Positions 1 through 43,990 of a stretch of 43,990 nt of DNA are shown here, piece after piece. Numbering within the stretch: the first letter of the stretch is position 1; the number at the start of each line of letters is the position of its first letter. The notes under the pieces are model-generated. The model made no database searches, had not been told where the DNA came from, and saw only the letters and a program-made list of their open reading frames with translations. The translations under genes were made by a program, and so were the position numbers. Source of the stretch: Verrucomicrobiota bacterium (GTDB lineage: Bacteria; Verrucomicrobiota; Verrucomicrobiia; Opitutales; T3Sed10-336); the NCBI GenBank assembly GCA_003565135.1, contig PXDC01000053.1:1-43990 (forward strand), written 5' to 3'.

Positions 1-483
1 AATATCGCCCGCGATCCGCTCGACGCCTTTGTCCCGGAGGACGGCGGCCCATTCCCGGAATACATCGCGGGAATCGGCGTGGAAGCGCTCGTAGAGGGTC
101 GGATCGCCATAACCGAAAACAACCAGGTCTCCCTGCAGAACGCTCCCCTCGATTTCCCCGGTGTGGCACAGGGGCGTCTCGTATCGGAATTCGGGCCCGA
201 GATAGCGGAGGGCGGCGGCCGCGGTGAGGATTTTCTGGTTTGAGGCGGGAATAAAATTGCGCCGGGCGTTTTTCGCGTACCAAACCTCGCCGCTCTCCAG
301 CGACTCGAACAAAACCCCCCAATGGGTATGGGAAAAGTCCGGATCGGCGAGGCGGGCGTCGATGGCCGTCACCAACTCCCGCCTGAGATCCGTGCCGTGC
401 GGCTCGTAACCGGCCCAGCCGGCGGGGGGAGCGATTCCGATCACGGCGATCGGGAACAGGAACTTCAGGGGGATGCGCTTCAT
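1..483 (-). CDS. dacB: D-alanyl-D-alanine carboxypeptidase/endopeptidase (PBP4, peptidase S13), N-terminal part; runs off the window edge
   Basis: Not in the ORF track. Manual translation from ATG at 483 gives MKRIPLKFLFPIAVIGIAPPAGWA (signal peptide)...HWGVLFESLESGEVWYAKNARRNFIPASNQKILTAAAALRYLGPEFRYET...GDLVVFGYGDPTL. It contains the SxxK motif (PASNQK) and the GDPT motif typical of PBP4. Confidence 0.9.
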   Translation of the reverse strand, partial: MKRIPLKFLFPIAVIGIAPPAGWAGYEPHGTDLRRELVTAIDARLADPDFSHTHWGVLFESLESGEVWYAKNARRNFIPASNQKILTAAAALRYLGPEFRYETPLCHTGEIEGSVLQGDLVVFGYGDPTLYERFHADSRDVFREWAAVLRDKGVERIAGDI

Positions 484-696
484 GGGTGCGGTAATAGCGT
501 GCGCGAGCGGAAGAGGGAAGCAAAAGAAACAAGGAGCTTACTCTACCCTTTGCCGGAACGCGTTTGCCCTATCAGGGAAAAGCGATCGTTTCACGGCATG
601 GCAATCCGCCGGGATCGCGGCCAGGCGAAAAGAGTTGAGCGGGATCGAATTCCTCATTAATTGTTAACAGGAGGATTCTGAAGGAAAAATCAAACC

Positions 697-1497
697 ATGG
701 ACCGCCTTCGTATCAGGCAACGCCCCCGCGGTTACCCTCTGATGCGACAGCATTGGGGTAAACTGCTCTTCATGCACTGGCCGCTCCCTTACCGTACCCT
801 GCGTGCCCGCGTCCCCGACTCCCTGGAGATCGACCTCTACCACGGCAATGCCTGGGTCGGTCTCATTCCCTTCACCATGTGGGGCGTCCGTCCGAGCTTC
901 ACCCCCCCGATTCCGGGATTGAGCGCCTTCCACGAATTGAACGTCCGCACTTACGTGCACCGCGACGGGGTTCCCGGAGTTTATTTTTTTTCCCTGGACG
1001 CTTCCCTGGCACCCGCGGTCTGGGCCGCCCGCCGCTTTTATCACCTCCCCTATTTTGCGGCGGAGATCTCCTTGCGTGACACCGCCGGGGAAATCGCCTA
1101 CCGGTCGCGGCGTACCCACAAGGACGCCCCCGCGGCGGAATTCCTCGCCCGATGGCGTCCGGGAAGGCCCCTGCCGGAAACCGATCCGGGTTCCCTGGCG
1201 TTTTTTCTGACCGAACGGTACTGCCTCTACACCGAGCATCGGGGCCGGCTCTACCGCTGCCGTATCCATCATCCCCCGTGGCCGCTTCAATCCGCCGAGC
1301 TGACCGAATTTCATTCCGACCTCCTGGCCTCCCACGACCTGCCCGAACCGGAGAATTCCCCCGTCCTGCACTACGCGGCAAACATCGGTGTCGATATTTG
1401 GCCGCTCACCCCGGTCGAGGGGCTTTCCCGGGCGCGCCAGGCCCTCGACACCATCACGGCAAAAACCGTACCCAGCCCGGGCGGCAACCCCGCCTGA
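697..1497 (+). CDS. YqjF / DUF2071 family protein
   Basis: MRQHWGKLLFMHWP, FHELNVRTYV, GVYFFSLDA, FFLTERYCLY and IHHPPWPLQ match the YqjF family pattern. Confidence 0.85.
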   Translation: MDRLRIRQRPRGYPLMRQHWGKLLFMHWPLPYRTLRARVPDSLEIDLYHGNAWVGLIPFTMWGVRPSFTPPIPGLSAFHELNVRTYVHRDGVPGVYFFSLDASLAPAVWAARRFYHLPYFAAEISLRDTAGEIAYRSRRTHKDAPAAEFLARWRPGRPLPETDPGSLAFFLTERYCLYTEHRGRLYRCRIHHPPWPLQSAELTEFHSDLLASHDLPEPENSPVLHYAANIGVDIWPLTPVEGLSRARQALDTITAKTVPSPGGNPA

Positions 1498-1561
1498 CGC
1501 GGAGCGCGGTTTCACCGCCTGCGGGATTGACCCGGGATCGCATTCAAACACGCTCGAACCG

Positions 1562-2590
1562 ATGTTTCATTACCGTTGTTTCCGCTGGAAAGGTGCGGCA
1601 CCGGTCGCTCCCGTGGCCCCTTTACCCTTCGTCCGCCGGTCCGCCTGCCTGATCTGTGCCGGGCTGGGGCTGACGGCCTTCGATCCGGTCCCGGCATCCG
1701 CCGCACCCGACCCCCGGCCGGAACGCGGCACGTGGCATTGGACGGGGCGGGGCGACAACCACCCGTACGGTTCGGCCCGGGCCGTCGGGAATCCCGAAAG
1801 CGAGGCCGAGATCCTGGAGATCTATCGCCGCTGGAACATCGTCCGGGTCTACACGAGTTACCCGGCCGACCGTCTGGAGAACGAACCGGATCCGGTGGCC
1901 CGATGGAACGCCACCCTGCACGGGGACGGCCGCAACGCGTTCCTCCTGTTGTCGACGACCCGGTGGATCTTCGAAGACCAGCGCGACGCGTTGCGGGAGG
2001 CCCTGCGGAAACGCCTGCTGGATTTCAACCGATCGCGGACCGATCCCGCCGAACGATTCCACGGTCTCCATTTCGACATCGAGCCTCACATCCTCGACGA
2101 ATGGAACCGGGCCACCCCCGAGGGAAAACGCGATTTCCTGTTCCTTCTCCGCGACCTCTTTCTCGACGCCCGCCGCTACCTCGACGAAAACGGCGGGGCA
2201 GCCCTGCCGATCCACGCCGCCCTCCCGGTTTGGTTCGATCGCCTTCCACCCGAACTCGGGGGCCGGGGAAGCATCGGCTGGGAAAGCCCCCGGCAGCGCG
2301 ACGGTTGGTTCCGCTCGGTCGGTGACGCCGTGGCGGCCATCAGCCTTATGGCATTTGAAACCCCGCACGTGCGCACCATCCTGGGTAATACAGAATGGGA
2401 ACGGGCTCATTTCGCCGGCGACGTGTTTGTCGCCCTGCGCGCCAATCTCGGCGGCGAATGGAAGGATATCAGCGAGATGATCGCGGCCATGGGCGAAGTG
2501 GAGGCGGCGACCGGCGGCGGCATCGACATTCAACCCTTTCGACGCTTCGCCGAAAAAGCGGGAAACCACCCTCCGCCCGTGACGAAATGA
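1562..2590 (+). CDS. Putative exported protein with a glycoside-hydrolase-like TIM barrel
   Basis: Part of ORF 1388..2590; the upstream part overlaps the previous gene, so ATG 1562 is preferred (start uncertain). Signal-like segment RRSACLICAGLGLTAFDPVPASAA. FHGLHFDIEPH and ISLMAF resemble the GH18-like DxE and LMAY strands. Confidence 0.55.
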   Translation: MFHYRCFRWKGAAPVAPVAPLPFVRRSACLICAGLGLTAFDPVPASAAPDPRPERGTWHWTGRGDNHPYGSARAVGNPESEAEILEIYRRWNIVRVYTSYPADRLENEPDPVARWNATLHGDGRNAFLLLSTTRWIFEDQRDALREALRKRLLDFNRSRTDPAERFHGLHFDIEPHILDEWNRATPEGKRDFLFLLRDLFLDARRYLDENGGAALPIHAALPVWFDRLPPELGGRGSIGWESPRQRDGWFRSVGDAVAAISLMAFETPHVRTILGNTEWERAHFAGDVFVALRANLGGEWKDISEMIAAMGEVEAATGGGIDIQPFRRFAEKAGNHPPPVTK

Positions 2591-2649
2591 TTGCGTCGGA
2601 GTAAAACGGATACTTACCGGGGGAACCGCGCCGGCAGCGACGAAACATC

Positions 2650-3414
2650 ATGGAACGACCCAAGGCAAAAAGATGGCTGGAAAACGTCCTTGCCCTGGCC
2701 CGCAATGCGGGGTTTGCCGCGGCCTCTCTCGATCGCGCGTACGATCTCCCCCTCCTGGCCCTGACCCGCCCGGCGCCGGGTCCGGCCCCGAGGGTCTACC
2801 TTTCGGCCGGCATCCACGGCGACGAACCCGCCGGTCCCCTCGCATTGATGGATCTCCTGCGCGAGCGCTTTTTCGACGATCGTTTTACCTGGACCCTTTG
2901 TCCCCTGCTCAATCCGGCCGCCTGGGATGCCGGCACGCGGGAGAACCCAGGGGGTATCGACCTGAACCGGGATTACCGCCAGCCCCGCAGCCGGGAGGTC
3001 CGGGCGCATCGAGACTGGCTGGAGGCGCAGCCGGCCAACGACCTCTACCTCTCCCTGCACGAAGACTGGGAGGCCAACGGTTTTTACCTTTACGAGATCA
3101 ATACCACGACGCTCCATTCCCTGGCCGAAACCATCCTTGATGCGGTGGAAGCCGTTATTCCGCGCGAGACGGGATCCCGGATCGACGGTCACGAAACCGC
3201 CGCCCCGGGACTGATCCACCACCGGCCCGAAGCCGACGAGCCAGAGTATTGGCCGGAGGCGATCTTTCACCTCAAAAGGTACCCGCACCTGTCGTACACA
3301 TTCGAGACGCCCAGCGCCCGGGACCTGGTCACGCGCACCGCGGCACTGAAGCTGGCCACGCAGGCCGCCATCGACGGTTTCTTCGAAATCAGGGCGAACG
3401 CGGAATCGCCCTGA
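2650..3414 (+). CDS. M14 family zinc carboxypeptidase / deacylase (AstE/AspA- or MpaA-like)
   Basis: Zn-binding HxxE in GIHGDEPAG, plus NP, GIDLNRDY, SLHED and a C-terminal TFETPS (catalytic Glu). Confidence 0.85.
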   Translation: MERPKAKRWLENVLALARNAGFAAASLDRAYDLPLLALTRPAPGPAPRVYLSAGIHGDEPAGPLALMDLLRERFFDDRFTWTLCPLLNPAAWDAGTRENPGGIDLNRDYRQPRSREVRAHRDWLEAQPANDLYLSLHEDWEANGFYLYEINTTTLHSLAETILDAVEAVIPRETGSRIDGHETAAPGLIHHRPEADEPEYWPEAIFHLKRYPHLSYTFETPSARDLVTRTAALKLATQAAIDGFFEIRANAESP

Positions 3415-3441
3415 ACGCCGGGCACGCCGTTCCCGCCCCGC

Positions 3442-5364
3442 TCACCGCCCGGCGGTACGGTCCTTTTTCGCCCGTCGCTCCGCCCAGGGAAAACCGACGG
3501 CTTCCAGGAGTTCGATGTGGACGGGTTTCAGGAGGCCCCGTTTGTGTCGCTGCTTCTGCTGGGCGGCCCACTCGGCGAGCGCCTGGTTCGGAGGGTACTG
3601 ACGCGGTACACGACTGTGCCCGTGTTCGCGCCGGAACGCCTTGAGCCCTTCGTAATGCCCCATCCATTGAGGGGTTGGTTGGTCCGCCAATTCAAACGAA
3701 AAACCGACCGCCTCCAGCAGCCGCTTCCGGTCCGCGCGCAAATCTCCCCGTTGATACAGCGAACGCTGTCGTCTGACCCATACCGCCAAATCCGAATTTC
3801 CCTCGCCCGGCTCCACGCGGGTGTGGCCGTGGACCGCCACGAACCGTTTCAACGCTTCGTAGCGCCGCCGCCACCGCTCCTCGTGAAAGGACGTCAGGTC
3901 CCACACCATTCCCAGTTCGTCGAGCATTTGCACCTGGCGTTCATTCAAACGCCCCTTACGCCGGCTGCGCCGCTGCGCCGCGAGCCACCGCTCGAGGCGG
4001 CCCGGCAGGTCGTGCGGATCGGGGATACGCCCGCCGTGTTCCTTCCGGCAGATGGCCCTCAATTCCTCCAGGTTCTTCTGCCACAGGCCGGTTTGGATCC
4101 GCCGGGCTTCCTCTTCCCGAGCCCCGTCGCGGCCCGGGCGCGGATTCGGGTCCACTCCCAGCGAATCCAATGCCGCTCTCTGGTCGGCGGGAAGGCGCCG
4201 GTTGCGGTAAGCGGTCCTTTGGCGTGCCAGCCACCGGCCGAGCGATTTGTTACGGGGGTCGGTCTGCGTCACGCCGGCGTGACCGTAGTCCCGGTGAAAC
4301 GCTTTCAGTTGGTCGAAGTACGCCCACCAACGGCGGATTTCCGCCGGGCGGTCCCCCCAGGGGAAACCGGCTGCGTCCAGGGCCTCCTTTCGACGCGCGG
4401 CCAACACCCCCTGTCGGTACAGCCAGCGCTGCCGGCCGAACCAAACGTACAATCCATAATTCTCCTTTTTATCCGGAACCGCCCCCGGGCCCTGCCGCCG
4501 GACCCATTCACGGTACGCTTCCAGATTCTTTGACCAGGCCTCGTAGGCACCGTCGGAAATCTCCGTACGCTCCCAGTCGAAGCCCATCGCCTCCAGGGCC
4601 GTCTTAACCTCGGGCCGCAATTCACCTTTCCGGTACTCGGTCCGCCGCTTTCGCAGCCAGCGTCGCAGGTCCCGCTCGGGCAGGTGAAAAAAATCGAACC
4701 CCTGGGCCTCCGCCGCCTGTCGCACCCGATCAACCCATTTCTGCCAGGCCGGCACCTTCTTCACCGGAACCTTCTTTTTTTTCGCCGGACGTTTCTTCTT
4801 TGGCACCGGCTTCTTACGCTTCCGTTCAGCTACCGTCCAATCGTACCCGGTCGCATCGACGAGGGAAACCTGCCACGACCGCAGTTCCCCTTTCAATTTC
4901 CGCAAACGCGCCCGGTAAAGCCATTGCCGCAGCTCGGGCGGCAGCCGCGACAAGGCGAATTCACCGCTCTCGTCGACCGCCCGCTCCCGGACCTGCGAAC
5001 AAACCGCGGCCCAGTGACGGTACCGCTTCGACCGCTCGATGGCGTGGGGCGGGAGATCCCGGTCGTCGCCGGGTCGACCCGTCCCGGCCGCGGCTTCACT
5101 CGCCAGCTTCTCGGTCAGGGGCTTCCGGGGACGCCCCCGGCGCCGGCCACCGGGTTTCCGCGGACGGTCGTCGCCCCATTCCGAGGGGTCGACATAAGCC
5201 GCCTCCAAATCCCCCGGACTGATTCCCCCCATGTCGCCCGCTTCCCCCGGGAAACCGCGAACCGGCCGGCTATTCCCCTTGCGAGCCTGGCGCTCCTTTT
5301 CTTTCCGTCGCCGGGCCTGGAGACGCTGCTGCCGTTTCCGGGAGTCTTTTTTCTTTCGGGCCAT
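3442..5364 (-). CDS. Protein with seven helicase-associated (HA) domain repeats and a very basic N-terminus; no helicase core
   Basis: Repeated ~62-aa units W..Y..L..F...HGH..V.......L..W...QR.....G.L...R...L...GF.W; no Walker A or DExD/H motif seen. Confidence 0.8.
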   Translation of the reverse strand: MARKKKDSRKRQQRLQARRRKEKERQARKGNSRPVRGFPGEAGDMGGISPGDLEAAYVDPSEWGDDRPRKPGGRRRGRPRKPLTEKLASEAAAGTGRPGDDRDLPPHAIERSKRYRHWAAVCSQVRERAVDESGEFALSRLPPELRQWLYRARLRKLKGELRSWQVSLVDATGYDWTVAERKRKKPVPKKKRPAKKKKVPVKKVPAWQKWVDRVRQAAEAQGFDFFHLPERDLRRWLRKRRTEYRKGELRPEVKTALEAMGFDWERTEISDGAYEAWSKNLEAYREWVRRQGPGAVPDKKENYGLYVWFGRQRWLYRQGVLAARRKEALDAAGFPWGDRPAEIRRWWAYFDQLKAFHRDYGHAGVTQTDPRNKSLGRWLARQRTAYRNRRLPADQRAALDSLGVDPNPRPGRDGAREEEARRIQTGLWQKNLEELRAICRKEHGGRIPDPHDLPGRLERWLAAQRRSRRKGRLNERQVQMLDELGMVWDLTSFHEERWRRRYEALKRFVAVHGHTRVEPGEGNSDLAVWVRRQRSLYQRGDLRADRKRLLEAVGFSFELADQPTPQWMGHYEGLKAFRREHGHSRVPRQYPPNQALAEWAAQQKQRHKRGLLKPVHIELLEAVGFPWAERRAKKDRTAGR

Positions 5365-5541
5365 CGGCCGTTACCGTTCGCGGATTCGCATGGGACTTCG
5401 CCCGGAAGCTAAGCGCACGCGCCGGTGCAAAGCAAGCGCGGGTTCGGGGAACGCGGGGCGGGTCCCTACCCGCCCGCCGCTTTCGGCCGGGCACGGGGCA
5501 GGCCGCGACAACGGGTTCCGCTGTGAACCTCACTCGCCGGT

Positions 5542-8253
5542 TCAACCGGACAACGCACCGAGGAGTTTTTCCACCTCCGCTTTTTTGTCCTTTAATTCGT
5601 CGAGCTGGCGACGGGCGCCTTCGACAATTTCGGGTGGCGCTTTGGAGACGAACTTTTCGTTCCGCAACTTGCCTTCACCGACGGCAACCTGTTTATCCAG
5701 TTTGGCCAGCTCCCGGCCCAGGCGCTCCTTTTCCGCCTCGACATCGACCGCCCCGGAAAGGTCGAGCTGGATGGTCCCGAGACGGGTCACAACGCCCGGA
5801 GCGCCATCGCCGGCCGCCGCAAAGGATATCCCGGCGGCCCCGATCAGCGCTTTGAGCTTGCCGAGCGAGGCTTCGATCTGGCCCCGGGCGCCCTTGTCGG
5901 CCTGGACAAAGAAAGAAAGATCCTTCCGGTTGGCCAGGTTGTAGTCGGCCTTCAGGGCGCGGGAACGGGTGACAAACTCCTGGAGGTTCACGGTGTTTTG
6001 CTCCGCCGCCCGGTCAGGTGAGACCCCGGCTGCCTCCAGCGCGCGCTTCAACTCGCCGGCATCCGGCGTATGCGCGTTCTGGATAAAGTCCGTGTCGGTA
6101 CCGTATCCGAGATCGTGCCACAACTCTTCGGTGATAAACGGGATGTAGGGATGGAGCAGGAGGAGCAATTGGCGAATGACAAAGTCCTGGAGCGCCAGCC
6201 CGGTTTCGCGCACCCCGGGATCCCGCGAACGGGTCTTGGAAACCTCCAGGTACCAGTCGCAGAAATCGGTCCAGAAAAAGGTGTACAACCGCTGGGCGGC
6301 GCCGGTGAACTCGTAACGATCCAGCGCCCGGTTCACCGCTTCGGTGGTCTCGAGCAAACGCAGCAGGATAAAGTGATCGTCGTCATCCAGGGCGTCGGGA
6401 CCGATCCGCGAGGCGACCGCTTCCAGGGAGCGGTTATCCCTCATGTCACCGGACATCTGCCGGTAGCGGCAGGCGTTCCAGAGTTTGTTGCAGAAATGCC
6501 GGCCCGTTTCGACCCGGTCTTCACTGAAGCGGATATCCTGACCCTTCGGCGCAATCAGCATGATACCGAGCCGCAGACCGTCGGCGCCGTACCGGTCGAT
6601 CAGATCGATCGGGTCGGGTGAATTTCCGAGGGACTTGGACATTTTTCGTCCCTGGATGTCGCGGATAATGCCGGTGTAATAGACGTCGCGGAACGGAATC
6701 CGCCGCTCCACCGGTTCCCCCGGACGCATGAACTGAAGACCGGCCATGATCATCCGGGCGACCCAGAAAAAGATGATATCCGGACCGGTCACCAGGGCAC
6801 GGGTGGGGTAGAAATAATCCAGGCCCTGCTTTTTTTCCTCCTCCGGGTCGGGCCAGCCCAGGGTGGCGAAAGGCCAGAGCCAGGACGAAGCCCAGGTGTC
6901 GAGCACGTCCTCCTCCTGCTCCCAATTCTCCGGATCGGCGGGAGGTTCCGTGTCGACATACCAGTTTTCCGGCGCGGAGCGATCGCTTCCTTTCCGGTAC
7001 CAGACCGGAATGCGGTGGCCCCACCAAAGCTGGCGGCTGATACACCAGTCCTGGATATTGTCCAGCCAATGCAGGTAAATCTTCGACCAGCGGTCGGGAA
7101 AGAAGCGGATTACGCCGTCCCGCACCGCGGCCTTGGCCTCTTCCACCGCGGGATACTTCAGGAACCACTGCTCGGAAAGGCGCGGTTCGATGGGAACGTC
7201 GGCGCGCTCGCTGAAACCGACGTTGTTTTCGTAGGGTTCTTCCCGCACGAGCAGCCCCGCTTCCCGCAACATGCCGGCCGCGAGTTTCCGCGCCTCGAAG
7301 CGGTCCATGCCGGCAAAGGCCTCGCCGGCCGAATCATTGAGTGTGGCGTCGGGATTAAAAACGTCGCGGACCGGCAGATCGTGCCGCCGACCGATGTCGA
7401 AGTCGGCCTTGTCGTGGGCCGGGGTGACCTTGAGAACGCCGGTGCCGAACTCCGGATCGATGTAGGAATCGGCGATCACCGGAATGGCCTCGCGGGGAAA
7501 CGGGCGCCAGACTTTCTCCCCCACCAGGTGCCTGTAGCGCTCGTCGTCGGGGTGCACGGCCACCGCGGTGTCGCCCATGATCGTTTCCGGGCGGGTGGTG
7601 GATATCTCCAGGAACTCCCCCGGGCGGTCGACGAGTTCGTAACGCATGTGATAGAGGACGCTGTTCTGCGTCTTCATGATCACCTCCTCGTCCGAAAGGG
7701 CCGTGAGGCTGGCGGGACACCAGTTGACCATCCGTTTACCGCGATAGACGAATCCGTCCCGGTAAAGCCGCACGAATGCCTCCTGAACCCGGCGACTGTA
7801 AGCCGGATCGAGCGTGAAGACCTCCCGGTCCCAATCACAGGAACAGCCCAACCGCTTCAGCTGTTCGATAATTATACCGCCGTGCTTTTCCTTCCACTCC
7901 CAGGCTTTCTCCAGGAATTTCTCCCGGCCGAGGTCGCGGCGGGTGACGCCCTCCTTTTCCCGCAGATCCCGCTCCACCCGGGTCTGAGTGGCGATTCCGG
8001 CATGGTCGGTGCCCGGAAGCCACATCGCCTCCTTGCCCTGCTGCCGGGCCCTCCGGATGAGGATGTCCTGGAGCGTGTTGTTGAGAACATGCCCCATGGT
8101 GAGGACCCCGGTGACGTTCGGCGGGGGAATCACGATACAATACGGTTCCCTGTCCGGGTCGGGACGGCCCCGAAAACAGTGCCGATCGATCCAGGTCCGG
8201 TACCAACGGGACTCAACCTGGCCGGGCTCGTAAGCTTTGCTGATTTCTGACAT
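5542..8253 (-). CDS. valS: Valine--tRNA ligase
   Basis: PPPNVTGVLTMGH (HIGH region), DHAGIATQ, DWCISRQLWWGHRIP, KMSKS and a C-terminal coiled-coil arm. Confidence 0.98.
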   Translation of the reverse strand: MSEISKAYEPGQVESRWYRTWIDRHCFRGRPDPDREPYCIVIPPPNVTGVLTMGHVLNNTLQDILIRRARQQGKEAMWLPGTDHAGIATQTRVERDLREKEGVTRRDLGREKFLEKAWEWKEKHGGIIIEQLKRLGCSCDWDREVFTLDPAYSRRVQEAFVRLYRDGFVYRGKRMVNWCPASLTALSDEEVIMKTQNSVLYHMRYELVDRPGEFLEISTTRPETIMGDTAVAVHPDDERYRHLVGEKVWRPFPREAIPVIADSYIDPEFGTGVLKVTPAHDKADFDIGRRHDLPVRDVFNPDATLNDSAGEAFAGMDRFEARKLAAGMLREAGLLVREEPYENNVGFSERADVPIEPRLSEQWFLKYPAVEEAKAAVRDGVIRFFPDRWSKIYLHWLDNIQDWCISRQLWWGHRIPVWYRKGSDRSAPENWYVDTEPPADPENWEQEEDVLDTWASSWLWPFATLGWPDPEEEKKQGLDYFYPTRALVTGPDIIFFWVARMIMAGLQFMRPGEPVERRIPFRDVYYTGIIRDIQGRKMSKSLGNSPDPIDLIDRYGADGLRLGIMLIAPKGQDIRFSEDRVETGRHFCNKLWNACRYRQMSGDMRDNRSLEAVASRIGPDALDDDDHFILLRLLETTEAVNRALDRYEFTGAAQRLYTFFWTDFCDWYLEVSKTRSRDPGVRETGLALQDFVIRQLLLLLHPYIPFITEELWHDLGYGTDTDFIQNAHTPDAGELKRALEAAGVSPDRAAEQNTVNLQEFVTRSRALKADYNLANRKDLSFFVQADKGARGQIEASLGKLKALIGAAGISFAAAGDGAPGVVTRLGTIQLDLSGAVDVEAEKERLGRELAKLDKQVAVGEGKLRNEKFVSKAPPEIVEGARRQLDELKDKKAEVEKLLGALSG

Positions 8254-8333
8254 GGAAAAAGGTTAGCAGTAAGCTGGAATGTGAGGTAATTTCAATTCAT
8301 TTATAAAAAGACAATCCGTGATCGCTTCGCGCC

Positions 8334-11252
8334 GTGAACCAGTACGGAACAGATCCTGACCACCGCATCCACGGGGACGGTTTTGCAGCGGACGCCGTCG
8401 CTCCGACGGCATCGACCGACGCGCGGAACGTGATAAACCGGGACACCGAAGACGCCGCAAACATGCTCAAACGAATCCAAAAACACGCTGCCTCCCGGCT
8501 CGATTTCCCCGGAGACCTGAGTTCGTCCGAGCGATTGGCCATATACAAGCAGTTCCTCAACCTGGAAAACGAGATGATCCTGCGCCGGCATCGGTCCGGC
8601 GAATCGGGGCTGGCGGTCGCGCTCGCCCGCTCCTGCGTCATCGACGTGCTCCTGCAGCACCTTTTTTCCGAGGCCCTGGAAACGTTCGACCGGGAGCGCG
8701 GCGCGCCGGCCACCCCGGTCTGCCTGCTGGGGCTCGGGGGCTACGGACGGGCGGAACTGTCGCCGCTGAGCGACGTCGACATCATGTTCCTATTCCCCTC
8801 CAAATCCCGGGAGAAACATCTCAAACGATTCCAGGAACTGCTCTCCAACGAGATCCTTTACCCGCTCTGGGATCTCGGGCTCAAGATCGGGCATTCGTCG
8901 CGGACCATCCACGAAGTCCTGGACGAAGCCCGAAAGGACATCCGCACCAAGACCTCGCTGCTGGAAGCGCGGCTGGTCGCGGGATCGGAGGAACTGTTCA
9001 ACATCTTTCACCAAGCCTACAAGAATTTCTACCAGAAGGAAAATCCGCAGAAATACCTGGAGGCGCGGCTCCGCGACCAGGCGGAACGGCGGGAACGCTT
9101 TCAGAACACCATTTTTCTGCAGGAACCCGACATAAAGAGCGGCGTCGGGGGCCTCCGCGACTACCAGAACGCCCTCTGGATGGCGCGCATCAAACTCGAC
9201 ATCGCACGCATGACGGACCTGTGCACGCACAATTACCTGCGCGAGAAAGAGGCCCGGGAATACCTCCGGGCCTACGATTTCCTCACCCGGGTCCGCAACG
9301 AACTCCACTTCATCAGCCGCCACCCGACCGACCTCCTCGACCTGGAAAGCCAGCCGGTGGTGGCCAGGAACCTCGGCTACACCGAGGAGGATATCTTCCA
9401 GCGGGTGGAAGTCTTCATGCGGGACTACTACACCCACGCTCAGACCATTTTCCGCACCTCCCAATTGCTCGAGCAGCGCCTCGCCCTCCGCAAGGACGAC
9501 AAGAGCGCCGAAAGGATCTCCTTCCGCGAAGTCATCCGGGCGCGCAAACTCGACCGGCAGAAACAATTCGACGGATTCCTCCTCCGCGGAAACGAGCTCA
9601 CTTTCGAGGCCCGGAATGTCTTCAAAGAGGACCCGGAACGACTCATCCGGGTTTTCCGGCACTGCCAACAACTCGGCTGCCGCATGGATTTCGAACTGAC
9701 GAGCCTGATCCAGGAATCGGTGCACCTCATCACCAACAAGATCATCCTTTCTCCCCGGGCCAACGTCAGCTTCCGGTCCATTCTCGACCAATCGGGGCAG
9801 GTTTACCCCACCCTGCTGCAAATGCACGACCTCGGCGTCCTCGGGAAATTCGTCCCGGAATTCGGAAAGCTGACCTGCCTTGTCCAGCATGAATTCTATC
9901 ACCGCTACACCGCGGACATTCACACCCTGAATACCCTGGCCGAACTCGACAAGGTCTTCACCGGCGAGGATCCGGAAACCGAAAAGTACCGCAACGCCCT
10001 GCGTGAAACCCCGGACCCCACCCTTCTCTACCTCATTCTCTTCCTTCACGATATCGGAAAATCGGCCGGCGTGGCCGGTCATGACGAAGCCGGCGCGAAG
10101 CTGGCGCGAAACGTGCTTTCACGGATGGAAGTCGAGGACCAGAAATGCCGGCAAATCGATTTTGTCATTCGCAACCACCTGCTCATGACCCGGATCTGGC
10201 AGAAATTCGACGTGGACGATCCCAGCACGGCGGCACTGTTTGCGGAGCAGGCCGAAACCATCGACAACCTGCGCTACCTTTACGTCCACACCTTTTGCGA
10301 CGCCCGCGGCACCGCCGCCAACCTCTGGAACAGTTTCAAGGACACCCTGCACACCAACCTCTACCGCTCGACGGCGGAAAAACTCACCCGCGGCCCGAAC
10401 GCCGAGCACAGAAACACCGACCAGAAAAAAGTTATCCTCAAAAACATTATCGAGCAGAAAATCCCGGGCATCGGGGAGCAGGAGATCGAGGCCCATTTCA
10501 ACCTGCTGCCCGAACGCTACTTCATCAATACAAGCGCCGCGGAAATCATCCTGCACATCAAGCTGATCCACAACCTCCTGACCAACATCGCCGGCCACGG
10601 CGAAGCCGAAGGCGCCCTGCTCCCGATCATCGACTGGAAGGACGATGTCGACCGGAGCATCACCGTGGTCAACGTCGTGACGTGGGACCGGGCGGGCCTT
10701 TTCTGCAAAATGGCGGGGGCGTTTATCGCCGCCGGACTCAACATTCTGACCGCAAAAGTCGTGACCCGCTCCGATCACATCGCCATCGACACCTTCTACG
10801 TGGTCGAACCCGGTCGCGGAATGGTGCAAAGCCTCGACGCCCGCGGAACGTTCCGCGAGACCCTGGAAAAGGCGTTGACCTCCAAGGACGACGTGTTGCC
10901 CGGGATCGTGAACGAGATTCGTCGCAAAAAGAAAAAGGACAAGCCGCGGTACCGCCGCCAAAAGGAACGCCTCAGCGCCCACATCCCCGCCAACGTCCAG
11001 GTTTACAACGAACTCTCGCTCAAGCGGACCATTGTCGAAATCCAGGCCAACGACAAGATCGGGCTCCTTTACGAGATTTCGCGCATTCTTTTTGCCTACG
11101 GCTACGACATCACATTCGCCCGGATCGCCACCGAGCGCGACGTAGCCCTCGACACCTTCTACATCGAAAACATCGAGGAGCAGGCGCCCGGCGACGACAA
11201 CAACCTGCTCAAACTGCAGGAAGCCCTCAGCGCCGCCATCGCACCCGAATAA
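8334..11252 (+). CDS. glnD: [Protein-PII] uridylyltransferase / uridylyl-removing enzyme
   Basis: Nucleotidyltransferase motif GGYGRAELSPLSDVD, EPDIKSGVGGLRD, HD domain (YHRYTADIHT...LHDIGK) and two C-terminal ACT domains (DRAGLF, DKIGLL). The start could be ATG 8463 instead of GTG 8334. Confidence 0.95.
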   Translation: MNQYGTDPDHRIHGDGFAADAVAPTASTDARNVINRDTEDAANMLKRIQKHAASRLDFPGDLSSSERLAIYKQFLNLENEMILRRHRSGESGLAVALARSCVIDVLLQHLFSEALETFDRERGAPATPVCLLGLGGYGRAELSPLSDVDIMFLFPSKSREKHLKRFQELLSNEILYPLWDLGLKIGHSSRTIHEVLDEARKDIRTKTSLLEARLVAGSEELFNIFHQAYKNFYQKENPQKYLEARLRDQAERRERFQNTIFLQEPDIKSGVGGLRDYQNALWMARIKLDIARMTDLCTHNYLREKEAREYLRAYDFLTRVRNELHFISRHPTDLLDLESQPVVARNLGYTEEDIFQRVEVFMRDYYTHAQTIFRTSQLLEQRLALRKDDKSAERISFREVIRARKLDRQKQFDGFLLRGNELTFEARNVFKEDPERLIRVFRHCQQLGCRMDFELTSLIQESVHLITNKIILSPRANVSFRSILDQSGQVYPTLLQMHDLGVLGKFVPEFGKLTCLVQHEFYHRYTADIHTLNTLAELDKVFTGEDPETEKYRNALRETPDPTLLYLILFLHDIGKSAGVAGHDEAGAKLARNVLSRMEVEDQKCRQIDFVIRNHLLMTRIWQKFDVDDPSTAALFAEQAETIDNLRYLYVHTFCDARGTAANLWNSFKDTLHTNLYRSTAEKLTRGPNAEHRNTDQKKVILKNIIEQKIPGIGEQEIEAHFNLLPERYFINTSAAEIILHIKLIHNLLTNIAGHGEAEGALLPIIDWKDDVDRSITVVNVVTWDRAGLFCKMAGAFIAAGLNILTAKVVTRSDHIAIDTFYVVEPGRGMVQSLDARGTFRETLEKALTSKDDVLPGIVNEIRRKKKKDKPRYRRQKERLSAHIPANVQVYNELSLKRTIVEIQANDKIGLLYEISRILFAYGYDITFARIATERDVALDTFYIENIEEQAPGDDNNLLKLQEALSAAIAPE

Positions 11253-11381
11253 ACGTCCCTTTCGCCCGATGCCACCCGCCGCGTCCGTCCGCCTTGTTCC
11301 CCTTTCCACCGCAACCGGGACCGGGTTTTCGGAACGCCCGCCCGGCCAAGCCTGACCACCCTCCGACCCCCGACACCGACG

Positions 11382-13091
11382 ATGCCAGAATCAAGCCGGG
11401 CCTCCGCCATCGACGCCCTCTACCGGATCAGCAGCCTGGCCGGAAAAACCGAAGAACCCCTGGAGGCGCTGCGACGGATCCTCCGGGAAATCGTCAGGAT
11501 CTTTGCCGCCAGCAGCGGATCGATCGCCCTCCTCAATCCCGACACCGGAAACCTCGAAATCGAGGTTTCCGAGGGCCTCCCCCACCACCCGGCCGACATC
11601 AGCCTGAAACCGGGTGAGGGCATCACCGGCTGGGTGGCGCTCCATGGCCGACCGCTCCTCATCCCGGACGTCCGGTCGGAACCACGCTACATTCAACTCC
11701 GGGAACCCGTGCGCTCGGAAATGGCCGTGCCCATGGAGGACCGGGGCCAGGTCATCGGCGTGGTCAACATCGACAGTGACACCGCGGACGCCTTCGGCGA
11801 CGAGGATCTCAAGCTGCTCCTTCTCATGACGGCGGAGGCCGGCAAGGTGGCCCGCAATCTCTGGCTTATCCAGCAGCTCAAGGTAAAAGCCAACCAGCTC
11901 GAATCCGTCATCAGCATCGGCCGCCGCCTCGTCTCGAAACTGGAACTCCAGGAGATCATCGACGGCATCACCCTCGAGTCGCGCAAGATCATCCGCTGCC
12001 GCCTTTGCGCGGTATTCCTGGCCCATGACGAGGCGGGGCTGCTCGAACTTTACTCGGTCAACGGGGATTCCGGGGCCTTCGCCGAACTGCCGCCCCTCTC
12101 GGTCGAAGAGAGCAGCATCGGCGTGGCCTTCCGCCGGCGAAAGCAGATTGAGGTCCTCGACCTGGTCAAAACCGAGGACAGCCTCGCCGTCCTGAAGGCG
12201 ATTCGGAGCGAGGGACTGGTTTCGCTTCTGGCGACCCCGATCCTTTACGAGGGCGAGGTCATCGGGGTTCTCAACGCCTACACCTCCGAGGCCCACCGGT
12301 TCAACGACGAGGAAAAACGCCTGTTCGCCGCCATGGCCAGTCTCGGCGCCGTCGCCATCCAGAACGCCCGCCTTTACGCCCGCGTCTTCCAGAGCGAGGA
12401 ACAGCTCCGCGTAAGCGAACGGCTGAACGCCCTGGGGCTGCTCGCGTCGGAGGTCGCCCACGAAATCCGCAACCCCCTGACCGTGATAAAACTCCTATTC
12501 CAATCCCTCGACCTGCAATTCGCCTCCACCGATCCCCGCGCCCGCGACCGCGCCATTATCGAGGAAAAGCTCGATCACCTCGAATCGATCGTCAGCCGGG
12601 TGCTCAACTTCGCCAAATCGTCCGAGGATGTTCACGCCCCGTGCGATCTCCGCGACATTCTCCGCGACACCCTTATCCTGGTCCGCCTGAAACTCGAACA
12701 GTGCCGGGTCCGGCACGAATATGAAGAACCGGGGGAACCGCTGGTGATCGAGGGCAACCGGGGACAACTCCAGCAGGTTGTTCTCAACCTTATTTTCAAC
12801 GCCCTTCAGTCCATGCCGGACGGCGGCGAACTCCGGCTCGAGCTGGTCCGGAAGCCGGATGCGGGAAACGGTCCGTGGGCGCATTTGACCGTGACCGATA
12901 CCGGTTGCGGCATCCCCGACACAATCCGCGAAGGGATTTTCGACTCGTTCCTGACCGGTCGAAACGAAGGAACCGGACTGGGCATGGCCATCGTCAAGCG
13001 AATCCTCGACGGTCACCACGGCCGGGTCGACGTCGTCCGATCCGATTCCACCGGAACCGCGATCCGGATCTCCCTCCCGTTGCGAAAATGA
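11382..13091 (+). CDS. Soluble sensor histidine kinase, GAF-GAF-HisKA-HATPase
   Basis: Two GAF domains (GEGITGWVA...SEMAVPM...IGVVNIDS; LLATPI...IGVLNAY), H-box AHEIRNPL, N-box NLIFNA, DTGCGI and GTGLG; no transmembrane segment. Confidence 0.92.
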   Translation: MPESSRASAIDALYRISSLAGKTEEPLEALRRILREIVRIFAASSGSIALLNPDTGNLEIEVSEGLPHHPADISLKPGEGITGWVALHGRPLLIPDVRSEPRYIQLREPVRSEMAVPMEDRGQVIGVVNIDSDTADAFGDEDLKLLLLMTAEAGKVARNLWLIQQLKVKANQLESVISIGRRLVSKLELQEIIDGITLESRKIIRCRLCAVFLAHDEAGLLELYSVNGDSGAFAELPPLSVEESSIGVAFRRRKQIEVLDLVKTEDSLAVLKAIRSEGLVSLLATPILYEGEVIGVLNAYTSEAHRFNDEEKRLFAAMASLGAVAIQNARLYARVFQSEEQLRVSERLNALGLLASEVAHEIRNPLTVIKLLFQSLDLQFASTDPRARDRAIIEEKLDHLESIVSRVLNFAKSSEDVHAPCDLRDILRDTLILVRLKLEQCRVRHEYEEPGEPLVIEGNRGQLQQVVLNLIFNALQSMPDGGELRLELVRKPDAGNGPWAHLTVTDTGCGIPDTIREGIFDSFLTGRNEGTGLGMAIVKRILDGHHGRVDVVRSDSTGTAIRISLPLRK

Positions 13092-13124
13092 GGCGATCCG
13101 GGCATGCCCCGCACCCCGTGTCCG

Positions 13125-13222
13125 GTTTTAAAAAACTTAATTTCTGAAAACCTTTTTCCTAAGCTGCCTGTTACTAAGAACTTTTATCAGGAGCAAAAAT
13201 TGTGAAAAAGTTTTAAAAAAAC
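13125..13222. promoter_or_regulatory. AT-rich intergenic element with direct and inverted repeats (probable promoter/operator region)
   Basis: GTTTTAAAAAA occurs at 13125 and 13210. AACTTTT (13179-13185) and AAAAGTT (13206-13212) form an inverted pair. The stretch is far more AT-rich than its flanks. Confidence 0.45.
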
Positions 13223-13403
13223 AAGCTTGGCATCCCTGACCCCAAACACTACCGTCGCGGCACGATCAGTTTCACCGGACGCCGTCCCTTTCCACTCTCC
13301 CGGTGACGGCTTTCTCTCACGTCAAGTTGCCAGGACCCACCCCCCGGGTGGAGCCCTATCCGGGGCAACACGAACCTCAATCCGAACACCACTATTCTCT
13401 ATA

Positions 13404-13952
13404 ATGAATAAAGAGCTGTTGAACCTTTTTCGCGCGGATCAGAACGAGGACAGGACAACAGCCCGGTACGGCACTCCGGGGCATTGGGAACTGCGCCAGC
13501 GGGAACTCAAACGCCGGGAACGCGTTTCCGCGATCCTGGAATCCGGCGCGGCCACGGCACCGGAAGACTACTATCACGCCGCGGTCATTTTCCAGAGAAG
13601 CGACAATCTGGACGATATCTGGCAAACCCACACCCTGGCCGTGGCGGCGGCAAAACTGGGCCATCGTCCGGCGCGCTGGCTGGCGGCATCGTCGCTGAAC
13701 CGGTGGTTGACCTGCCAGGGGACACCCGGGAGGTATCCCCGCGAATCCGCCGATCCGGCCCGCCGCGAGGCGGCTGTTCCGGAGCCCCCGGCGCCGGCCC
13801 AAGGATCGGAAAGGGCCCGTTGGAACGTTGCGGCTCTCGAGAAGACCGGGAACGACGAATCCAGCCGGACAGGCAAATGCCGGGAACGCTCCGCCAAAGG
13901 CAACACCCCGTCCTGGCTCGACGAACCCCTTTATCGCTGGCATCCTTCCTGA
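13404..13952 (+). CDS. Hypothetical protein (alpha-helical; loosely DUF6624-like)
   Basis: ATG 13404 is preferred over TTG 13227. Motifs ADQ..DR, EDYYHAAVIFQ, ARWLAA, ERARWNV. The stop codon directly abuts the ATG of the next gene. Confidence 0.6.
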   Translation: MNKELLNLFRADQNEDRTTARYGTPGHWELRQRELKRRERVSAILESGAATAPEDYYHAAVIFQRSDNLDDIWQTHTLAVAAAKLGHRPARWLAASSLNRWLTCQGTPGRYPRESADPARREAAVPEPPAPAQGSERARWNVAALEKTGNDESSRTGKCRERSAKGNTPSWLDEPLYRWHPS

Positions 13953-14429
13953 ATGCCGCAACATGACGCAGGCCACCTGGCGCGCGCACTCGACCTGGCG
14001 ATCGAGCACTCGCGGGACGGGCGCCACGGTCCGTTCGGCGCGGTAGTGGCACGCGGAGAAAGCGTCGCAGGCGAGGGATGGAACCAGGTGGTCGCCGCGT
14101 GCGATCCGTCGGCCCACGCCGAAATCGTCGCTTTGCGGGACGCCGCCCGCAACCTCGACACCCACCTCCTGAGCGGGTGCACGATCTATTGCAGTTGCGA
14201 ACCCTGCCCCATGTGCCTGGCCGCGATTTACTGGGCGCGAATCGACCGGCTGGTATTCGCCTGTGGTGCGGACGACGCCGCCGCCGCGGGATTCGACGAC
14301 CGGAGAATCCTCCGTGAAATCCGGCGGGACTGGTCCGAGCGGGAAATTACCTGGCACCAGACCGGGCGCAAAGCCGGGCTCCGGGTATTCGAACGGTGGC
14401 GTCACAACCCGGACCGGGTCCCGTATTAG
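13953..14429 (+). CDS. Nucleoside/nucleobase deaminase, CDA superfamily (Bacillus GuaD-type guanine deaminase-like)
   Basis: GPFGAVV, DPSAHAEIVALR, SCEPCPMCLAAIYWARI and AAAAGFDD: the HAE and PCxxC zinc motifs with a GuaD-like C-terminus ending in Y. Confidence 0.88.
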   Translation: MPQHDAGHLARALDLAIEHSRDGRHGPFGAVVARGESVAGEGWNQVVAACDPSAHAEIVALRDAARNLDTHLLSGCTIYCSCEPCPMCLAAIYWARIDRLVFACGADDAAAAGFDDRRILREIRRDWSEREITWHQTGRKAGLRVFERWRHNPDRVPY

Positions 14430-14602
14430 ACCCGGCCCCGCCTCGGCGGCGTTTCGCCCCGGTGGGCCCGAATCCGGCCGGGGATCATGCCCTTCCGCCG
14501 CCGGGCGGAGCCCGGAACGTTCTTGAAAAAACGGCCGAGTGAACCTTCCATAACAAACGGACCGGTACCCGGCGGAAATTCGCCCGGCGGCCAGCCTTCA
14601 CC

Positions 14603-16288
14603 ATGTCCGCAGCAGATATTCTATCCACGATTTTCATCACCGCCGGCGGTCTCGCCCTGTTCCTTTTCGGAATCCAGATCATGACCGGGGGACTTCGGGC
14701 GGTGGCGGGAGAACGCCTGCGCAGCGCCCTCGCCCTCGCGACCCGGAACCGGATCGCCGGCTTATCCCTCGGCACGCTGCTGGGTTTCCTCATTCACAGC
14801 AGCGCCGCCTCGGCCATGACCGTCGGTCTGGTCAACGCCGGACTCATCCGCCTGGCGGGAGCGCTCCCGATCCTCTTCGGCGCCAATATCGGCACCACGC
14901 TCTCAATGCAGGTCGTCTCCCTTCGGCTGACCGATCTCGCGTTCGCCGCCATCGCCATCGGCCTCCTGGTTTCGGTCGCGGCCCCGCGGGAGACTTTTCG
15001 CCAGGGCGGGCGCGCCCTGCTGGGGATCGGGGTGTTGTTTCTCGGCATGGACCTCATGAGCGGCGCCATCGAACCGCACCGCGATGCCATGCGCCCCTGG
15101 CTGGAAAGAATCGACGGCGCCACCTGGTCCGGCATGCTGCTGGGGGTGGCCGCCGCCGGCCTCTTCACCGCAGTCATCCAAAGCAGCGGCGCCACTATCG
15201 GCATGACGTTCGTGCTGATTTCCGCCGGCGTGTTCACGCAGTTGCACCAGGTTTATCCCCTTGTGCTCGGAGCCCACCTGGGCACCTCCGCCACCGCGCT
15301 GCTGGCGAGCATCGGCACCGGGATCGAGGCCCGCCGCGCCGCCATCGGCAACCTCGTGTTCAACGTTTTCAACACCCTCCTCGCGCTCGCCGCCGCCCCG
15401 CTTTTCCTCTGGGTGATTCCGCTGACGGCGGACAGTCTCGTCCATCAGACCGCCAACCTGCACACCGCGGTCATGGCGGTCGCCGCCGTACTCCTGCTTC
15501 CCTTCACCGGACTTTACGCCCTCGGAATCGAGAAGCTGACCCCCTCGAAAAAACCCGCCGGACCGGGAACCTTCCTCGATCCCGCTCTCACCCCCACGCC
15601 GGAAAACGCGCTGCAGGCCGCTCTCCGGGAATTGCAGCGGTGCGCGACGATCTGCCGGACCAGTCTCGACCACGAACGCGACCTCCTGAAAAACTACGAC
15701 AAATCGGTCGTTCGCAAAATCCGCATGAACGAGGACATCGTCAATGAGATCAAGGTTACCTTCAAAAATTACCTCGGTCTCCTCACCCGCCGCTATCTTT
15801 CCCGTCGCCAGGCCCTCTTTGCCAAATACCTGAATCACATCGTGGGCGATCTGGAACGCATCGGCGACCACATCGAAAACCTGGCCACCCTGGCCGAGAG
15901 GATGTTCCGAACCGGGCAGCCCGACCTCTCCCAACGATCCCTGGTTCAGCCCCTGTACGAGCTGCACCAAAAGGCGAACCGGGTGTTGCGGACGACGGAG
16001 GACGCTCTCGGCTCGGGCGAGAACGATTTCAATGACCGGGCCGCCGCCATCCTCCGGGCGCGCGATGCCTACGTGGAAACCAGCGCCGACATTCGCAGCA
16101 GACTCGACGAAAAGGTGGCCCGCCACGAGATCACTCCCGCGGCCGGACTTCACCTGAGCGAATACGTCATCAGTTGCGACCGCATGGTCCGGCATTGCAA
16201 GATGATTGCCATCGAAATGCAGCAGCCTTTTTTCCGTTTCAAGGAAACCAAGTTCGGGCGGATTACCAAACCGCTGGAATCGGGCTGA
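14603..16288 (+). CDS. Na+/phosphate cotransporter family protein with C-terminal PhoU-like domains
   Basis: GGLALFLFGI, HSSAAS / QSSGAT repeats, GANIGTT / GAHLGTS and DLERIGDH. Confidence 0.92.
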   Translation: MSAADILSTIFITAGGLALFLFGIQIMTGGLRAVAGERLRSALALATRNRIAGLSLGTLLGFLIHSSAASAMTVGLVNAGLIRLAGALPILFGANIGTTLSMQVVSLRLTDLAFAAIAIGLLVSVAAPRETFRQGGRALLGIGVLFLGMDLMSGAIEPHRDAMRPWLERIDGATWSGMLLGVAAAGLFTAVIQSSGATIGMTFVLISAGVFTQLHQVYPLVLGAHLGTSATALLASIGTGIEARRAAIGNLVFNVFNTLLALAAAPLFLWVIPLTADSLVHQTANLHTAVMAVAAVLLLPFTGLYALGIEKLTPSKKPAGPGTFLDPALTPTPENALQAALRELQRCATICRTSLDHERDLLKNYDKSVVRKIRMNEDIVNEIKVTFKNYLGLLTRRYLSRRQALFAKYLNHIVGDLERIGDHIENLATLAERMFRTGQPDLSQRSLVQPLYELHQKANRVLRTTEDALGSGENDFNDRAAAILRARDAYVETSADIRSRLDEKVARHEITPAAGLHLSEYVISCDRMVRHCKMIAIEMQQPFFRFKETKFGRITKPLESG

Positions 16289-16306
16289 AATCCTCCCGCA
16301 CCCGAC

Positions 16307-16343
16307 AAAAAAAGCCCCGGGGCGTTACCGCCCCGGGGCTTTT
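16307..16343. terminator. Bidirectional intrinsic terminator
   Basis: A7-GCCCCGGGGCG-ttac-CGCCCCGGGGC-T4: a perfect 11-bp stem between convergent genes. Confidence 0.9.
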
Positions 16344-16366
16344 GAAAAACGACTGCAAACCGCGGA

Positions 16367-18580
16367 TCAATCCTCCACGTTCACCCGGTAAAAGCGACGC
16401 GGATACGTGGATACCTCTTCCTCGATGAACTCGGCGACGCCGGTACCGTCCGCTTCAATCGTCGCGAGCGGTTCCCAGTTCACCAGGTCCCCGGAAACCT
16501 CCAGGGCGAAGGAGGCGTTGGCTTCCCCGGTTACCTGCACGCGGACATTGCCGTCCGGCGTGCGGCCCGCGGCCACCTGCGGCAGCCCCACAAAAGCCGG
16601 GGGTCCGACTTCGGTCACCTCAAAATTATCGAGGTGGATTTCGTACGGGCCCGTCGGGTAGTTGTCATCACCATCCCTCACCGGCATGAACGCCAAGTGT
16701 TCAATGGTCCCGCGATCGCCGTCCAGTTCCCCGTCGGCGCCGACCCCGGCAAACGCCGTGACCAACTCGTTGGGTATGTCGAAATAAAGGGTCGTCCATT
16801 GCCCGGCCCGGACCAGCCGCGCTTTCGGCGGAACGCTGTCCGGGTCGATATCCCCGCCAATCCATTCGATGCCGTTATGGATGTTTCCATCGCCGGTTCC
16901 TCCGTCTTCACCGATACCGTCGTTCGCGGGACTCAATCCCGGGGCGTGGGTTTCGCGGACCGCAAGGGTTACATAAACATCCTCGTTCGTATGGATATCG
17001 AAGCGCAGGAATTGCTCAAAGCTGATGATCGGATTCCCCAGAGTGGCGACATTGAAGGTCGTCAGGCGCAACCACGGGTTGGCGAGGTCCGCGGCGAAAC
17101 TGAAGTTTACCAGCAGTGACTGGGCCCCCCAGTTCCCTTCCGGAACATCGTCCGTTACCTGGGCCAGGTTGGGAGCCGCCACATTGCCGCTGGTCGATCC
17201 GGAGAAACTGGGTGCCCGGAACATCACCGTCCCGTTGGCCGCGGGCAGCACAATATCCTCGAAGTCGGCAAAACGCACCCCGGTCGGCGCGGGCGCGATG
17301 ACCAGGGCCGCGCCTTCGGTCTCGCGGCTGCCGTGAGTATTGCCGACCTCCACCGAGTACCGGCCGGCGTCGGCCGGAACCGCCTCCGCAAGGGTCAGGG
17401 TGGCGTCGGTGGCACCGGAGATGCGTCCCCCGTCGGTCACCTCCTCACCGTCGCGGAACCACTGGTAATCGAAGGGCTCCTCGCCCTCGACCTCGACGGA
17501 AAACACCGCGTTCTCACCTTCCTCCAACTGAACGGTCCCGGGAACCTCCAGGAAAATAAAGGGCTGCACATCGATTTCGGCACCGCGGCTCAGGGTGGTC
17601 TCGCTGCCGTCGGAAACCGCCACCCGGTAGAGCCCGGCATCGTCGAATTCGGTACCGGTAATCGTTAGGGTGTCGCTGGTGGCACCGGAGACGCGGGGAT
17701 CGGAATCGGCGAGCTCGACGTTGTCCTTCAACCACTGATACGTAAGGGTTCCGGAACCCTCCGCGACCAAGCTCAACTCAAACTCGAAACCGACCGCCAC
17801 TTCGCGGCCCTCCGGATGCTCCACGATATCGATGGCGCGCGCCGCACCCGGATCCTGCGCCAGGTAGACATCGTCGTAATTGGCCGGAAAGTTCGCGGTG
17901 GAAAACGGTCCACCGATATTGACGATCTCCATGGAACCGCCGTTCCACGGGATAGCGGTCCCGTTGGGATCGAGCTCGCCGTTGACATAGATATCGACCG
18001 AGTTTTCAAAGATGACAAACCGGAATTCCTGCCAGCCTTCACTCCGCTCGGCGGCGAGCTGGATCCATCCGGGTCCGGCGAAGACGCGCGCCTGGTAACG
18101 GGTGACGTCGAATTCACCCACCTGCGTCTCGATCCAAAAGGGAGCCGCGAAGATGTTGCCGAACTCGGCGCGCACTTCGGCGTAGTTGGCGCCGGCCACC
18201 AGCACCTCCTCTTCCGCATCCTCGTCGAACTCGGTCGTCATGTGGTCGTATACGCGAAACTGGAAAACAATCGGTTCGTCATCGGTGGGATTGAGATCCA
18301 TGATCTCCCACCAGCCGCGGTTCACTCCGCCGGACATCAGGACACTCTGGTTTGTGGTCCCGTCCGGGTCCTGAGTCACCAGTGGCGCCAGGTCGGGATC
18401 CTGATCGGCCGGAAACAGGGGCCAATCGCCGGTTTCCTGGTCGCCCATCTGGGCGGTCGATGTGTAGCTTTCAAAATCGATATCGATAAATATCTGCTGC
18501 GCGTAAGCGGAAACGGCCGCCACCGCGAAGCACAGAACCAGCAGAGCCGGCAGTTTCAGAACCGAGGATTTGGTATTCAT
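16367..18580 (-). CDS. Secreted acidic multidomain protein: lectin-like beta-sandwich, two Ig (I-set-like) domains, a second beta-sandwich and a putative C-terminal sorting domain
   Basis: Signal peptide ending AVSAYA. Two Ig repeats (LTYQWLKD...DAGLYRVAVS; FDYQWFRD...DAGRYSVEVGN). LamG-like WQEFRFVI..VDIYVNG. C-terminus LEVSGDLVNW...RRFYRV. Confidence 0.8.
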   Translation of the reverse strand: MNTKSSVLKLPALLVLCFAVAAVSAYAQQIFIDIDFESYTSTAQMGDQETGDWPLFPADQDPDLAPLVTQDPDGTTNQSVLMSGGVNRGWWEIMDLNPTDDEPIVFQFRVYDHMTTEFDEDAEEEVLVAGANYAEVRAEFGNIFAAPFWIETQVGEFDVTRYQARVFAGPGWIQLAAERSEGWQEFRFVIFENSVDIYVNGELDPNGTAIPWNGGSMEIVNIGGPFSTANFPANYDDVYLAQDPGAARAIDIVEHPEGREVAVGFEFELSLVAEGSGTLTYQWLKDNVELADSDPRVSGATSDTLTITGTEFDDAGLYRVAVSDGSETTLSRGAEIDVQPFIFLEVPGTVQLEEGENAVFSVEVEGEEPFDYQWFRDGEEVTDGGRISGATDATLTLAEAVPADAGRYSVEVGNTHGSRETEGAALVIAPAPTGVRFADFEDIVLPAANGTVMFRAPSFSGSTSGNVAAPNLAQVTDDVPEGNWGAQSLLVNFSFAADLANPWLRLTTFNVATLGNPIISFEQFLRFDIHTNEDVYVTLAVRETHAPGLSPANDGIGEDGGTGDGNIHNGIEWIGGDIDPDSVPPKARLVRAGQWTTLYFDIPNELVTAFAGVGADGELDGDRGTIEHLAFMPVRDGDDNYPTGPYEIHLDNFEVTEVGPPAFVGLPQVAAGRTPDGNVRVQVTGEANASFALEVSGDLVNWEPLATIEADGTGVAEFIEEEVSTYPRRFYRVNVED

Positions 18581-18784
18581 GATCAGGGATGTCGGGTTGG
18601 GAGTTAGGTATAAGGGAGTACCGGCAACCGCTGGAAACAGAAAACCCTCTTCGAGCCACCGAACATGACAGGGATCAGGAGCTGCGTTTCAATCTTCGGA
18701 ATCAGGGGATAGGTTGAAGCCCGAAAATAAAACCTGTTGCATTGGAGGAGGGACGCGTTCAAACGGACGCCGGGAATAAGTGAT

Positions 18785-18813
18785 ATCATCGGCCCCAATC
18801 TCCACGTTGTCAA
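18785..18813 (-). promoter_or_regulatory. Putative sigma70 promoter for the Ig-domain gene
   Basis: On the minus strand: TTGACA (18813-18808), 17-nt spacer, GATGAT (18790-18785); about 200 nt upstream of the ATG. Confidence 0.55.
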
Positions 18814-18897
18814 ACCTCAAAACAATTTGCGATCAACATAATCGGGGTGCGCGGACGGGTTCCCGCAAATCGTTCCCGACCGGCAGAGCGCGGCCAA

Positions 18898-20625
18898 TCA
18901 CTCCGGGGAAATCCGGGCGGCCAGTGTCCGCGCCGTACGCCGGTCCTCGTCGGTGAGTTCACGATCGAGGACTTCGATCATGGCCGCCGCCTCCTCGTGG
19001 CCGCGCCCGGCGGCGAGAATAAACCATTTCTGGGCTTCCACCGGATCGCGCAGGACGAACCTGCCTTCGTGAAAAATCGTCCCCATCCGCCACTGGGCCT
19101 CCACCAGTCCGCGCAAAGCGGCAAACTCCATGTAAGCGATCCCCTTTTCGAGATCCCGCGACGTACCGGTGCCCTCGAGGTAAAGCCCCCCCACGTTCAT
19201 CATACTCCGCAGGTGTCCGCGGTCGGCGGCGATTAGGAACTGTTCATAGGCCCGTTCCGGGTTGTGCTCCACCCCCCGTCCTTCGTAGTAGAGTGAGCCC
19301 AGGTAAAAATGACCCAGGACGTGCCCGGAATCGGCCAGGTCGGAAAGGTAGCGGTAGCTGCGCTCGTAATCGACGGGGACGTAATCCCCGCGGTAATGGA
19401 TCATACCCAGGTTGAAGATCGCCGCCTGAAACCCCTGCCCGGCCGCGCGCTCGAGCCAGACCATGCCCTGGTCCACGTCCGCCTCGACTCCGACGCCGCG
19501 AAGATAGATCAATCCCAGGTCGTTCTGCGCCGCCGGATGCCCGCCCCGGGCCGCCCGGCTGAACCAGGTATACGCTTTTCCGGCATCCGGCTCCACCCCG
19601 CGCCCCCCCTGGTAGGCCTCGGCCAGTTCCTTCTGCGCCTCGATGTCGCCGGCTTCCGCCGCCGCCAGGAAATGGCCGAAAGCGGCCGATGCGTCCGCCT
19701 CCACCCCGCGCCCCTGCAGGTACGCCCGCGCGATCTCGCGCCGGGCCGCCGGCTCCCCGGCTTCGGCAGCCATCCGAAAGGACTCCAAAGACCGGGCATC
19801 GTCCTGGATATCGCCGTACCCCTCCCGATAAAGGTAACCTAGATCGAGCGCCGCCGCGGCGTGTCCCTGCTCCGCCGCCAGGGCCAGGTACCGGGCCGCG
19901 CGCCCGGGGTTTTTCCAGTATTTCGGATGGGACGGGTCATAGTACACCTGCCCCAGCCGGTACTGGGCCTCGCGGTGACCGGCGTCGGCCGCCCGGGTCA
20001 GGAAGGCGACCGAGTCCCAATCGCCCTCCAGGTCGTCCAGGTCGATTTCCGGCCGTTCCTCGGGCGCGTCCTCCACCACCTCCACCAGGGGAAGCTCGTC
20101 GGGAAACACCAGGAAGAGGCAGATCGCGGCAACCGCCAGGGCCGCCGCCGCCACGCCGCCTTCGCGCAGCCCCTGACCGGCGCGCCGGCGGGCCTGTTTC
20201 GCCGTGTATTCCGGGTATTCCGCGGGGTAATCGCCGGCCTCTTTGAAACGAATTACGGCCGCCGCCAGGTAGATCAGGGCGGCCGCCACCGGGACGTAAC
20301 CCAACAGGACCTCCCCCCAGAATCCGTGCCGGAGAACCAGCAACTGTGCCGCCAGCGAAGCGCCGCCCAAACCGACCACAAACAGCGTGGAGAGCACCAG
20401 AAAAACACGTTCGTGCCATCCGGTCAGGTAGTCGTCGCTCACGTACGCCCGGCGCACGAGCAGCCCGCCGCAGGCCAGCGCGACGCCGACCCCGAGCACA
20501 AACAACCCGACCGGAAAACCGGGAAGGGTTTCGGTGAGGTGGGCGAAAACGTAGGAGAGCACCAGGAACAGGAGGAACACCCCGAGCGCGAGCAGCGCCA
20601 CTCTGCGAAGCAAAGGAAGGATCAT
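18898..20625 (-). CDS. Membrane protein with ~5 N-terminal TM helices and ~9 Sel1-like repeats
   Basis: Five hydrophobic segments followed by repeats such as AQYRLGQVY, AQNDLGLIYLRGVGV, AIFNLGMIHYRG and AQWRMGTIFHEG. Confidence 0.9.
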   Translation of the reverse strand: MILPLLRRVALLALGVFLLFLVLSYVFAHLTETLPGFPVGLFVLGVGVALACGGLLVRRAYVSDDYLTGWHERVFLVLSTLFVVGLGGASLAAQLLVLRHGFWGEVLLGYVPVAAALIYLAAAVIRFKEAGDYPAEYPEYTAKQARRRAGQGLREGGVAAAALAVAAICLFLVFPDELPLVEVVEDAPEERPEIDLDDLEGDWDSVAFLTRAADAGHREAQYRLGQVYYDPSHPKYWKNPGRAARYLALAAEQGHAAAALDLGYLYREGYGDIQDDARSLESFRMAAEAGEPAARREIARAYLQGRGVEADASAAFGHFLAAAEAGDIEAQKELAEAYQGGRGVEPDAGKAYTWFSRAARGGHPAAQNDLGLIYLRGVGVEADVDQGMVWLERAAGQGFQAAIFNLGMIHYRGDYVPVDYERSYRYLSDLADSGHVLGHFYLGSLYYEGRGVEHNPERAYEQFLIAADRGHLRSMMNVGGLYLEGTGTSRDLEKGIAYMEFAALRGLVEAQWRMGTIFHEGRFVLRDPVEAQKWFILAAGRGHEEAAAMIEVLDRELTDEDRRTARTLAARISPE

Positions 20626-21029
20626 GGATTGACGGATGGATCGGTTGATTTACATCGAGAATACAAACGCGCGAAAATCGACGGGATACATGGGTCTCAA
20701 ACTAAGCGGTCCCCTGATTCTGTCCACCTCCGAATGCCCCGGCCCTCCGGGCATTCGGGTTGCGGCCGGGTCCCCGGACCGGTGGTGGAACGCCCGATTT
20801 ATTTTGTTGTCGGCGAAGGTCATCCTGCTATTGCTAAAGGTCCGGTCCGTTCCGTTCGGAACCGACCGGATCGAGCGCAATTCATGGCAGCCAAGCGCAA
20901 ACCGACAGCCGCGCAGCGGACAGTACCTGGAACCCCGCCCCGGCGGCTTCCTCCGGCCATGAACGCGGCGGAGCCGGGCGTTCTCGACCCCGCCACGATA
21001 TCCCAAAAACCCAAACCCGGCTGATTCGC

Positions 21030-22367
21030 ATGAAAACACGCAAACACAAACTCCTGGATTTTTCCCTGCTCATCCTGTTCCTTCTCGCCCTCGGCGGGCT
21101 GGGATTCGGCGTGTATCATTATTTCGGTCCGGGACCGGAAGGCGCGGTGGAGGCCGCCGCCCTCGAGGAGGCCGACCTGGTGCTCTACCTGAATATCCGC
21201 GACCTCGAAACCTCCGCGTTTTCGCGGGCCCTCGACCGCCCGGACGAAGTCGTGCCGCCGGAAGTCGCCCGTTTTCAGAACGCCCTGGGCATCCGCGAGG
21301 AGGACGTGCTGGAGGTCCTGTTCTCGGTGGGCGACATCGGGGCGTTTGCGGAAAACCGCCCGCACGAGGTAAGCATGGCCGGCGCCGTTCGCCTGGCCGC
21401 TGCGCTCGACCTCGACCGGATGGAAGCCGCTGTCAGGGAGACTCTCGAGGAAGGAGATCGAAACCGCCTGGAGCGAACGGAAATCGAAGGGCGCGACGTT
21501 CTTAACTTCCCGGTCCCCGACTCCCCCCTTCTCTTTGCCGCGACCGTCTTCGATCGCGGCGATAACGGCACCACCGTTTACTTTGGCGACGAAAACGCCC
21601 TCCGGGACACGCTGCGGAAGCTCGATTCCCGGCGGGAAAAACATTTGCCCGCCGGCATCCGCGAAGGGAGGGAATCGATTGAAAACGGCGATCACGGATG
21701 GCTTGTGGTCACCCTGAACGACCGGATGCAGGCGCAATTGCGGGAGGGGCTGGCGGCATCGCCGGTCCAACTGGGTCCGGCGGGCGAGGCCCTGGCGTCA
21801 CTGCGCAACGCCGGCATCGGCGTTCGGGCCAACCGCACGCTCGCCCTGCAACTGGTTTTCGGATTCGGGAGCGCGGGCGACGCGGACACCATCCGCGACG
21901 CGCTGAACGAAAACTTTCTTCCCCTGCTGCAGATGATGGCGGCCCAGCAGGTGGAGCGTCCCCCGGCGTTCCTGGAGGACCTCCGGGCCCGGACGCACGA
22001 CGCCACGCTGTCCTTCTCGTTTTCGCTTTCGGCCGAGGATATCAAGAGCGTTCAGGACGCCGTCCCGCAACCCCCTCAACCCCCGCTGACCGGCGAAGCG
22101 GCGGATACACCGCGGGACCCCGCCGAAACGGGGCGAACCGCCGCCCCCGAGCGCACCCCGACAGAGGACGGCAGTTGGCCCCGGTTAACCATCGAAGCCG
22201 TCCTCATGGAGAACCGCGAAGCCGTCATCAACGGCTCGGTAATCGCCGAGCGCGAGGAAATCGAGGGGGTTATCCTTTACGAAGTGGAGCCGCGCGGCGT
22301 TATCCTGCGTCGCAACCGCGAGTACCGATTCGTGCCCGTGGGTGAAACGGTGGAACCGGACAACTGA
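21030..22367 (+). CDS. Membrane-anchored hypothetical protein with a Pro-rich linker and a GspB (T2SS B)-like C-terminal domain
   Basis: Single N-terminal TM helix; QPPQPP linker. The C-terminal WPRLTIEAV...AVINGSVIAEREEIEGVILYEVEPRGVIL resembles the GspB/ExeB C-terminal beta domain. Confidence 0.6.
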   Translation: MKTRKHKLLDFSLLILFLLALGGLGFGVYHYFGPGPEGAVEAAALEEADLVLYLNIRDLETSAFSRALDRPDEVVPPEVARFQNALGIREEDVLEVLFSVGDIGAFAENRPHEVSMAGAVRLAAALDLDRMEAAVRETLEEGDRNRLERTEIEGRDVLNFPVPDSPLLFAATVFDRGDNGTTVYFGDENALRDTLRKLDSRREKHLPAGIREGRESIENGDHGWLVVTLNDRMQAQLREGLAASPVQLGPAGEALASLRNAGIGVRANRTLALQLVFGFGSAGDADTIRDALNENFLPLLQMMAAQQVERPPAFLEDLRARTHDATLSFSFSLSAEDIKSVQDAVPQPPQPPLTGEAADTPRDPAETGRTAAPERTPTEDGSWPRLTIEAVLMENREAVINGSVIAEREEIEGVILYEVEPRGVILRRNREYRFVPVGETVEPDN

Positions 22368-22383
22368 AACAACGGCAGAGGCG

Positions 22384-23091
22384 ATGGAGGTTACCAGCTA
22401 CGGTCAAAGCGATATCGGACGGGTGAGGGAGCGCAACGAGGACGCCTGCCTGCTCCAGGGGACCCGGTCGGTGTTCGCCGTGGCCGACGGGCTCGGGGGA
22501 TTGCCCGAGGGCCAACTCGCCAGCACCACCGCGCTCTCGATCCTGGAGCGGGAACTGGACAAACGCGGAATTCCCCGTGACTGGAAGCCGCTCTTCCACA
22601 AATTGAACGCGGAGATCGTGGTGCTGGGCCGGAGGCTCAGTCCCGAGACCGGAATCGGAACGACCCTGACCAGTGCGGCCCTGCGGGGCGACCGTCTGGA
22701 AATCACCCACGTCGGCGATTCGGCCCTCTACCGGTTCCGGCCCGAAGGAATGGAAAAACTCACCACCGACCACACCCTGGAGGAGGAAATCCGCAGCCGT
22801 CCCGACTACAACCCACTCATCCCCATTCCCCGCCGCCACAGTCACGTGCTGACCCGCTGCCTCGGGCAGATTGAAGACCTGGAAATCGACACCCGGGTCG
22901 AAACCGCCGTTCCCGGAGACCGTTTTATCCTTTGCACCGACGGTATCACCCTCGCCATTACACCCGAGGAAATCCACCCGCGGGTGCTCGCGGCGGCATC
23001 GCCGGAGGCCGTCGTGCGCGAATTGATCGCCTTGGCCAACGAGCGCGGCGGACGCGACAACGCCACGGCCGTGGCGATATTCGTCGATTAG
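22384..23091 (+). CDS. PP2C-family Ser/Thr protein phosphatase (PrpC/Stp1-like)
   Basis: SDIGRVRERNED, VADGLGG, GTTL, HVGDS, LTTDH, LCTDG and GGRDNAT. ATG 22384 is preferred over GTG 22342. Confidence 0.93.
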   Translation: MEVTSYGQSDIGRVRERNEDACLLQGTRSVFAVADGLGGLPEGQLASTTALSILERELDKRGIPRDWKPLFHKLNAEIVVLGRRLSPETGIGTTLTSAALRGDRLEITHVGDSALYRFRPEGMEKLTTDHTLEEEIRSRPDYNPLIPIPRRHSHVLTRCLGQIEDLEIDTRVETAVPGDRFILCTDGITLAITPEEIHPRVLAAASPEAVVRELIALANERGGRDNATAVAIFVD

Positions 23092-23141
23092 TCCCGGAGT
23101 TTTCCCTTGATCCCCCGACCGGTTCGCCGTGCAATCAAGCC

Positions 23142-24359
23142 ATGCGGAAATCCCTACTCTTTTCATTCGTCCCGGTCGTCCTGCTTCTGGCCCCGTCTCC
23201 GCTCCCCGGCGATGCCGTCACCGTTACCGTCGCCGCGGGAGACTGGGACCGGCACGGCACCCCGGTCACCTTTGAATTGCCCGAAGGAGCCCGCGACCAC
23301 CGCTCCCTGGAGGGGCCGGACGGTGAACGGATTCCCCTTCAGGTCGCCCCCGACGGAACCGCCGCGTTTATCCTGCCGCGACTCGCGGCCGGGAGCGACA
23401 TCACCTACCGCCTGGCCGGAACGACCCCCGCCCACGACGTGGCTCCATGGGTCGAAACGGCGAACGCCGACGGACGCGTACGGTTCTCACTTGCCGGTCG
23501 ACCCGCTCTTTACTACCAGGCGGAGGAACGCCCCTTTCCGCGCCCGGACATCAACCCGGTCCTGAAACGGGGCGGATTCCTCCATCCGGTCATCAGCCCC
23601 TCCGGCCGGACGGTCACCTCCAGTTACCCCCCGCGCCACACCCATCACCAGGGGATCTGGGCGCCGTGGACCCGGACCGAGTTCCAGGGGCGCAATCCCG
23701 ACTTCTGGAACATGCACGCCGAAACCGGCCGGGTCGAATTCGAGGAATTGGACCGGCACTGGAGCGGGCCCGTACACGGCGGTTTTCGATCCCGTCACCG
23801 CTTCGTGGACCTGTCCGCCGACGAACCGGTCGTCGCCTTGCGCGAGACCTGGGCGGTGCAACTCTACCAGACCGGCAACACCTCGGCACAACACCACCTG
23901 TTCGACCTCGAGATGGTGCAGAAGGCGGCTACCTCCGACCCGCTCAGACAAATCGAACACCACTACGGCGGCCTTGGCTTCCGGGGACACGACGACTGGA
24001 TGGGAGCGGAAAACACCCATTTTCTCACCTCGGAAGGCGTCACCGGCCGGCAGGAAGGCAACAACACACGAACGCGCTGGACTCATATCAGCGGCGACGT
24101 CGACGGCGAGCGGACCGGCATCGCCATCTTCTGCCACCCGGAAAATTTCCGATTTCCCCAGCCCGTGCGCCTCCACCCCCGCGAACCCTTCTTCTGTTAC
24201 GCGCCCTCCCAATTGGGAGACTGGGAAATCTCGCCCGGGGAACCCTATGTCGCGCGCTACCGGTTTGCGGTCATGGACGGGGAACCGGACCCGGCGGAAC
24301 TCGAACGCCTCTGGAACGACTACGCCCACCCGCCGGAAGTCCGGATCTCGACGCGGTGA
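23142..24359 (+). CDS. Exported DUF6807 ('PmoA family') protein, probably carbohydrate-related; not a methane monooxygenase
   Basis: Signal peptide MRKSLLFSFVPVVLLLA; family-type motifs GFLHPVISPSG, HTHHQGIW, DFW, YGGLGFRG and HPENFRFP. Confidence 0.75.
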   Translation: MRKSLLFSFVPVVLLLAPSPLPGDAVTVTVAAGDWDRHGTPVTFELPEGARDHRSLEGPDGERIPLQVAPDGTAAFILPRLAAGSDITYRLAGTTPAHDVAPWVETANADGRVRFSLAGRPALYYQAEERPFPRPDINPVLKRGGFLHPVISPSGRTVTSSYPPRHTHHQGIWAPWTRTEFQGRNPDFWNMHAETGRVEFEELDRHWSGPVHGGFRSRHRFVDLSADEPVVALRETWAVQLYQTGNTSAQHHLFDLEMVQKAATSDPLRQIEHHYGGLGFRGHDDWMGAENTHFLTSEGVTGRQEGNNTRTRWTHISGDVDGERTGIAIFCHPENFRFPQPVRLHPREPFFCYAPSQLGDWEISPGEPYVARYRFAVMDGEPDPAELERLWNDYAHPPEVRISTR

Positions 24360-24462
24360 TTGTTGATCGGTCCGAACCAGAGGCGAACCGAACCCCGCGT
24401 GACCGCCCGCTCCGCCGGTGTGCGGACGCACCCGGGATTTTCGAATTCTCCGCCCGCCGTCC

Positions 24463-25254
24463 ATGTCCCATCCCACCATCCTGATCACCAACGACGACGG
24501 GCTCGATACGGCCTTTCTGCGGCACCTCGCGGCCGCCCTGGCCGAAATCGGCCGGGTCTACACCGTGGCCCCGGCAACAGAGCAGAGCTGGACCGGAAAG
24601 GCGATGAGCCGCCATCGGGAGGTCGCGGTGCGACCGGTCGAGGGCCACGCCGGTCCGGCCTGGGCGGTGGAGGGAACGCCCGCCGACTGCGTCAATATCG
24701 CGGTGGGACACCTCCTTCCCCGCCGTCCGGACCTCGTCGTCGCCGGGATCAACATCGGGTTCAACGCCGGGCTGCCGCTCATTCTCAGTTCCGGGACCGT
24801 GGCGGCCGCCCTGGAGGGCGCCCTCCTCGGCCTTCCCGCGCTGGCCCTCTCGCAGCACCTGCCGCCGGGGACCTTTAAATCCCTGAAATCGAAGCCCGGC
24901 GCGCTCGACGGCGAGATGCAAAAGTCGCTCGCCGCCGCCGCCGCCTTCGCCACCCGGCTGGCCCGAACGCTCGCCGGCCGGGGGAATCCCCGCAACGTGG
25001 TTCACAACGTCAATTTCCCGTTCCCGGTTCACCCGGAGACCCCGTGCAAAAAAACCGTCCCGGCCCGTTTCAACCTCGGGAGCCTGTACCGGCGATCCTC
25101 ACACAACCGCTTTCACTTCCGGTTGAATCTGCCGGAAGAGGGCCCCCGGGAGGGCCTTTCGGACATGGACTGCCTCAGGAAGGGATGGATCAGTCACGGC
25201 CTGCTCGATTTCGGCGCGCTCGGCAGCCCGGGTTTTTTGCACGAAACCGACTGA
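24463..25254 (+). CDS. surE: 5'/3'-nucleotidase SurE
   Basis: ILITNDDG, VAPATEQS, GTPADCV, GINIGFN and SSGTVAAALEG; ATG at 24463. Confidence 0.93.
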   Translation: MSHPTILITNDDGLDTAFLRHLAAALAEIGRVYTVAPATEQSWTGKAMSRHREVAVRPVEGHAGPAWAVEGTPADCVNIAVGHLLPRRPDLVVAGINIGFNAGLPLILSSGTVAAALEGALLGLPALALSQHLPPGTFKSLKSKPGALDGEMQKSLAAAAAFATRLARTLAGRGNPRNVVHNVNFPFPVHPETPCKKTVPARFNLGSLYRRSSHNRFHFRLNLPEEGPREGLSDMDCLRKGWISHGLLDFGALGSPGFLHETD

Positions 25255-25370
25255 ATGGGCTGGCCATTCTTCCATCGCGGCACCAAATAAAAGGCGGGGT
25301 AAAACGCGTCTAACTCACGGATGATGCCCATCTTCCGCATCGAAACGCGAAACAACCGCCCAGACTTTTC

Positions 25371-26603
25371 ATGCAATCTTCAAAACGACGAGCCGTCATC
25401 ACCGGAATTGGAGTCATTGCCCCCAATGGTTCCGACCTCAATCTATTCTGGACCAGTTTGTGCGCCGGGCGAAGTGCCGCCGCCTTCATCAGCCGCATCG
25501 ACACCTCCGCCCTGCCGAGCAAAGTGGCCTGCCCCCTGCGGGGATTCAATCCCGCCGATTACCTCGCCCCGGCGACGGCCAATCACTACCCGCCCGCCAT
25601 CCAATACGCGATCGCCGCCGCCAGGAACGCCCTGGATGACGCCGCATTCGATTCCGCCTCCGTCGAACCGGACCGCCTCGCAATCGTGGCGGGAACCTCC
25701 CAGCAACTTCATCGCTCCGCCGAACTGCCGGCAAACGGCGATCGGCCCCGCGACACCCTTTCGATTCTCATCAACGGGCAGACCGGAAGCGGAGGCTCCG
25801 CCATCGCCCACGAGTTGGGATTAGCCGGGCACGCCCTCAGCTTATCCACCGGTGCTTCCACCGGCGTCGACACCCTGGCCCAGGCGCTCGCCCTGATCCG
25901 CGACGACGACGTCGATATCGCCCTGGCCGGAGCGGCGGAAACACCGATAACTCCCGGCTTCTGGGGTTTGTTCTGCGCGTCGAACGACATGAGTCGCGAG
26001 TGCGAGGAACCGGCGCGAGCGATGCGCCCTTTTGCGGCGAACCGGGACGGATTCATCCTCGGCGAGGGTGCGGCATTCCTGGTGGTCGAGGAGTTATCCT
26101 CCGCCCTTCGCCGGGGAGCTCCTATCTACGCCGAAATCGCCGGGTTCGGCCGAAGCTTCGACTGCAACGGATCAAACGGAACCGGCGGCACCGGGTTCCG
26201 CTCACTGGGAAAGGCCCTGCACCGCGCGGGGGTCGCCCCGCACGAAATCGATTATCTCAATGCCAACGGCACAGCGACCGCGGAAAACGATCGGGCGGAA
26301 TCCGTGGCGATCAAGCAAACATTCGGACAGCACGCGAAACGCCTCCAGGTGAGCGCGACCAAACCGGTCACCGGCCACTGGACCGGAGCGGCCGGACCCC
26401 TGGAAGCGGCGATCTGCGCACTGGCAATACGGCACCGCACCATTCCCCCCACCATCAACCTCACCGCTCCCGACAGCGAATGCGACCTCGACTACGTCCC
26501 GCTTGCGTGCCGCGGCTATCCGGTTAACGCCGCGGTCAGCCTGAACGCCGGCTTCGACGGCAGCAACACCTGCCTGGTATTCAAAAAATTCATCCATTTC
26601 TGA
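25371..26603 (+). CDS. FabF-like beta-ketoacyl-ACP synthase homolog, predicted catalytically inactive
   Basis: Colinear with FabF (RRAVITGIG, RPF..RDGFILGEGA, GAPIYAEI.GFG, TKPVTGH, IPPTINL, CDLDYVP). The catalytic Cys is Ala162 (STGAST) and the first His is Asn299 (NANGT). Confidence 0.88.
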   Translation: MQSSKRRAVITGIGVIAPNGSDLNLFWTSLCAGRSAAAFISRIDTSALPSKVACPLRGFNPADYLAPATANHYPPAIQYAIAAARNALDDAAFDSASVEPDRLAIVAGTSQQLHRSAELPANGDRPRDTLSILINGQTGSGGSAIAHELGLAGHALSLSTGASTGVDTLAQALALIRDDDVDIALAGAAETPITPGFWGLFCASNDMSRECEEPARAMRPFAANRDGFILGEGAAFLVVEELSSALRRGAPIYAEIAGFGRSFDCNGSNGTGGTGFRSLGKALHRAGVAPHEIDYLNANGTATAENDRAESVAIKQTFGQHAKRLQVSATKPVTGHWTGAAGPLEAAICALAIRHRTIPPTINLTAPDSECDLDYVPLACRGYPVNAAVSLNAGFDGSNTCLVFKKFIHF

Positions 26604-26620
26604 TCTCTCAAACTCCAAGG

Positions 26621-26647
26621 TTGCGCTTTGTGAATAAATTGTATAAT
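26621..26647 (+). promoter_or_regulatory. Possible sigma70 promoter upstream of the kinase-fadL-kinase genes
   Basis: TTGCGC (26621-26626), 15-nt spacer, perfect TATAAT (26642-26647) in an AT-rich gap; the spacer is shorter than optimal. Confidence 0.45.
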
Positions 26648-26677
26648 ACCAAACCCGGCTTCTTCTAAACGCCCGTA

Positions 26678-28693
26678 ATGTTCCATATTCTCGTCATAAC
26701 TGAGGACAACGGTTTTACCGATTCGCTTAAAGCGCTGCTCCCTGAAAACGAGTTTCGGCTCCACCCCCTCCCCTCCCCGAATAAAGCCCAATCGATTCTC
26801 AAGACCCCGCTTCCCGACGCCTGCCTCATCGACGCCGATCTGCCGAACCTGTCCGCGGTGAACGCCCTGGAGGAGGTGCGCCGCCATGCTTCCGCCATCG
26901 GCGTTTTTCTCTGCACCCGGGACACGAATCCCATCTGGGAAGAGGACGCCTATCTCAAGGGCGCCGATTTCATATTCCGCAAACCGCTCCGTTCCGCCCT
27001 GCTCCACCGGATTCTCACCCGGCACCTCCGCTCCCCCGCAAAAAAGCCGGCCTGGACCCATCGCCCCGAAACCGGACCGGCCCCGGCTCCCGGAACCTTT
27101 CGTCACGGCGGAACACTGCCCGGCTCGGCCCTGGAGATCATGCGGGATTTCTCCCGCATCCTCTCCTATTCGCTCGACCTCAAATCCTTCGTCCACCAGT
27201 TCATTCTCAAGCTTCGCGAAATCATCAGCGTGAACCGGGTCGCCATCCTGCTGCGAAAACCCGACCTGCCCCTCCCCGGCCTGTCCGCCGCCGAGAGGGA
27301 GGACGACGCGCTCGAATGCATCTGCTCGATCGGAATCGAAGCGGACCTTTTCCAATACTTCCAGATCAACCTCTCCAGTGGTATCGGCGGCATGGTCGCC
27401 CGCAGCGGACAAATCCTCAAGGCCGATTACGAAGCCAACCTGTTTTCGGACGAGAACTACGAGATCAACCGGGAATTCGAACTGCTCGGGTGCGAGGTGG
27501 CCATACCTATTGTCGATCGGGAGCGCTGCCTCGGGATCGCGCTGATCGGAGGCCGATTGACCGGAACGCGGTTTGCGGACGACGAACTGCAACTGCTCTT
27601 TCACCTCATGGAGGAGCTCGGGCTCGCCATCCGCAACAACTGGCTCCACGAGGAACTGGCCAGCCATCACGAACTGATTTCCGATGTCATCGCCCAGTTC
27701 AAAAGCGGTTGCCTGGTGATGTCGCCGGAATTATCCGTCCTCCACGCCAATCCCGCCCTGCTGGAATTCATGCAGAAGGCACCCGGCGATTCGGTGTCCT
27801 TCTCCGACCTGCCTCCCAGCATCGCCTGCCAGTTGTACGAGGTCGTCCAAAAAGGAGAAGACATTCCGCCCTTCATGTTCGACGGCTTTCCCGGCGACGA
27901 CCGGATATTCCGGATCTCCATATTTCCTCTGCAGACAGGACGGCTGGAGGCGGGATCGGCCACCATGCTGCTGATGGAGGACTTTACCCAGGTGGAAAAG
28001 GCCAAGAAGATCGAAGTCGAGGCCCAAAACGCCCGGACCGTCGCCCTCATCGCGGAACGTTTCGCCCACGAGATCCGCAATGCCCTCGTCCCCCTGAGCA
28101 CACACCACCAACTGCTGGAAACCGATTTTGACAAGGACGCCTTCCGGAACTCTCTGGACAAGACCATGGACCGCCAGATTCGCCGCATCTCGCGCTTCGC
28201 GGACCAGATGATGCTCCTTTCCCAGAGCCGAAACGGCACCGATCACGGCGGTTCCCTGCAGGAACTTCTCGAACAGGCATTCTCCGAAGCCCTCAATTTC
28301 TGCGGCCGGGACGGAACCCTCCAGTACGACCCGGAATTCGACGACTGCAAAATCCGCGGCGATCTATCGACCCTGAAACACGCCTGCATGGAGATCCTCC
28401 TCAACGCCCTGCAATCGGGCTCCGAGCAGGCGAACATCGTGGTCACGAACCGATTCGAAAACGACGACAAGGGACGGAATGTCGTCGCCATCGATTTTTT
28501 CGACCACGGGGGCGGTTTTTCCGAAGAAGCCGCGGAGGAGGCATTAAAGCCTTTTTTCACCACCCGCAACGTCGGTGTCGGCCTCGGGCTCACCGTGGCG
28601 GAAAAAATTCTGCGAGCCCACGGAGGTTCGCTTGAAATCACTCGAAACAAGACAAAGAAAAAACACGTCCGCGCGATCCTTCCCCTGGCATGA
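26678..28693 (+). CDS. Soluble hybrid histidine kinase, REC-GAF-PAS-HisKA-HATPase
   Basis: Atypical receiver (ILVITED, LIDADLP, CT, RKPL), GAF (VAIPIVDRERCLGIALIG...FADDELQLL), PAS-like (SGCLVMSPELSVLHANPA), H-box FAHEIRN, LLNALQ, DHGGGF, PFFTT and GVGLGL. Confidence 0.9.
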   Translation: MFHILVITEDNGFTDSLKALLPENEFRLHPLPSPNKAQSILKTPLPDACLIDADLPNLSAVNALEEVRRHASAIGVFLCTRDTNPIWEEDAYLKGADFIFRKPLRSALLHRILTRHLRSPAKKPAWTHRPETGPAPAPGTFRHGGTLPGSALEIMRDFSRILSYSLDLKSFVHQFILKLREIISVNRVAILLRKPDLPLPGLSAAEREDDALECICSIGIEADLFQYFQINLSSGIGGMVARSGQILKADYEANLFSDENYEINREFELLGCEVAIPIVDRERCLGIALIGGRLTGTRFADDELQLLFHLMEELGLAIRNNWLHEELASHHELISDVIAQFKSGCLVMSPELSVLHANPALLEFMQKAPGDSVSFSDLPPSIACQLYEVVQKGEDIPPFMFDGFPGDDRIFRISIFPLQTGRLEAGSATMLLMEDFTQVEKAKKIEVEAQNARTVALIAERFAHEIRNALVPLSTHHQLLETDFDKDAFRNSLDKTMDRQIRRISRFADQMMLLSQSRNGTDHGGSLQELLEQAFSEALNFCGRDGTLQYDPEFDDCKIRGDLSTLKHACMEILLNALQSGSEQANIVVTNRFENDDKGRNVVAIDFFDHGGGFSEEAAEEALKPFFTTRNVGVGLGLTVAEKILRAHGGSLEITRNKTKKKHVRAILPLA

Positions 28694-29919
28694 ATAAAAA
28701 TTTCCTTCGTTTGGTCACCGTCGCAACCCTAACCGTCATTCCCGTCGTGACCGCATCCGGCCTGGGCTTCCGCCTGGTGGACATGGACACACATGCGTCG
28801 GGGCGGGGAAACGCCTACGCAGCCACCGCCGACAGCCCCGCCGCCATCTATTATAACCCGGCCGGAATCACCCAGGTACACGTCCCTTCGATTCAGGCCG
28901 GCGTCTACGCCATCCATTTCGACGTCGATTACCGCAGCCGCCAGACCGGCGAACGAACGACCAACGACACCAGCATCCAGCCGGTCCCCAACGCCTATTT
29001 CACCCTTCCCATCGAAACCACCCCTCTCACCTTCGGCATCGGCGCTTACGCACCCTTCGGGCTGGTCAACGACTGGCCCGACGACACCGATTTCCGGACC
29101 GTGGCCACCCGGTCCACCCTGGAATTCCGGCAGATAACGCCGGTTATCGCCTGGGAAATCAACCCGCAGCTATCCATCGGTGGCGGCCTCACCATCAACG
29201 ATGCCCAGCTCGACCTGCGTCAGGCCCTCTTTCCCCCGGGCCATCCCCTGGCCAACGGCGACGAATTCCACTTCGACGGGCGCGACCAGTTTTTCGGGTA
29301 CACCCTCGGAGTGCGCTGGGCACCCGCCCCGCGTCACGCTTTCGGCCTCGCCTACCGAAGTTCATTGCGGTCCAACCTGAAAGGCACCGGCACCACCCGT
29401 CTGCCCGCTGCGGGAATCGATTCCCGGGAGGACGCCGAGCTCAATCTCCCCTTTCCCCGGACCGCCGTCATCGGGTATTCTTTTCGTCCCAGTGAGGCCT
29501 GGAATTTCGAGGCGAACCTCGACTGGACCGACTGGTCCGTCCTCGATTCGGTCACGATGCGGCTGGAGAACAGCGGAAACCAGGACCTCGAGTTCAACTG
29601 GGAGGAAAGTATCGTTTACAAGGCCGGGGTCACACGGTATTTTGAAAACAATTACCACCTTAGCGTCGGCTACATGTTCAGCGAGAATTCGGTCCCCAGC
29701 AGTTATTTCAATCCCGCCGTGCCGGACTCCGACCGGCACCTGGGGGCTCTGGGCGTCGGCTGGCGGGACGAACACCTCAGTTGGAGCCTGGGCTACCAGT
29801 TCGGCTACTCACCGACCCGTCGCGTCCGCGGCAGCGACGGGGGAGATGAGGGACCGGCCGACGGGAATTATCGAACGATCGTCAACGCGGTCTCGGCCTC
29901 CGTGGGAATAGCATTTTAG
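28690..29919 (+). CDS. FadL/OmpP1/TodX family outer-membrane channel for long-chain fatty acids or other hydrophobic compounds
   Basis: Signal peptide, then GLGFRL...SGRGNAYAATADSPAAIYYNPAG (NPA hatch motif), APFGL, WTDWS, PAVPDSDR and a terminal Phe. The start overlaps the kinase stop (ATGA). Confidence 0.92.
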   Translation: MNKNFLRLVTVATLTVIPVVTASGLGFRLVDMDTHASGRGNAYAATADSPAAIYYNPAGITQVHVPSIQAGVYAIHFDVDYRSRQTGERTTNDTSIQPVPNAYFTLPIETTPLTFGIGAYAPFGLVNDWPDDTDFRTVATRSTLEFRQITPVIAWEINPQLSIGGGLTINDAQLDLRQALFPPGHPLANGDEFHFDGRDQFFGYTLGVRWAPAPRHAFGLAYRSSLRSNLKGTGTTRLPAAGIDSREDAELNLPFPRTAVIGYSFRPSEAWNFEANLDWTDWSVLDSVTMRLENSGNQDLEFNWEESIVYKAGVTRYFENNYHLSVGYMFSENSVPSSYFNPAVPDSDRHLGALGVGWRDEHLSWSLGYQFGYSPTRRVRGSDGGDEGPADGNYRTIVNAVSASVGIAF

Positions 29920-29925
29920 TCCATT

Positions 29926-31149
29926 ATGACGGAATACACCAAGGAAACGCTCCTGATAGTCGACGACGAAGAGGGTCCCAGGGAATCGCTGAAGATCGTC
30001 TTCGAGGAGCGTTACCATGTACTCCTCGCCCGTTCCGGTGAAGAGGCGGTGACCGTTGCCCGCCAGACTCCGCCCCACACGGTCATCCTCGACATCCGTA
30101 TGGCGGGAATGTCGGGGATCGAAGTGCTCAAGTCCCTCAAAGAGATCGACCCCCACACCGAGGTCATCATGCTGACCGCCTACGAAACCCTGGAGACGGC
30201 GCGGCAAGCGCTTCGTTACGGCGCCCGGGATTACATTGGAAAACCGTTCAATGTAAAAGCCATGCGCACGGCGGTGGAAAGCGCGATGGAACACCGGCGA
30301 CTCTCCCTGAACATCGCCAGTTCGGTCGGGCAGCTCGATTCGCTTCAATCGGACCTGGAGAAGCTGATGATGCAGGAAGAGATGGCCCGCACGTCCTCAC
30401 AGATCTACGCCGGGGTCCTTCACGACATCAACAATCCGCTCACCATAATCAGGGGCTACGTGGACCTCCTGATGCACCGGCTGGCCGAAATGTCGCGGTT
30501 GACCGGAAACGACCTGGAGGAAGTCCGGGAAAACATGAATACGGTGGCCCAACAGGTTCGCGTCTGTTGCTCGATTTCGAACCGACACCTGGAGCTCATC
30601 CGCCGGGAATCCCCGGAGGGCCAACTGGTTTCGGTCAACCTGATCCTGCAGGACCTCCAGGACCTGATCAAGGTCCACCCGGCGGTCCGCGAATCCATGG
30701 TCGAAATCACCCCCCTGGAAGAGGACACATCGGTTTTTATTCACAGTTCCGAGCTCATGCAGATTCTGCTGAACCTCGTGACCAACTCCCTGCAAAATTC
30801 ACCCGCTTCCCGCAAGGTTACCGTACAGGCCGCCTTGCTGCCTTCGTTGCCGTCGGCCGCAAAATTCACCAACGGCCCGGAGGAAAGGATCATCAACGGC
30901 GAAATCCTGGACCCGAAGCGCTCCTATGTGGCGGTCACGATTCGCGACCAGGGAAAGGGGATACCCGCCGATATCATCGAAGAAGTGTTTGAACCGTATT
31001 TCACTACGAGGAAGGAGGACAACGGAACGGGGCTGGGACTGGCGATCGTCTCCCGGCTTGTGACGCGTAATCGCGGGGCCATCCACCTCCGGACAAAAGT
31101 AGGTGAAGGTTCCTCATTCACGGTATATCTTCCCCGGGAAAGCGAGTGA
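29926..31149 (+). CDS. Soluble hybrid histidine kinase, REC-HisKA-HATPase
   Basis: Canonical receiver (IVDDEE, ILDIRM, LTAY, KPF), H-box VLHDINNPL, NLVTNS, DQGKGI, EPYFTT and GTGLGL. Confidence 0.92.
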   Translation: MTEYTKETLLIVDDEEGPRESLKIVFEERYHVLLARSGEEAVTVARQTPPHTVILDIRMAGMSGIEVLKSLKEIDPHTEVIMLTAYETLETARQALRYGARDYIGKPFNVKAMRTAVESAMEHRRLSLNIASSVGQLDSLQSDLEKLMMQEEMARTSSQIYAGVLHDINNPLTIIRGYVDLLMHRLAEMSRLTGNDLEEVRENMNTVAQQVRVCCSISNRHLELIRRESPEGQLVSVNLILQDLQDLIKVHPAVRESMVEITPLEEDTSVFIHSSELMQILLNLVTNSLQNSPASRKVTVQAALLPSLPSAAKFTNGPEERIINGEILDPKRSYVAVTIRDQGKGIPADIIEEVFEPYFTTRKEDNGTGLGLAIVSRLVTRNRGAIHLRTKVGEGSSFTVYLPRESE

Positions 31150-31264
31150 GGCGCCCGCCGCCGCCCCGGCCCGGCCGGGTGATTTTCAGCAATTACTTGA
31201 AAATGAGGCGTTTTTAGCGCAAGCTGCACCATCACCGAACCCGTATGTAATAAAGGAGACTGTC

Positions 31265-31585
31265 ATGTTGGATATGTTTAAGAAAGCCGTATACGCCGGG
31301 ATCGGCGCCACTGTCACCACCAAGGAACACGTGCAGAAGATGCTCCACGAAATGGTGGAGCAGGGAAAAATCACCCGCCAGGAGGCCGAAAAAATGGCCG
31401 AAAAAATTGTCGAGGAAAGCCGCAAGGAGTTTGAGTCGACAACCAACGAAATCAACCGAACCCTGCGGGAATGGTGGCAGAAGGAGAAGCCGGTCAGTGA
31501 GGAGGAACTGCACAAACTCGAGAGCCGGGTAAAATCCCTCGAAGTCAAACTCGCCAACCTGACCCGCAAGGTAAAGGGGGAATAG
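31265..31585 (+). CDS. Phasin / PHA granule-associated (PhaF/PhaI-like) coiled-coil protein
   Basis: MLDMFKKAVYAGIGA...EMVEQGKITRQEA...EELHKLESRVKSLE; RBS AAGGAG at 31253-31258. Confidence 0.75.
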   Translation: MLDMFKKAVYAGIGATVTTKEHVQKMLHEMVEQGKITRQEAEKMAEKIVEESRKEFESTTNEINRTLREWWQKEKPVSEEELHKLESRVKSLEVKLANLTRKVKGE

Positions 31586-31656
31586 CCCCCGGGGGTTCGG
31601 GGCGAGGGGTGTCCGACTCCCGGTGCCGCCGCGCCACGATTCCGGTCGCTTTTTTT

Positions 31657-32604
31657 TCACACCCGCCGCCTCAAAGCGGCGACCATTCCTCGGAAATCCG
31701 CAGGGGGCGGAGCCGAGAGCTGCATGGCCTCACCGGTCAAGGGATGGCGGAACCCTATCCGCTCCGCGTGAAGCATGATCCGCGGCGGCATCGGCCCCTC
31801 GCGGGCCGCGTCCCGGTACCCGTAAACGGCATCGCCCAGGAGCGGATGCCCGCGTGAACTCAGGTGCACGCGAATCTGGTGGGTTCGGCCCGTCAGGATC
31901 CGGCAGCGCAGCAGGCTCGCTGTTTTGCCGTAGACCTCCACCCGCTCCCACCGGGTGCAGGCCGGACGTCCCCGCCCTTCCGGGCATACCGCCATTTTGT
32001 GACGGTGAACCGGATGCCGCCCGATGGAATCGACGATCGAGCCGGAGAGCAACTCCGGGACGCCGAACACCAGCGCGAGGTAATCCTTGGTCACCTCCCG
32101 GTCCCGGAACTGTCGCGCGAGTTCGCGGTGGGCGGGATCGGTCTTGGCGACGACGATCAGGCCGGAAGTTTCCCGATCCAGCCGGTGGACAATGCCGGGA
32201 CGTTCGACCCCGCCGATCCCGCTGAGCCCGCCACGGCAATGAGCCAGCAACGCGTGCACCAGGGTGTCCTCGCCGGTCCCGGCGCCGGGATGCACCACCT
32301 GTCCGCTCGCTTTGTTGATCGCGAGAATGGCCGCATCCTCGAACAGGACCTCCAGCGGGATCGGTACGGGCTTTATGGCCGAAGGTTTCACCGCCGGCAG
32401 GGAAAACCTCAGAACATCGCCCCCGGACACGGATTCCCGCTTTCCGACCGCGATCCCCGCCCTCAATACCCGTCCCGCGTCAAAAGCCCGTTGCAGCGCC
32501 GTCCGGCTGAACCCGGGAAATCCCGCCGCCAGAACCTTGTCCGCCCGCTCGCGGTGAATCCCCTCGGGAACCGTAAAACTGTACTCGGTCGGTGTGTCAG
32601 GCAT
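31657..32604 (-). CDS. rluD: RluA/RluD family 23S rRNA pseudouridine synthase
   Basis: N-terminal S4-like domain, NKASGQVVHP, RPGIVHRLDRETSG, TGRTHQIRVH and GDAVYG. Confidence 0.88.
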   Translation of the reverse strand: MPDTPTEYSFTVPEGIHRERADKVLAAGFPGFSRTALQRAFDAGRVLRAGIAVGKRESVSGGDVLRFSLPAVKPSAIKPVPIPLEVLFEDAAILAINKASGQVVHPGAGTGEDTLVHALLAHCRGGLSGIGGVERPGIVHRLDRETSGLIVVAKTDPAHRELARQFRDREVTKDYLALVFGVPELLSGSIVDSIGRHPVHRHKMAVCPEGRGRPACTRWERVEVYGKTASLLRCRILTGRTHQIRVHLSSRGHPLLGDAVYGYRDAAREGPMPPRIMLHAERIGFRHPLTGEAMQLSAPPPADFRGMVAALRRRV

Positions 32605-32697
32605 AGTTTAACCCCCCGCGGCCCGAGGATCCCAACCCGGGGAACCCGTCGCCGGCCGGACGGGAAACCGGGGGACCGGCGAAGTTATCCGGCCTCC

Positions 32698-33627
32698 TCA
32701 CCCTTTGACGGAACCGACCGTCAGTCCGGAGAGGAAGAATCGCTGTCCGACCAGGAAAAGGACAATCACCGGGACCAGCATCAGCAGCGACGCGGCCATC
32801 ATCAGGTGCCACTCGGTTGAATACTGTCCCTGGAATGCCTGCAGCCCCACCGGCAAGGTGCGGAGATATTCCTGGTTGGTCGCCACCAGCGGCCAGAGGA
32901 AGGCGCCCCAAACCGTCATAAACGTCAACAGCGTCAGTGCCGTCAGCCCCGGAATGGAAAGCGGGAGGATGACCTTGGTAAAAATTTTCCAGTGCCCGCA
33001 GCCGTCGATCTTGGCGGCTTCATCCAGTTCCTTGGGGAGGCTGATGAAGAATTGCCGCAGGAGAAACGTACCGTAGGCCGAGAACATTCCGGGAGCGATC
33101 AGGGCAAAATAGGAATCGAGGCCGGCCAGACGGCCGATGCCGGTCGCGTCGGCACTGGTTCCGAGGTAGCGCAGGCTCATCCAGTCCACCACCGGAACAG
33201 CGATCTCCAGCCCCTCCGGAATCAGCTTCATGAGAATGAAGTTCGGAATCATGATGACCAGCCCGGGAATCATCATGGTCGCCAGGTAAGCGAGAAAAAG
33301 CTTATCCCGCCCCGGCCAGCGGATCCGGCTGAAAGCATAGGCGGCCATGGCGCTGGTCAAGACCTGGCCGGTGGTGGCGACAACCGCGACAAAGAGGCTG
33401 TTGATGTAGTAACGCAGGAAGGGAACGATCTCCCAGACGATGATAAAATTCTCCCAGCGCCAGTTCTGGGGGATCACCATCTCCCAGAAATTGTCGGTCG
33501 CCCGCATGGCGGCTTCCGGCGGAGCAAGAGCGGTGGTGATCATAAACGCCAGGGGAAGCAGACAGGTGATGCCCCCGAGGATAAGGGGAATGTGCCAGAG
33601 CGATTGCCAACGGGTGTCCTTACTCAT
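32698..33627 (-). CDS. Carbohydrate ABC transporter permease (MalG/UgpE-like)
   Basis: NSLFVA, AAYAFSRI, FLLRQFF, EAA loop (ELDEAAKIDG) and FLWPL. Confidence 0.93.
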   Translation of the reverse strand: MSKDTRWQSLWHIPLILGGITCLLPLAFMITTALAPPEAAMRATDNFWEMVIPQNWRWENFIIVWEIVPFLRYYINSLFVAVVATTGQVLTSAMAAYAFSRIRWPGRDKLFLAYLATMMIPGLVIMIPNFILMKLIPEGLEIAVPVVDWMSLRYLGTSADATGIGRLAGLDSYFALIAPGMFSAYGTFLLRQFFISLPKELDEAAKIDGCGHWKIFTKVILPLSIPGLTALTLLTFMTVWGAFLWPLVATNQEYLRTLPVGLQAFQGQYSTEWHLMMAASLLMLVPVIVLFLVGQRFFLSGLTVGSVKG

Positions 33628-33640
33628 GCGCTGCTCTCCA

Positions 33641-34594
33641 TCAATCCTCGATACTGCCTCCGCCCTTTTTCCAATTGAGCAGGGTCAAACCGAATATCAG
33701 AACGAACAGGATCCATGAAATGGTGGCGGCATAACCCATTTCAAAATCCTGGTAAGCCTTCAGGTAAATATAATATCCCAACGTGGTGGACGCCCCGAAG
33801 GGACCTCCCTCCGTCATGACCATGACCGCCTCCGCCCCCCACTGGAGCCCGTTGATGATACCGATGGTAAACAGGAAGAACGTGACCGGCATAACGGAAG
33901 GCCAGGTAACGGCCCAGAAACTCTGCCAGGGGTTGGCCCCGTCAATTTCGGCCGCCTCGTAAAGCTCGGTGTTCACGTTGCGCAGGGCGGCTATGTAGAG
34001 AACCATCCCGACCCCGCCGATCATGATCCATATCTGCATGATAATGATAGCGGGCTTGACCCAGTTGGGGTCGGTCAGCCAGTTGGGCCCGTCGATCCCG
34101 ATAAACGCGAGAATCGAGTTAAAGAGCCCGTAATCGGGATTGTAAATCCACCGCCAGAGATAATAGATGGCAATCCCCGCAAGGATGCTGGGAAGAAAGA
34201 AAACCAACCGGTACACGTAGGTGAACCGGATATTTTTCACCAGGATCAGGGCCACGATGAGCGAGGTCGCGATATTGATCGGCAGGCTCATCAACATGAA
34301 GATGGTGTTGTAAAGGTATTTCCAGAAATCGGGATCGTTCGCCCGAACGCCGTCAACGCTCCGGTGAAAGCCGATCAGCTCCCAGAAATTGCCCAAACCG
34401 ACCCATTGCGGCGGCGTCAACAGGTCCCAGGAAGTAAAACTGAGCAACAGGGAGGCGAGAACCGGTCCGGCAGTGAAGGCGAAAAAACCAATGATATTCG
34501 GCAGCAGGAAAGCCAGCGCGATCAGGGTCTCCCGTCTGCGAATGCCACTGCCCTTCATTCGCCGAAACCTCCTGTCGGTCTCAAAACGGAACAA
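33641..34594 (-). CDS. Carbohydrate ABC transporter permease (MalF/UgpA-like)
   Basis: FLLPN, WVGLGNF, FFLPSI, GLFN, ELYEAAEIDGA and MGYAA. The start may be ATG 34558. Confidence 0.93.
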   Translation of the reverse strand: MFRFETDRRFRRMKGSGIRRRETLIALAFLLPNIIGFFAFTAGPVLASLLLSFTSWDLLTPPQWVGLGNFWELIGFHRSVDGVRANDPDFWKYLYNTIFMLMSLPINIATSLIVALILVKNIRFTYVYRLVFFLPSILAGIAIYYLWRWIYNPDYGLFNSILAFIGIDGPNWLTDPNWVKPAIIIMQIWIMIGGVGMVLYIAALRNVNTELYEAAEIDGANPWQSFWAVTWPSVMPVTFFLFTIGIINGLQWGAEAVMVMTEGGPFGASTTLGYYIYLKAYQDFEMGYAATISWILFVLIFGLTLLNWKKGGGSIED

Positions 34595-34730
34595 TCTTCT
34601 GCTCGTGCGTGCAAATCCATAACCCCGGTTACTGAATCAAAGCCGTCATTAAAAGCGTTCGACCGGATCGTGCCAATCCAGAAATGAACAAAACGCCCGG
34701 ATTCGGAACCCGAAACCGGGCCGGAGCATC

Positions 34731-35501
34731 TCAACCTTTCGCCGCCGTGTAACGACGCGCCACGTCATCCCAATCAACGACGTTCATGAACGCGTCGACG
34801 TAGTCGCCGCGGCGGTTTTGATAGCGAAGGTAGTAGGCATGCTCCCAGACATCGATCGCGAGGAGAGGAACGACGCCATGAACGGTGATATCGTGATGTT
34901 TTTCCGCCTGCAGGACCACCAGTCGCCCGCTTAACGGCTCGTATCCGAGGATTCCCCAACCGCTGGCCTCGACCGCGCCGGAGGCCGCCTTGAACAGCCG
35001 CGCAAAATTCCCGAAGCTGCCGAAACTCTCGTCCACCGCCTCGGCCAGCTCGCCCGTCGGCTCGCCTCCACCGCCGGGCTTCATGTTGTTCCAGAAGAGC
35101 ACATGCAGCGAATGCCCGGACCCGTGAAACGCCAGTTCCCGCGTCCAGTGCTTGACCAGACCGGGATCCCCGTCGCCGGAGGCAATCGCATCGAGCTTTT
35201 CCAACGCGTTGTTGGCCCCGTTCACGTATCCATTGTGGTGAATGCTGTGATGCAGCTCCATGGTCTGGGCGTCGATGTACGGTTCCAGAGCATCGTAGGC
35301 GTAATCCAGGGGAGGAAGGACGAACTTGCCGTCTTTAAACCCGATTTCACTTTCCCTGGGCTCCCTCCGGCCGTGGTCGGCGGCGGCGGCAGTCGATGCG
35401 ATAAACGGGGCCGCGCCCAGGGCCGCCGCTCCCAGACCCAGTTTTTTGACGAGATCGCGGCGCGGAAGTTTTTGTGCGAGAAATTCGTTGGTGTCGCTCA
35501 T
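34731..35501 (-). CDS. Fe/Mn superoxide dismutase with a twin-arginine (Tat) signal peptide
   Basis: LPPLDYAYDALEPYID, HHSIHH, AFHGSGH and DVWEHAYY. N-terminal LPRRDLVKKLGLGAAALGAAPFIASTAAA. ATG 35501 is preceded by GGAG. Confidence 0.93.
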   Translation of the reverse strand: MSDTNEFLAQKLPRRDLVKKLGLGAAALGAAPFIASTAAAADHGRREPRESEIGFKDGKFVLPPLDYAYDALEPYIDAQTMELHHSIHHNGYVNGANNALEKLDAIASGDGDPGLVKHWTRELAFHGSGHSLHVLFWNNMKPGGGGEPTGELAEAVDESFGSFGNFARLFKAASGAVEASGWGILGYEPLSGRLVVLQAEKHHDITVHGVVPLLAIDVWEHAYYLRYQNRRGDYVDAFMNVVDWDDVARRYTAAKG

Positions 35502-35661
35502 GGTTTCTCCGGGTTTCGGGTTAATATTGCCTGATTCGCAAGCCCGATTAGGCCAAATCCACCGCCCGGATGCAACCTTGGAACCTGAAATCCGCCGCGA
35601 AAAAACAAAAACCGCGAACGGACCGGCCCCCGGCAACGCCCGCCGCCCGTCCATCACAGCC

Positions 35662-37110
35662 TTACAGCTTGCCCAGTTCCTCCCGCAGAACCTGGTCGAC
35701 CACCTGCGGGTTGGCCTTGCCGCGGGTGGCCTTCATGACCTGCCCTTTGAGAAAATTAATGGCGTTCTCCTTCCCCGCTTTATAGTCCTCAACCGACTTG
35801 GGATTGGCCCCGATCACCTCGCGGCAGACCGCCGTCAATTCGCCCGTATCGCTCGACTGCTTGAGTCCCTTGTTTTCCACGATCTCCTCGGGCCGCTCGC
35901 CGGTCCGGAACATCTCGACGAATACCTCCTTGGCGATGTTGTTGGAGATAACCCCTCCGTCGACCAGTTTGACCAGGCCGGCAACGTGTTCCGGACGCAA
36001 CTTGCTTTCGTCGATGCCGATCCCGGCGGCGGACAACTCGCGCAGGAGGTCATTGGCGATCCAGTTGGCCGCGGCCTTGGGCTGCCCGCATTTTTCCGCC
36101 GCGTCCTCGAAGAACGCGGCCAACCGGTGATCGGGAACCAGCACCGACGTCAGCGTGTACGGGAGGTCGTGTTCTTCAAAGTAACGTCTTTGACGCTCGT
36201 AGGGAAGTTCGGGAAGGGTCGCCCGCAGATTCTCCAGCCACTCCCGGTTCACCCTCACGGGCATGAGATCCGGGTCGGGAAAATAGCGGTAGTCGTGCGC
36301 CATTTCCTTGGTTCGCATGAGGGTCGCCGCTCCGGCCTCGGCATCCCACCGCCGGGTTTCCTGGATAACCTGTCCACCCGCCTCGACCACCTTGATCTGG
36401 CGCTGGATCTCGTAATCGATACCATTGCGCACGCCGGAAATGCTGTTGAGGTTTTTCAGCTCAACTTTGACCCCAAGCGTATCCGACCCCCGGGGACGAA
36501 TGCTGATATTGGCGTCGCAGCGAAGCTGCCCTTTTTCCATATCGCAATCGGAAATGCCACCGCAGATCATGATCTGCTTCAAAGCGGTAAGATAGGCGTA
36601 GGCCTCGTCACCGGACGACATATCCGGCTCGCTCACAATCTCCATCAAAGGCGTACCGGCCCGATTGTAGTCGACCAGGCTGTCATCGTCGAAGTGATTG
36701 AGTTTGCCGACATCCTCTTCCAGGTGAATCCGGGTCAGTGCCACAAACTTGTGTTTGCCCATGACATTCCGCGACGGACCCGGGAGTTCGATTTCGAGTT
36801 TTCCCCCGATGCAAATGGGTTGGTCGTACTGGGATATCTGGTAGTTCTTCGGGCTGTCGGGGTAAAAGTAATTTTTCCGGTCCCATTTGCATACGGGCGC
36901 GATATCGCATCCCAGCATAAGCCCGGTCTTGATGATCTGATCGATGGCCCGCTTGTTCATGACCGGCAAGGTTCCCGGCAGGCCGAGCACAACCGGGTCC
37001 GTCAGTGTGTTGGGTTCGTGCCCGTACCCGGCCGCGACAGGTGAAAACATTTTGGATTCCGTCTTGATCTGGACGTGTACCTCGAGACCGATGACCGCTT
37101 CGTAGTTCAT
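35662..37110 (-). CDS. gatB: Asp-tRNA(Asn)/Glu-tRNA(Gln) amidotransferase subunit B
   Basis: IGLEVHVQ, RKNYFYPDSPKNYQISQ, NRAGTPLMEIVSEP and YRYFPDPDL. Confidence 0.98.
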   Translation of the reverse strand: MNYEAVIGLEVHVQIKTESKMFSPVAAGYGHEPNTLTDPVVLGLPGTLPVMNKRAIDQIIKTGLMLGCDIAPVCKWDRKNYFYPDSPKNYQISQYDQPICIGGKLEIELPGPSRNVMGKHKFVALTRIHLEEDVGKLNHFDDDSLVDYNRAGTPLMEIVSEPDMSSGDEAYAYLTALKQIMICGGISDCDMEKGQLRCDANISIRPRGSDTLGVKVELKNLNSISGVRNGIDYEIQRQIKVVEAGGQVIQETRRWDAEAGAATLMRTKEMAHDYRYFPDPDLMPVRVNREWLENLRATLPELPYERQRRYFEEHDLPYTLTSVLVPDHRLAAFFEDAAEKCGQPKAAANWIANDLLRELSAAGIGIDESKLRPEHVAGLVKLVDGGVISNNIAKEVFVEMFRTGERPEEIVENKGLKQSSDTGELTAVCREVIGANPKSVEDYKAGKENAINFLKGQVMKATRGKANPQVVDQVLREELGKL

Positions 37111-37187
37111 GGATTAATCTTCAAAGTTCCTGGCTCGACGTGCAGGATTCCGGATTCAGGTATCGCTTCGAACGCCCCATCCGCTTC

Positions 37188-38654
37188 TCACAATCCCGGA
37201 TGTTTCGCATGGTAATCATGGGCTTCTTCAAACCGGCGGGCGATGGCGAAGAGGTCCGCCTCCTGATAGGGGCGACCGAGAATCTGCAGCCCGATGGGGA
37301 GCCCGTCCCCGCTGAAGCCGCAGGGTATGGAAATGCCGGGGATGCCCGCGAGGTTGGCCCCGATGGTGTAAATGTCACTGAGGTACATCCGGAGGGGATC
37401 GTCTGTTTTCTCCCCCTTCCGGAAGGCCGGTGCCGGGGTGGTGGGCGTCAGAAGCGCATCGACCTGGTTATACGCCTTGAGAAAGTCCCCCCGTATAAGG
37501 GTCCTCACCTTCTGCGCCTTCAAGTAATAAGCGTCATAATAGCCACTGCTGAGAACGTATGTGCCGAGGATAACCCTTCGTTTGACCTCCTCCCCGAACC
37601 CTTCGGCCCGGCTCCGGAAATAAAGATCGATGGCATCGGTCGCCTCGGAACTGCGATGGGTGTAGCGAATCCCGTCGTAACGGGCCAGGTTGGACGATGC
37701 CTCGGCGGTGGCTATGATGTAATAAACCCCGACCGCGTACTCGGTATGCGGCAAGGACACCTCCACGATTTCGCATCCTTCTTTGCGGTAAAAATCGATC
37801 GCGGCCCGAACCGCCTTTTCCACTTCGGGATCGAGACCCTCGCCGAAATACTCCGACGGGATCCCCAGTTTCCACGGCCCGCGATTTTCCTGCAACGCCG
37901 CACGGTAGTCGGGGATATCGGTTTTGTAGGAAGTGGAATCGCGCCGATCGTACCCGGCCACCGCCTGGAGCAGGATCGCCGCATCCTCCACCGTGTGCGC
38001 GAACGGCCCTACCTGGTCCAGGGAGGAGGCGAAGGCAACCAGCCCGTAGCGCGAAACCAGTCCATAGGTCGGCTTCATGCCGACCACACCGCAGAGCGCC
38101 GCCGGTTGCCGAATGGACCCGCCGGTATCGCTTCCCAGGGTCAGGGGTGCCTCCCCGGCCGCCACGCAGGCGGCACTTCCACCGCTGCTCCCGCCGGGAA
38201 TACAATCGGTATTCCAGGGGTTGGCCGTCGTCTTGACCGAAGAATTTTCCGTGGATGACCCCATGGCAAACTCGTCCATGTTGAGCCGGCCCCATGGGAT
38301 CGCCCCGGCCGCTTTAAGTTTCCCGATCGCGGTCGCGTCGTAGGGGGAGACAAAATCACCCAGCATCCGGCTGGCACACGTCAAGGGCTGCCCTTCCACT
38401 GCCAGAATATCCTTGATCCCGACCGGGATTCCGTCGAGCGGGCCCAGCGCCTCACCGCCCTCGCGCCGCGCGTCCGAGGCCCGGGCCCGGGCCAGCGCGT
38501 CGTCCTCGTCAAAACTGATAAACGCGCCCACGGTCCCATCGACCGCCCGGGTTCGTTCGATCACGGCCCGGACGAGCTCCAGGGACGAGATTTTTTTTGC
38601 CTCCAGCTCCCGGCTTAATGCGGAAGCGGTCCGGTAGTACAACGGGTCCGACAT
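37188..38654 (-). CDS. gatA: Asp-tRNA(Asn)/Glu-tRNA(Gln) amidotransferase subunit A
   Basis: Amidase signature [19 protein letters not shown] and SSNLARYDG. Confidence 0.98.
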
Positions 38655-38671
38655 GCGTCAAGGTTCCTTTC

Positions 38672-38965
38672 CTACTCCACCACTTTGGGCACGGCGATCA
38701 TGTTGCGGCGCACCGCGGGCGCATTTTTCAGCGCGGTTTCCACCGGGAAACCGGGTTCCGCGGCATCTTCGCGCCACACATTCTCCAGCGGAAACGCGTG
38801 TGCGGTCGGCTCGACTCCGGATACATCCACCGTATTCAACTTTTCGATATATTTCAAAACATCGCCCAGCTGTCCCGAAAACCGCTCCTTTTCCTGATCG
38901 GTAAGGGCGATCCGGGCCAGGTTGGCCACGTAGTCGATGTCGATTCCGTCGCTGTCGTTTGCCAT
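38672..38965 (-). CDS. gatC: Asp-tRNA(Asn)/Glu-tRNA(Gln) amidotransferase subunit C
   Basis: YVANLARI, VEPTAH, REDA, NAP and VPKVVE; lies directly upstream of gatA. Confidence 0.95.
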   Translation of the reverse strand: MANDSDGIDIDYVANLARIALTDQEKERFSGQLGDVLKYIEKLNTVDVSGVEPTAHAFPLENVWREDAAEPGFPVETALKNAPAVRRNMIAVPKVVE

Positions 38966-38968
38966 GAT

Positions 38969-41424
38969 TTACTTTCGGATCCGGTAGTCGGTTTGGTTCG
39001 AAACAGCATCCTGAATCCCGGCGAATACCGTATTGACTTCCTCTTCGGTAAGCGTGCGGTCGACCGCACGGAAAACAAGGGAAAATGCGAGGCTCTTACT
39101 GCCTTCGGGAACGCCTTTGCCCTCGTAGAGGTCGAAAACCTCGACGTTTTCCAGCGCAAACTTATCCCCGGTGGCATGGCGTCCGAATGCTTCGAGTTTT
39201 CGCCGCACGGTTTCGGCCTGTTCGCGCGACGGAACCAGGAGGGAAAGATCGCGTTCGGCCGCGGGATAAACGCTAAAGGGCCGGAACGTTTTCCGCGGCG
39301 GCGTCCGGGAGAGCTGCTCCGGGAGCACCTCCAGGATACCCCCAACCACGGTACCCTCCAGCCCGTAGGCCTTCAACAGCGCCAGGTTCAACAACCCCAG
39401 GCGCGCCTCGGCACCCCTGGACAGATCCCCCAGTTTCGCGGAGTGGCCCTCCTGCCAGGCGGAATTCGTCAAAGGCACCGGACTGATTTCCTCTTCGCTC
39501 ATATCAAATCCGGCCATACGCGAGAGATTGAGCACCAGGTTCTTGGCCGTGAAGAAATCCGCCGGTTCACGCATCTTCCAGGCGCGTTCATCATCGGCAT
39601 TGAGAATGACAAACGCCAGGGTCACCACTTCCACCACGGCCCCGTCGAGCTCGCGAAAAGTCCGGCCCCGCTCGAAAAACCGCGTCCCCCCGGTTTTCCG
39701 GTGGCGGTTGAGCCGCAGCACGTCGAGCAGACCGGGAATGAGGGACCAGCGCAGGTGTGACTGGTCCGAGCTCAGGGGGTTGGACAAACGCAGCGAATCG
39801 ATGCCCGCATTGGAGAACCATTTCTTGAGTTCCTCACCGGAACGAAGCGAGTAGTTGAAGCACTCGTTGAAATACTGACCCACCAGGAAATCGGCAGCCA
39901 GGCGGTTGAAAACCACCTGGCGGTCATCGTCCGCGTCGAGCCCCCGGCTAACCACCGTCGCCTCGGGAATCTTGTCGGTGCCATGGATGCGCACCACCTC
40001 CTCCACCAGGTCGATGGGCGTCTCCAGGTCGGTCCGGAAACTGGGGATCCGCACCGTCCAATAAACTTCCATGTCACGATTTTCGTGCCGGGACACATCC
40101 AGTTCAAGCGATCCCAGAATCTCCTCGATGGTTCGGTCCGGAATATCAAATCCGCACCGCCGCCGCACAAAATCAAAATCGAGCGTGATCTCCTGTTCGA
40201 GCTCCGGCTCGTGCCCCACCTGGATCTCCGCGGTATCGATCGTCCCCCCGGCGATCTCCAGGATCAGATCCAAGGCCCGCTGGGCGGCATACTTTACCCC
40301 GCGGGGATCGACACCCCGTTCGAAGCGGTAGGAGCTGTCCGTAGAGAGGTTGAGGCGCCGCGACGTACGCCGGATAGACGAGGCGCGAAAATACGCCGCC
40401 TCAAGCACGATATCGGTGGTGCCGTCATCGACCTCGGCATCGATACTCCCCATGACACCGGCCACGACCAGCGGCTTCGCGCGTCCGCGATCACCATCAT
40501 CCGCTTGCCGAGTTCACGTTCACGGTCATCCAACGTGACGATCTTTTCCCCCTCCACGGCGTGCCGTATAACCAGCTTTTTCCCTTCGATCTTGGCGGCA
40601 TCGAAGGCGTGGAGGGGTTGTCCGAGTTCCAGCAGCACGTAATTGGTGATATCCACCACGTTGTTGACCGGCCTCAACCCGACGGCGGTCAGCGACCGCT
40701 GCAGCCACTCCGGGCTGGGAGCCAGCTTCACCCCGGTCACCGTATAGGCGAGATAGAGCGGGCAATCCTCCTCCGCCTCGACACTCACCGCATCCAGGAG
40801 CCGCCGGGAAGAAGGTTTCTCCGCGGGGGCAAGGGAATGAGTGAGCGTCGGGTAGCGCAGTTCCAGACCGAAATAAGCGGCCAGTTCGCGGGCGATGCCG
40901 AGGTGGCTCAGGCAATCCGGACGATTCGGCGTTACTTCGACATCGTAAACAACGTCCCCGCCCGGAAAAACCTGGTTGATCGGGGTGCCGATTTCCGGGC
41001 GCCCGTCGAGGATGAGAAGCCCTTCGGCATCGTCGTCGATACCGAGCTCGTTGCCGCTGCAGAGCATACCCTCCGACCGGACGCCGCGGAGTTTCGAGGC
41101 CTTGATCCTGAAGCCGCCCGGCAGGGTGGCTCCGGGAAGCGCCACCGGCACCCGGTCACCGACCCGGTAATTGTTCGCCCCGCACACGATCGTCGACGGT
41201 TCGGCCCCCGCTGCGACAGCCACGCGGCAGACGCTCAAACGATCGGCGTTGGGATGCGGTTCGGAAGCCAGCACCTCCCCGACCACCACCTCCGGCATAT
41301 CGGGCAATCCCGTCTTCTCCACGCCCTCGACCTCGAAACCGATCAGGGTCAACGCCTCCTCGATCGCCTCCGGCGAATGGTCGAGATCAACGTATTGCTG
41401 GAGCCACTGAGTACTGAGCTTCAT
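38969..41424 (-). CDS. pheT: Phenylalanine--tRNA ligase beta subunit, split by a 1-nt frameshift near 40478-40480
   Basis: ORF 40294..41424 has HPNADRL, VCGA, SEGMLCS and TPNRPDCLS. ORF 38969..40465 has AGVMG, SYRFERG, RTDL..PIDLVEE and the FDX-ACB C-terminus. Adding one base restores MVIADAxKPLVVAGVMG. Confidence 0.93.
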
Positions 41425-42464
41425 CAGGCAAACTGTTGCAGGAAACGGAGGTCGTTCTGGTAAAAATAACGGATGTCATCGACCCCGTACAGGATCATGG
41501 CAATCCGCTCGATACCCATGCCGAAAGCAAACCCGGAATATTCCTCCGGGTCGTAGCCGACCGATTCGAACACGGAGGGGTGCACGAGCCCGCAACCGGC
41601 GATCTCGATCCAGCGACTCCCGAGCTTCTCGAGGTGGGAGGACGAGAAATCCACTTCAAAGCTCGGTTCGGTATAGGGAAAAAAATGGGGCCGAAACCGC
41701 GTGCGGGCATCCTTGCCCAGGAGCGAGCGAATGAAATAGTCGAGCATCGCCTTGAGGTCTTTGACGGACACATCCCGGTCCACGTAAAGCCCCTCGATCT
41801 GGTGGAAATTGGCGCTGTGGGTGGCGTCCGCCGTATCCCTGCGAAAACAGCGGCCGGGCGAAATCACGCGAACCGGGGGAGCCGTTCGGAGCATGTGGCG
41901 AATCTGGACCGACGAGGTATGGGTGCGCAACAGGTACCGTTCCCGGTTTTTTTTGGACACGTTGCCGAATCGGGCCGATTCCGGAAGGTAGTAGGTGTCC
42001 TGCAGGTCTCGTGCCGGGTGATCCGACGGCGTGTTCAGGGCATCGAAACAATAGTACTCGGTCTCGACCTCGGGACCCTCCACCACGGAAAAACCGACCT
42101 TGCGAAAGAGCGAACAGATCTCATCGCGCACCCGGGCCAGCGGATGCAGGGATCCCGGCCCCCCGTCCGGTGACGCAAGGGACGGATCGACCGGCGGTCC
42201 CAGGCGGGCCGCGGACTCCCGCTCCTCGATGGATCTGAGGAGTTCGGAAAAAAGCGATTCGAGCTCGGTCTTGACCTCGTTGAGGAGCCGTCCGATCTTC
42301 GGCTTGTCCTCCTTAGGCACCGCGGCCATCCCCTTCATGACCCCGGTCAGATCGCCTTTCGGCCCTACCAGGCGGGCCTTGAAGGATTCCAGGTCGGCCC
42401 GAGTCGCAACATCTTTCGCCCCCTGCGCCGCCCGTTCCCGAATGGACTGGAGCTTGTCTTCCAT
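41424..42464 (-). CDS. pheS: Phenylalanine--tRNA ligase alpha subunit
   Basis: HPARDLQDT, LRTHTS, DATHSANFHQIEGL, FPYTEPS and AFGMGIER; the stop overlaps the pheT start. Confidence 0.98.
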   Translation of the reverse strand: MEDKLQSIRERAAQGAKDVATRADLESFKARLVGPKGDLTGVMKGMAAVPKEDKPKIGRLLNEVKTELESLFSELLRSIEERESAARLGPPVDPSLASPDGGPGSLHPLARVRDEICSLFRKVGFSVVEGPEVETEYYCFDALNTPSDHPARDLQDTYYLPESARFGNVSKKNRERYLLRTHTSSVQIRHMLRTAPPVRVISPGRCFRRDTADATHSANFHQIEGLYVDRDVSVKDLKAMLDYFIRSLLGKDARTRFRPHFFPYTEPSFEVDFSSSHLEKLGSRWIEIAGCGLVHPSVFESVGYDPEEYSGFAFGMGIERIAMILYGVDDIRYFYQNDLRFLQQFA

Positions 42465-42487
42465 GCGCCGGATCCGCCGCGGGACCG

Positions 42488-42922
42488 TCAGGCCCCGGAT
42501 TCGGAATCGCCGGATTTAGCGGCTGTCCAGCTCCGGGTTGGCTTCAGCGTCGAGGCCTTCTGCTTGGAAGCCAATCCCTCCTTGGCTTTTTTGACCACGC
42601 CCTGAAACGCTTCCGGGTCCCGCACCGCCATATCGGCGAGCACTTTGCGGTCCAGATCGATTCCGGCCACGCGCAGCCCCTCCTGGAAACGGCTGTAGCT
42701 GATGCCGGCCTCGCGGCAGGCCGCGTTGATCCGGACGATCCAGAGTGAGCGCCAGGTGCGCTTCTTCAGGCGACGATGGTGGTAGGCGTATTGCCCCGCG
42801 TGCGCGACGGCTTCTTTGGCGTAGCGGTAAAGGCGGGATTTATTCCCGTAGTATCCCTTGGCCCGCTTGAGCATCTTCTTGCGGCGGCTGCGGGAGGCAG
42901 GCGAATTGGTGGCTCTTGGCAT
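42488..42922 (-). CDS. rplT: 50S ribosomal protein L20 (bL20)
   Basis: MPRATN...AKGYYG...[11 protein letters not shown]...DRKVLADMA; ATG 42922 preceded by AGGAG. Confidence 0.96.
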
Positions 42923-43012
42923 GGTTCGGCTCCTTCTTAATAAATCAAATCGACCGGCGTTCGGCCGCCGGAAACCCCCGGACACATCGTTCGTTCGGCG
43001 CGCGCGGAGGCG

Positions 43013-43207
43013 TCACCCGCCGAACGGCATCGACTTGCGAAACGAATCGGCATGGGTCTCGGAAACCAGTTTGGCCTGGCCGAGACGGCGCTTCTGTTTG
43101 CGGGTTTTCCGGGAGAGGAGGTGGCGCATTCCCGGGCTGCGACGGACCAGTTTTCCGGACCCGGTGAACTTAAAGCGCTTCGCGATCGACTTCTTCGTTT
43201 TCTGCAT
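43013..43207 (-). CDS. rpmI: 50S ribosomal protein L35 (bL35)
   Basis: KTKKSIAKRFKFTGSGK...RHLL...KQKRRL; directly upstream of rplT. Confidence 0.96.
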   Translation of the reverse strand: MQKTKKSIAKRFKFTGSGKLVRRSPGMRHLLSRKTRKQKRRLGQAKLVSETHADSFRKSMPFGG

Positions 43208-43326
43208 GGCTCAATTCAGTGAAAAGAGATGAATAAAAAGCACCCCGCAACCCTTGTAAAGAGCAAAGATGCCATTAATCCGGATTTGTGCCCAGCGGGG
43301 CGAAGCGACCCCGCCGCCACCACCCG

Positions 43327-43770
43327 TCAATCCGTCGGCAGCTTGTTGTCGGTGCGCAGGGCCAGGACCGGTACCTTGGTTTTGACCGCGACCTCCTGTT
43401 CCTTGAAAAACTTGGCCCCGACGCTCTCGATGGCCTCCCCCATGCTCAGGACGGGCAGTTTGCGGCCCCGGGGACTGGCGTTAAAATCGTAAGCCGCGCG
43501 CTGGATCCGTTCGGGCGCGCTGAGGGGACTTTCCTCTTCGGGAATCTGGATCACCCAGCCCACGATATCTTTTCCGGGAAGCTCGTTCTCCGGGTCCGAG
43601 AGGAGGATGACAAACTGCCGCTTTTTCTTCGGGGCCTTCTCGGCCTCTTTCTGCTGCTGCTCCTCCTCGATCTGCCGCTGAATGTCTTTCATGATCCGCT
43701 CCACCGTAGGCTGGGGCAGTTCGTTCTGGTTCAGGATCATGGCAACTTGATCGGTATCGATTTTCGGCAT
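43327..43770 (-). CDS. Hypothetical protein
   Basis: 147-aa ORF with RBS AAGGGG and natural-looking composition (helical N-terminus, QFVILLSDP, GWVIQIPE, AAYDFNAS, VKTKVPVL); no family recognised. Confidence 0.75.
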   Translation of the reverse strand: MPKIDTDQVAMILNQNELPQPTVERIMKDIQRQIEEEQQQKEAEKAPKKKRQFVILLSDPENELPGKDIVGWVIQIPEEESPLSAPERIQRAAYDFNASPRGRKLPVLSMGEAIESVGAKFFKEQEVAVKTKVPVLALRTDNKLPTD

Positions 43771-43812
43771 GGTTTCCCCTTATGTAAACTTCCGGCGGAT
43801 TCCTCAATTACA

Positions 43813-43833
43813 AATCCGGGGCAAACCCGGATT
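43813..43833 (-). terminator. Hairpin / probable terminator after the dGTPase-like gene
   Basis: AATCCGGG-gcaaa-CCCGGATT, an 8-bp stem starting 2 nt after the stop codon and followed by a U/A-rich tract on the minus strand. Confidence 0.5.
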
Positions 43834-43835
43834 AA

Positions 43836-43990
43836 TCAGGCAAGTTCGGTGATGGACCCGAAATCGGGATCGAAAAGGCGCTTGTAGGTGCGGATGGCCG
43901 CGCTGTCCGTCAGCGACGCGAGGTAGTCCGCAATCCGGCGAACCCGGCCCCGCCGGTCGGTCTCACCCTCGACCAGGGCCGTCACCGATG
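43836..43990 (-). CDS. dgt: C-terminus of a dGTP triphosphohydrolase-like HD protein; enters from the window edge
   Basis: Manual translation ...[46 protein letters not shown] is the typical dGTPase C-terminal motif. Confidence 0.65.

Follow-up and report, generated by a model that had tools for sequence, protein, structure and literature searches.

A verrucomicrobial locus linking a ketosynthase pseudoenzyme to soluble histidine kinases is a trimmed form of a larger module

What a ketosynthase homologue does next to histidine kinases and an outer-membrane channel is the question raised by a gene cluster on contig PXDC01000053.1 of a Verrucomicrobiota bacterium (GCA_003565135.1); the window is the whole 43,990-nt stretch of DNA that was analysed. 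Four co-oriented genes on the + strand were found, at the coordinates given in the first-pass annotation: a FabF-like ketosynthase (KS) pseudoenzyme of 410 aa (25371..26603), assigned from Pfam, motifs and an AF2 model; HK1, a soluble kinase of 671 aa (26678..28693) with receiver-like, GAF, PAS-like, HisKA and HATPase parts, assigned from Pfam and alignment; a FadL/OmpP1/TodX-family outer-membrane channel of 409 aa (28690..29919), assigned from Toluene_X; and HK2, a soluble receiver-HisKA-HATPase kinase of 407 aa (29926..31149), assigned from Pfam. FadL starts within the last codons of HK1, the overlap being 4 nt long (ATGA), and the FadL stop and the HK2 start are separated by 6 nt.

Pfam scans of three sets of 10 ORFs from the window turned up no ACP, fab or fad gene, which supports the earlier proposal that the locus serves regulation and not metabolism. 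No other KS is encoded on the contig, and none of the six PP-binding sites detected in the whole genome lies there.

Sequence reading identified an AT-rich stretch of 74 nt between KS and HK1 (26604..26677, + strand), at the position held by a 7TM kinase gene in the full-type relatives described below. A promoter-like TTGCGC-N15-TATAAT was noted by eye at 26621-26647; having a spacer of 15 nt, it was passed over by a promoter scan that allows 16-18 nt. Past the HK2 stop by 16 nt, a GC-rich hairpin with a T-rich tail (31165..31179, + strand) may mark the end of the operon, a weak assignment since terminator-like sites in the region (11 found) are not above the 9.2 expected from shuffled sequence.

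The KS product matches both halves of the two-domain KS fold (PF00109, 123 bits; PF02801, 98 bits) and is 37% identical to B. subtilis FabF. Comparison with that protein (4ls5) and with nine verrucomicrobial FabFs confirmed that the catalytic Cys is missing: Ala162 takes its place, within TGASTG where FabF has ACA(T/S). Of the two catalytic His residues, the first is replaced by Asn299 and the second (336) is retained, as is Lys331. The GFGG loop reads GFDG, and in a second loop C263, H267, P270 and G274 are changed and G272 is kept; we take these two to be the gating loops, as in FabF. The product scored below both NCBIfam FabF cut-offs (345.4 bits against 493.75 for the fabF equivalog TIGR03150, the match covering residues 6-405, and 339.6 against 387 for PRK07314), one of which the full-type KS passes. 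The AF2 model (pLDDT 86.4) is confident except for residues 112-138 and 267-273 and resembles FabF structures with TM scores of 0.86-0.90. The maximal 19-residue Kyte-Doolittle mean is 1.38, with no hydrophobic segment.

HK1 matches Response_reg (32.1 bits, cut-off 30.2), GAF (26.6) and HATPase_c (49.6); its HisKA match, 20 bits, is below the cut-off. It had been described as a REC-GAF-PAS kinase. The receiver-like and GAF parts stand, and no Pfam PAS match was obtained for HK1 in the window: the PAS-like label derives from an AtoS-like alignment of residues 304-670 and from weak, sub-threshold PAS matches in paralogues. An alignment of 11 orthologues showed that H464 of HisKA, N576 and the G-boxes are conserved and that the N-terminal receiver is degenerate, D52 and K102 being kept and the acidic pair unconserved. 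HK2 matches Response_reg (94.6 bits), HisKA (30.6) and HATPase_c (75.2), carries the only canonical receiver of the locus and has no DNA-binding domain; its orthologues in seven loci show 44-79% identity. Both kinases are soluble, as had been proposed, with maximal 19-residue hydropathy means of 1.17 (HK1) and 1.11 (HK2) and no TM segment. None of the loci compared includes a linked response regulator that has an output domain.

The channel protein scored 186.4 bits against Toluene_X (cut-off 29.7) and only 72.3 bits against the E. coli-type FadL equivalog NF007988 (cut-off 585). Its residues 8-26 are hydrophobic and signal-like, and a YYNPAG stretch and a C-terminal Phe were read in the sequence.

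Analysis of other genomes showed that the linkage of KS, kinases and FadL recurs, in four reduced and 11 full loci, which come mostly from one family and, being kin, are not independent. We define this arrangement here as the verrucomicrobial KS-kinase module. In its fullest order it reads ICMT-KS-7TM kinase-HK1-FadL-HK2. The 7TM kinase gene (PF16927 with HisKA and HATPase) directly follows KS in 11 loci (L027, L028, L029, L032-L038 and L116), and a gene for an ICMT-type membrane methyltransferase (PF04140, 63-73 bits) lies directly upstream of KS in eight. The locus of G127, a genome from another family, has the window order plus the two missing genes, and L036 reads KS-7TM HK-HK1-FadL-HK2. 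Orthologues of HK1, FadL and HK2, 37-79% identical, occur in the window's order in G002, G127 and L036. Within the window's family, 9 of 12 genomes carry the KS clade, and the KS adjoins histidine kinases in all nine; at one locus of the KS clade (L118) kinases are lacking within 13 kb. Flanking genes vary between loci, and the module is therefore self-contained. Neither the window nor the 15 module loci contain an ACP gene, and no further lipid-synthesis gene was found in any of these loci. The four genes first noticed are thus linked, as proposed, but they are not the whole design, which in relatives also includes the 7TM kinase and usually the ICMT.

Both of these genes are absent from the loci of the window, G002, G004 and G011. 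A tblastn search confined to the window's own genome found no orthologue of either; since this genome is 82% complete, they could sit in unassembled DNA. G002 and G004 (97% complete) contain no second member of the KS clade. In a tree of 45 rows, the module KS clade (34 rows, including the window KS) had 100/100 support and was separated from FabF by a branch of 0.75 changes per site. The seven reduced-type KS form a 100/100 clade, sister to the full-type group of the same family (100/99), and this pair lies inside the G127 group (99/99). The window locus is thus a derived, trimmed form nested within the full-type module.

FadL lies elsewhere in G004 and G011, so that its linkage to KS and kinases, although kept in some genomes, is inconstant in the reduced form; its absence from two of the four reduced loci suggests that it may be inessential to the relay. 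A small phasin-like coiled-coil protein of 106 aa is encoded after HK2 (31266..31585, + strand; ATG at 31266, AAGGAG Shine-Dalgarno), with a match to Phasin PF05597 of 26 bits, under the cut-off, and weak NCBIfam matches. The gene also follows HK2 in G002 (90% identity), G004 and G011 and was absent from the full-type loci in the synteny comparison; being kept in reduced-type loci only, it is probably a neighbour rather than a member of the module.

The KS had been presented as dead. This state is not ancestral: the comparison revealed a late, lineage-specific decay of a KS which in relatives keeps Cys-His-His or Ser-His-His. At the Cys, first His and second His positions the reduced clade has A/N/H in the window genome (G000) and G002, A/H/H in P0006, C/N/H in G004 and G011, and C/H/H in P0014 and P0015. 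Residues F43, R72, D222, C263 and H267, at positions with 90% or higher conservation among 118 full-type sequences and conserved also in FabF, are lost in all seven, which are changed as well at P270 and in the GFGG loop. Gating-loop residues were lost first, followed by the Cys (to Ala, once) and the His (to Asn, twice).

Such piecemeal loss could indicate a functionless relic, near the kinases by ancestry only, with HK1-HK2, with or without FadL, as the working unit. The KS also has the highest dN/dS of the operon, evolving at about double the rate of the kinases, as a partly relaxed constraint would predict, and the full-type protein passes a FabF cut-off that the window protein does not. 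We consider a relic very unlikely, however: the seven products are all full length (410-415 aa) despite identities to the window KS down to 54-55%, 95 of 113 highly conserved columns are retained in the window protein, and the fold is predicted confidently. The KS is under purifying selection, its dN/dS (0.22 for G000-G002; 0.20 for G004-G011, at a dS of 0.36) being like that of the neighbouring housekeeping genes SurE, PP2C and RluD (0.19-0.23); the kinases and FadL gave 0.08-0.14. Another use for an intact KS fold would be as partner of an enzyme, either as a chain-length-factor-like heterodimer subunit or through some remaining side activity, for example the decarboxylation of malonyl-ACP or the binding of acyl groups for transfer. 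Laboratory FabF mutants with Cys changed to Ala or Gln are folded and bind ligand, Foldseek matches of the window KS include the KS/CLF heterodimers 1tqy (TM 0.88) and 6kxd (TM 0.85), and four more full-length KS genes are present in the genome. These, however, are all on other contigs, and three of them (on C159, C249 and C287), including the genome's real fabF on contig C159, have their own adjoining ACP gene; no second KS or ACP gene lies beside the KS in any of the four reduced loci; the residue in place of the Cys is Ala, whereas chain-length factors have Gln there; and the first His and both gating loops are degraded too. A role of this kind is accordingly highly improbable.

The explanation that we favour, with moderate confidence, is that the window carries a trimmed descendant of the module, a cytoplasmic regulatory phosphorelay, and no pathway, retaining the KS pseudoenzyme as a non-catalytic part. 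The window lineage no longer has the methyltransferase and the membrane receptor kinase, and its KS, without the condensation residues, stays intact and constrained. With its GAF/PAS part HK1 would sense a cue in the cytoplasm, probably one derived from a lipid, and pass phosphate to the receiver of HK2, which in turn would act on an unlinked response regulator. The KS would be an accessory, for instance holding an acyl chain or acyl-ACP or docking a kinase, and FadL, where present, would let a hydrophobic molecule across the outer membrane.

What the parent module did may be read in two ways. It may have made and sensed a methylated lipid signal, and could then represent a new type of lipid cell-cell signalling in Verrucomicrobiota, in which a FabF-derived synthase, usually with a Ser nucleophile, and the ICMT-type methyltransferase would produce the lipid, FadL would carry it through the outer membrane and the 7TM kinase would read it. 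In the window lineage the thiolase-fold KS would then serve the soluble kinase-to-receiver-kinase relay as acyl receptor or adaptor, in cells that listen and do not produce. We regard this extended proposal as unlikely. It is possible, if somewhat improbable, that the module instead serves lipid homeostasis or a specialised lipid: the parent KS and the ICMT/PEMT-type enzyme would synthesise a membrane lipid or alter one, the 7TM kinase would monitor the condition of the membrane, and the window would keep the regulatory half, reporting lipid status. Of the 119 closest database relatives, 82 have Ser instead of the catalytic Cys, and Ser at this position presumably suits acyl transfer more than condensation. 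A further match of the ICMT-like protein is to the phospholipid methyltransferase family PF04191 (46-59 bits), a phasin-like gene follows the reduced locus, and BpsA/BpsB and DquA/DquB pairs make membrane lipids, not signals, according to the portion of PMC9827899 used here. Against homeostasis, three kinases and a dedicated outer-membrane channel would be heavy control for one lipid-modifying step, the ICMT is missing in L036-L038 despite the presence of KS, 7TM kinase and HK1, and no locus has another lipid-synthesis gene or an ACP gene.

The analysis offers a testable module in which three histidine kinases and a lipid channel are hard-wired to a condensing-enzyme homologue. As the first-pass annotation had supposed, our literature search found no description of a module with this composition, nor of a signalling system so composed from the Verrucomicrobiota, which are abundant and little studied. 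The reduced loci form a natural series in which an enzyme loses its chemistry stepwise while selection persists, a good case for what ketosynthase-fold pseudoenzymes can do in signalling, and the comparison brought out a large clade related to FabF in which Ser takes the place of the catalytic Cys. Should the signal reading be true, full forms would be producers and reduced forms pure listeners of one lipid signal.

Among known proteins, FabF/KAS II has the same two-domain thiolase fold, with the Lys and second His that the window KS keeps. The latter differs in its Ala for Cys, Asn for the first His and two degraded gating loops, and it belongs to a separate clade, below the NCBIfam cut-offs and without ACP or fab neighbours. 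Fusions of KS domains with PocR-GGDEF or with PilZ occur elsewhere. Chain-length factors (KS-beta of type II PKS) have Gln at the Cys position, adjoin KS-alpha and ACP genes and are biosynthetic. Like them, the window protein is a KS fold without catalytic Cys retained under selection for a non-catalytic role; its neighbours, in contrast, are kinases, and its assignment as a chain-length factor was rejected, as Ala162 is not Gln and no KS or ACP gene is adjacent in the window or the three other reduced loci.

In Ralstonia, the phcBSRQ operon combines a methyltransferase that makes a signal derived from a fatty acid with a sensor histidine kinase and with a soluble protein that joins receiver and kinase and lacks a DNA-binding domain, as given in the excerpt of PMC8578825 used here. 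The phc quorum-sensing signal is methyl 3-hydroxymyristate or 3-OH-PAME. The parent module likewise has a methyltransferase and a membrane kinase, and HK2 shares the layout of PhcR as that excerpt gives it, a resemblance of layout only. The module methyltransferase is ICMT-type and membrane-bound, and the phc operon has no KS, FadL or GAF kinase in the same excerpt. Phc-type quorum sensing was rejected for the window, whose operon lacks a signal methyltransferase and a membrane sensor kinase. BpsA/BpsB and DquA/DquB, each a condensing enzyme with an ICMT-like membrane methyltransferase making methylated lipids (PMC9827899, in the portion used), resemble the KS homologue and ICMT directly upstream of kinases in eight related loci; they are type III polyketide synthases, not FabF-like, with no kinases or FadL beside them in that portion, and the window has no such pair. 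The channel shares with FadL/OmpP1/TodX proteins the strong Toluene_X match, signal-like N-terminus, NPA stretch and terminal Phe; it differs from E. coli FadL in lying far under the equivalog cut-off and in being translationally coupled to a kinase gene rather than associated with fad genes.

The four genes singled out in the first-pass annotation were all found as open reading frames on the forward strand, and their families were confirmed by Pfam: KS*, the FabF-like ketosynthase without a catalytic Cys (25371-26603), contains both ketoacyl-synthase domains; the receiver of the soluble kinase HK1 (26678-28693) is marginal, at 32.1 bits for a cut-off of 30.2, and is joined by a GAF domain, a sub-threshold HisKA and an HATPase domain; the FadL-family channel (28690-29919) matches Toluene_X with 186 bits and starts with a signal-like N-terminus; and the second soluble kinase, HK2 (29926-31149), combines HisKA and HATPase with a receiver that scores strongly. 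The HK1 stop and the FadL start overlap by 4 nt, and the FadL stop and the HK2 start are 6 nt apart. No hydrophobic segments were found in HK1, HK2 or KS* by a hydrophobicity scan. Pfam reported no PAS model for HK1, so that the label "PAS" is tentative for this kinase. The channel is a member of the FadL family, yet it is not an equivalog of E. coli FadL.

Among 40 relatives searched, ketosynthase orthologues with 45-66% identity (true FabF, about 40%) were confined to the window's own family, in which 9 of 12 genomes carry the clade. Two locus layouts were observed. In the reduced layout, known from the window and from G002, G004 and G011, KS is followed by HK1, in some cases FadL, HK2, a phasin-like gene and, in convergent orientation, a gene for a pseudouridine synthase. 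Only in the window and G002 does FadL lie within the locus; its orthologue in G004 and G011 (53-55% identity) is located elsewhere in the genome, with no module gene adjoining. The phasin-like gene, a small coiled-coil gene at 31266-31585 in the window, is found after HK2 in each of the four reduced loci and in none of the full-type loci, and its 90% identity between the window's genome and G002 exceeds the conservation of the adjoining kinases.

The full layout occurs in G001 (two copies), G003, G007, G008 and G010. Here the KS stop codon adjoins or overlaps the start of a kinase gene, whose product of about 735 aa has a HisKA_7TM domain and 8-9 hydrophobic segments. Directly 5' of KS, an ICMT/PEMT-family protein of about 185 aa is encoded at both G001 loci and in G003 and G007, the contig being cut at this point in G008 and G010. 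HK1, at times a second GAF kinase, FadL and HK2 come after or before the KS-7TM kinase pair. Gene junctions in the module are tight or overlapping, as in an operon; a search of sequencing runs listed no RNA data set. Of the three module kinases only HK2 has a canonical receiver: alignment of the receiver-like domain of HK1 showed that Asp52 and Lys102 are kept and that the acidic pair is not kept across orthologues.

A search of 401 genomes of the order, using the G007 KS as query, found a sole clade member outside the family, G127 (57% identity), in which the order ICMT-KS-7TM kinase-HK1-FadL-HK2 is that of the window plus its two missing genes. A double match in G142 was rejected as two identical FabF copies. 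In a sample of 401 mostly high-quality genomes from across the phylum, only G127 matched the Ser-type KS (Ser at the catalytic Cys position) at E <= 1e-128, a threshold that would miss a reduced-type KS; the module is therefore patchy. In the protein database, at least 119 clusters have 45-65% identity, and the named ones are labelled as verrucomicrobial.

Public genomes and metagenome contigs were also scanned with KS alignments. The matches listed were mostly housekeeping FabF, and the clade members among them came from other verrucomicrobial MAGs and metagenomes: KS-7TM kinase-HK1-FadL-HK2 (L036), KS-7TM kinase-HK1 (L037 and L038), ICMT-KS at the end of a contig (L039 and L041), ICMT-KS-7TM kinase (L116), L117 and, as the single exception, a KS for which no kinase lies within 13 kb (L118). 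No additional reduced-type locus was found among the matches listed.

Over all loci, KS is directly followed by the 7TM kinase in 11 cases and by HK1 in four, and has the ICMT gene directly upstream in eight; most of these loci, taken from MAG assemblies, belong to one family and are, as kin, not independent. The flanking genes vary (amylase, SNF2 helicase, RmuC, DUF4886, radical SAM). Neither an ACP nor a DNA-binding response regulator was present in any module locus examined, and in none of the nine clade-bearing genomes did both forms occur together. The linkage of the ketosynthase with kinases and FadL, which the first-pass annotation had proposed to look for in other genomes, thus recurs, in four reduced loci and 11 KS-7TM kinase loci. 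The interpretation in the first-pass annotation is supported in part; a membrane receptor and a methyltransferase of the larger module are missing from the window.

Comparison with B. subtilis FabF and nine verrucomicrobial FabFs showed that KS* has Ala162 at the catalytic Cys and Asn299 at the first His, and keeps His336 and Lys331. With 345 and 340 bits it scored under the two NCBIfam FabF cut-offs, which are 494 and 387 bits, respectively. Judged from its sequence, the protein is not a FabF, as it showed none of the four defining features tested.

In a tree of 45 sequences the module ketosynthases formed a clade (support 100/100) that a long branch separates from FabF; the row FabF_L019, a spurious ORF, was excluded from this tree, from the comparison with the FabFs and from the residue counts given below. 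A clade of their own (100/100) is formed by the seven reduced-type sequences, three of which are the database proteins P0006, P0014 and P0015; its sister is the full-type group of the family (100/99), and this pair lies inside a group containing G127 (99/99). Since the reduced clade is nested within full-type groups, the reduced form descends from a full-type ancestor. The residues at the Cys, first His and second His positions are Cys-His-His in P0014 and P0015, Ala-His-His in P0006, Cys-Asn-His in G004 and G011, and Ala-Asn-His in the window and G002; on the tree, the change from Cys to Ala occurred a single time and that from His to Asn twice. Changes common to all seven lie at F43, R72, D222, C263 and H267, positions with at least 90% conservation across 118 full-type sequences and also in FabF, and at P270 and the GFGG loop. 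The observation made in the first-pass annotation is confirmed; the main correction to it is that the dead ketosynthase is a late decay within a larger module.

Of the best 119 database relatives, 82 have the catalytic tetrad Ser-His-His-Lys and 33 have Cys-His-His-Lys, the rest being reduced forms, and Ser-type KS genes are found in module loci as well (G003, G008 and L039). With Ser at the Cys position in many ketosynthases of the parent clade, the module's normal enzyme is thus often no textbook condensing enzyme. A literature search for natural Ser-for-Cys ketosynthases yielded nothing usable. The 82 Ser-type relatives, among database proteins P0016-P0123, represent a large verrucomicrobial clade of FabF-like proteins and have both His and the Lys intact.

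FabF-like ketosynthases fused to signalling domains also occur in nature (P0126, P0128, P0130-P0133, P0135 and P0138). Five are fusions with PocR and GGDEF, with Cys-His-His intact; three are fusions with PilZ, with the first His replaced by Tyr and a degenerate GFGG. These fusions show that the coupling of ketosynthase folds to signalling domains exists in other bacteria as well; they come from other clades and are no more than a hint. No KS-kinase fusion was found in 20 matches at E <= 1e-80 among longer proteins, which is weak evidence.

That KS* is a functionless relic seems highly improbable. The dN/dS of the ketosynthase, 0.22 for the window's genome against G002 (dS near saturation) and 0.20 for G004 against G011 (dS 0.36), is about twice that of the kinases and FadL (0.08-0.14); the same values are equal to those of the neighbours SurE, PP2C and RluD (0.19-0.23; the G004-G011 value for RluD was disregarded, as it came from a wrong ORF). 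KS* keeps 95 of 113 highly conserved columns, and its AF2 model (pLDDT 86.4, pTM 0.89, with low confidence at residues 112-138 and 267-273) superimposes on FabF structures with TM scores of 0.86-0.90. KS* is a pseudoenzyme maintained by selection rather than a pseudogene. We consider it equally doubtful that KS* serves an enzyme as a partner in the manner of a chain-length factor. Chain-length factors have Gln at the position of the catalytic Cys; KS* is not one of them, and neither a second KS nor, by genome search, an ACP gene was found on the window contig.

In the parent module, KS and the methyltransferase would produce a hydrophobic, methylated product, which FadL would let across the outer membrane; input to the HK2 receiver would come from the 7TM kinase and HK1, and HK2 may pass the signal on to a regulator that is not linked to the module. 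Of this, the window would retain only the cytoplasmic HK1-to-HK2 relay, with KS* kept as a non-catalytic part that may hold a ligand or acyl-ACP, or act as an adaptor. Prediction of a complex between KS* and residues 1-450 of HK1 returned no answer (score 0.00) and speaks neither for nor against binding. A lipid-homeostasis module, the main competitor of this signalling relay, appears unlikely, if less so than a relic or an enzyme partner.

The assembly to which the window belongs, as contig C492, comprises 538 contigs at 82% completeness; tblastn found in it no orthologue of the ICMT protein or of the 7TM kinase. Elsewhere in this assembly, contig C501 (L001:1-3327, 3.3 kb) carries a paralogous pair followed by a GntR-family regulator gene: a GAF-PAS kinase that is 35% identical to HK1, with no receiver seen on the cut contig, and a FadL with 40% identity. 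Contigs C287 and C249 carry two closely related KS genes, about 30% identical to KS* and on tree branches of 0.09-0.10, each with an ACP gene downstream; these may be real paralogues or strain duplicates of the assembly.

The remaining window genes are unrelated to the module: valS, glnD, another GAF kinase, a Na/Pi transporter, Ig-domain and Sel1-repeat proteins, PP2C, a DUF6807 protein (22932-24359, a Pfam-supported frame), SurE, a pseudouridine synthase, ABC permeases, SOD, gatB, gatA, pheT and pheS. The region 8334-13091 holds the glnD-like uridylyltransferase gene and then a second soluble kinase, GAF-GAF-HisKA-HATPase (11382-13091). On the reverse strand, the only Pfam domains of a 640-aa protein (3442-5364) are five of the "helicase-associated" HA type (PF03457, 229 bits), and a 737-aa protein (16367-18580) has immunoglobulin I-set/Ig_3 domains. 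The SOD domains of the 308-aa Fe/Mn superoxide dismutase ORF (34731-35657, reverse) begin at residue 111, which means that either about 110 aa extend the N-terminus or the start codon is mis-called. The pheT gene (38969-41424, reverse) consists of two overlapping ORFs in different frames, 40294-41424 (tRNA_bind and the first part of B3_4) and 38969-40465 (the remaining B3_4, B5, core and FDX-ACB), split near 40300-40465 by either a frameshift or an error of the assembly.

Literature searches aimed at a module of such composition found no description of one and, to our knowledge, no known two-component lipid-signal circuit shares it; in its working, the module may nevertheless come closest to a circuit of this kind. 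The parent module includes a membrane methyltransferase of the ICMT/PEMT family, and ICMT-family membrane methyltransferases are described as methylating lipid products of condensing enzymes (PMC9827899). The phcBSRQ operon of Ralstonia brings together a methyltransferase for the signal, a sensor kinase and a soluble protein made of receiver and kinase (PMC8578825), and the parent module resembles it in this layout.

Follow-up and report, generated by a model that had tools for sequence, protein, structure and literature searches.

Our analysis suggests that KSx, an intact protein of the FabF type encoded in a kinase operon of a Verrucomicrobiota bacterium, probably serves signalling rather than lipid synthesis, since it has lost the residues for catalysis and for docking of the ACP and yet has been kept by selection in a conserved place at the head of an operon with two-component and FadL genes, where it has no active KS partner. 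KSx (P0001) is encoded at positions 25371 to 26603 of the window, i.e. the whole stretch of 43,990 nucleotides that was analysed, and, like all features described here, lies on the + strand. As the sequence-only reading had stated, the gene is an open frame with an ATG start that encodes 410 amino acids. Its product matches both parts of the ketoacyl-synt family in Pfam (N-terminal part, PF00109, 1.8e-35; C-terminal part, PF02801, 6.5e-28), which identifies it as a KS domain of the thiolase fold. In a PDB search its closest solved structure was the FabF of B. subtilis (4ls5, E = 1.6e-85), and the FabFs were followed by the act KS-alpha (2.4e-72), with chains of the chain-length factor (CLF) type scoring far lower (5.4e-48 for 9s5h_C, presumably the mutant partner in the anammox pair). 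The fold is retained in the AlphaFold model (pLDDT 83, pTM 0.88; TMq 0.87 against FabF structures), in which the only internal segments of low confidence are residues 111-128, which correspond to the former ACP-docking region 2, and residues 265-274 of gating loop 2, where pLDDT falls below 50. KSx scored below the cut-off of the NCBIfam fabF model TIGR03150 (345.4 versus 493.75 bits), on which live members of its own KS family reached 447-472 bits, and below that of PRK07314 (339.6 versus 387). Its sequence is 36-41% identical to FabFs, 40% to the FabF of its own genome and 46-56% to the live family members.

The Cys-His-His triad of active KS enzymes is absent from KSx, which has Ala162, Asn299 and His336 at the respective sites (assigned by alignment to E. 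coli FabF). Ala162 (codon GCT, 25854 to 25856), in the string LSTGASTG, takes the place of the nucleophile Cys163 of the E. coli enzyme, and Asn299 (codon AAC, 26265 to 26267), in LNANGT, that of the triad histidine His303, so that NAHGT reads NANGT. Lys331 and His336, the equivalents of E. coli Lys335 and His340, are kept within ATKPVTGHW (26361 to 26378) and are invariant in the degenerate clade to which KSx belongs. A different and shorter stretch (D264-G275, DCNGSNGTGGTG; 26160 to 26195) stands in place of gating loop 2 (E. coli 265-275), with loss of His268 and Thr270, the former being the DAYH histidine, which in E. coli numbering belongs to this loop and lies outside the catalytic triad. 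In gating loop 1, the oxyanion-hole turn, GFGG (E. coli 399-402) is changed to GFDG (26550 to 26561), with Asp396 in place of G401. In the alignment, KSx keeps none of the five residues with which FabF docks the ACP: in the former docking region 1 (25572 to 25586) A68, N71 and H72 stand for K65, R68 and K69, and elsewhere Pro stands for R127 and N205 for R206; Asn at E. coli position 68 is common to 7/7 sequences of the degenerate clade. The docking residues and the role of gating loop 1 are those given in PMC7138838, the functions assigned to the catalytic and docking residues follow this paper and PMC9006962, and KSx has neither this docking patch nor the gating loops (GFGG, loop 2) of a FabF. 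All residue changes that had been read from the sequence alone, including the kept Lys331 and His336, were borne out by the alignment and codon checks. They are not a sequencing artefact, since the orthologue in genome G002 (65% identical) carries the same Ala, the same Asn, the loss of loop 2 and G401D, and differs in having Leu for Phe400 (LDG for FDG). Judged by these replacements, KSx is predicted to be incapable of canonical ACP binding and Claisen condensation.

The gene of KSx is followed after 74 nt by that of a cytoplasmic REC-GAF-HisKA-HATPase histidine kinase (REC-GAF-HK; 26678 to 28693, Pfam). The stop codon of this kinase is overlapped by the start of the gene for an outer-membrane channel of the FadL/TodX family (28690 to 29919; Pfam Toluene_X 8.3e-55; NCBIfam FadL 3.1e-20, below the cut-off), and next comes a REC-HisKA-HATPase kinase, in which a receiver is fused to the kinase (REC-HK; 29926 to 31149, Pfam). 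The operon ends with a small phasin-like protein (31103 to 31585; Pfam Phasin 1.1e-5, below the cut-off), the true start of which probably lies later than 31103. The upstream flank is formed by SurE (24418 to 25254; Pfam, NCBIfam), a synteny marker outside the module, which abuts the kinase directly in G001 and is found about 3 kb upstream of a full module in G136. In all four degenerate loci (window, G002, G004 and G011) the KSx gene lies immediately upstream of that of the REC-GAF-HK. The channel is present in the window and in G002 (75% identical) and absent from the loci of G004 and G011, the REC-HK was found in every locus-A and full-module locus that extends that far, and the phasin-like protein is conserved in G002, G004, G011, G001 and G008. 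As had been claimed for the window, no KS or ACP adjoins KSx in any of the four loci, and Pfam scans of 20 and then 21 window frames, some of them overlapping, detected neither a PP-binding (ACP) domain nor a second KS. A scan of positions 22000 to 32800 for promoters and terminators returned counts at the level of shuffled sequence (2 versus 1.4 and 13 versus 13.2, respectively), and for positions 24400 to 31600 no RNA runs were listed, the listed runs being of DNA only and partial with a best share of 0.29.

In the phylogeny the eight degenerate rows (seven different sequences, drawn from two GTDB genera) fall into a single clade (SH-aLRT 100), nested next to Cys-His-His enzymes from its own GTDB family (SH-aLRT 99). 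The branches that enclose KSx within the KS family of modules with an ICMT-like methyltransferase, a KS and a 7TM histidine kinase (7TM-HK) were likewise well supported (SH-aLRT 98-99), and KSx is descended from a live KS of such a Verrucomicrobiota-type module. Measured from the node they share, the degenerate tips have total branch lengths of 1.1-1.55 and the live sisters of 0.28-0.49, the degenerate clade having evolved about 3-4 times faster. The sequence-only reading had named uniform retention of Cys and His in close orthologues as contrary to its view, and this pattern is not seen. The states of the triad differ among close degenerate relatives (A/N/H, A/H/H, C/N/H and C/H/H), with Cys-His-His still present in the clade members P0011 and P0012; H303N has at least two separate origins, and C163A occurs in a single subclade only. 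Gating loop 2 and the entire set of ACP-docking residues were lost before the genera g1 and g3 split, and the triad decayed later and piecemeal. A profile search of genome contigs with the family alignment (A1), the patterns of which proved generic, kept 80 loci, among which only L039, L043 and L044 belong to the family and the rest are ordinary FabFs. When metagenome contigs were searched with an alignment of the degenerate clade (A4), no degenerate member was present in the 80 loci kept and only L141 and L142 belong to the family.

Most live members of the family are placed in a module with the order ICMT-like methyltransferase, KS (Cys/Ser-His-His), 7TM-HK, REC-GAF-HK, FadL and REC-HK. Among live loci, the 7TM-HK lies directly downstream in 9/11 of those that extend for 800 nt or more beyond the KS, and the ICMT-like gene directly upstream in six of the ten that include 600 nt or more before it; neither gene is present in any degenerate locus (0/4). 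KSx shares with this module the downstream REC-GAF-HK, FadL and REC-HK, and lacks the upstream ICMT-like gene and the downstream 7TM-HK. No ICMT-like homologue was detected anywhere in the four genomes that carry KSx (G000, the genome of the window, G002, G004 and G011), and the region of the 7TM kinase found matches of just 19-23% identity in G000, G002 and G011 (23% in the window's genome) and none in G004. The family is not strictly tied to the module, since neither a kinase nor a methyltransferase gene neighbours the live member L142, and L044 has no 7TM-HK within its 819 nt of downstream sequence. Literature searches, which covered papers outside subscription-only access, found no published description of such a module or of a dead KS of this kind.

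A KS paralog and a REC-GAF-HK occur together in 10/10 genomes (G000-G004, G007, G008, G010, G011 and G136), and neither was found in 3/3 others (G005, G006 and G009). The KS paralog of a given genome was either live or dead and never both, a pattern that comprises two independent contrasts only. In G001 (genus g1) and G008 (genus g3) the same kinase locus is present without KSx, and live modules are located elsewhere. No live copy of the family was found in the four KSx genomes, two of which are incomplete assemblies (G000 82% and G011 67% complete), and we discarded a pairing of KSx with a live family member on this basis. An unassembled live module in G000 is possible, given its 82% completeness and a second, divergent pair of GAF-HK and FadL with which a 3.3-kb contig ends.

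The fold and core of KSx are held by purifying selection with a dN/dS of about 0.2, in agreement with the earlier view of an intact pseudo-enzyme under selection and far from the value near 1 expected of a decaying gene. By the NG86 method dN/dS was 0.195 between G004 and G011 (dS 0.36) and 0.22 between the window and G002 (dS 1.2), and Fisher tests of nonsynonymous versus synonymous differences gave p = 4e-21 and 8e-33, in both cases between sequences that are already degenerate. We relied on NG86 and on the unsaturated pair of G004 and G011 because pairwise maximum-likelihood values were unstable at saturated dS (e.g. dS 26, or an omega of 0.70 for the REC-HK with dS 0.25). The neighbouring genes had NG86 dN/dS of 0.07-0.23, those of the kinases (0.07-0.12) being below that of KSx. 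Neither stop codons nor frameshifts were found in the seven sequences from two genera. Live members show at least 90% conservation in 127 columns; the degenerate clade retains the same residue throughout in 75 of these, and the losses cluster in the ACP dock, in loops 2 and 1 and beside the Cys.

We place about even confidence in the reading that KSx has a non-catalytic, accessory role in a cytoplasmic multi-kinase phosphorelay related to lipids. The ancestor of KSx was a live KS in a module of the order ICMT-KS-7TM-HK-REC-GAF-HK-FadL-REC-HK; loop 2 and the ACP dock were then lost, with the methyltransferase and the 7TM kinase missing from the same genomes, and the decay of the triad followed. 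KSx would most likely hold a hydrophobic or acyl ligand in its remaining pocket and/or modulate a kinase by contact, and in the window and in G002 such a ligand could enter via the co-encoded FadL. The position directly upstream of the REC-GAF kinase in 4/4 carrier genomes lends support to the regulatory role that the sequence-only reading had proposed, while its further suggestion of a partnership with the housekeeping FabF fared less well, as discussed below. A complex prediction for KSx and residues 1-450 of the kinase (REC-GAF-PAS; alignments A3/A2) gave scores of 0.02 and 0.14, with the mark at 0.32, and carries no weight in either direction. Since each genome with a REC-GAF kinase also has a KS paralog, be it live or dead, the live KS may share the accessory role. 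A further reading, which we consider rather unlikely, is that the REC-GAF-HK/REC-HK phosphorelay requires a KS-fold protein as subunit or co-sensor in a role independent of catalysis, live and dead forms being interchangeable and the dead one reporting lipid imported by FadL. This would explain why each kinase-bearing genome examined has exactly one kind of KS paralog, and why the dead form remained under selection after the loss of the methyltransferase and the 7TM kinase, putatively the signal-making or membrane-sensing half. Against the accessory reading stands the fact that KSx was lost twice (in G001 and G008) and the kinase locus persisted, indicating that the kinases need no KS encoded at that locus; the loose tie of the family to the module, the lack of FadL at the loci of G004 and G011 and the small number of contrasts behind the either/or pattern also weigh against it.

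Alternatively, KSx might be a relic without a function of its own that is kept by co-transcription with, or signals for, the downstream kinases and is lost lineage by lineage. The otherwise syntenic loci without KSx in G001 and G008, the three- to fourfold longer branches, the piecemeal decay of the triad and the disappearance of the methyltransferase and 7TM-kinase partners are all consistent with such a relic, and the long branches together with a dN/dS above that of the kinases would equally be expected of a slowly relaxing gene. However, the strong constraint between pairs that were already degenerate, the intact frame in 7/7 sequences of two genera and the 75 of 127 live-conserved columns that are still invariant argue against the absence of function, as does the fact that the KS gene was kept where the ICMT-like gene and the 7TM-HK on either side of it are both absent, and we therefore regard a relic as improbable.

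Two biochemical alternatives appear less probable still. Like a CLF, KSx might heterodimerise with the housekeeping FabF or another KS and tune chain length or activity; KS-fold proteins are obligate dimers with known inactive partners (bioRxiv 10.64898/2026.05.19.726425), and potential partners are encoded in the genome of the window by a FabG-ACP-FabF cluster on contig C159 and by two clusters of KS and ACP on contigs C287 and C249. Such an arrangement with FabF nevertheless looks unlikely from our comparisons, because in KS/CLF pairs the inactive subunit provides most of the ACP contacts (PMC9006962) and KSx has lost all five docking residues checked. In addition, no KS or ACP gene adjoins it in the four loci, its origin lies among stand-alone live enzymes of kinase modules rather than among CLFs, and CLF-type chains ranked far below FabF in the PDB search, so that we give this alternative very little credence. 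Similarly doubtful is a residual or new chemistry, in which Lys331, His336 and Asn299 would still act on a substrate that is free or linked to CoA, for instance by decarboxylation or hydrolysis, in a reaction that requires neither the Cys nor ACP. The equivalents of Lys335, His340, Asp311, Glu314, Thr307 and Phe229 are invariant across the degenerate clade (Phe400 in 6/7), P0011 and P0012 remain Cys-His-His, and Ser is tolerated at the nucleophile site of the family, a hint that the ancestral chemistry may not be classical condensation. However, KS decarboxylation is driven by both histidines jointly, according to PMC9006962, and His303 is Asn in KSx; the oxyanion-hole turn carries G401D, loop 2 is gone, the ACP dock is erased, and the state of the triad varies between close relatives, which is unexpected for a conserved active site.

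Should KSx bind a ligand or modulate a kinase, as in the accessory reading, it would exemplify a route by which a pseudo-enzyme passes from lipid synthesis to signal transduction, and if the obligatory-subunit reading were true, an enzyme of fatty-acid synthesis would have turned into a receptor. Our analysis also points to a module, not described in the literature searched, of an ICMT-like methyltransferase, a Cys- or Ser-type KS, a 7TM kinase and a multi-kinase relay, possibly concerned with a lipid signal or with membrane-lipid homeostasis. The series from live through partly degenerate to fully dead forms offers natural separation-of-function variants for tests of this module.

Among known systems, those of the TodX/TodST type pair a FadL-family channel with cytoplasmic sensor kinases, and the KSx locus resembles them in combining a channel of the FadL/TodX family with soluble multi-domain histidine kinases; to our knowledge, these systems include no KS-fold protein. 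FabF/KASII and KSx are alike in fold, length and the equivalents of Lys335, His340, Asp311 and Glu314, but KSx differs in Cys163 to Ala, His303 to Asn, a new loop 2, GFDG and the missing docking residues, and the real FabF of the window's genome (contig C159) adjoins acpP/fabG, whereas KSx does not. Inactive KS homologues are known to us only as partners of active KS enzymes in biosynthetic clusters, namely CLFs and the anammox FabFmut. The CLFs of type II PKS (KS-beta, including the ishigamide and anthraquinone CLFs) are, like KSx, inactive members of the elongating KS fold. They usually have Gln or a similar residue, in support of decarboxylation, at the Cys position, where KSx has Ala162, and adjoin an active KS-alpha and an ACP, whereas KSx has no partner gene among the window frames or in the three orthologous loci. 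The CLF is the main supplier of ACP contacts, whereas KSx is without a docking patch. KSx is not a chain-length factor, in line with the initial view of this gene, and its place is among FabF-like stand-alone KS from its own taxonomic family, no grouping with CLFs being found in a tree that contained no CLF sequences. The amxFabFmut of the anammox ladderane cluster is likewise a FabF homologue with a mutated triad, in which Val or Thr replaces the Cys, and Asn, Glu or Cys the His, and it is encoded just upstream of the active amxFabF2, with which it forms a heterodimer, in a cluster with its own ACP (bioRxiv 10.64898/2026.05.19.726425). Unlike amxFabFmut, KSx has no adjacent or co-encoded active paralog, and its genome holds no other member of its own family. 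The live KS of the modules share with KSx the clade, the downstream REC-GAF-HK and REC-HK, FadL (window and G002) and a nearby SurE (G136), but keep Cys or Ser with both His residues, both gating loops and the ACP-docking patch.

The gene for KSx, the FabF-fold protein studied here (window 25371-26603, + strand), has an intact 410-aa frame with an ATG start, and its product contains both Pfam ketoacyl-synthase (KS) domains; its top relatives in a PDB search were FabF enzymes, with 4ls5 from B. subtilis first (1.6e-85). Standard numbering was taken from E. coli FabF aligned with the KSx family. According to codons and alignment, the nucleophile Cys163 is replaced by Ala162 (GCT, 25854-25856, +) and the triad His303 of NAHGT by Asn299 (AAC, 26265-26267, +); triad His340 (His336 in KSx) and Lys335 (Lys331) are retained. 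Gating loop 2 (E. coli 265-275), to which the DAYH stretch corresponds, is replaced and shortened in KSx with loss of His268. In loop 1 the GFGG turn reads GFDG; in FabF the Phe400 amide of this turn contributes half of the oxyanion hole, according to one study (PMC7138838). The residue statements of the sequence-only reading (Ala162, Asn299, loop 2, GFDG, and the kept Lys331 and His336) were all correct, since codons and E. coli FabF alignment agree. To that list we add the loss of the ACP dock: the five basic docking residues named in the same study (K65, R68, K69, R127 and R206; PMC7138838) are all changed in the alignment, to Ala68, Asn71, His72, Pro and Asn205, respectively. FabF is crippled when either docking region is removed, as stated in a further paper (PMC9006962). 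KSx scores 345 bits against the NCBIfam fabF model (cut-off 493.75), and its AlphaFold model, built on an input alignment of 26 rows, retains the KS fold (mean pLDDT 83, pTM 0.88; TMq against FabF structures 0.87). Inside the chain, the model is of low confidence only at 111-128, where ACP region 2 used to be, and at 265-274 (loop 2). Judged from its residues, KSx would clearly be incapable of the FabF reaction and the canonical ACP interface is evidently gone; the protein is very probably a pseudo-enzyme.

The nearest relatives in a search of 5.8 billion proteins were P0002 (65% identical) and P0003 (64%), followed by a series at 46-56% identity, with Verrucomicrobia, Limisphaerales or Rariglobus MAGs as named sources; in a 50%-cluster library just three clusters rose above ordinary FabF and PKS matches. 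Only two genomes of a 301-genome phylum sample matched at E <= 1e-100, the window's own (G000) and G136, and the family is therefore patchy. Triad and loop state split it into three: live Cys-His-His, Ser-His-His (29 of 43 aligned live rows) and degenerate. Each of the seven distinct degenerate sequences has lost His268 of loop 2 together with the five ACP-docking residues, and their triads read Ala/Asn/His (window and G002), Ala/His/His (P0003), Cys/Asn/His (G004 and G011) and Cys/His/His (P0011 and P0012). In a quick IQ-TREE run on 54 rows, rooted with the FabF of G000 and the KS of its contigs C287 and C249 and excluding the 566-aa KS of C124, they formed a single clade (SH-aLRT 100; stem length 0.58) whose sisters (SH-aLRT 99) are Cys-His-His enzymes from the same GTDB family; node-to-tip paths are 1.1-1.55 in the degenerate clade and 0.28-0.49 in those live sisters. 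By this tree KSx evidently holds a derived position within the KS family of the kinase modules, in which a single loss of ACP dock and loop 2 may have been followed by C163A in one subclade and by H303N at least twice.

Gene context was compared in 11 further genomes from the GTDB family of G000, in G136 (another family of the same order) and in three named Verrucomicrobiota MAG contigs. The live KS genes mostly lie in a module consisting of an optional FadL, an ICMT/PEMT-like membrane methyltransferase, KS, 7TM-HK (a histidine kinase whose N terminus carries a 7TM region; Pfam HisKA_7TM), REC-GAF-(PAS)-HK, FadL and REC-HK. The 7TM-HK gene follows directly in 9 of the 11 live loci (of 12 in total) for which 800 nt or more of the downstream sequence was available, at a spacing of 0-45 nt and with abutting coding regions in G136 and G007; it was not found downstream in L044 and L142. 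An ICMT-like gene lies directly upstream in 6 of the 10 live loci whose upstream sequence extends for 600 nt or more and was not found there in L039, L043, L141 and L142, the last having neither gene and no kinase nearby. The module occupies L119 9407-18010 in G136 and occurs also at L032, L035, L036, L030, L031, L039 and L043; its gene junctions are tight or overlapping. The Ser-type KS (L035 7282-8526, L037 4199-5239, L044 7980-9218 and L141 1064-2302; proteins P0013-P0027, P0029, P0030, P0033, P0035-P0040, P0121 and P0122) retain the ACP-docking patch as well as His-His-Lys and the two gating loops, and the ICMT-KS-7TM-HK context is common to Cys and Ser forms; the natural occurrence of a stand-alone FabF-like enzyme with Ser at the nucleophile position suggests a reaction different from classical condensation.

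At all four degenerate loci (window, G002, G004 and G011) the methyltransferase and 7TM kinase are absent. REC-GAF-HK lies downstream of KSx at a distance of 74 nt in the window and up to about 95 nt elsewhere, and is followed by REC-HK, with FadL in the window and G002 only; KSx is thus positionally tied to the REC-GAF kinase. Genome searches found no ICMT-like homologue anywhere in these four genomes; the 7TM kinase region had no match in G004 and matches of just 19-23% identity in G000, G002 and G011. SurE lies just upstream of KSx in the window and, in G136, some 3 kb ahead of the full module; the KSx locus therefore reads as a reduced module, which suggests descent from the full one.

By Pfam and NCBIfam, the + strand order in the window is PP2C phosphatase, DUF6807, SurE, KSx, REC-GAF-HisKA-HATPase kinase (26678-28693), FadL/TodX-family channel (28690-29919, its start overlapping the kinase stop), REC-HisKA-HATPase kinase (29926-31149) and a small phasin-like protein, after which a pseudouridine synthase lies on the opposite strand. 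No ACP or second KS was found by Pfam among the window frames scanned (20 in one scan and 21 in another). The start of the PP2C-type phosphatase gene (22342-23091, +; G002 68% identical) is overlapped by the end of a 445-aa gene (21030-22367, +; no Pfam or NCBIfam match; G002 counterpart 53% identical). Signalling genes are abundant in the window, and 8334-13091 (+) encodes a GlnD-like uridylyltransferase (972 aa) and then a double-GAF histidine kinase (569 aa). Further frames encode a 640-aa protein with five helicase-associated repeats (HA, PF03457) and no other domain recognised (3442-5364, -) and a protein of 737 aa containing immunoglobulin I-set/Ig_3 domains (16367-18580, -; G002 counterpart 53% identical). 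The phenylalanyl-tRNA synthetase beta chain gene pheT is apparently split into two overlapping frames (38969-40465 and 40294-41424, both -), with the B3_4 domain divided between residues 221-317 of one and 1-73 of the other; the cause is a frameshift or else an error in the assembly. G000, a MAG of 538 contigs (82% complete), also carries a normal FabG-ACP-FabF cluster (C159) and two KS-ACP-FAD-oxidase clusters (C287 and C249), all unrelated to KSx. The latter two (L137 4512-7512 and L138 3-2106) are closely related without being identical, and each encodes a KS, an ACP and an amine-oxidase-like FAD enzyme. The KS keeps Cys-His-His, but Asp replaces the His of loop 2 and GFGG reads GMLG; C287 additionally encodes a trans-2-enoyl-CoA reductase, and the pair could represent two strains within the MAG or a true duplication.

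A KS paralog and REC-GAF-HK are both present in ten genomes (G000, G001, G002, G003, G004, G007, G008, G010, G011 and G136), and neither was found in G005, G006 and G009 (88-92% complete). The orthologous locus in G001 (the window's genus) and G008 (the genus of G004 and G011) comprises REC-GAF-HK, REC-HK, a phasin-like gene and RluD without KSx, in G001 with DUF6807 and SurE upstream and a SurE-kinase gap of 99 nt. Live modules lie elsewhere in exactly these two KSx-less genomes (L030 and L031; L037), and in none of the genomes examined do live and dead copies occur together. This either/or pattern, two independent contrasts in the same direction, is suggestive and not statistical, and the completeness of G000 (82%) and G011 (67%) bears on the absence of a live copy. 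Contig C501 of G000 (L129 453-3327) carries another pair of GAF-HK and FadL genes, divergent from the first (35% and 40% identical, respectively), which runs off the end of this 3.3-kb contig; this truncation bears on the claim that G000 is without a live module.

Both KSx pairs available for codon comparison were already degenerate, and therefore selection acts on the dead form. NG86 was relied on instead of ML dN/dS, which was unstable at saturated dS, and gave 0.195 for G004 and G011 (87% aa identity, dN 0.069-0.070, dS 0.355-0.358) and 0.22 for the window and G002 (65%, dN 0.26-0.27, dS about 1.2). Corresponding values were 0.07-0.12 for the kinases and 0.15-0.23 for RluD-like genes in both pairs, and 0.14 for FadL and 0.185 for SurE between the window and G002. 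Fisher tests on nonsynonymous versus synonymous differences in KSx (p = 4e-21 and 8e-33) place it far from neutrality, and by these counts it is evidently under purifying selection, in agreement with the earlier proposal of a pseudo-enzyme that is kept rather than decaying. Of 127 columns at least 90% conserved in live members, the degenerate clade keeps 75 without change or variation and has lost about 22, which cluster at the ACP dock, beside Cys, in loop 2, adjacent to loop 1 and at side-pocket position 310; that KSx is a relic being lost is unlikely.

For a non-catalytic, phosphorelay-linked role of the protein we see roughly an even chance. Most economically, the remaining hydrophobic pocket would hold a lipid-like ligand, which in the window and G002 the co-encoded FadL could admit, and KSx would modulate one of the cytoplasmic kinases. 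A surviving pocket is supported by the equivalents of Phe202, Phe229 and Phe400, kept in the window's KSx and in 6-7 of the 7 degenerate-clade members, and by smaller residues or a gap aligned at back-gate Ile108. That KSx acts as a chain-length-factor-like partner of FabF or another KS is very improbable; it has Ala for Cys, lacks a neighbouring KS or ACP and groups inside the FabF-like family, which bears out the earlier statement that it is not a standard chain-length factor. Residual or new chemistry, in a protein still carrying His336 and Lys331, is just as doubtful. KSx as a selected pseudo-enzyme in a new context is real, and the points of most weight are that live and dead copies occur in an either/or pattern and that the parent module is apparently undescribed: full-text literature searches outside subscription journals found no description of the kinase-module KS family or of the module.

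Like other dead KS homologues, KSx keeps the fold without the triad. It differs from FabF in lacking its triad, cut-off score, ACP patch and gene context. Chain-length factors usually have Gln at the Cys position; this Gln, the partner KS and ACP, and the clade placement (in a tree without chain-length-factor sequences) are all missing in KSx. The anammox amxFabFmut has as its defining feature an adjacent active paralog (bioRxiv 10.64898/2026.05.19.726425), whereas KSx is without one. By descent, as judged from sequence, KSx belongs to the unnamed KS family of the kinase modules.
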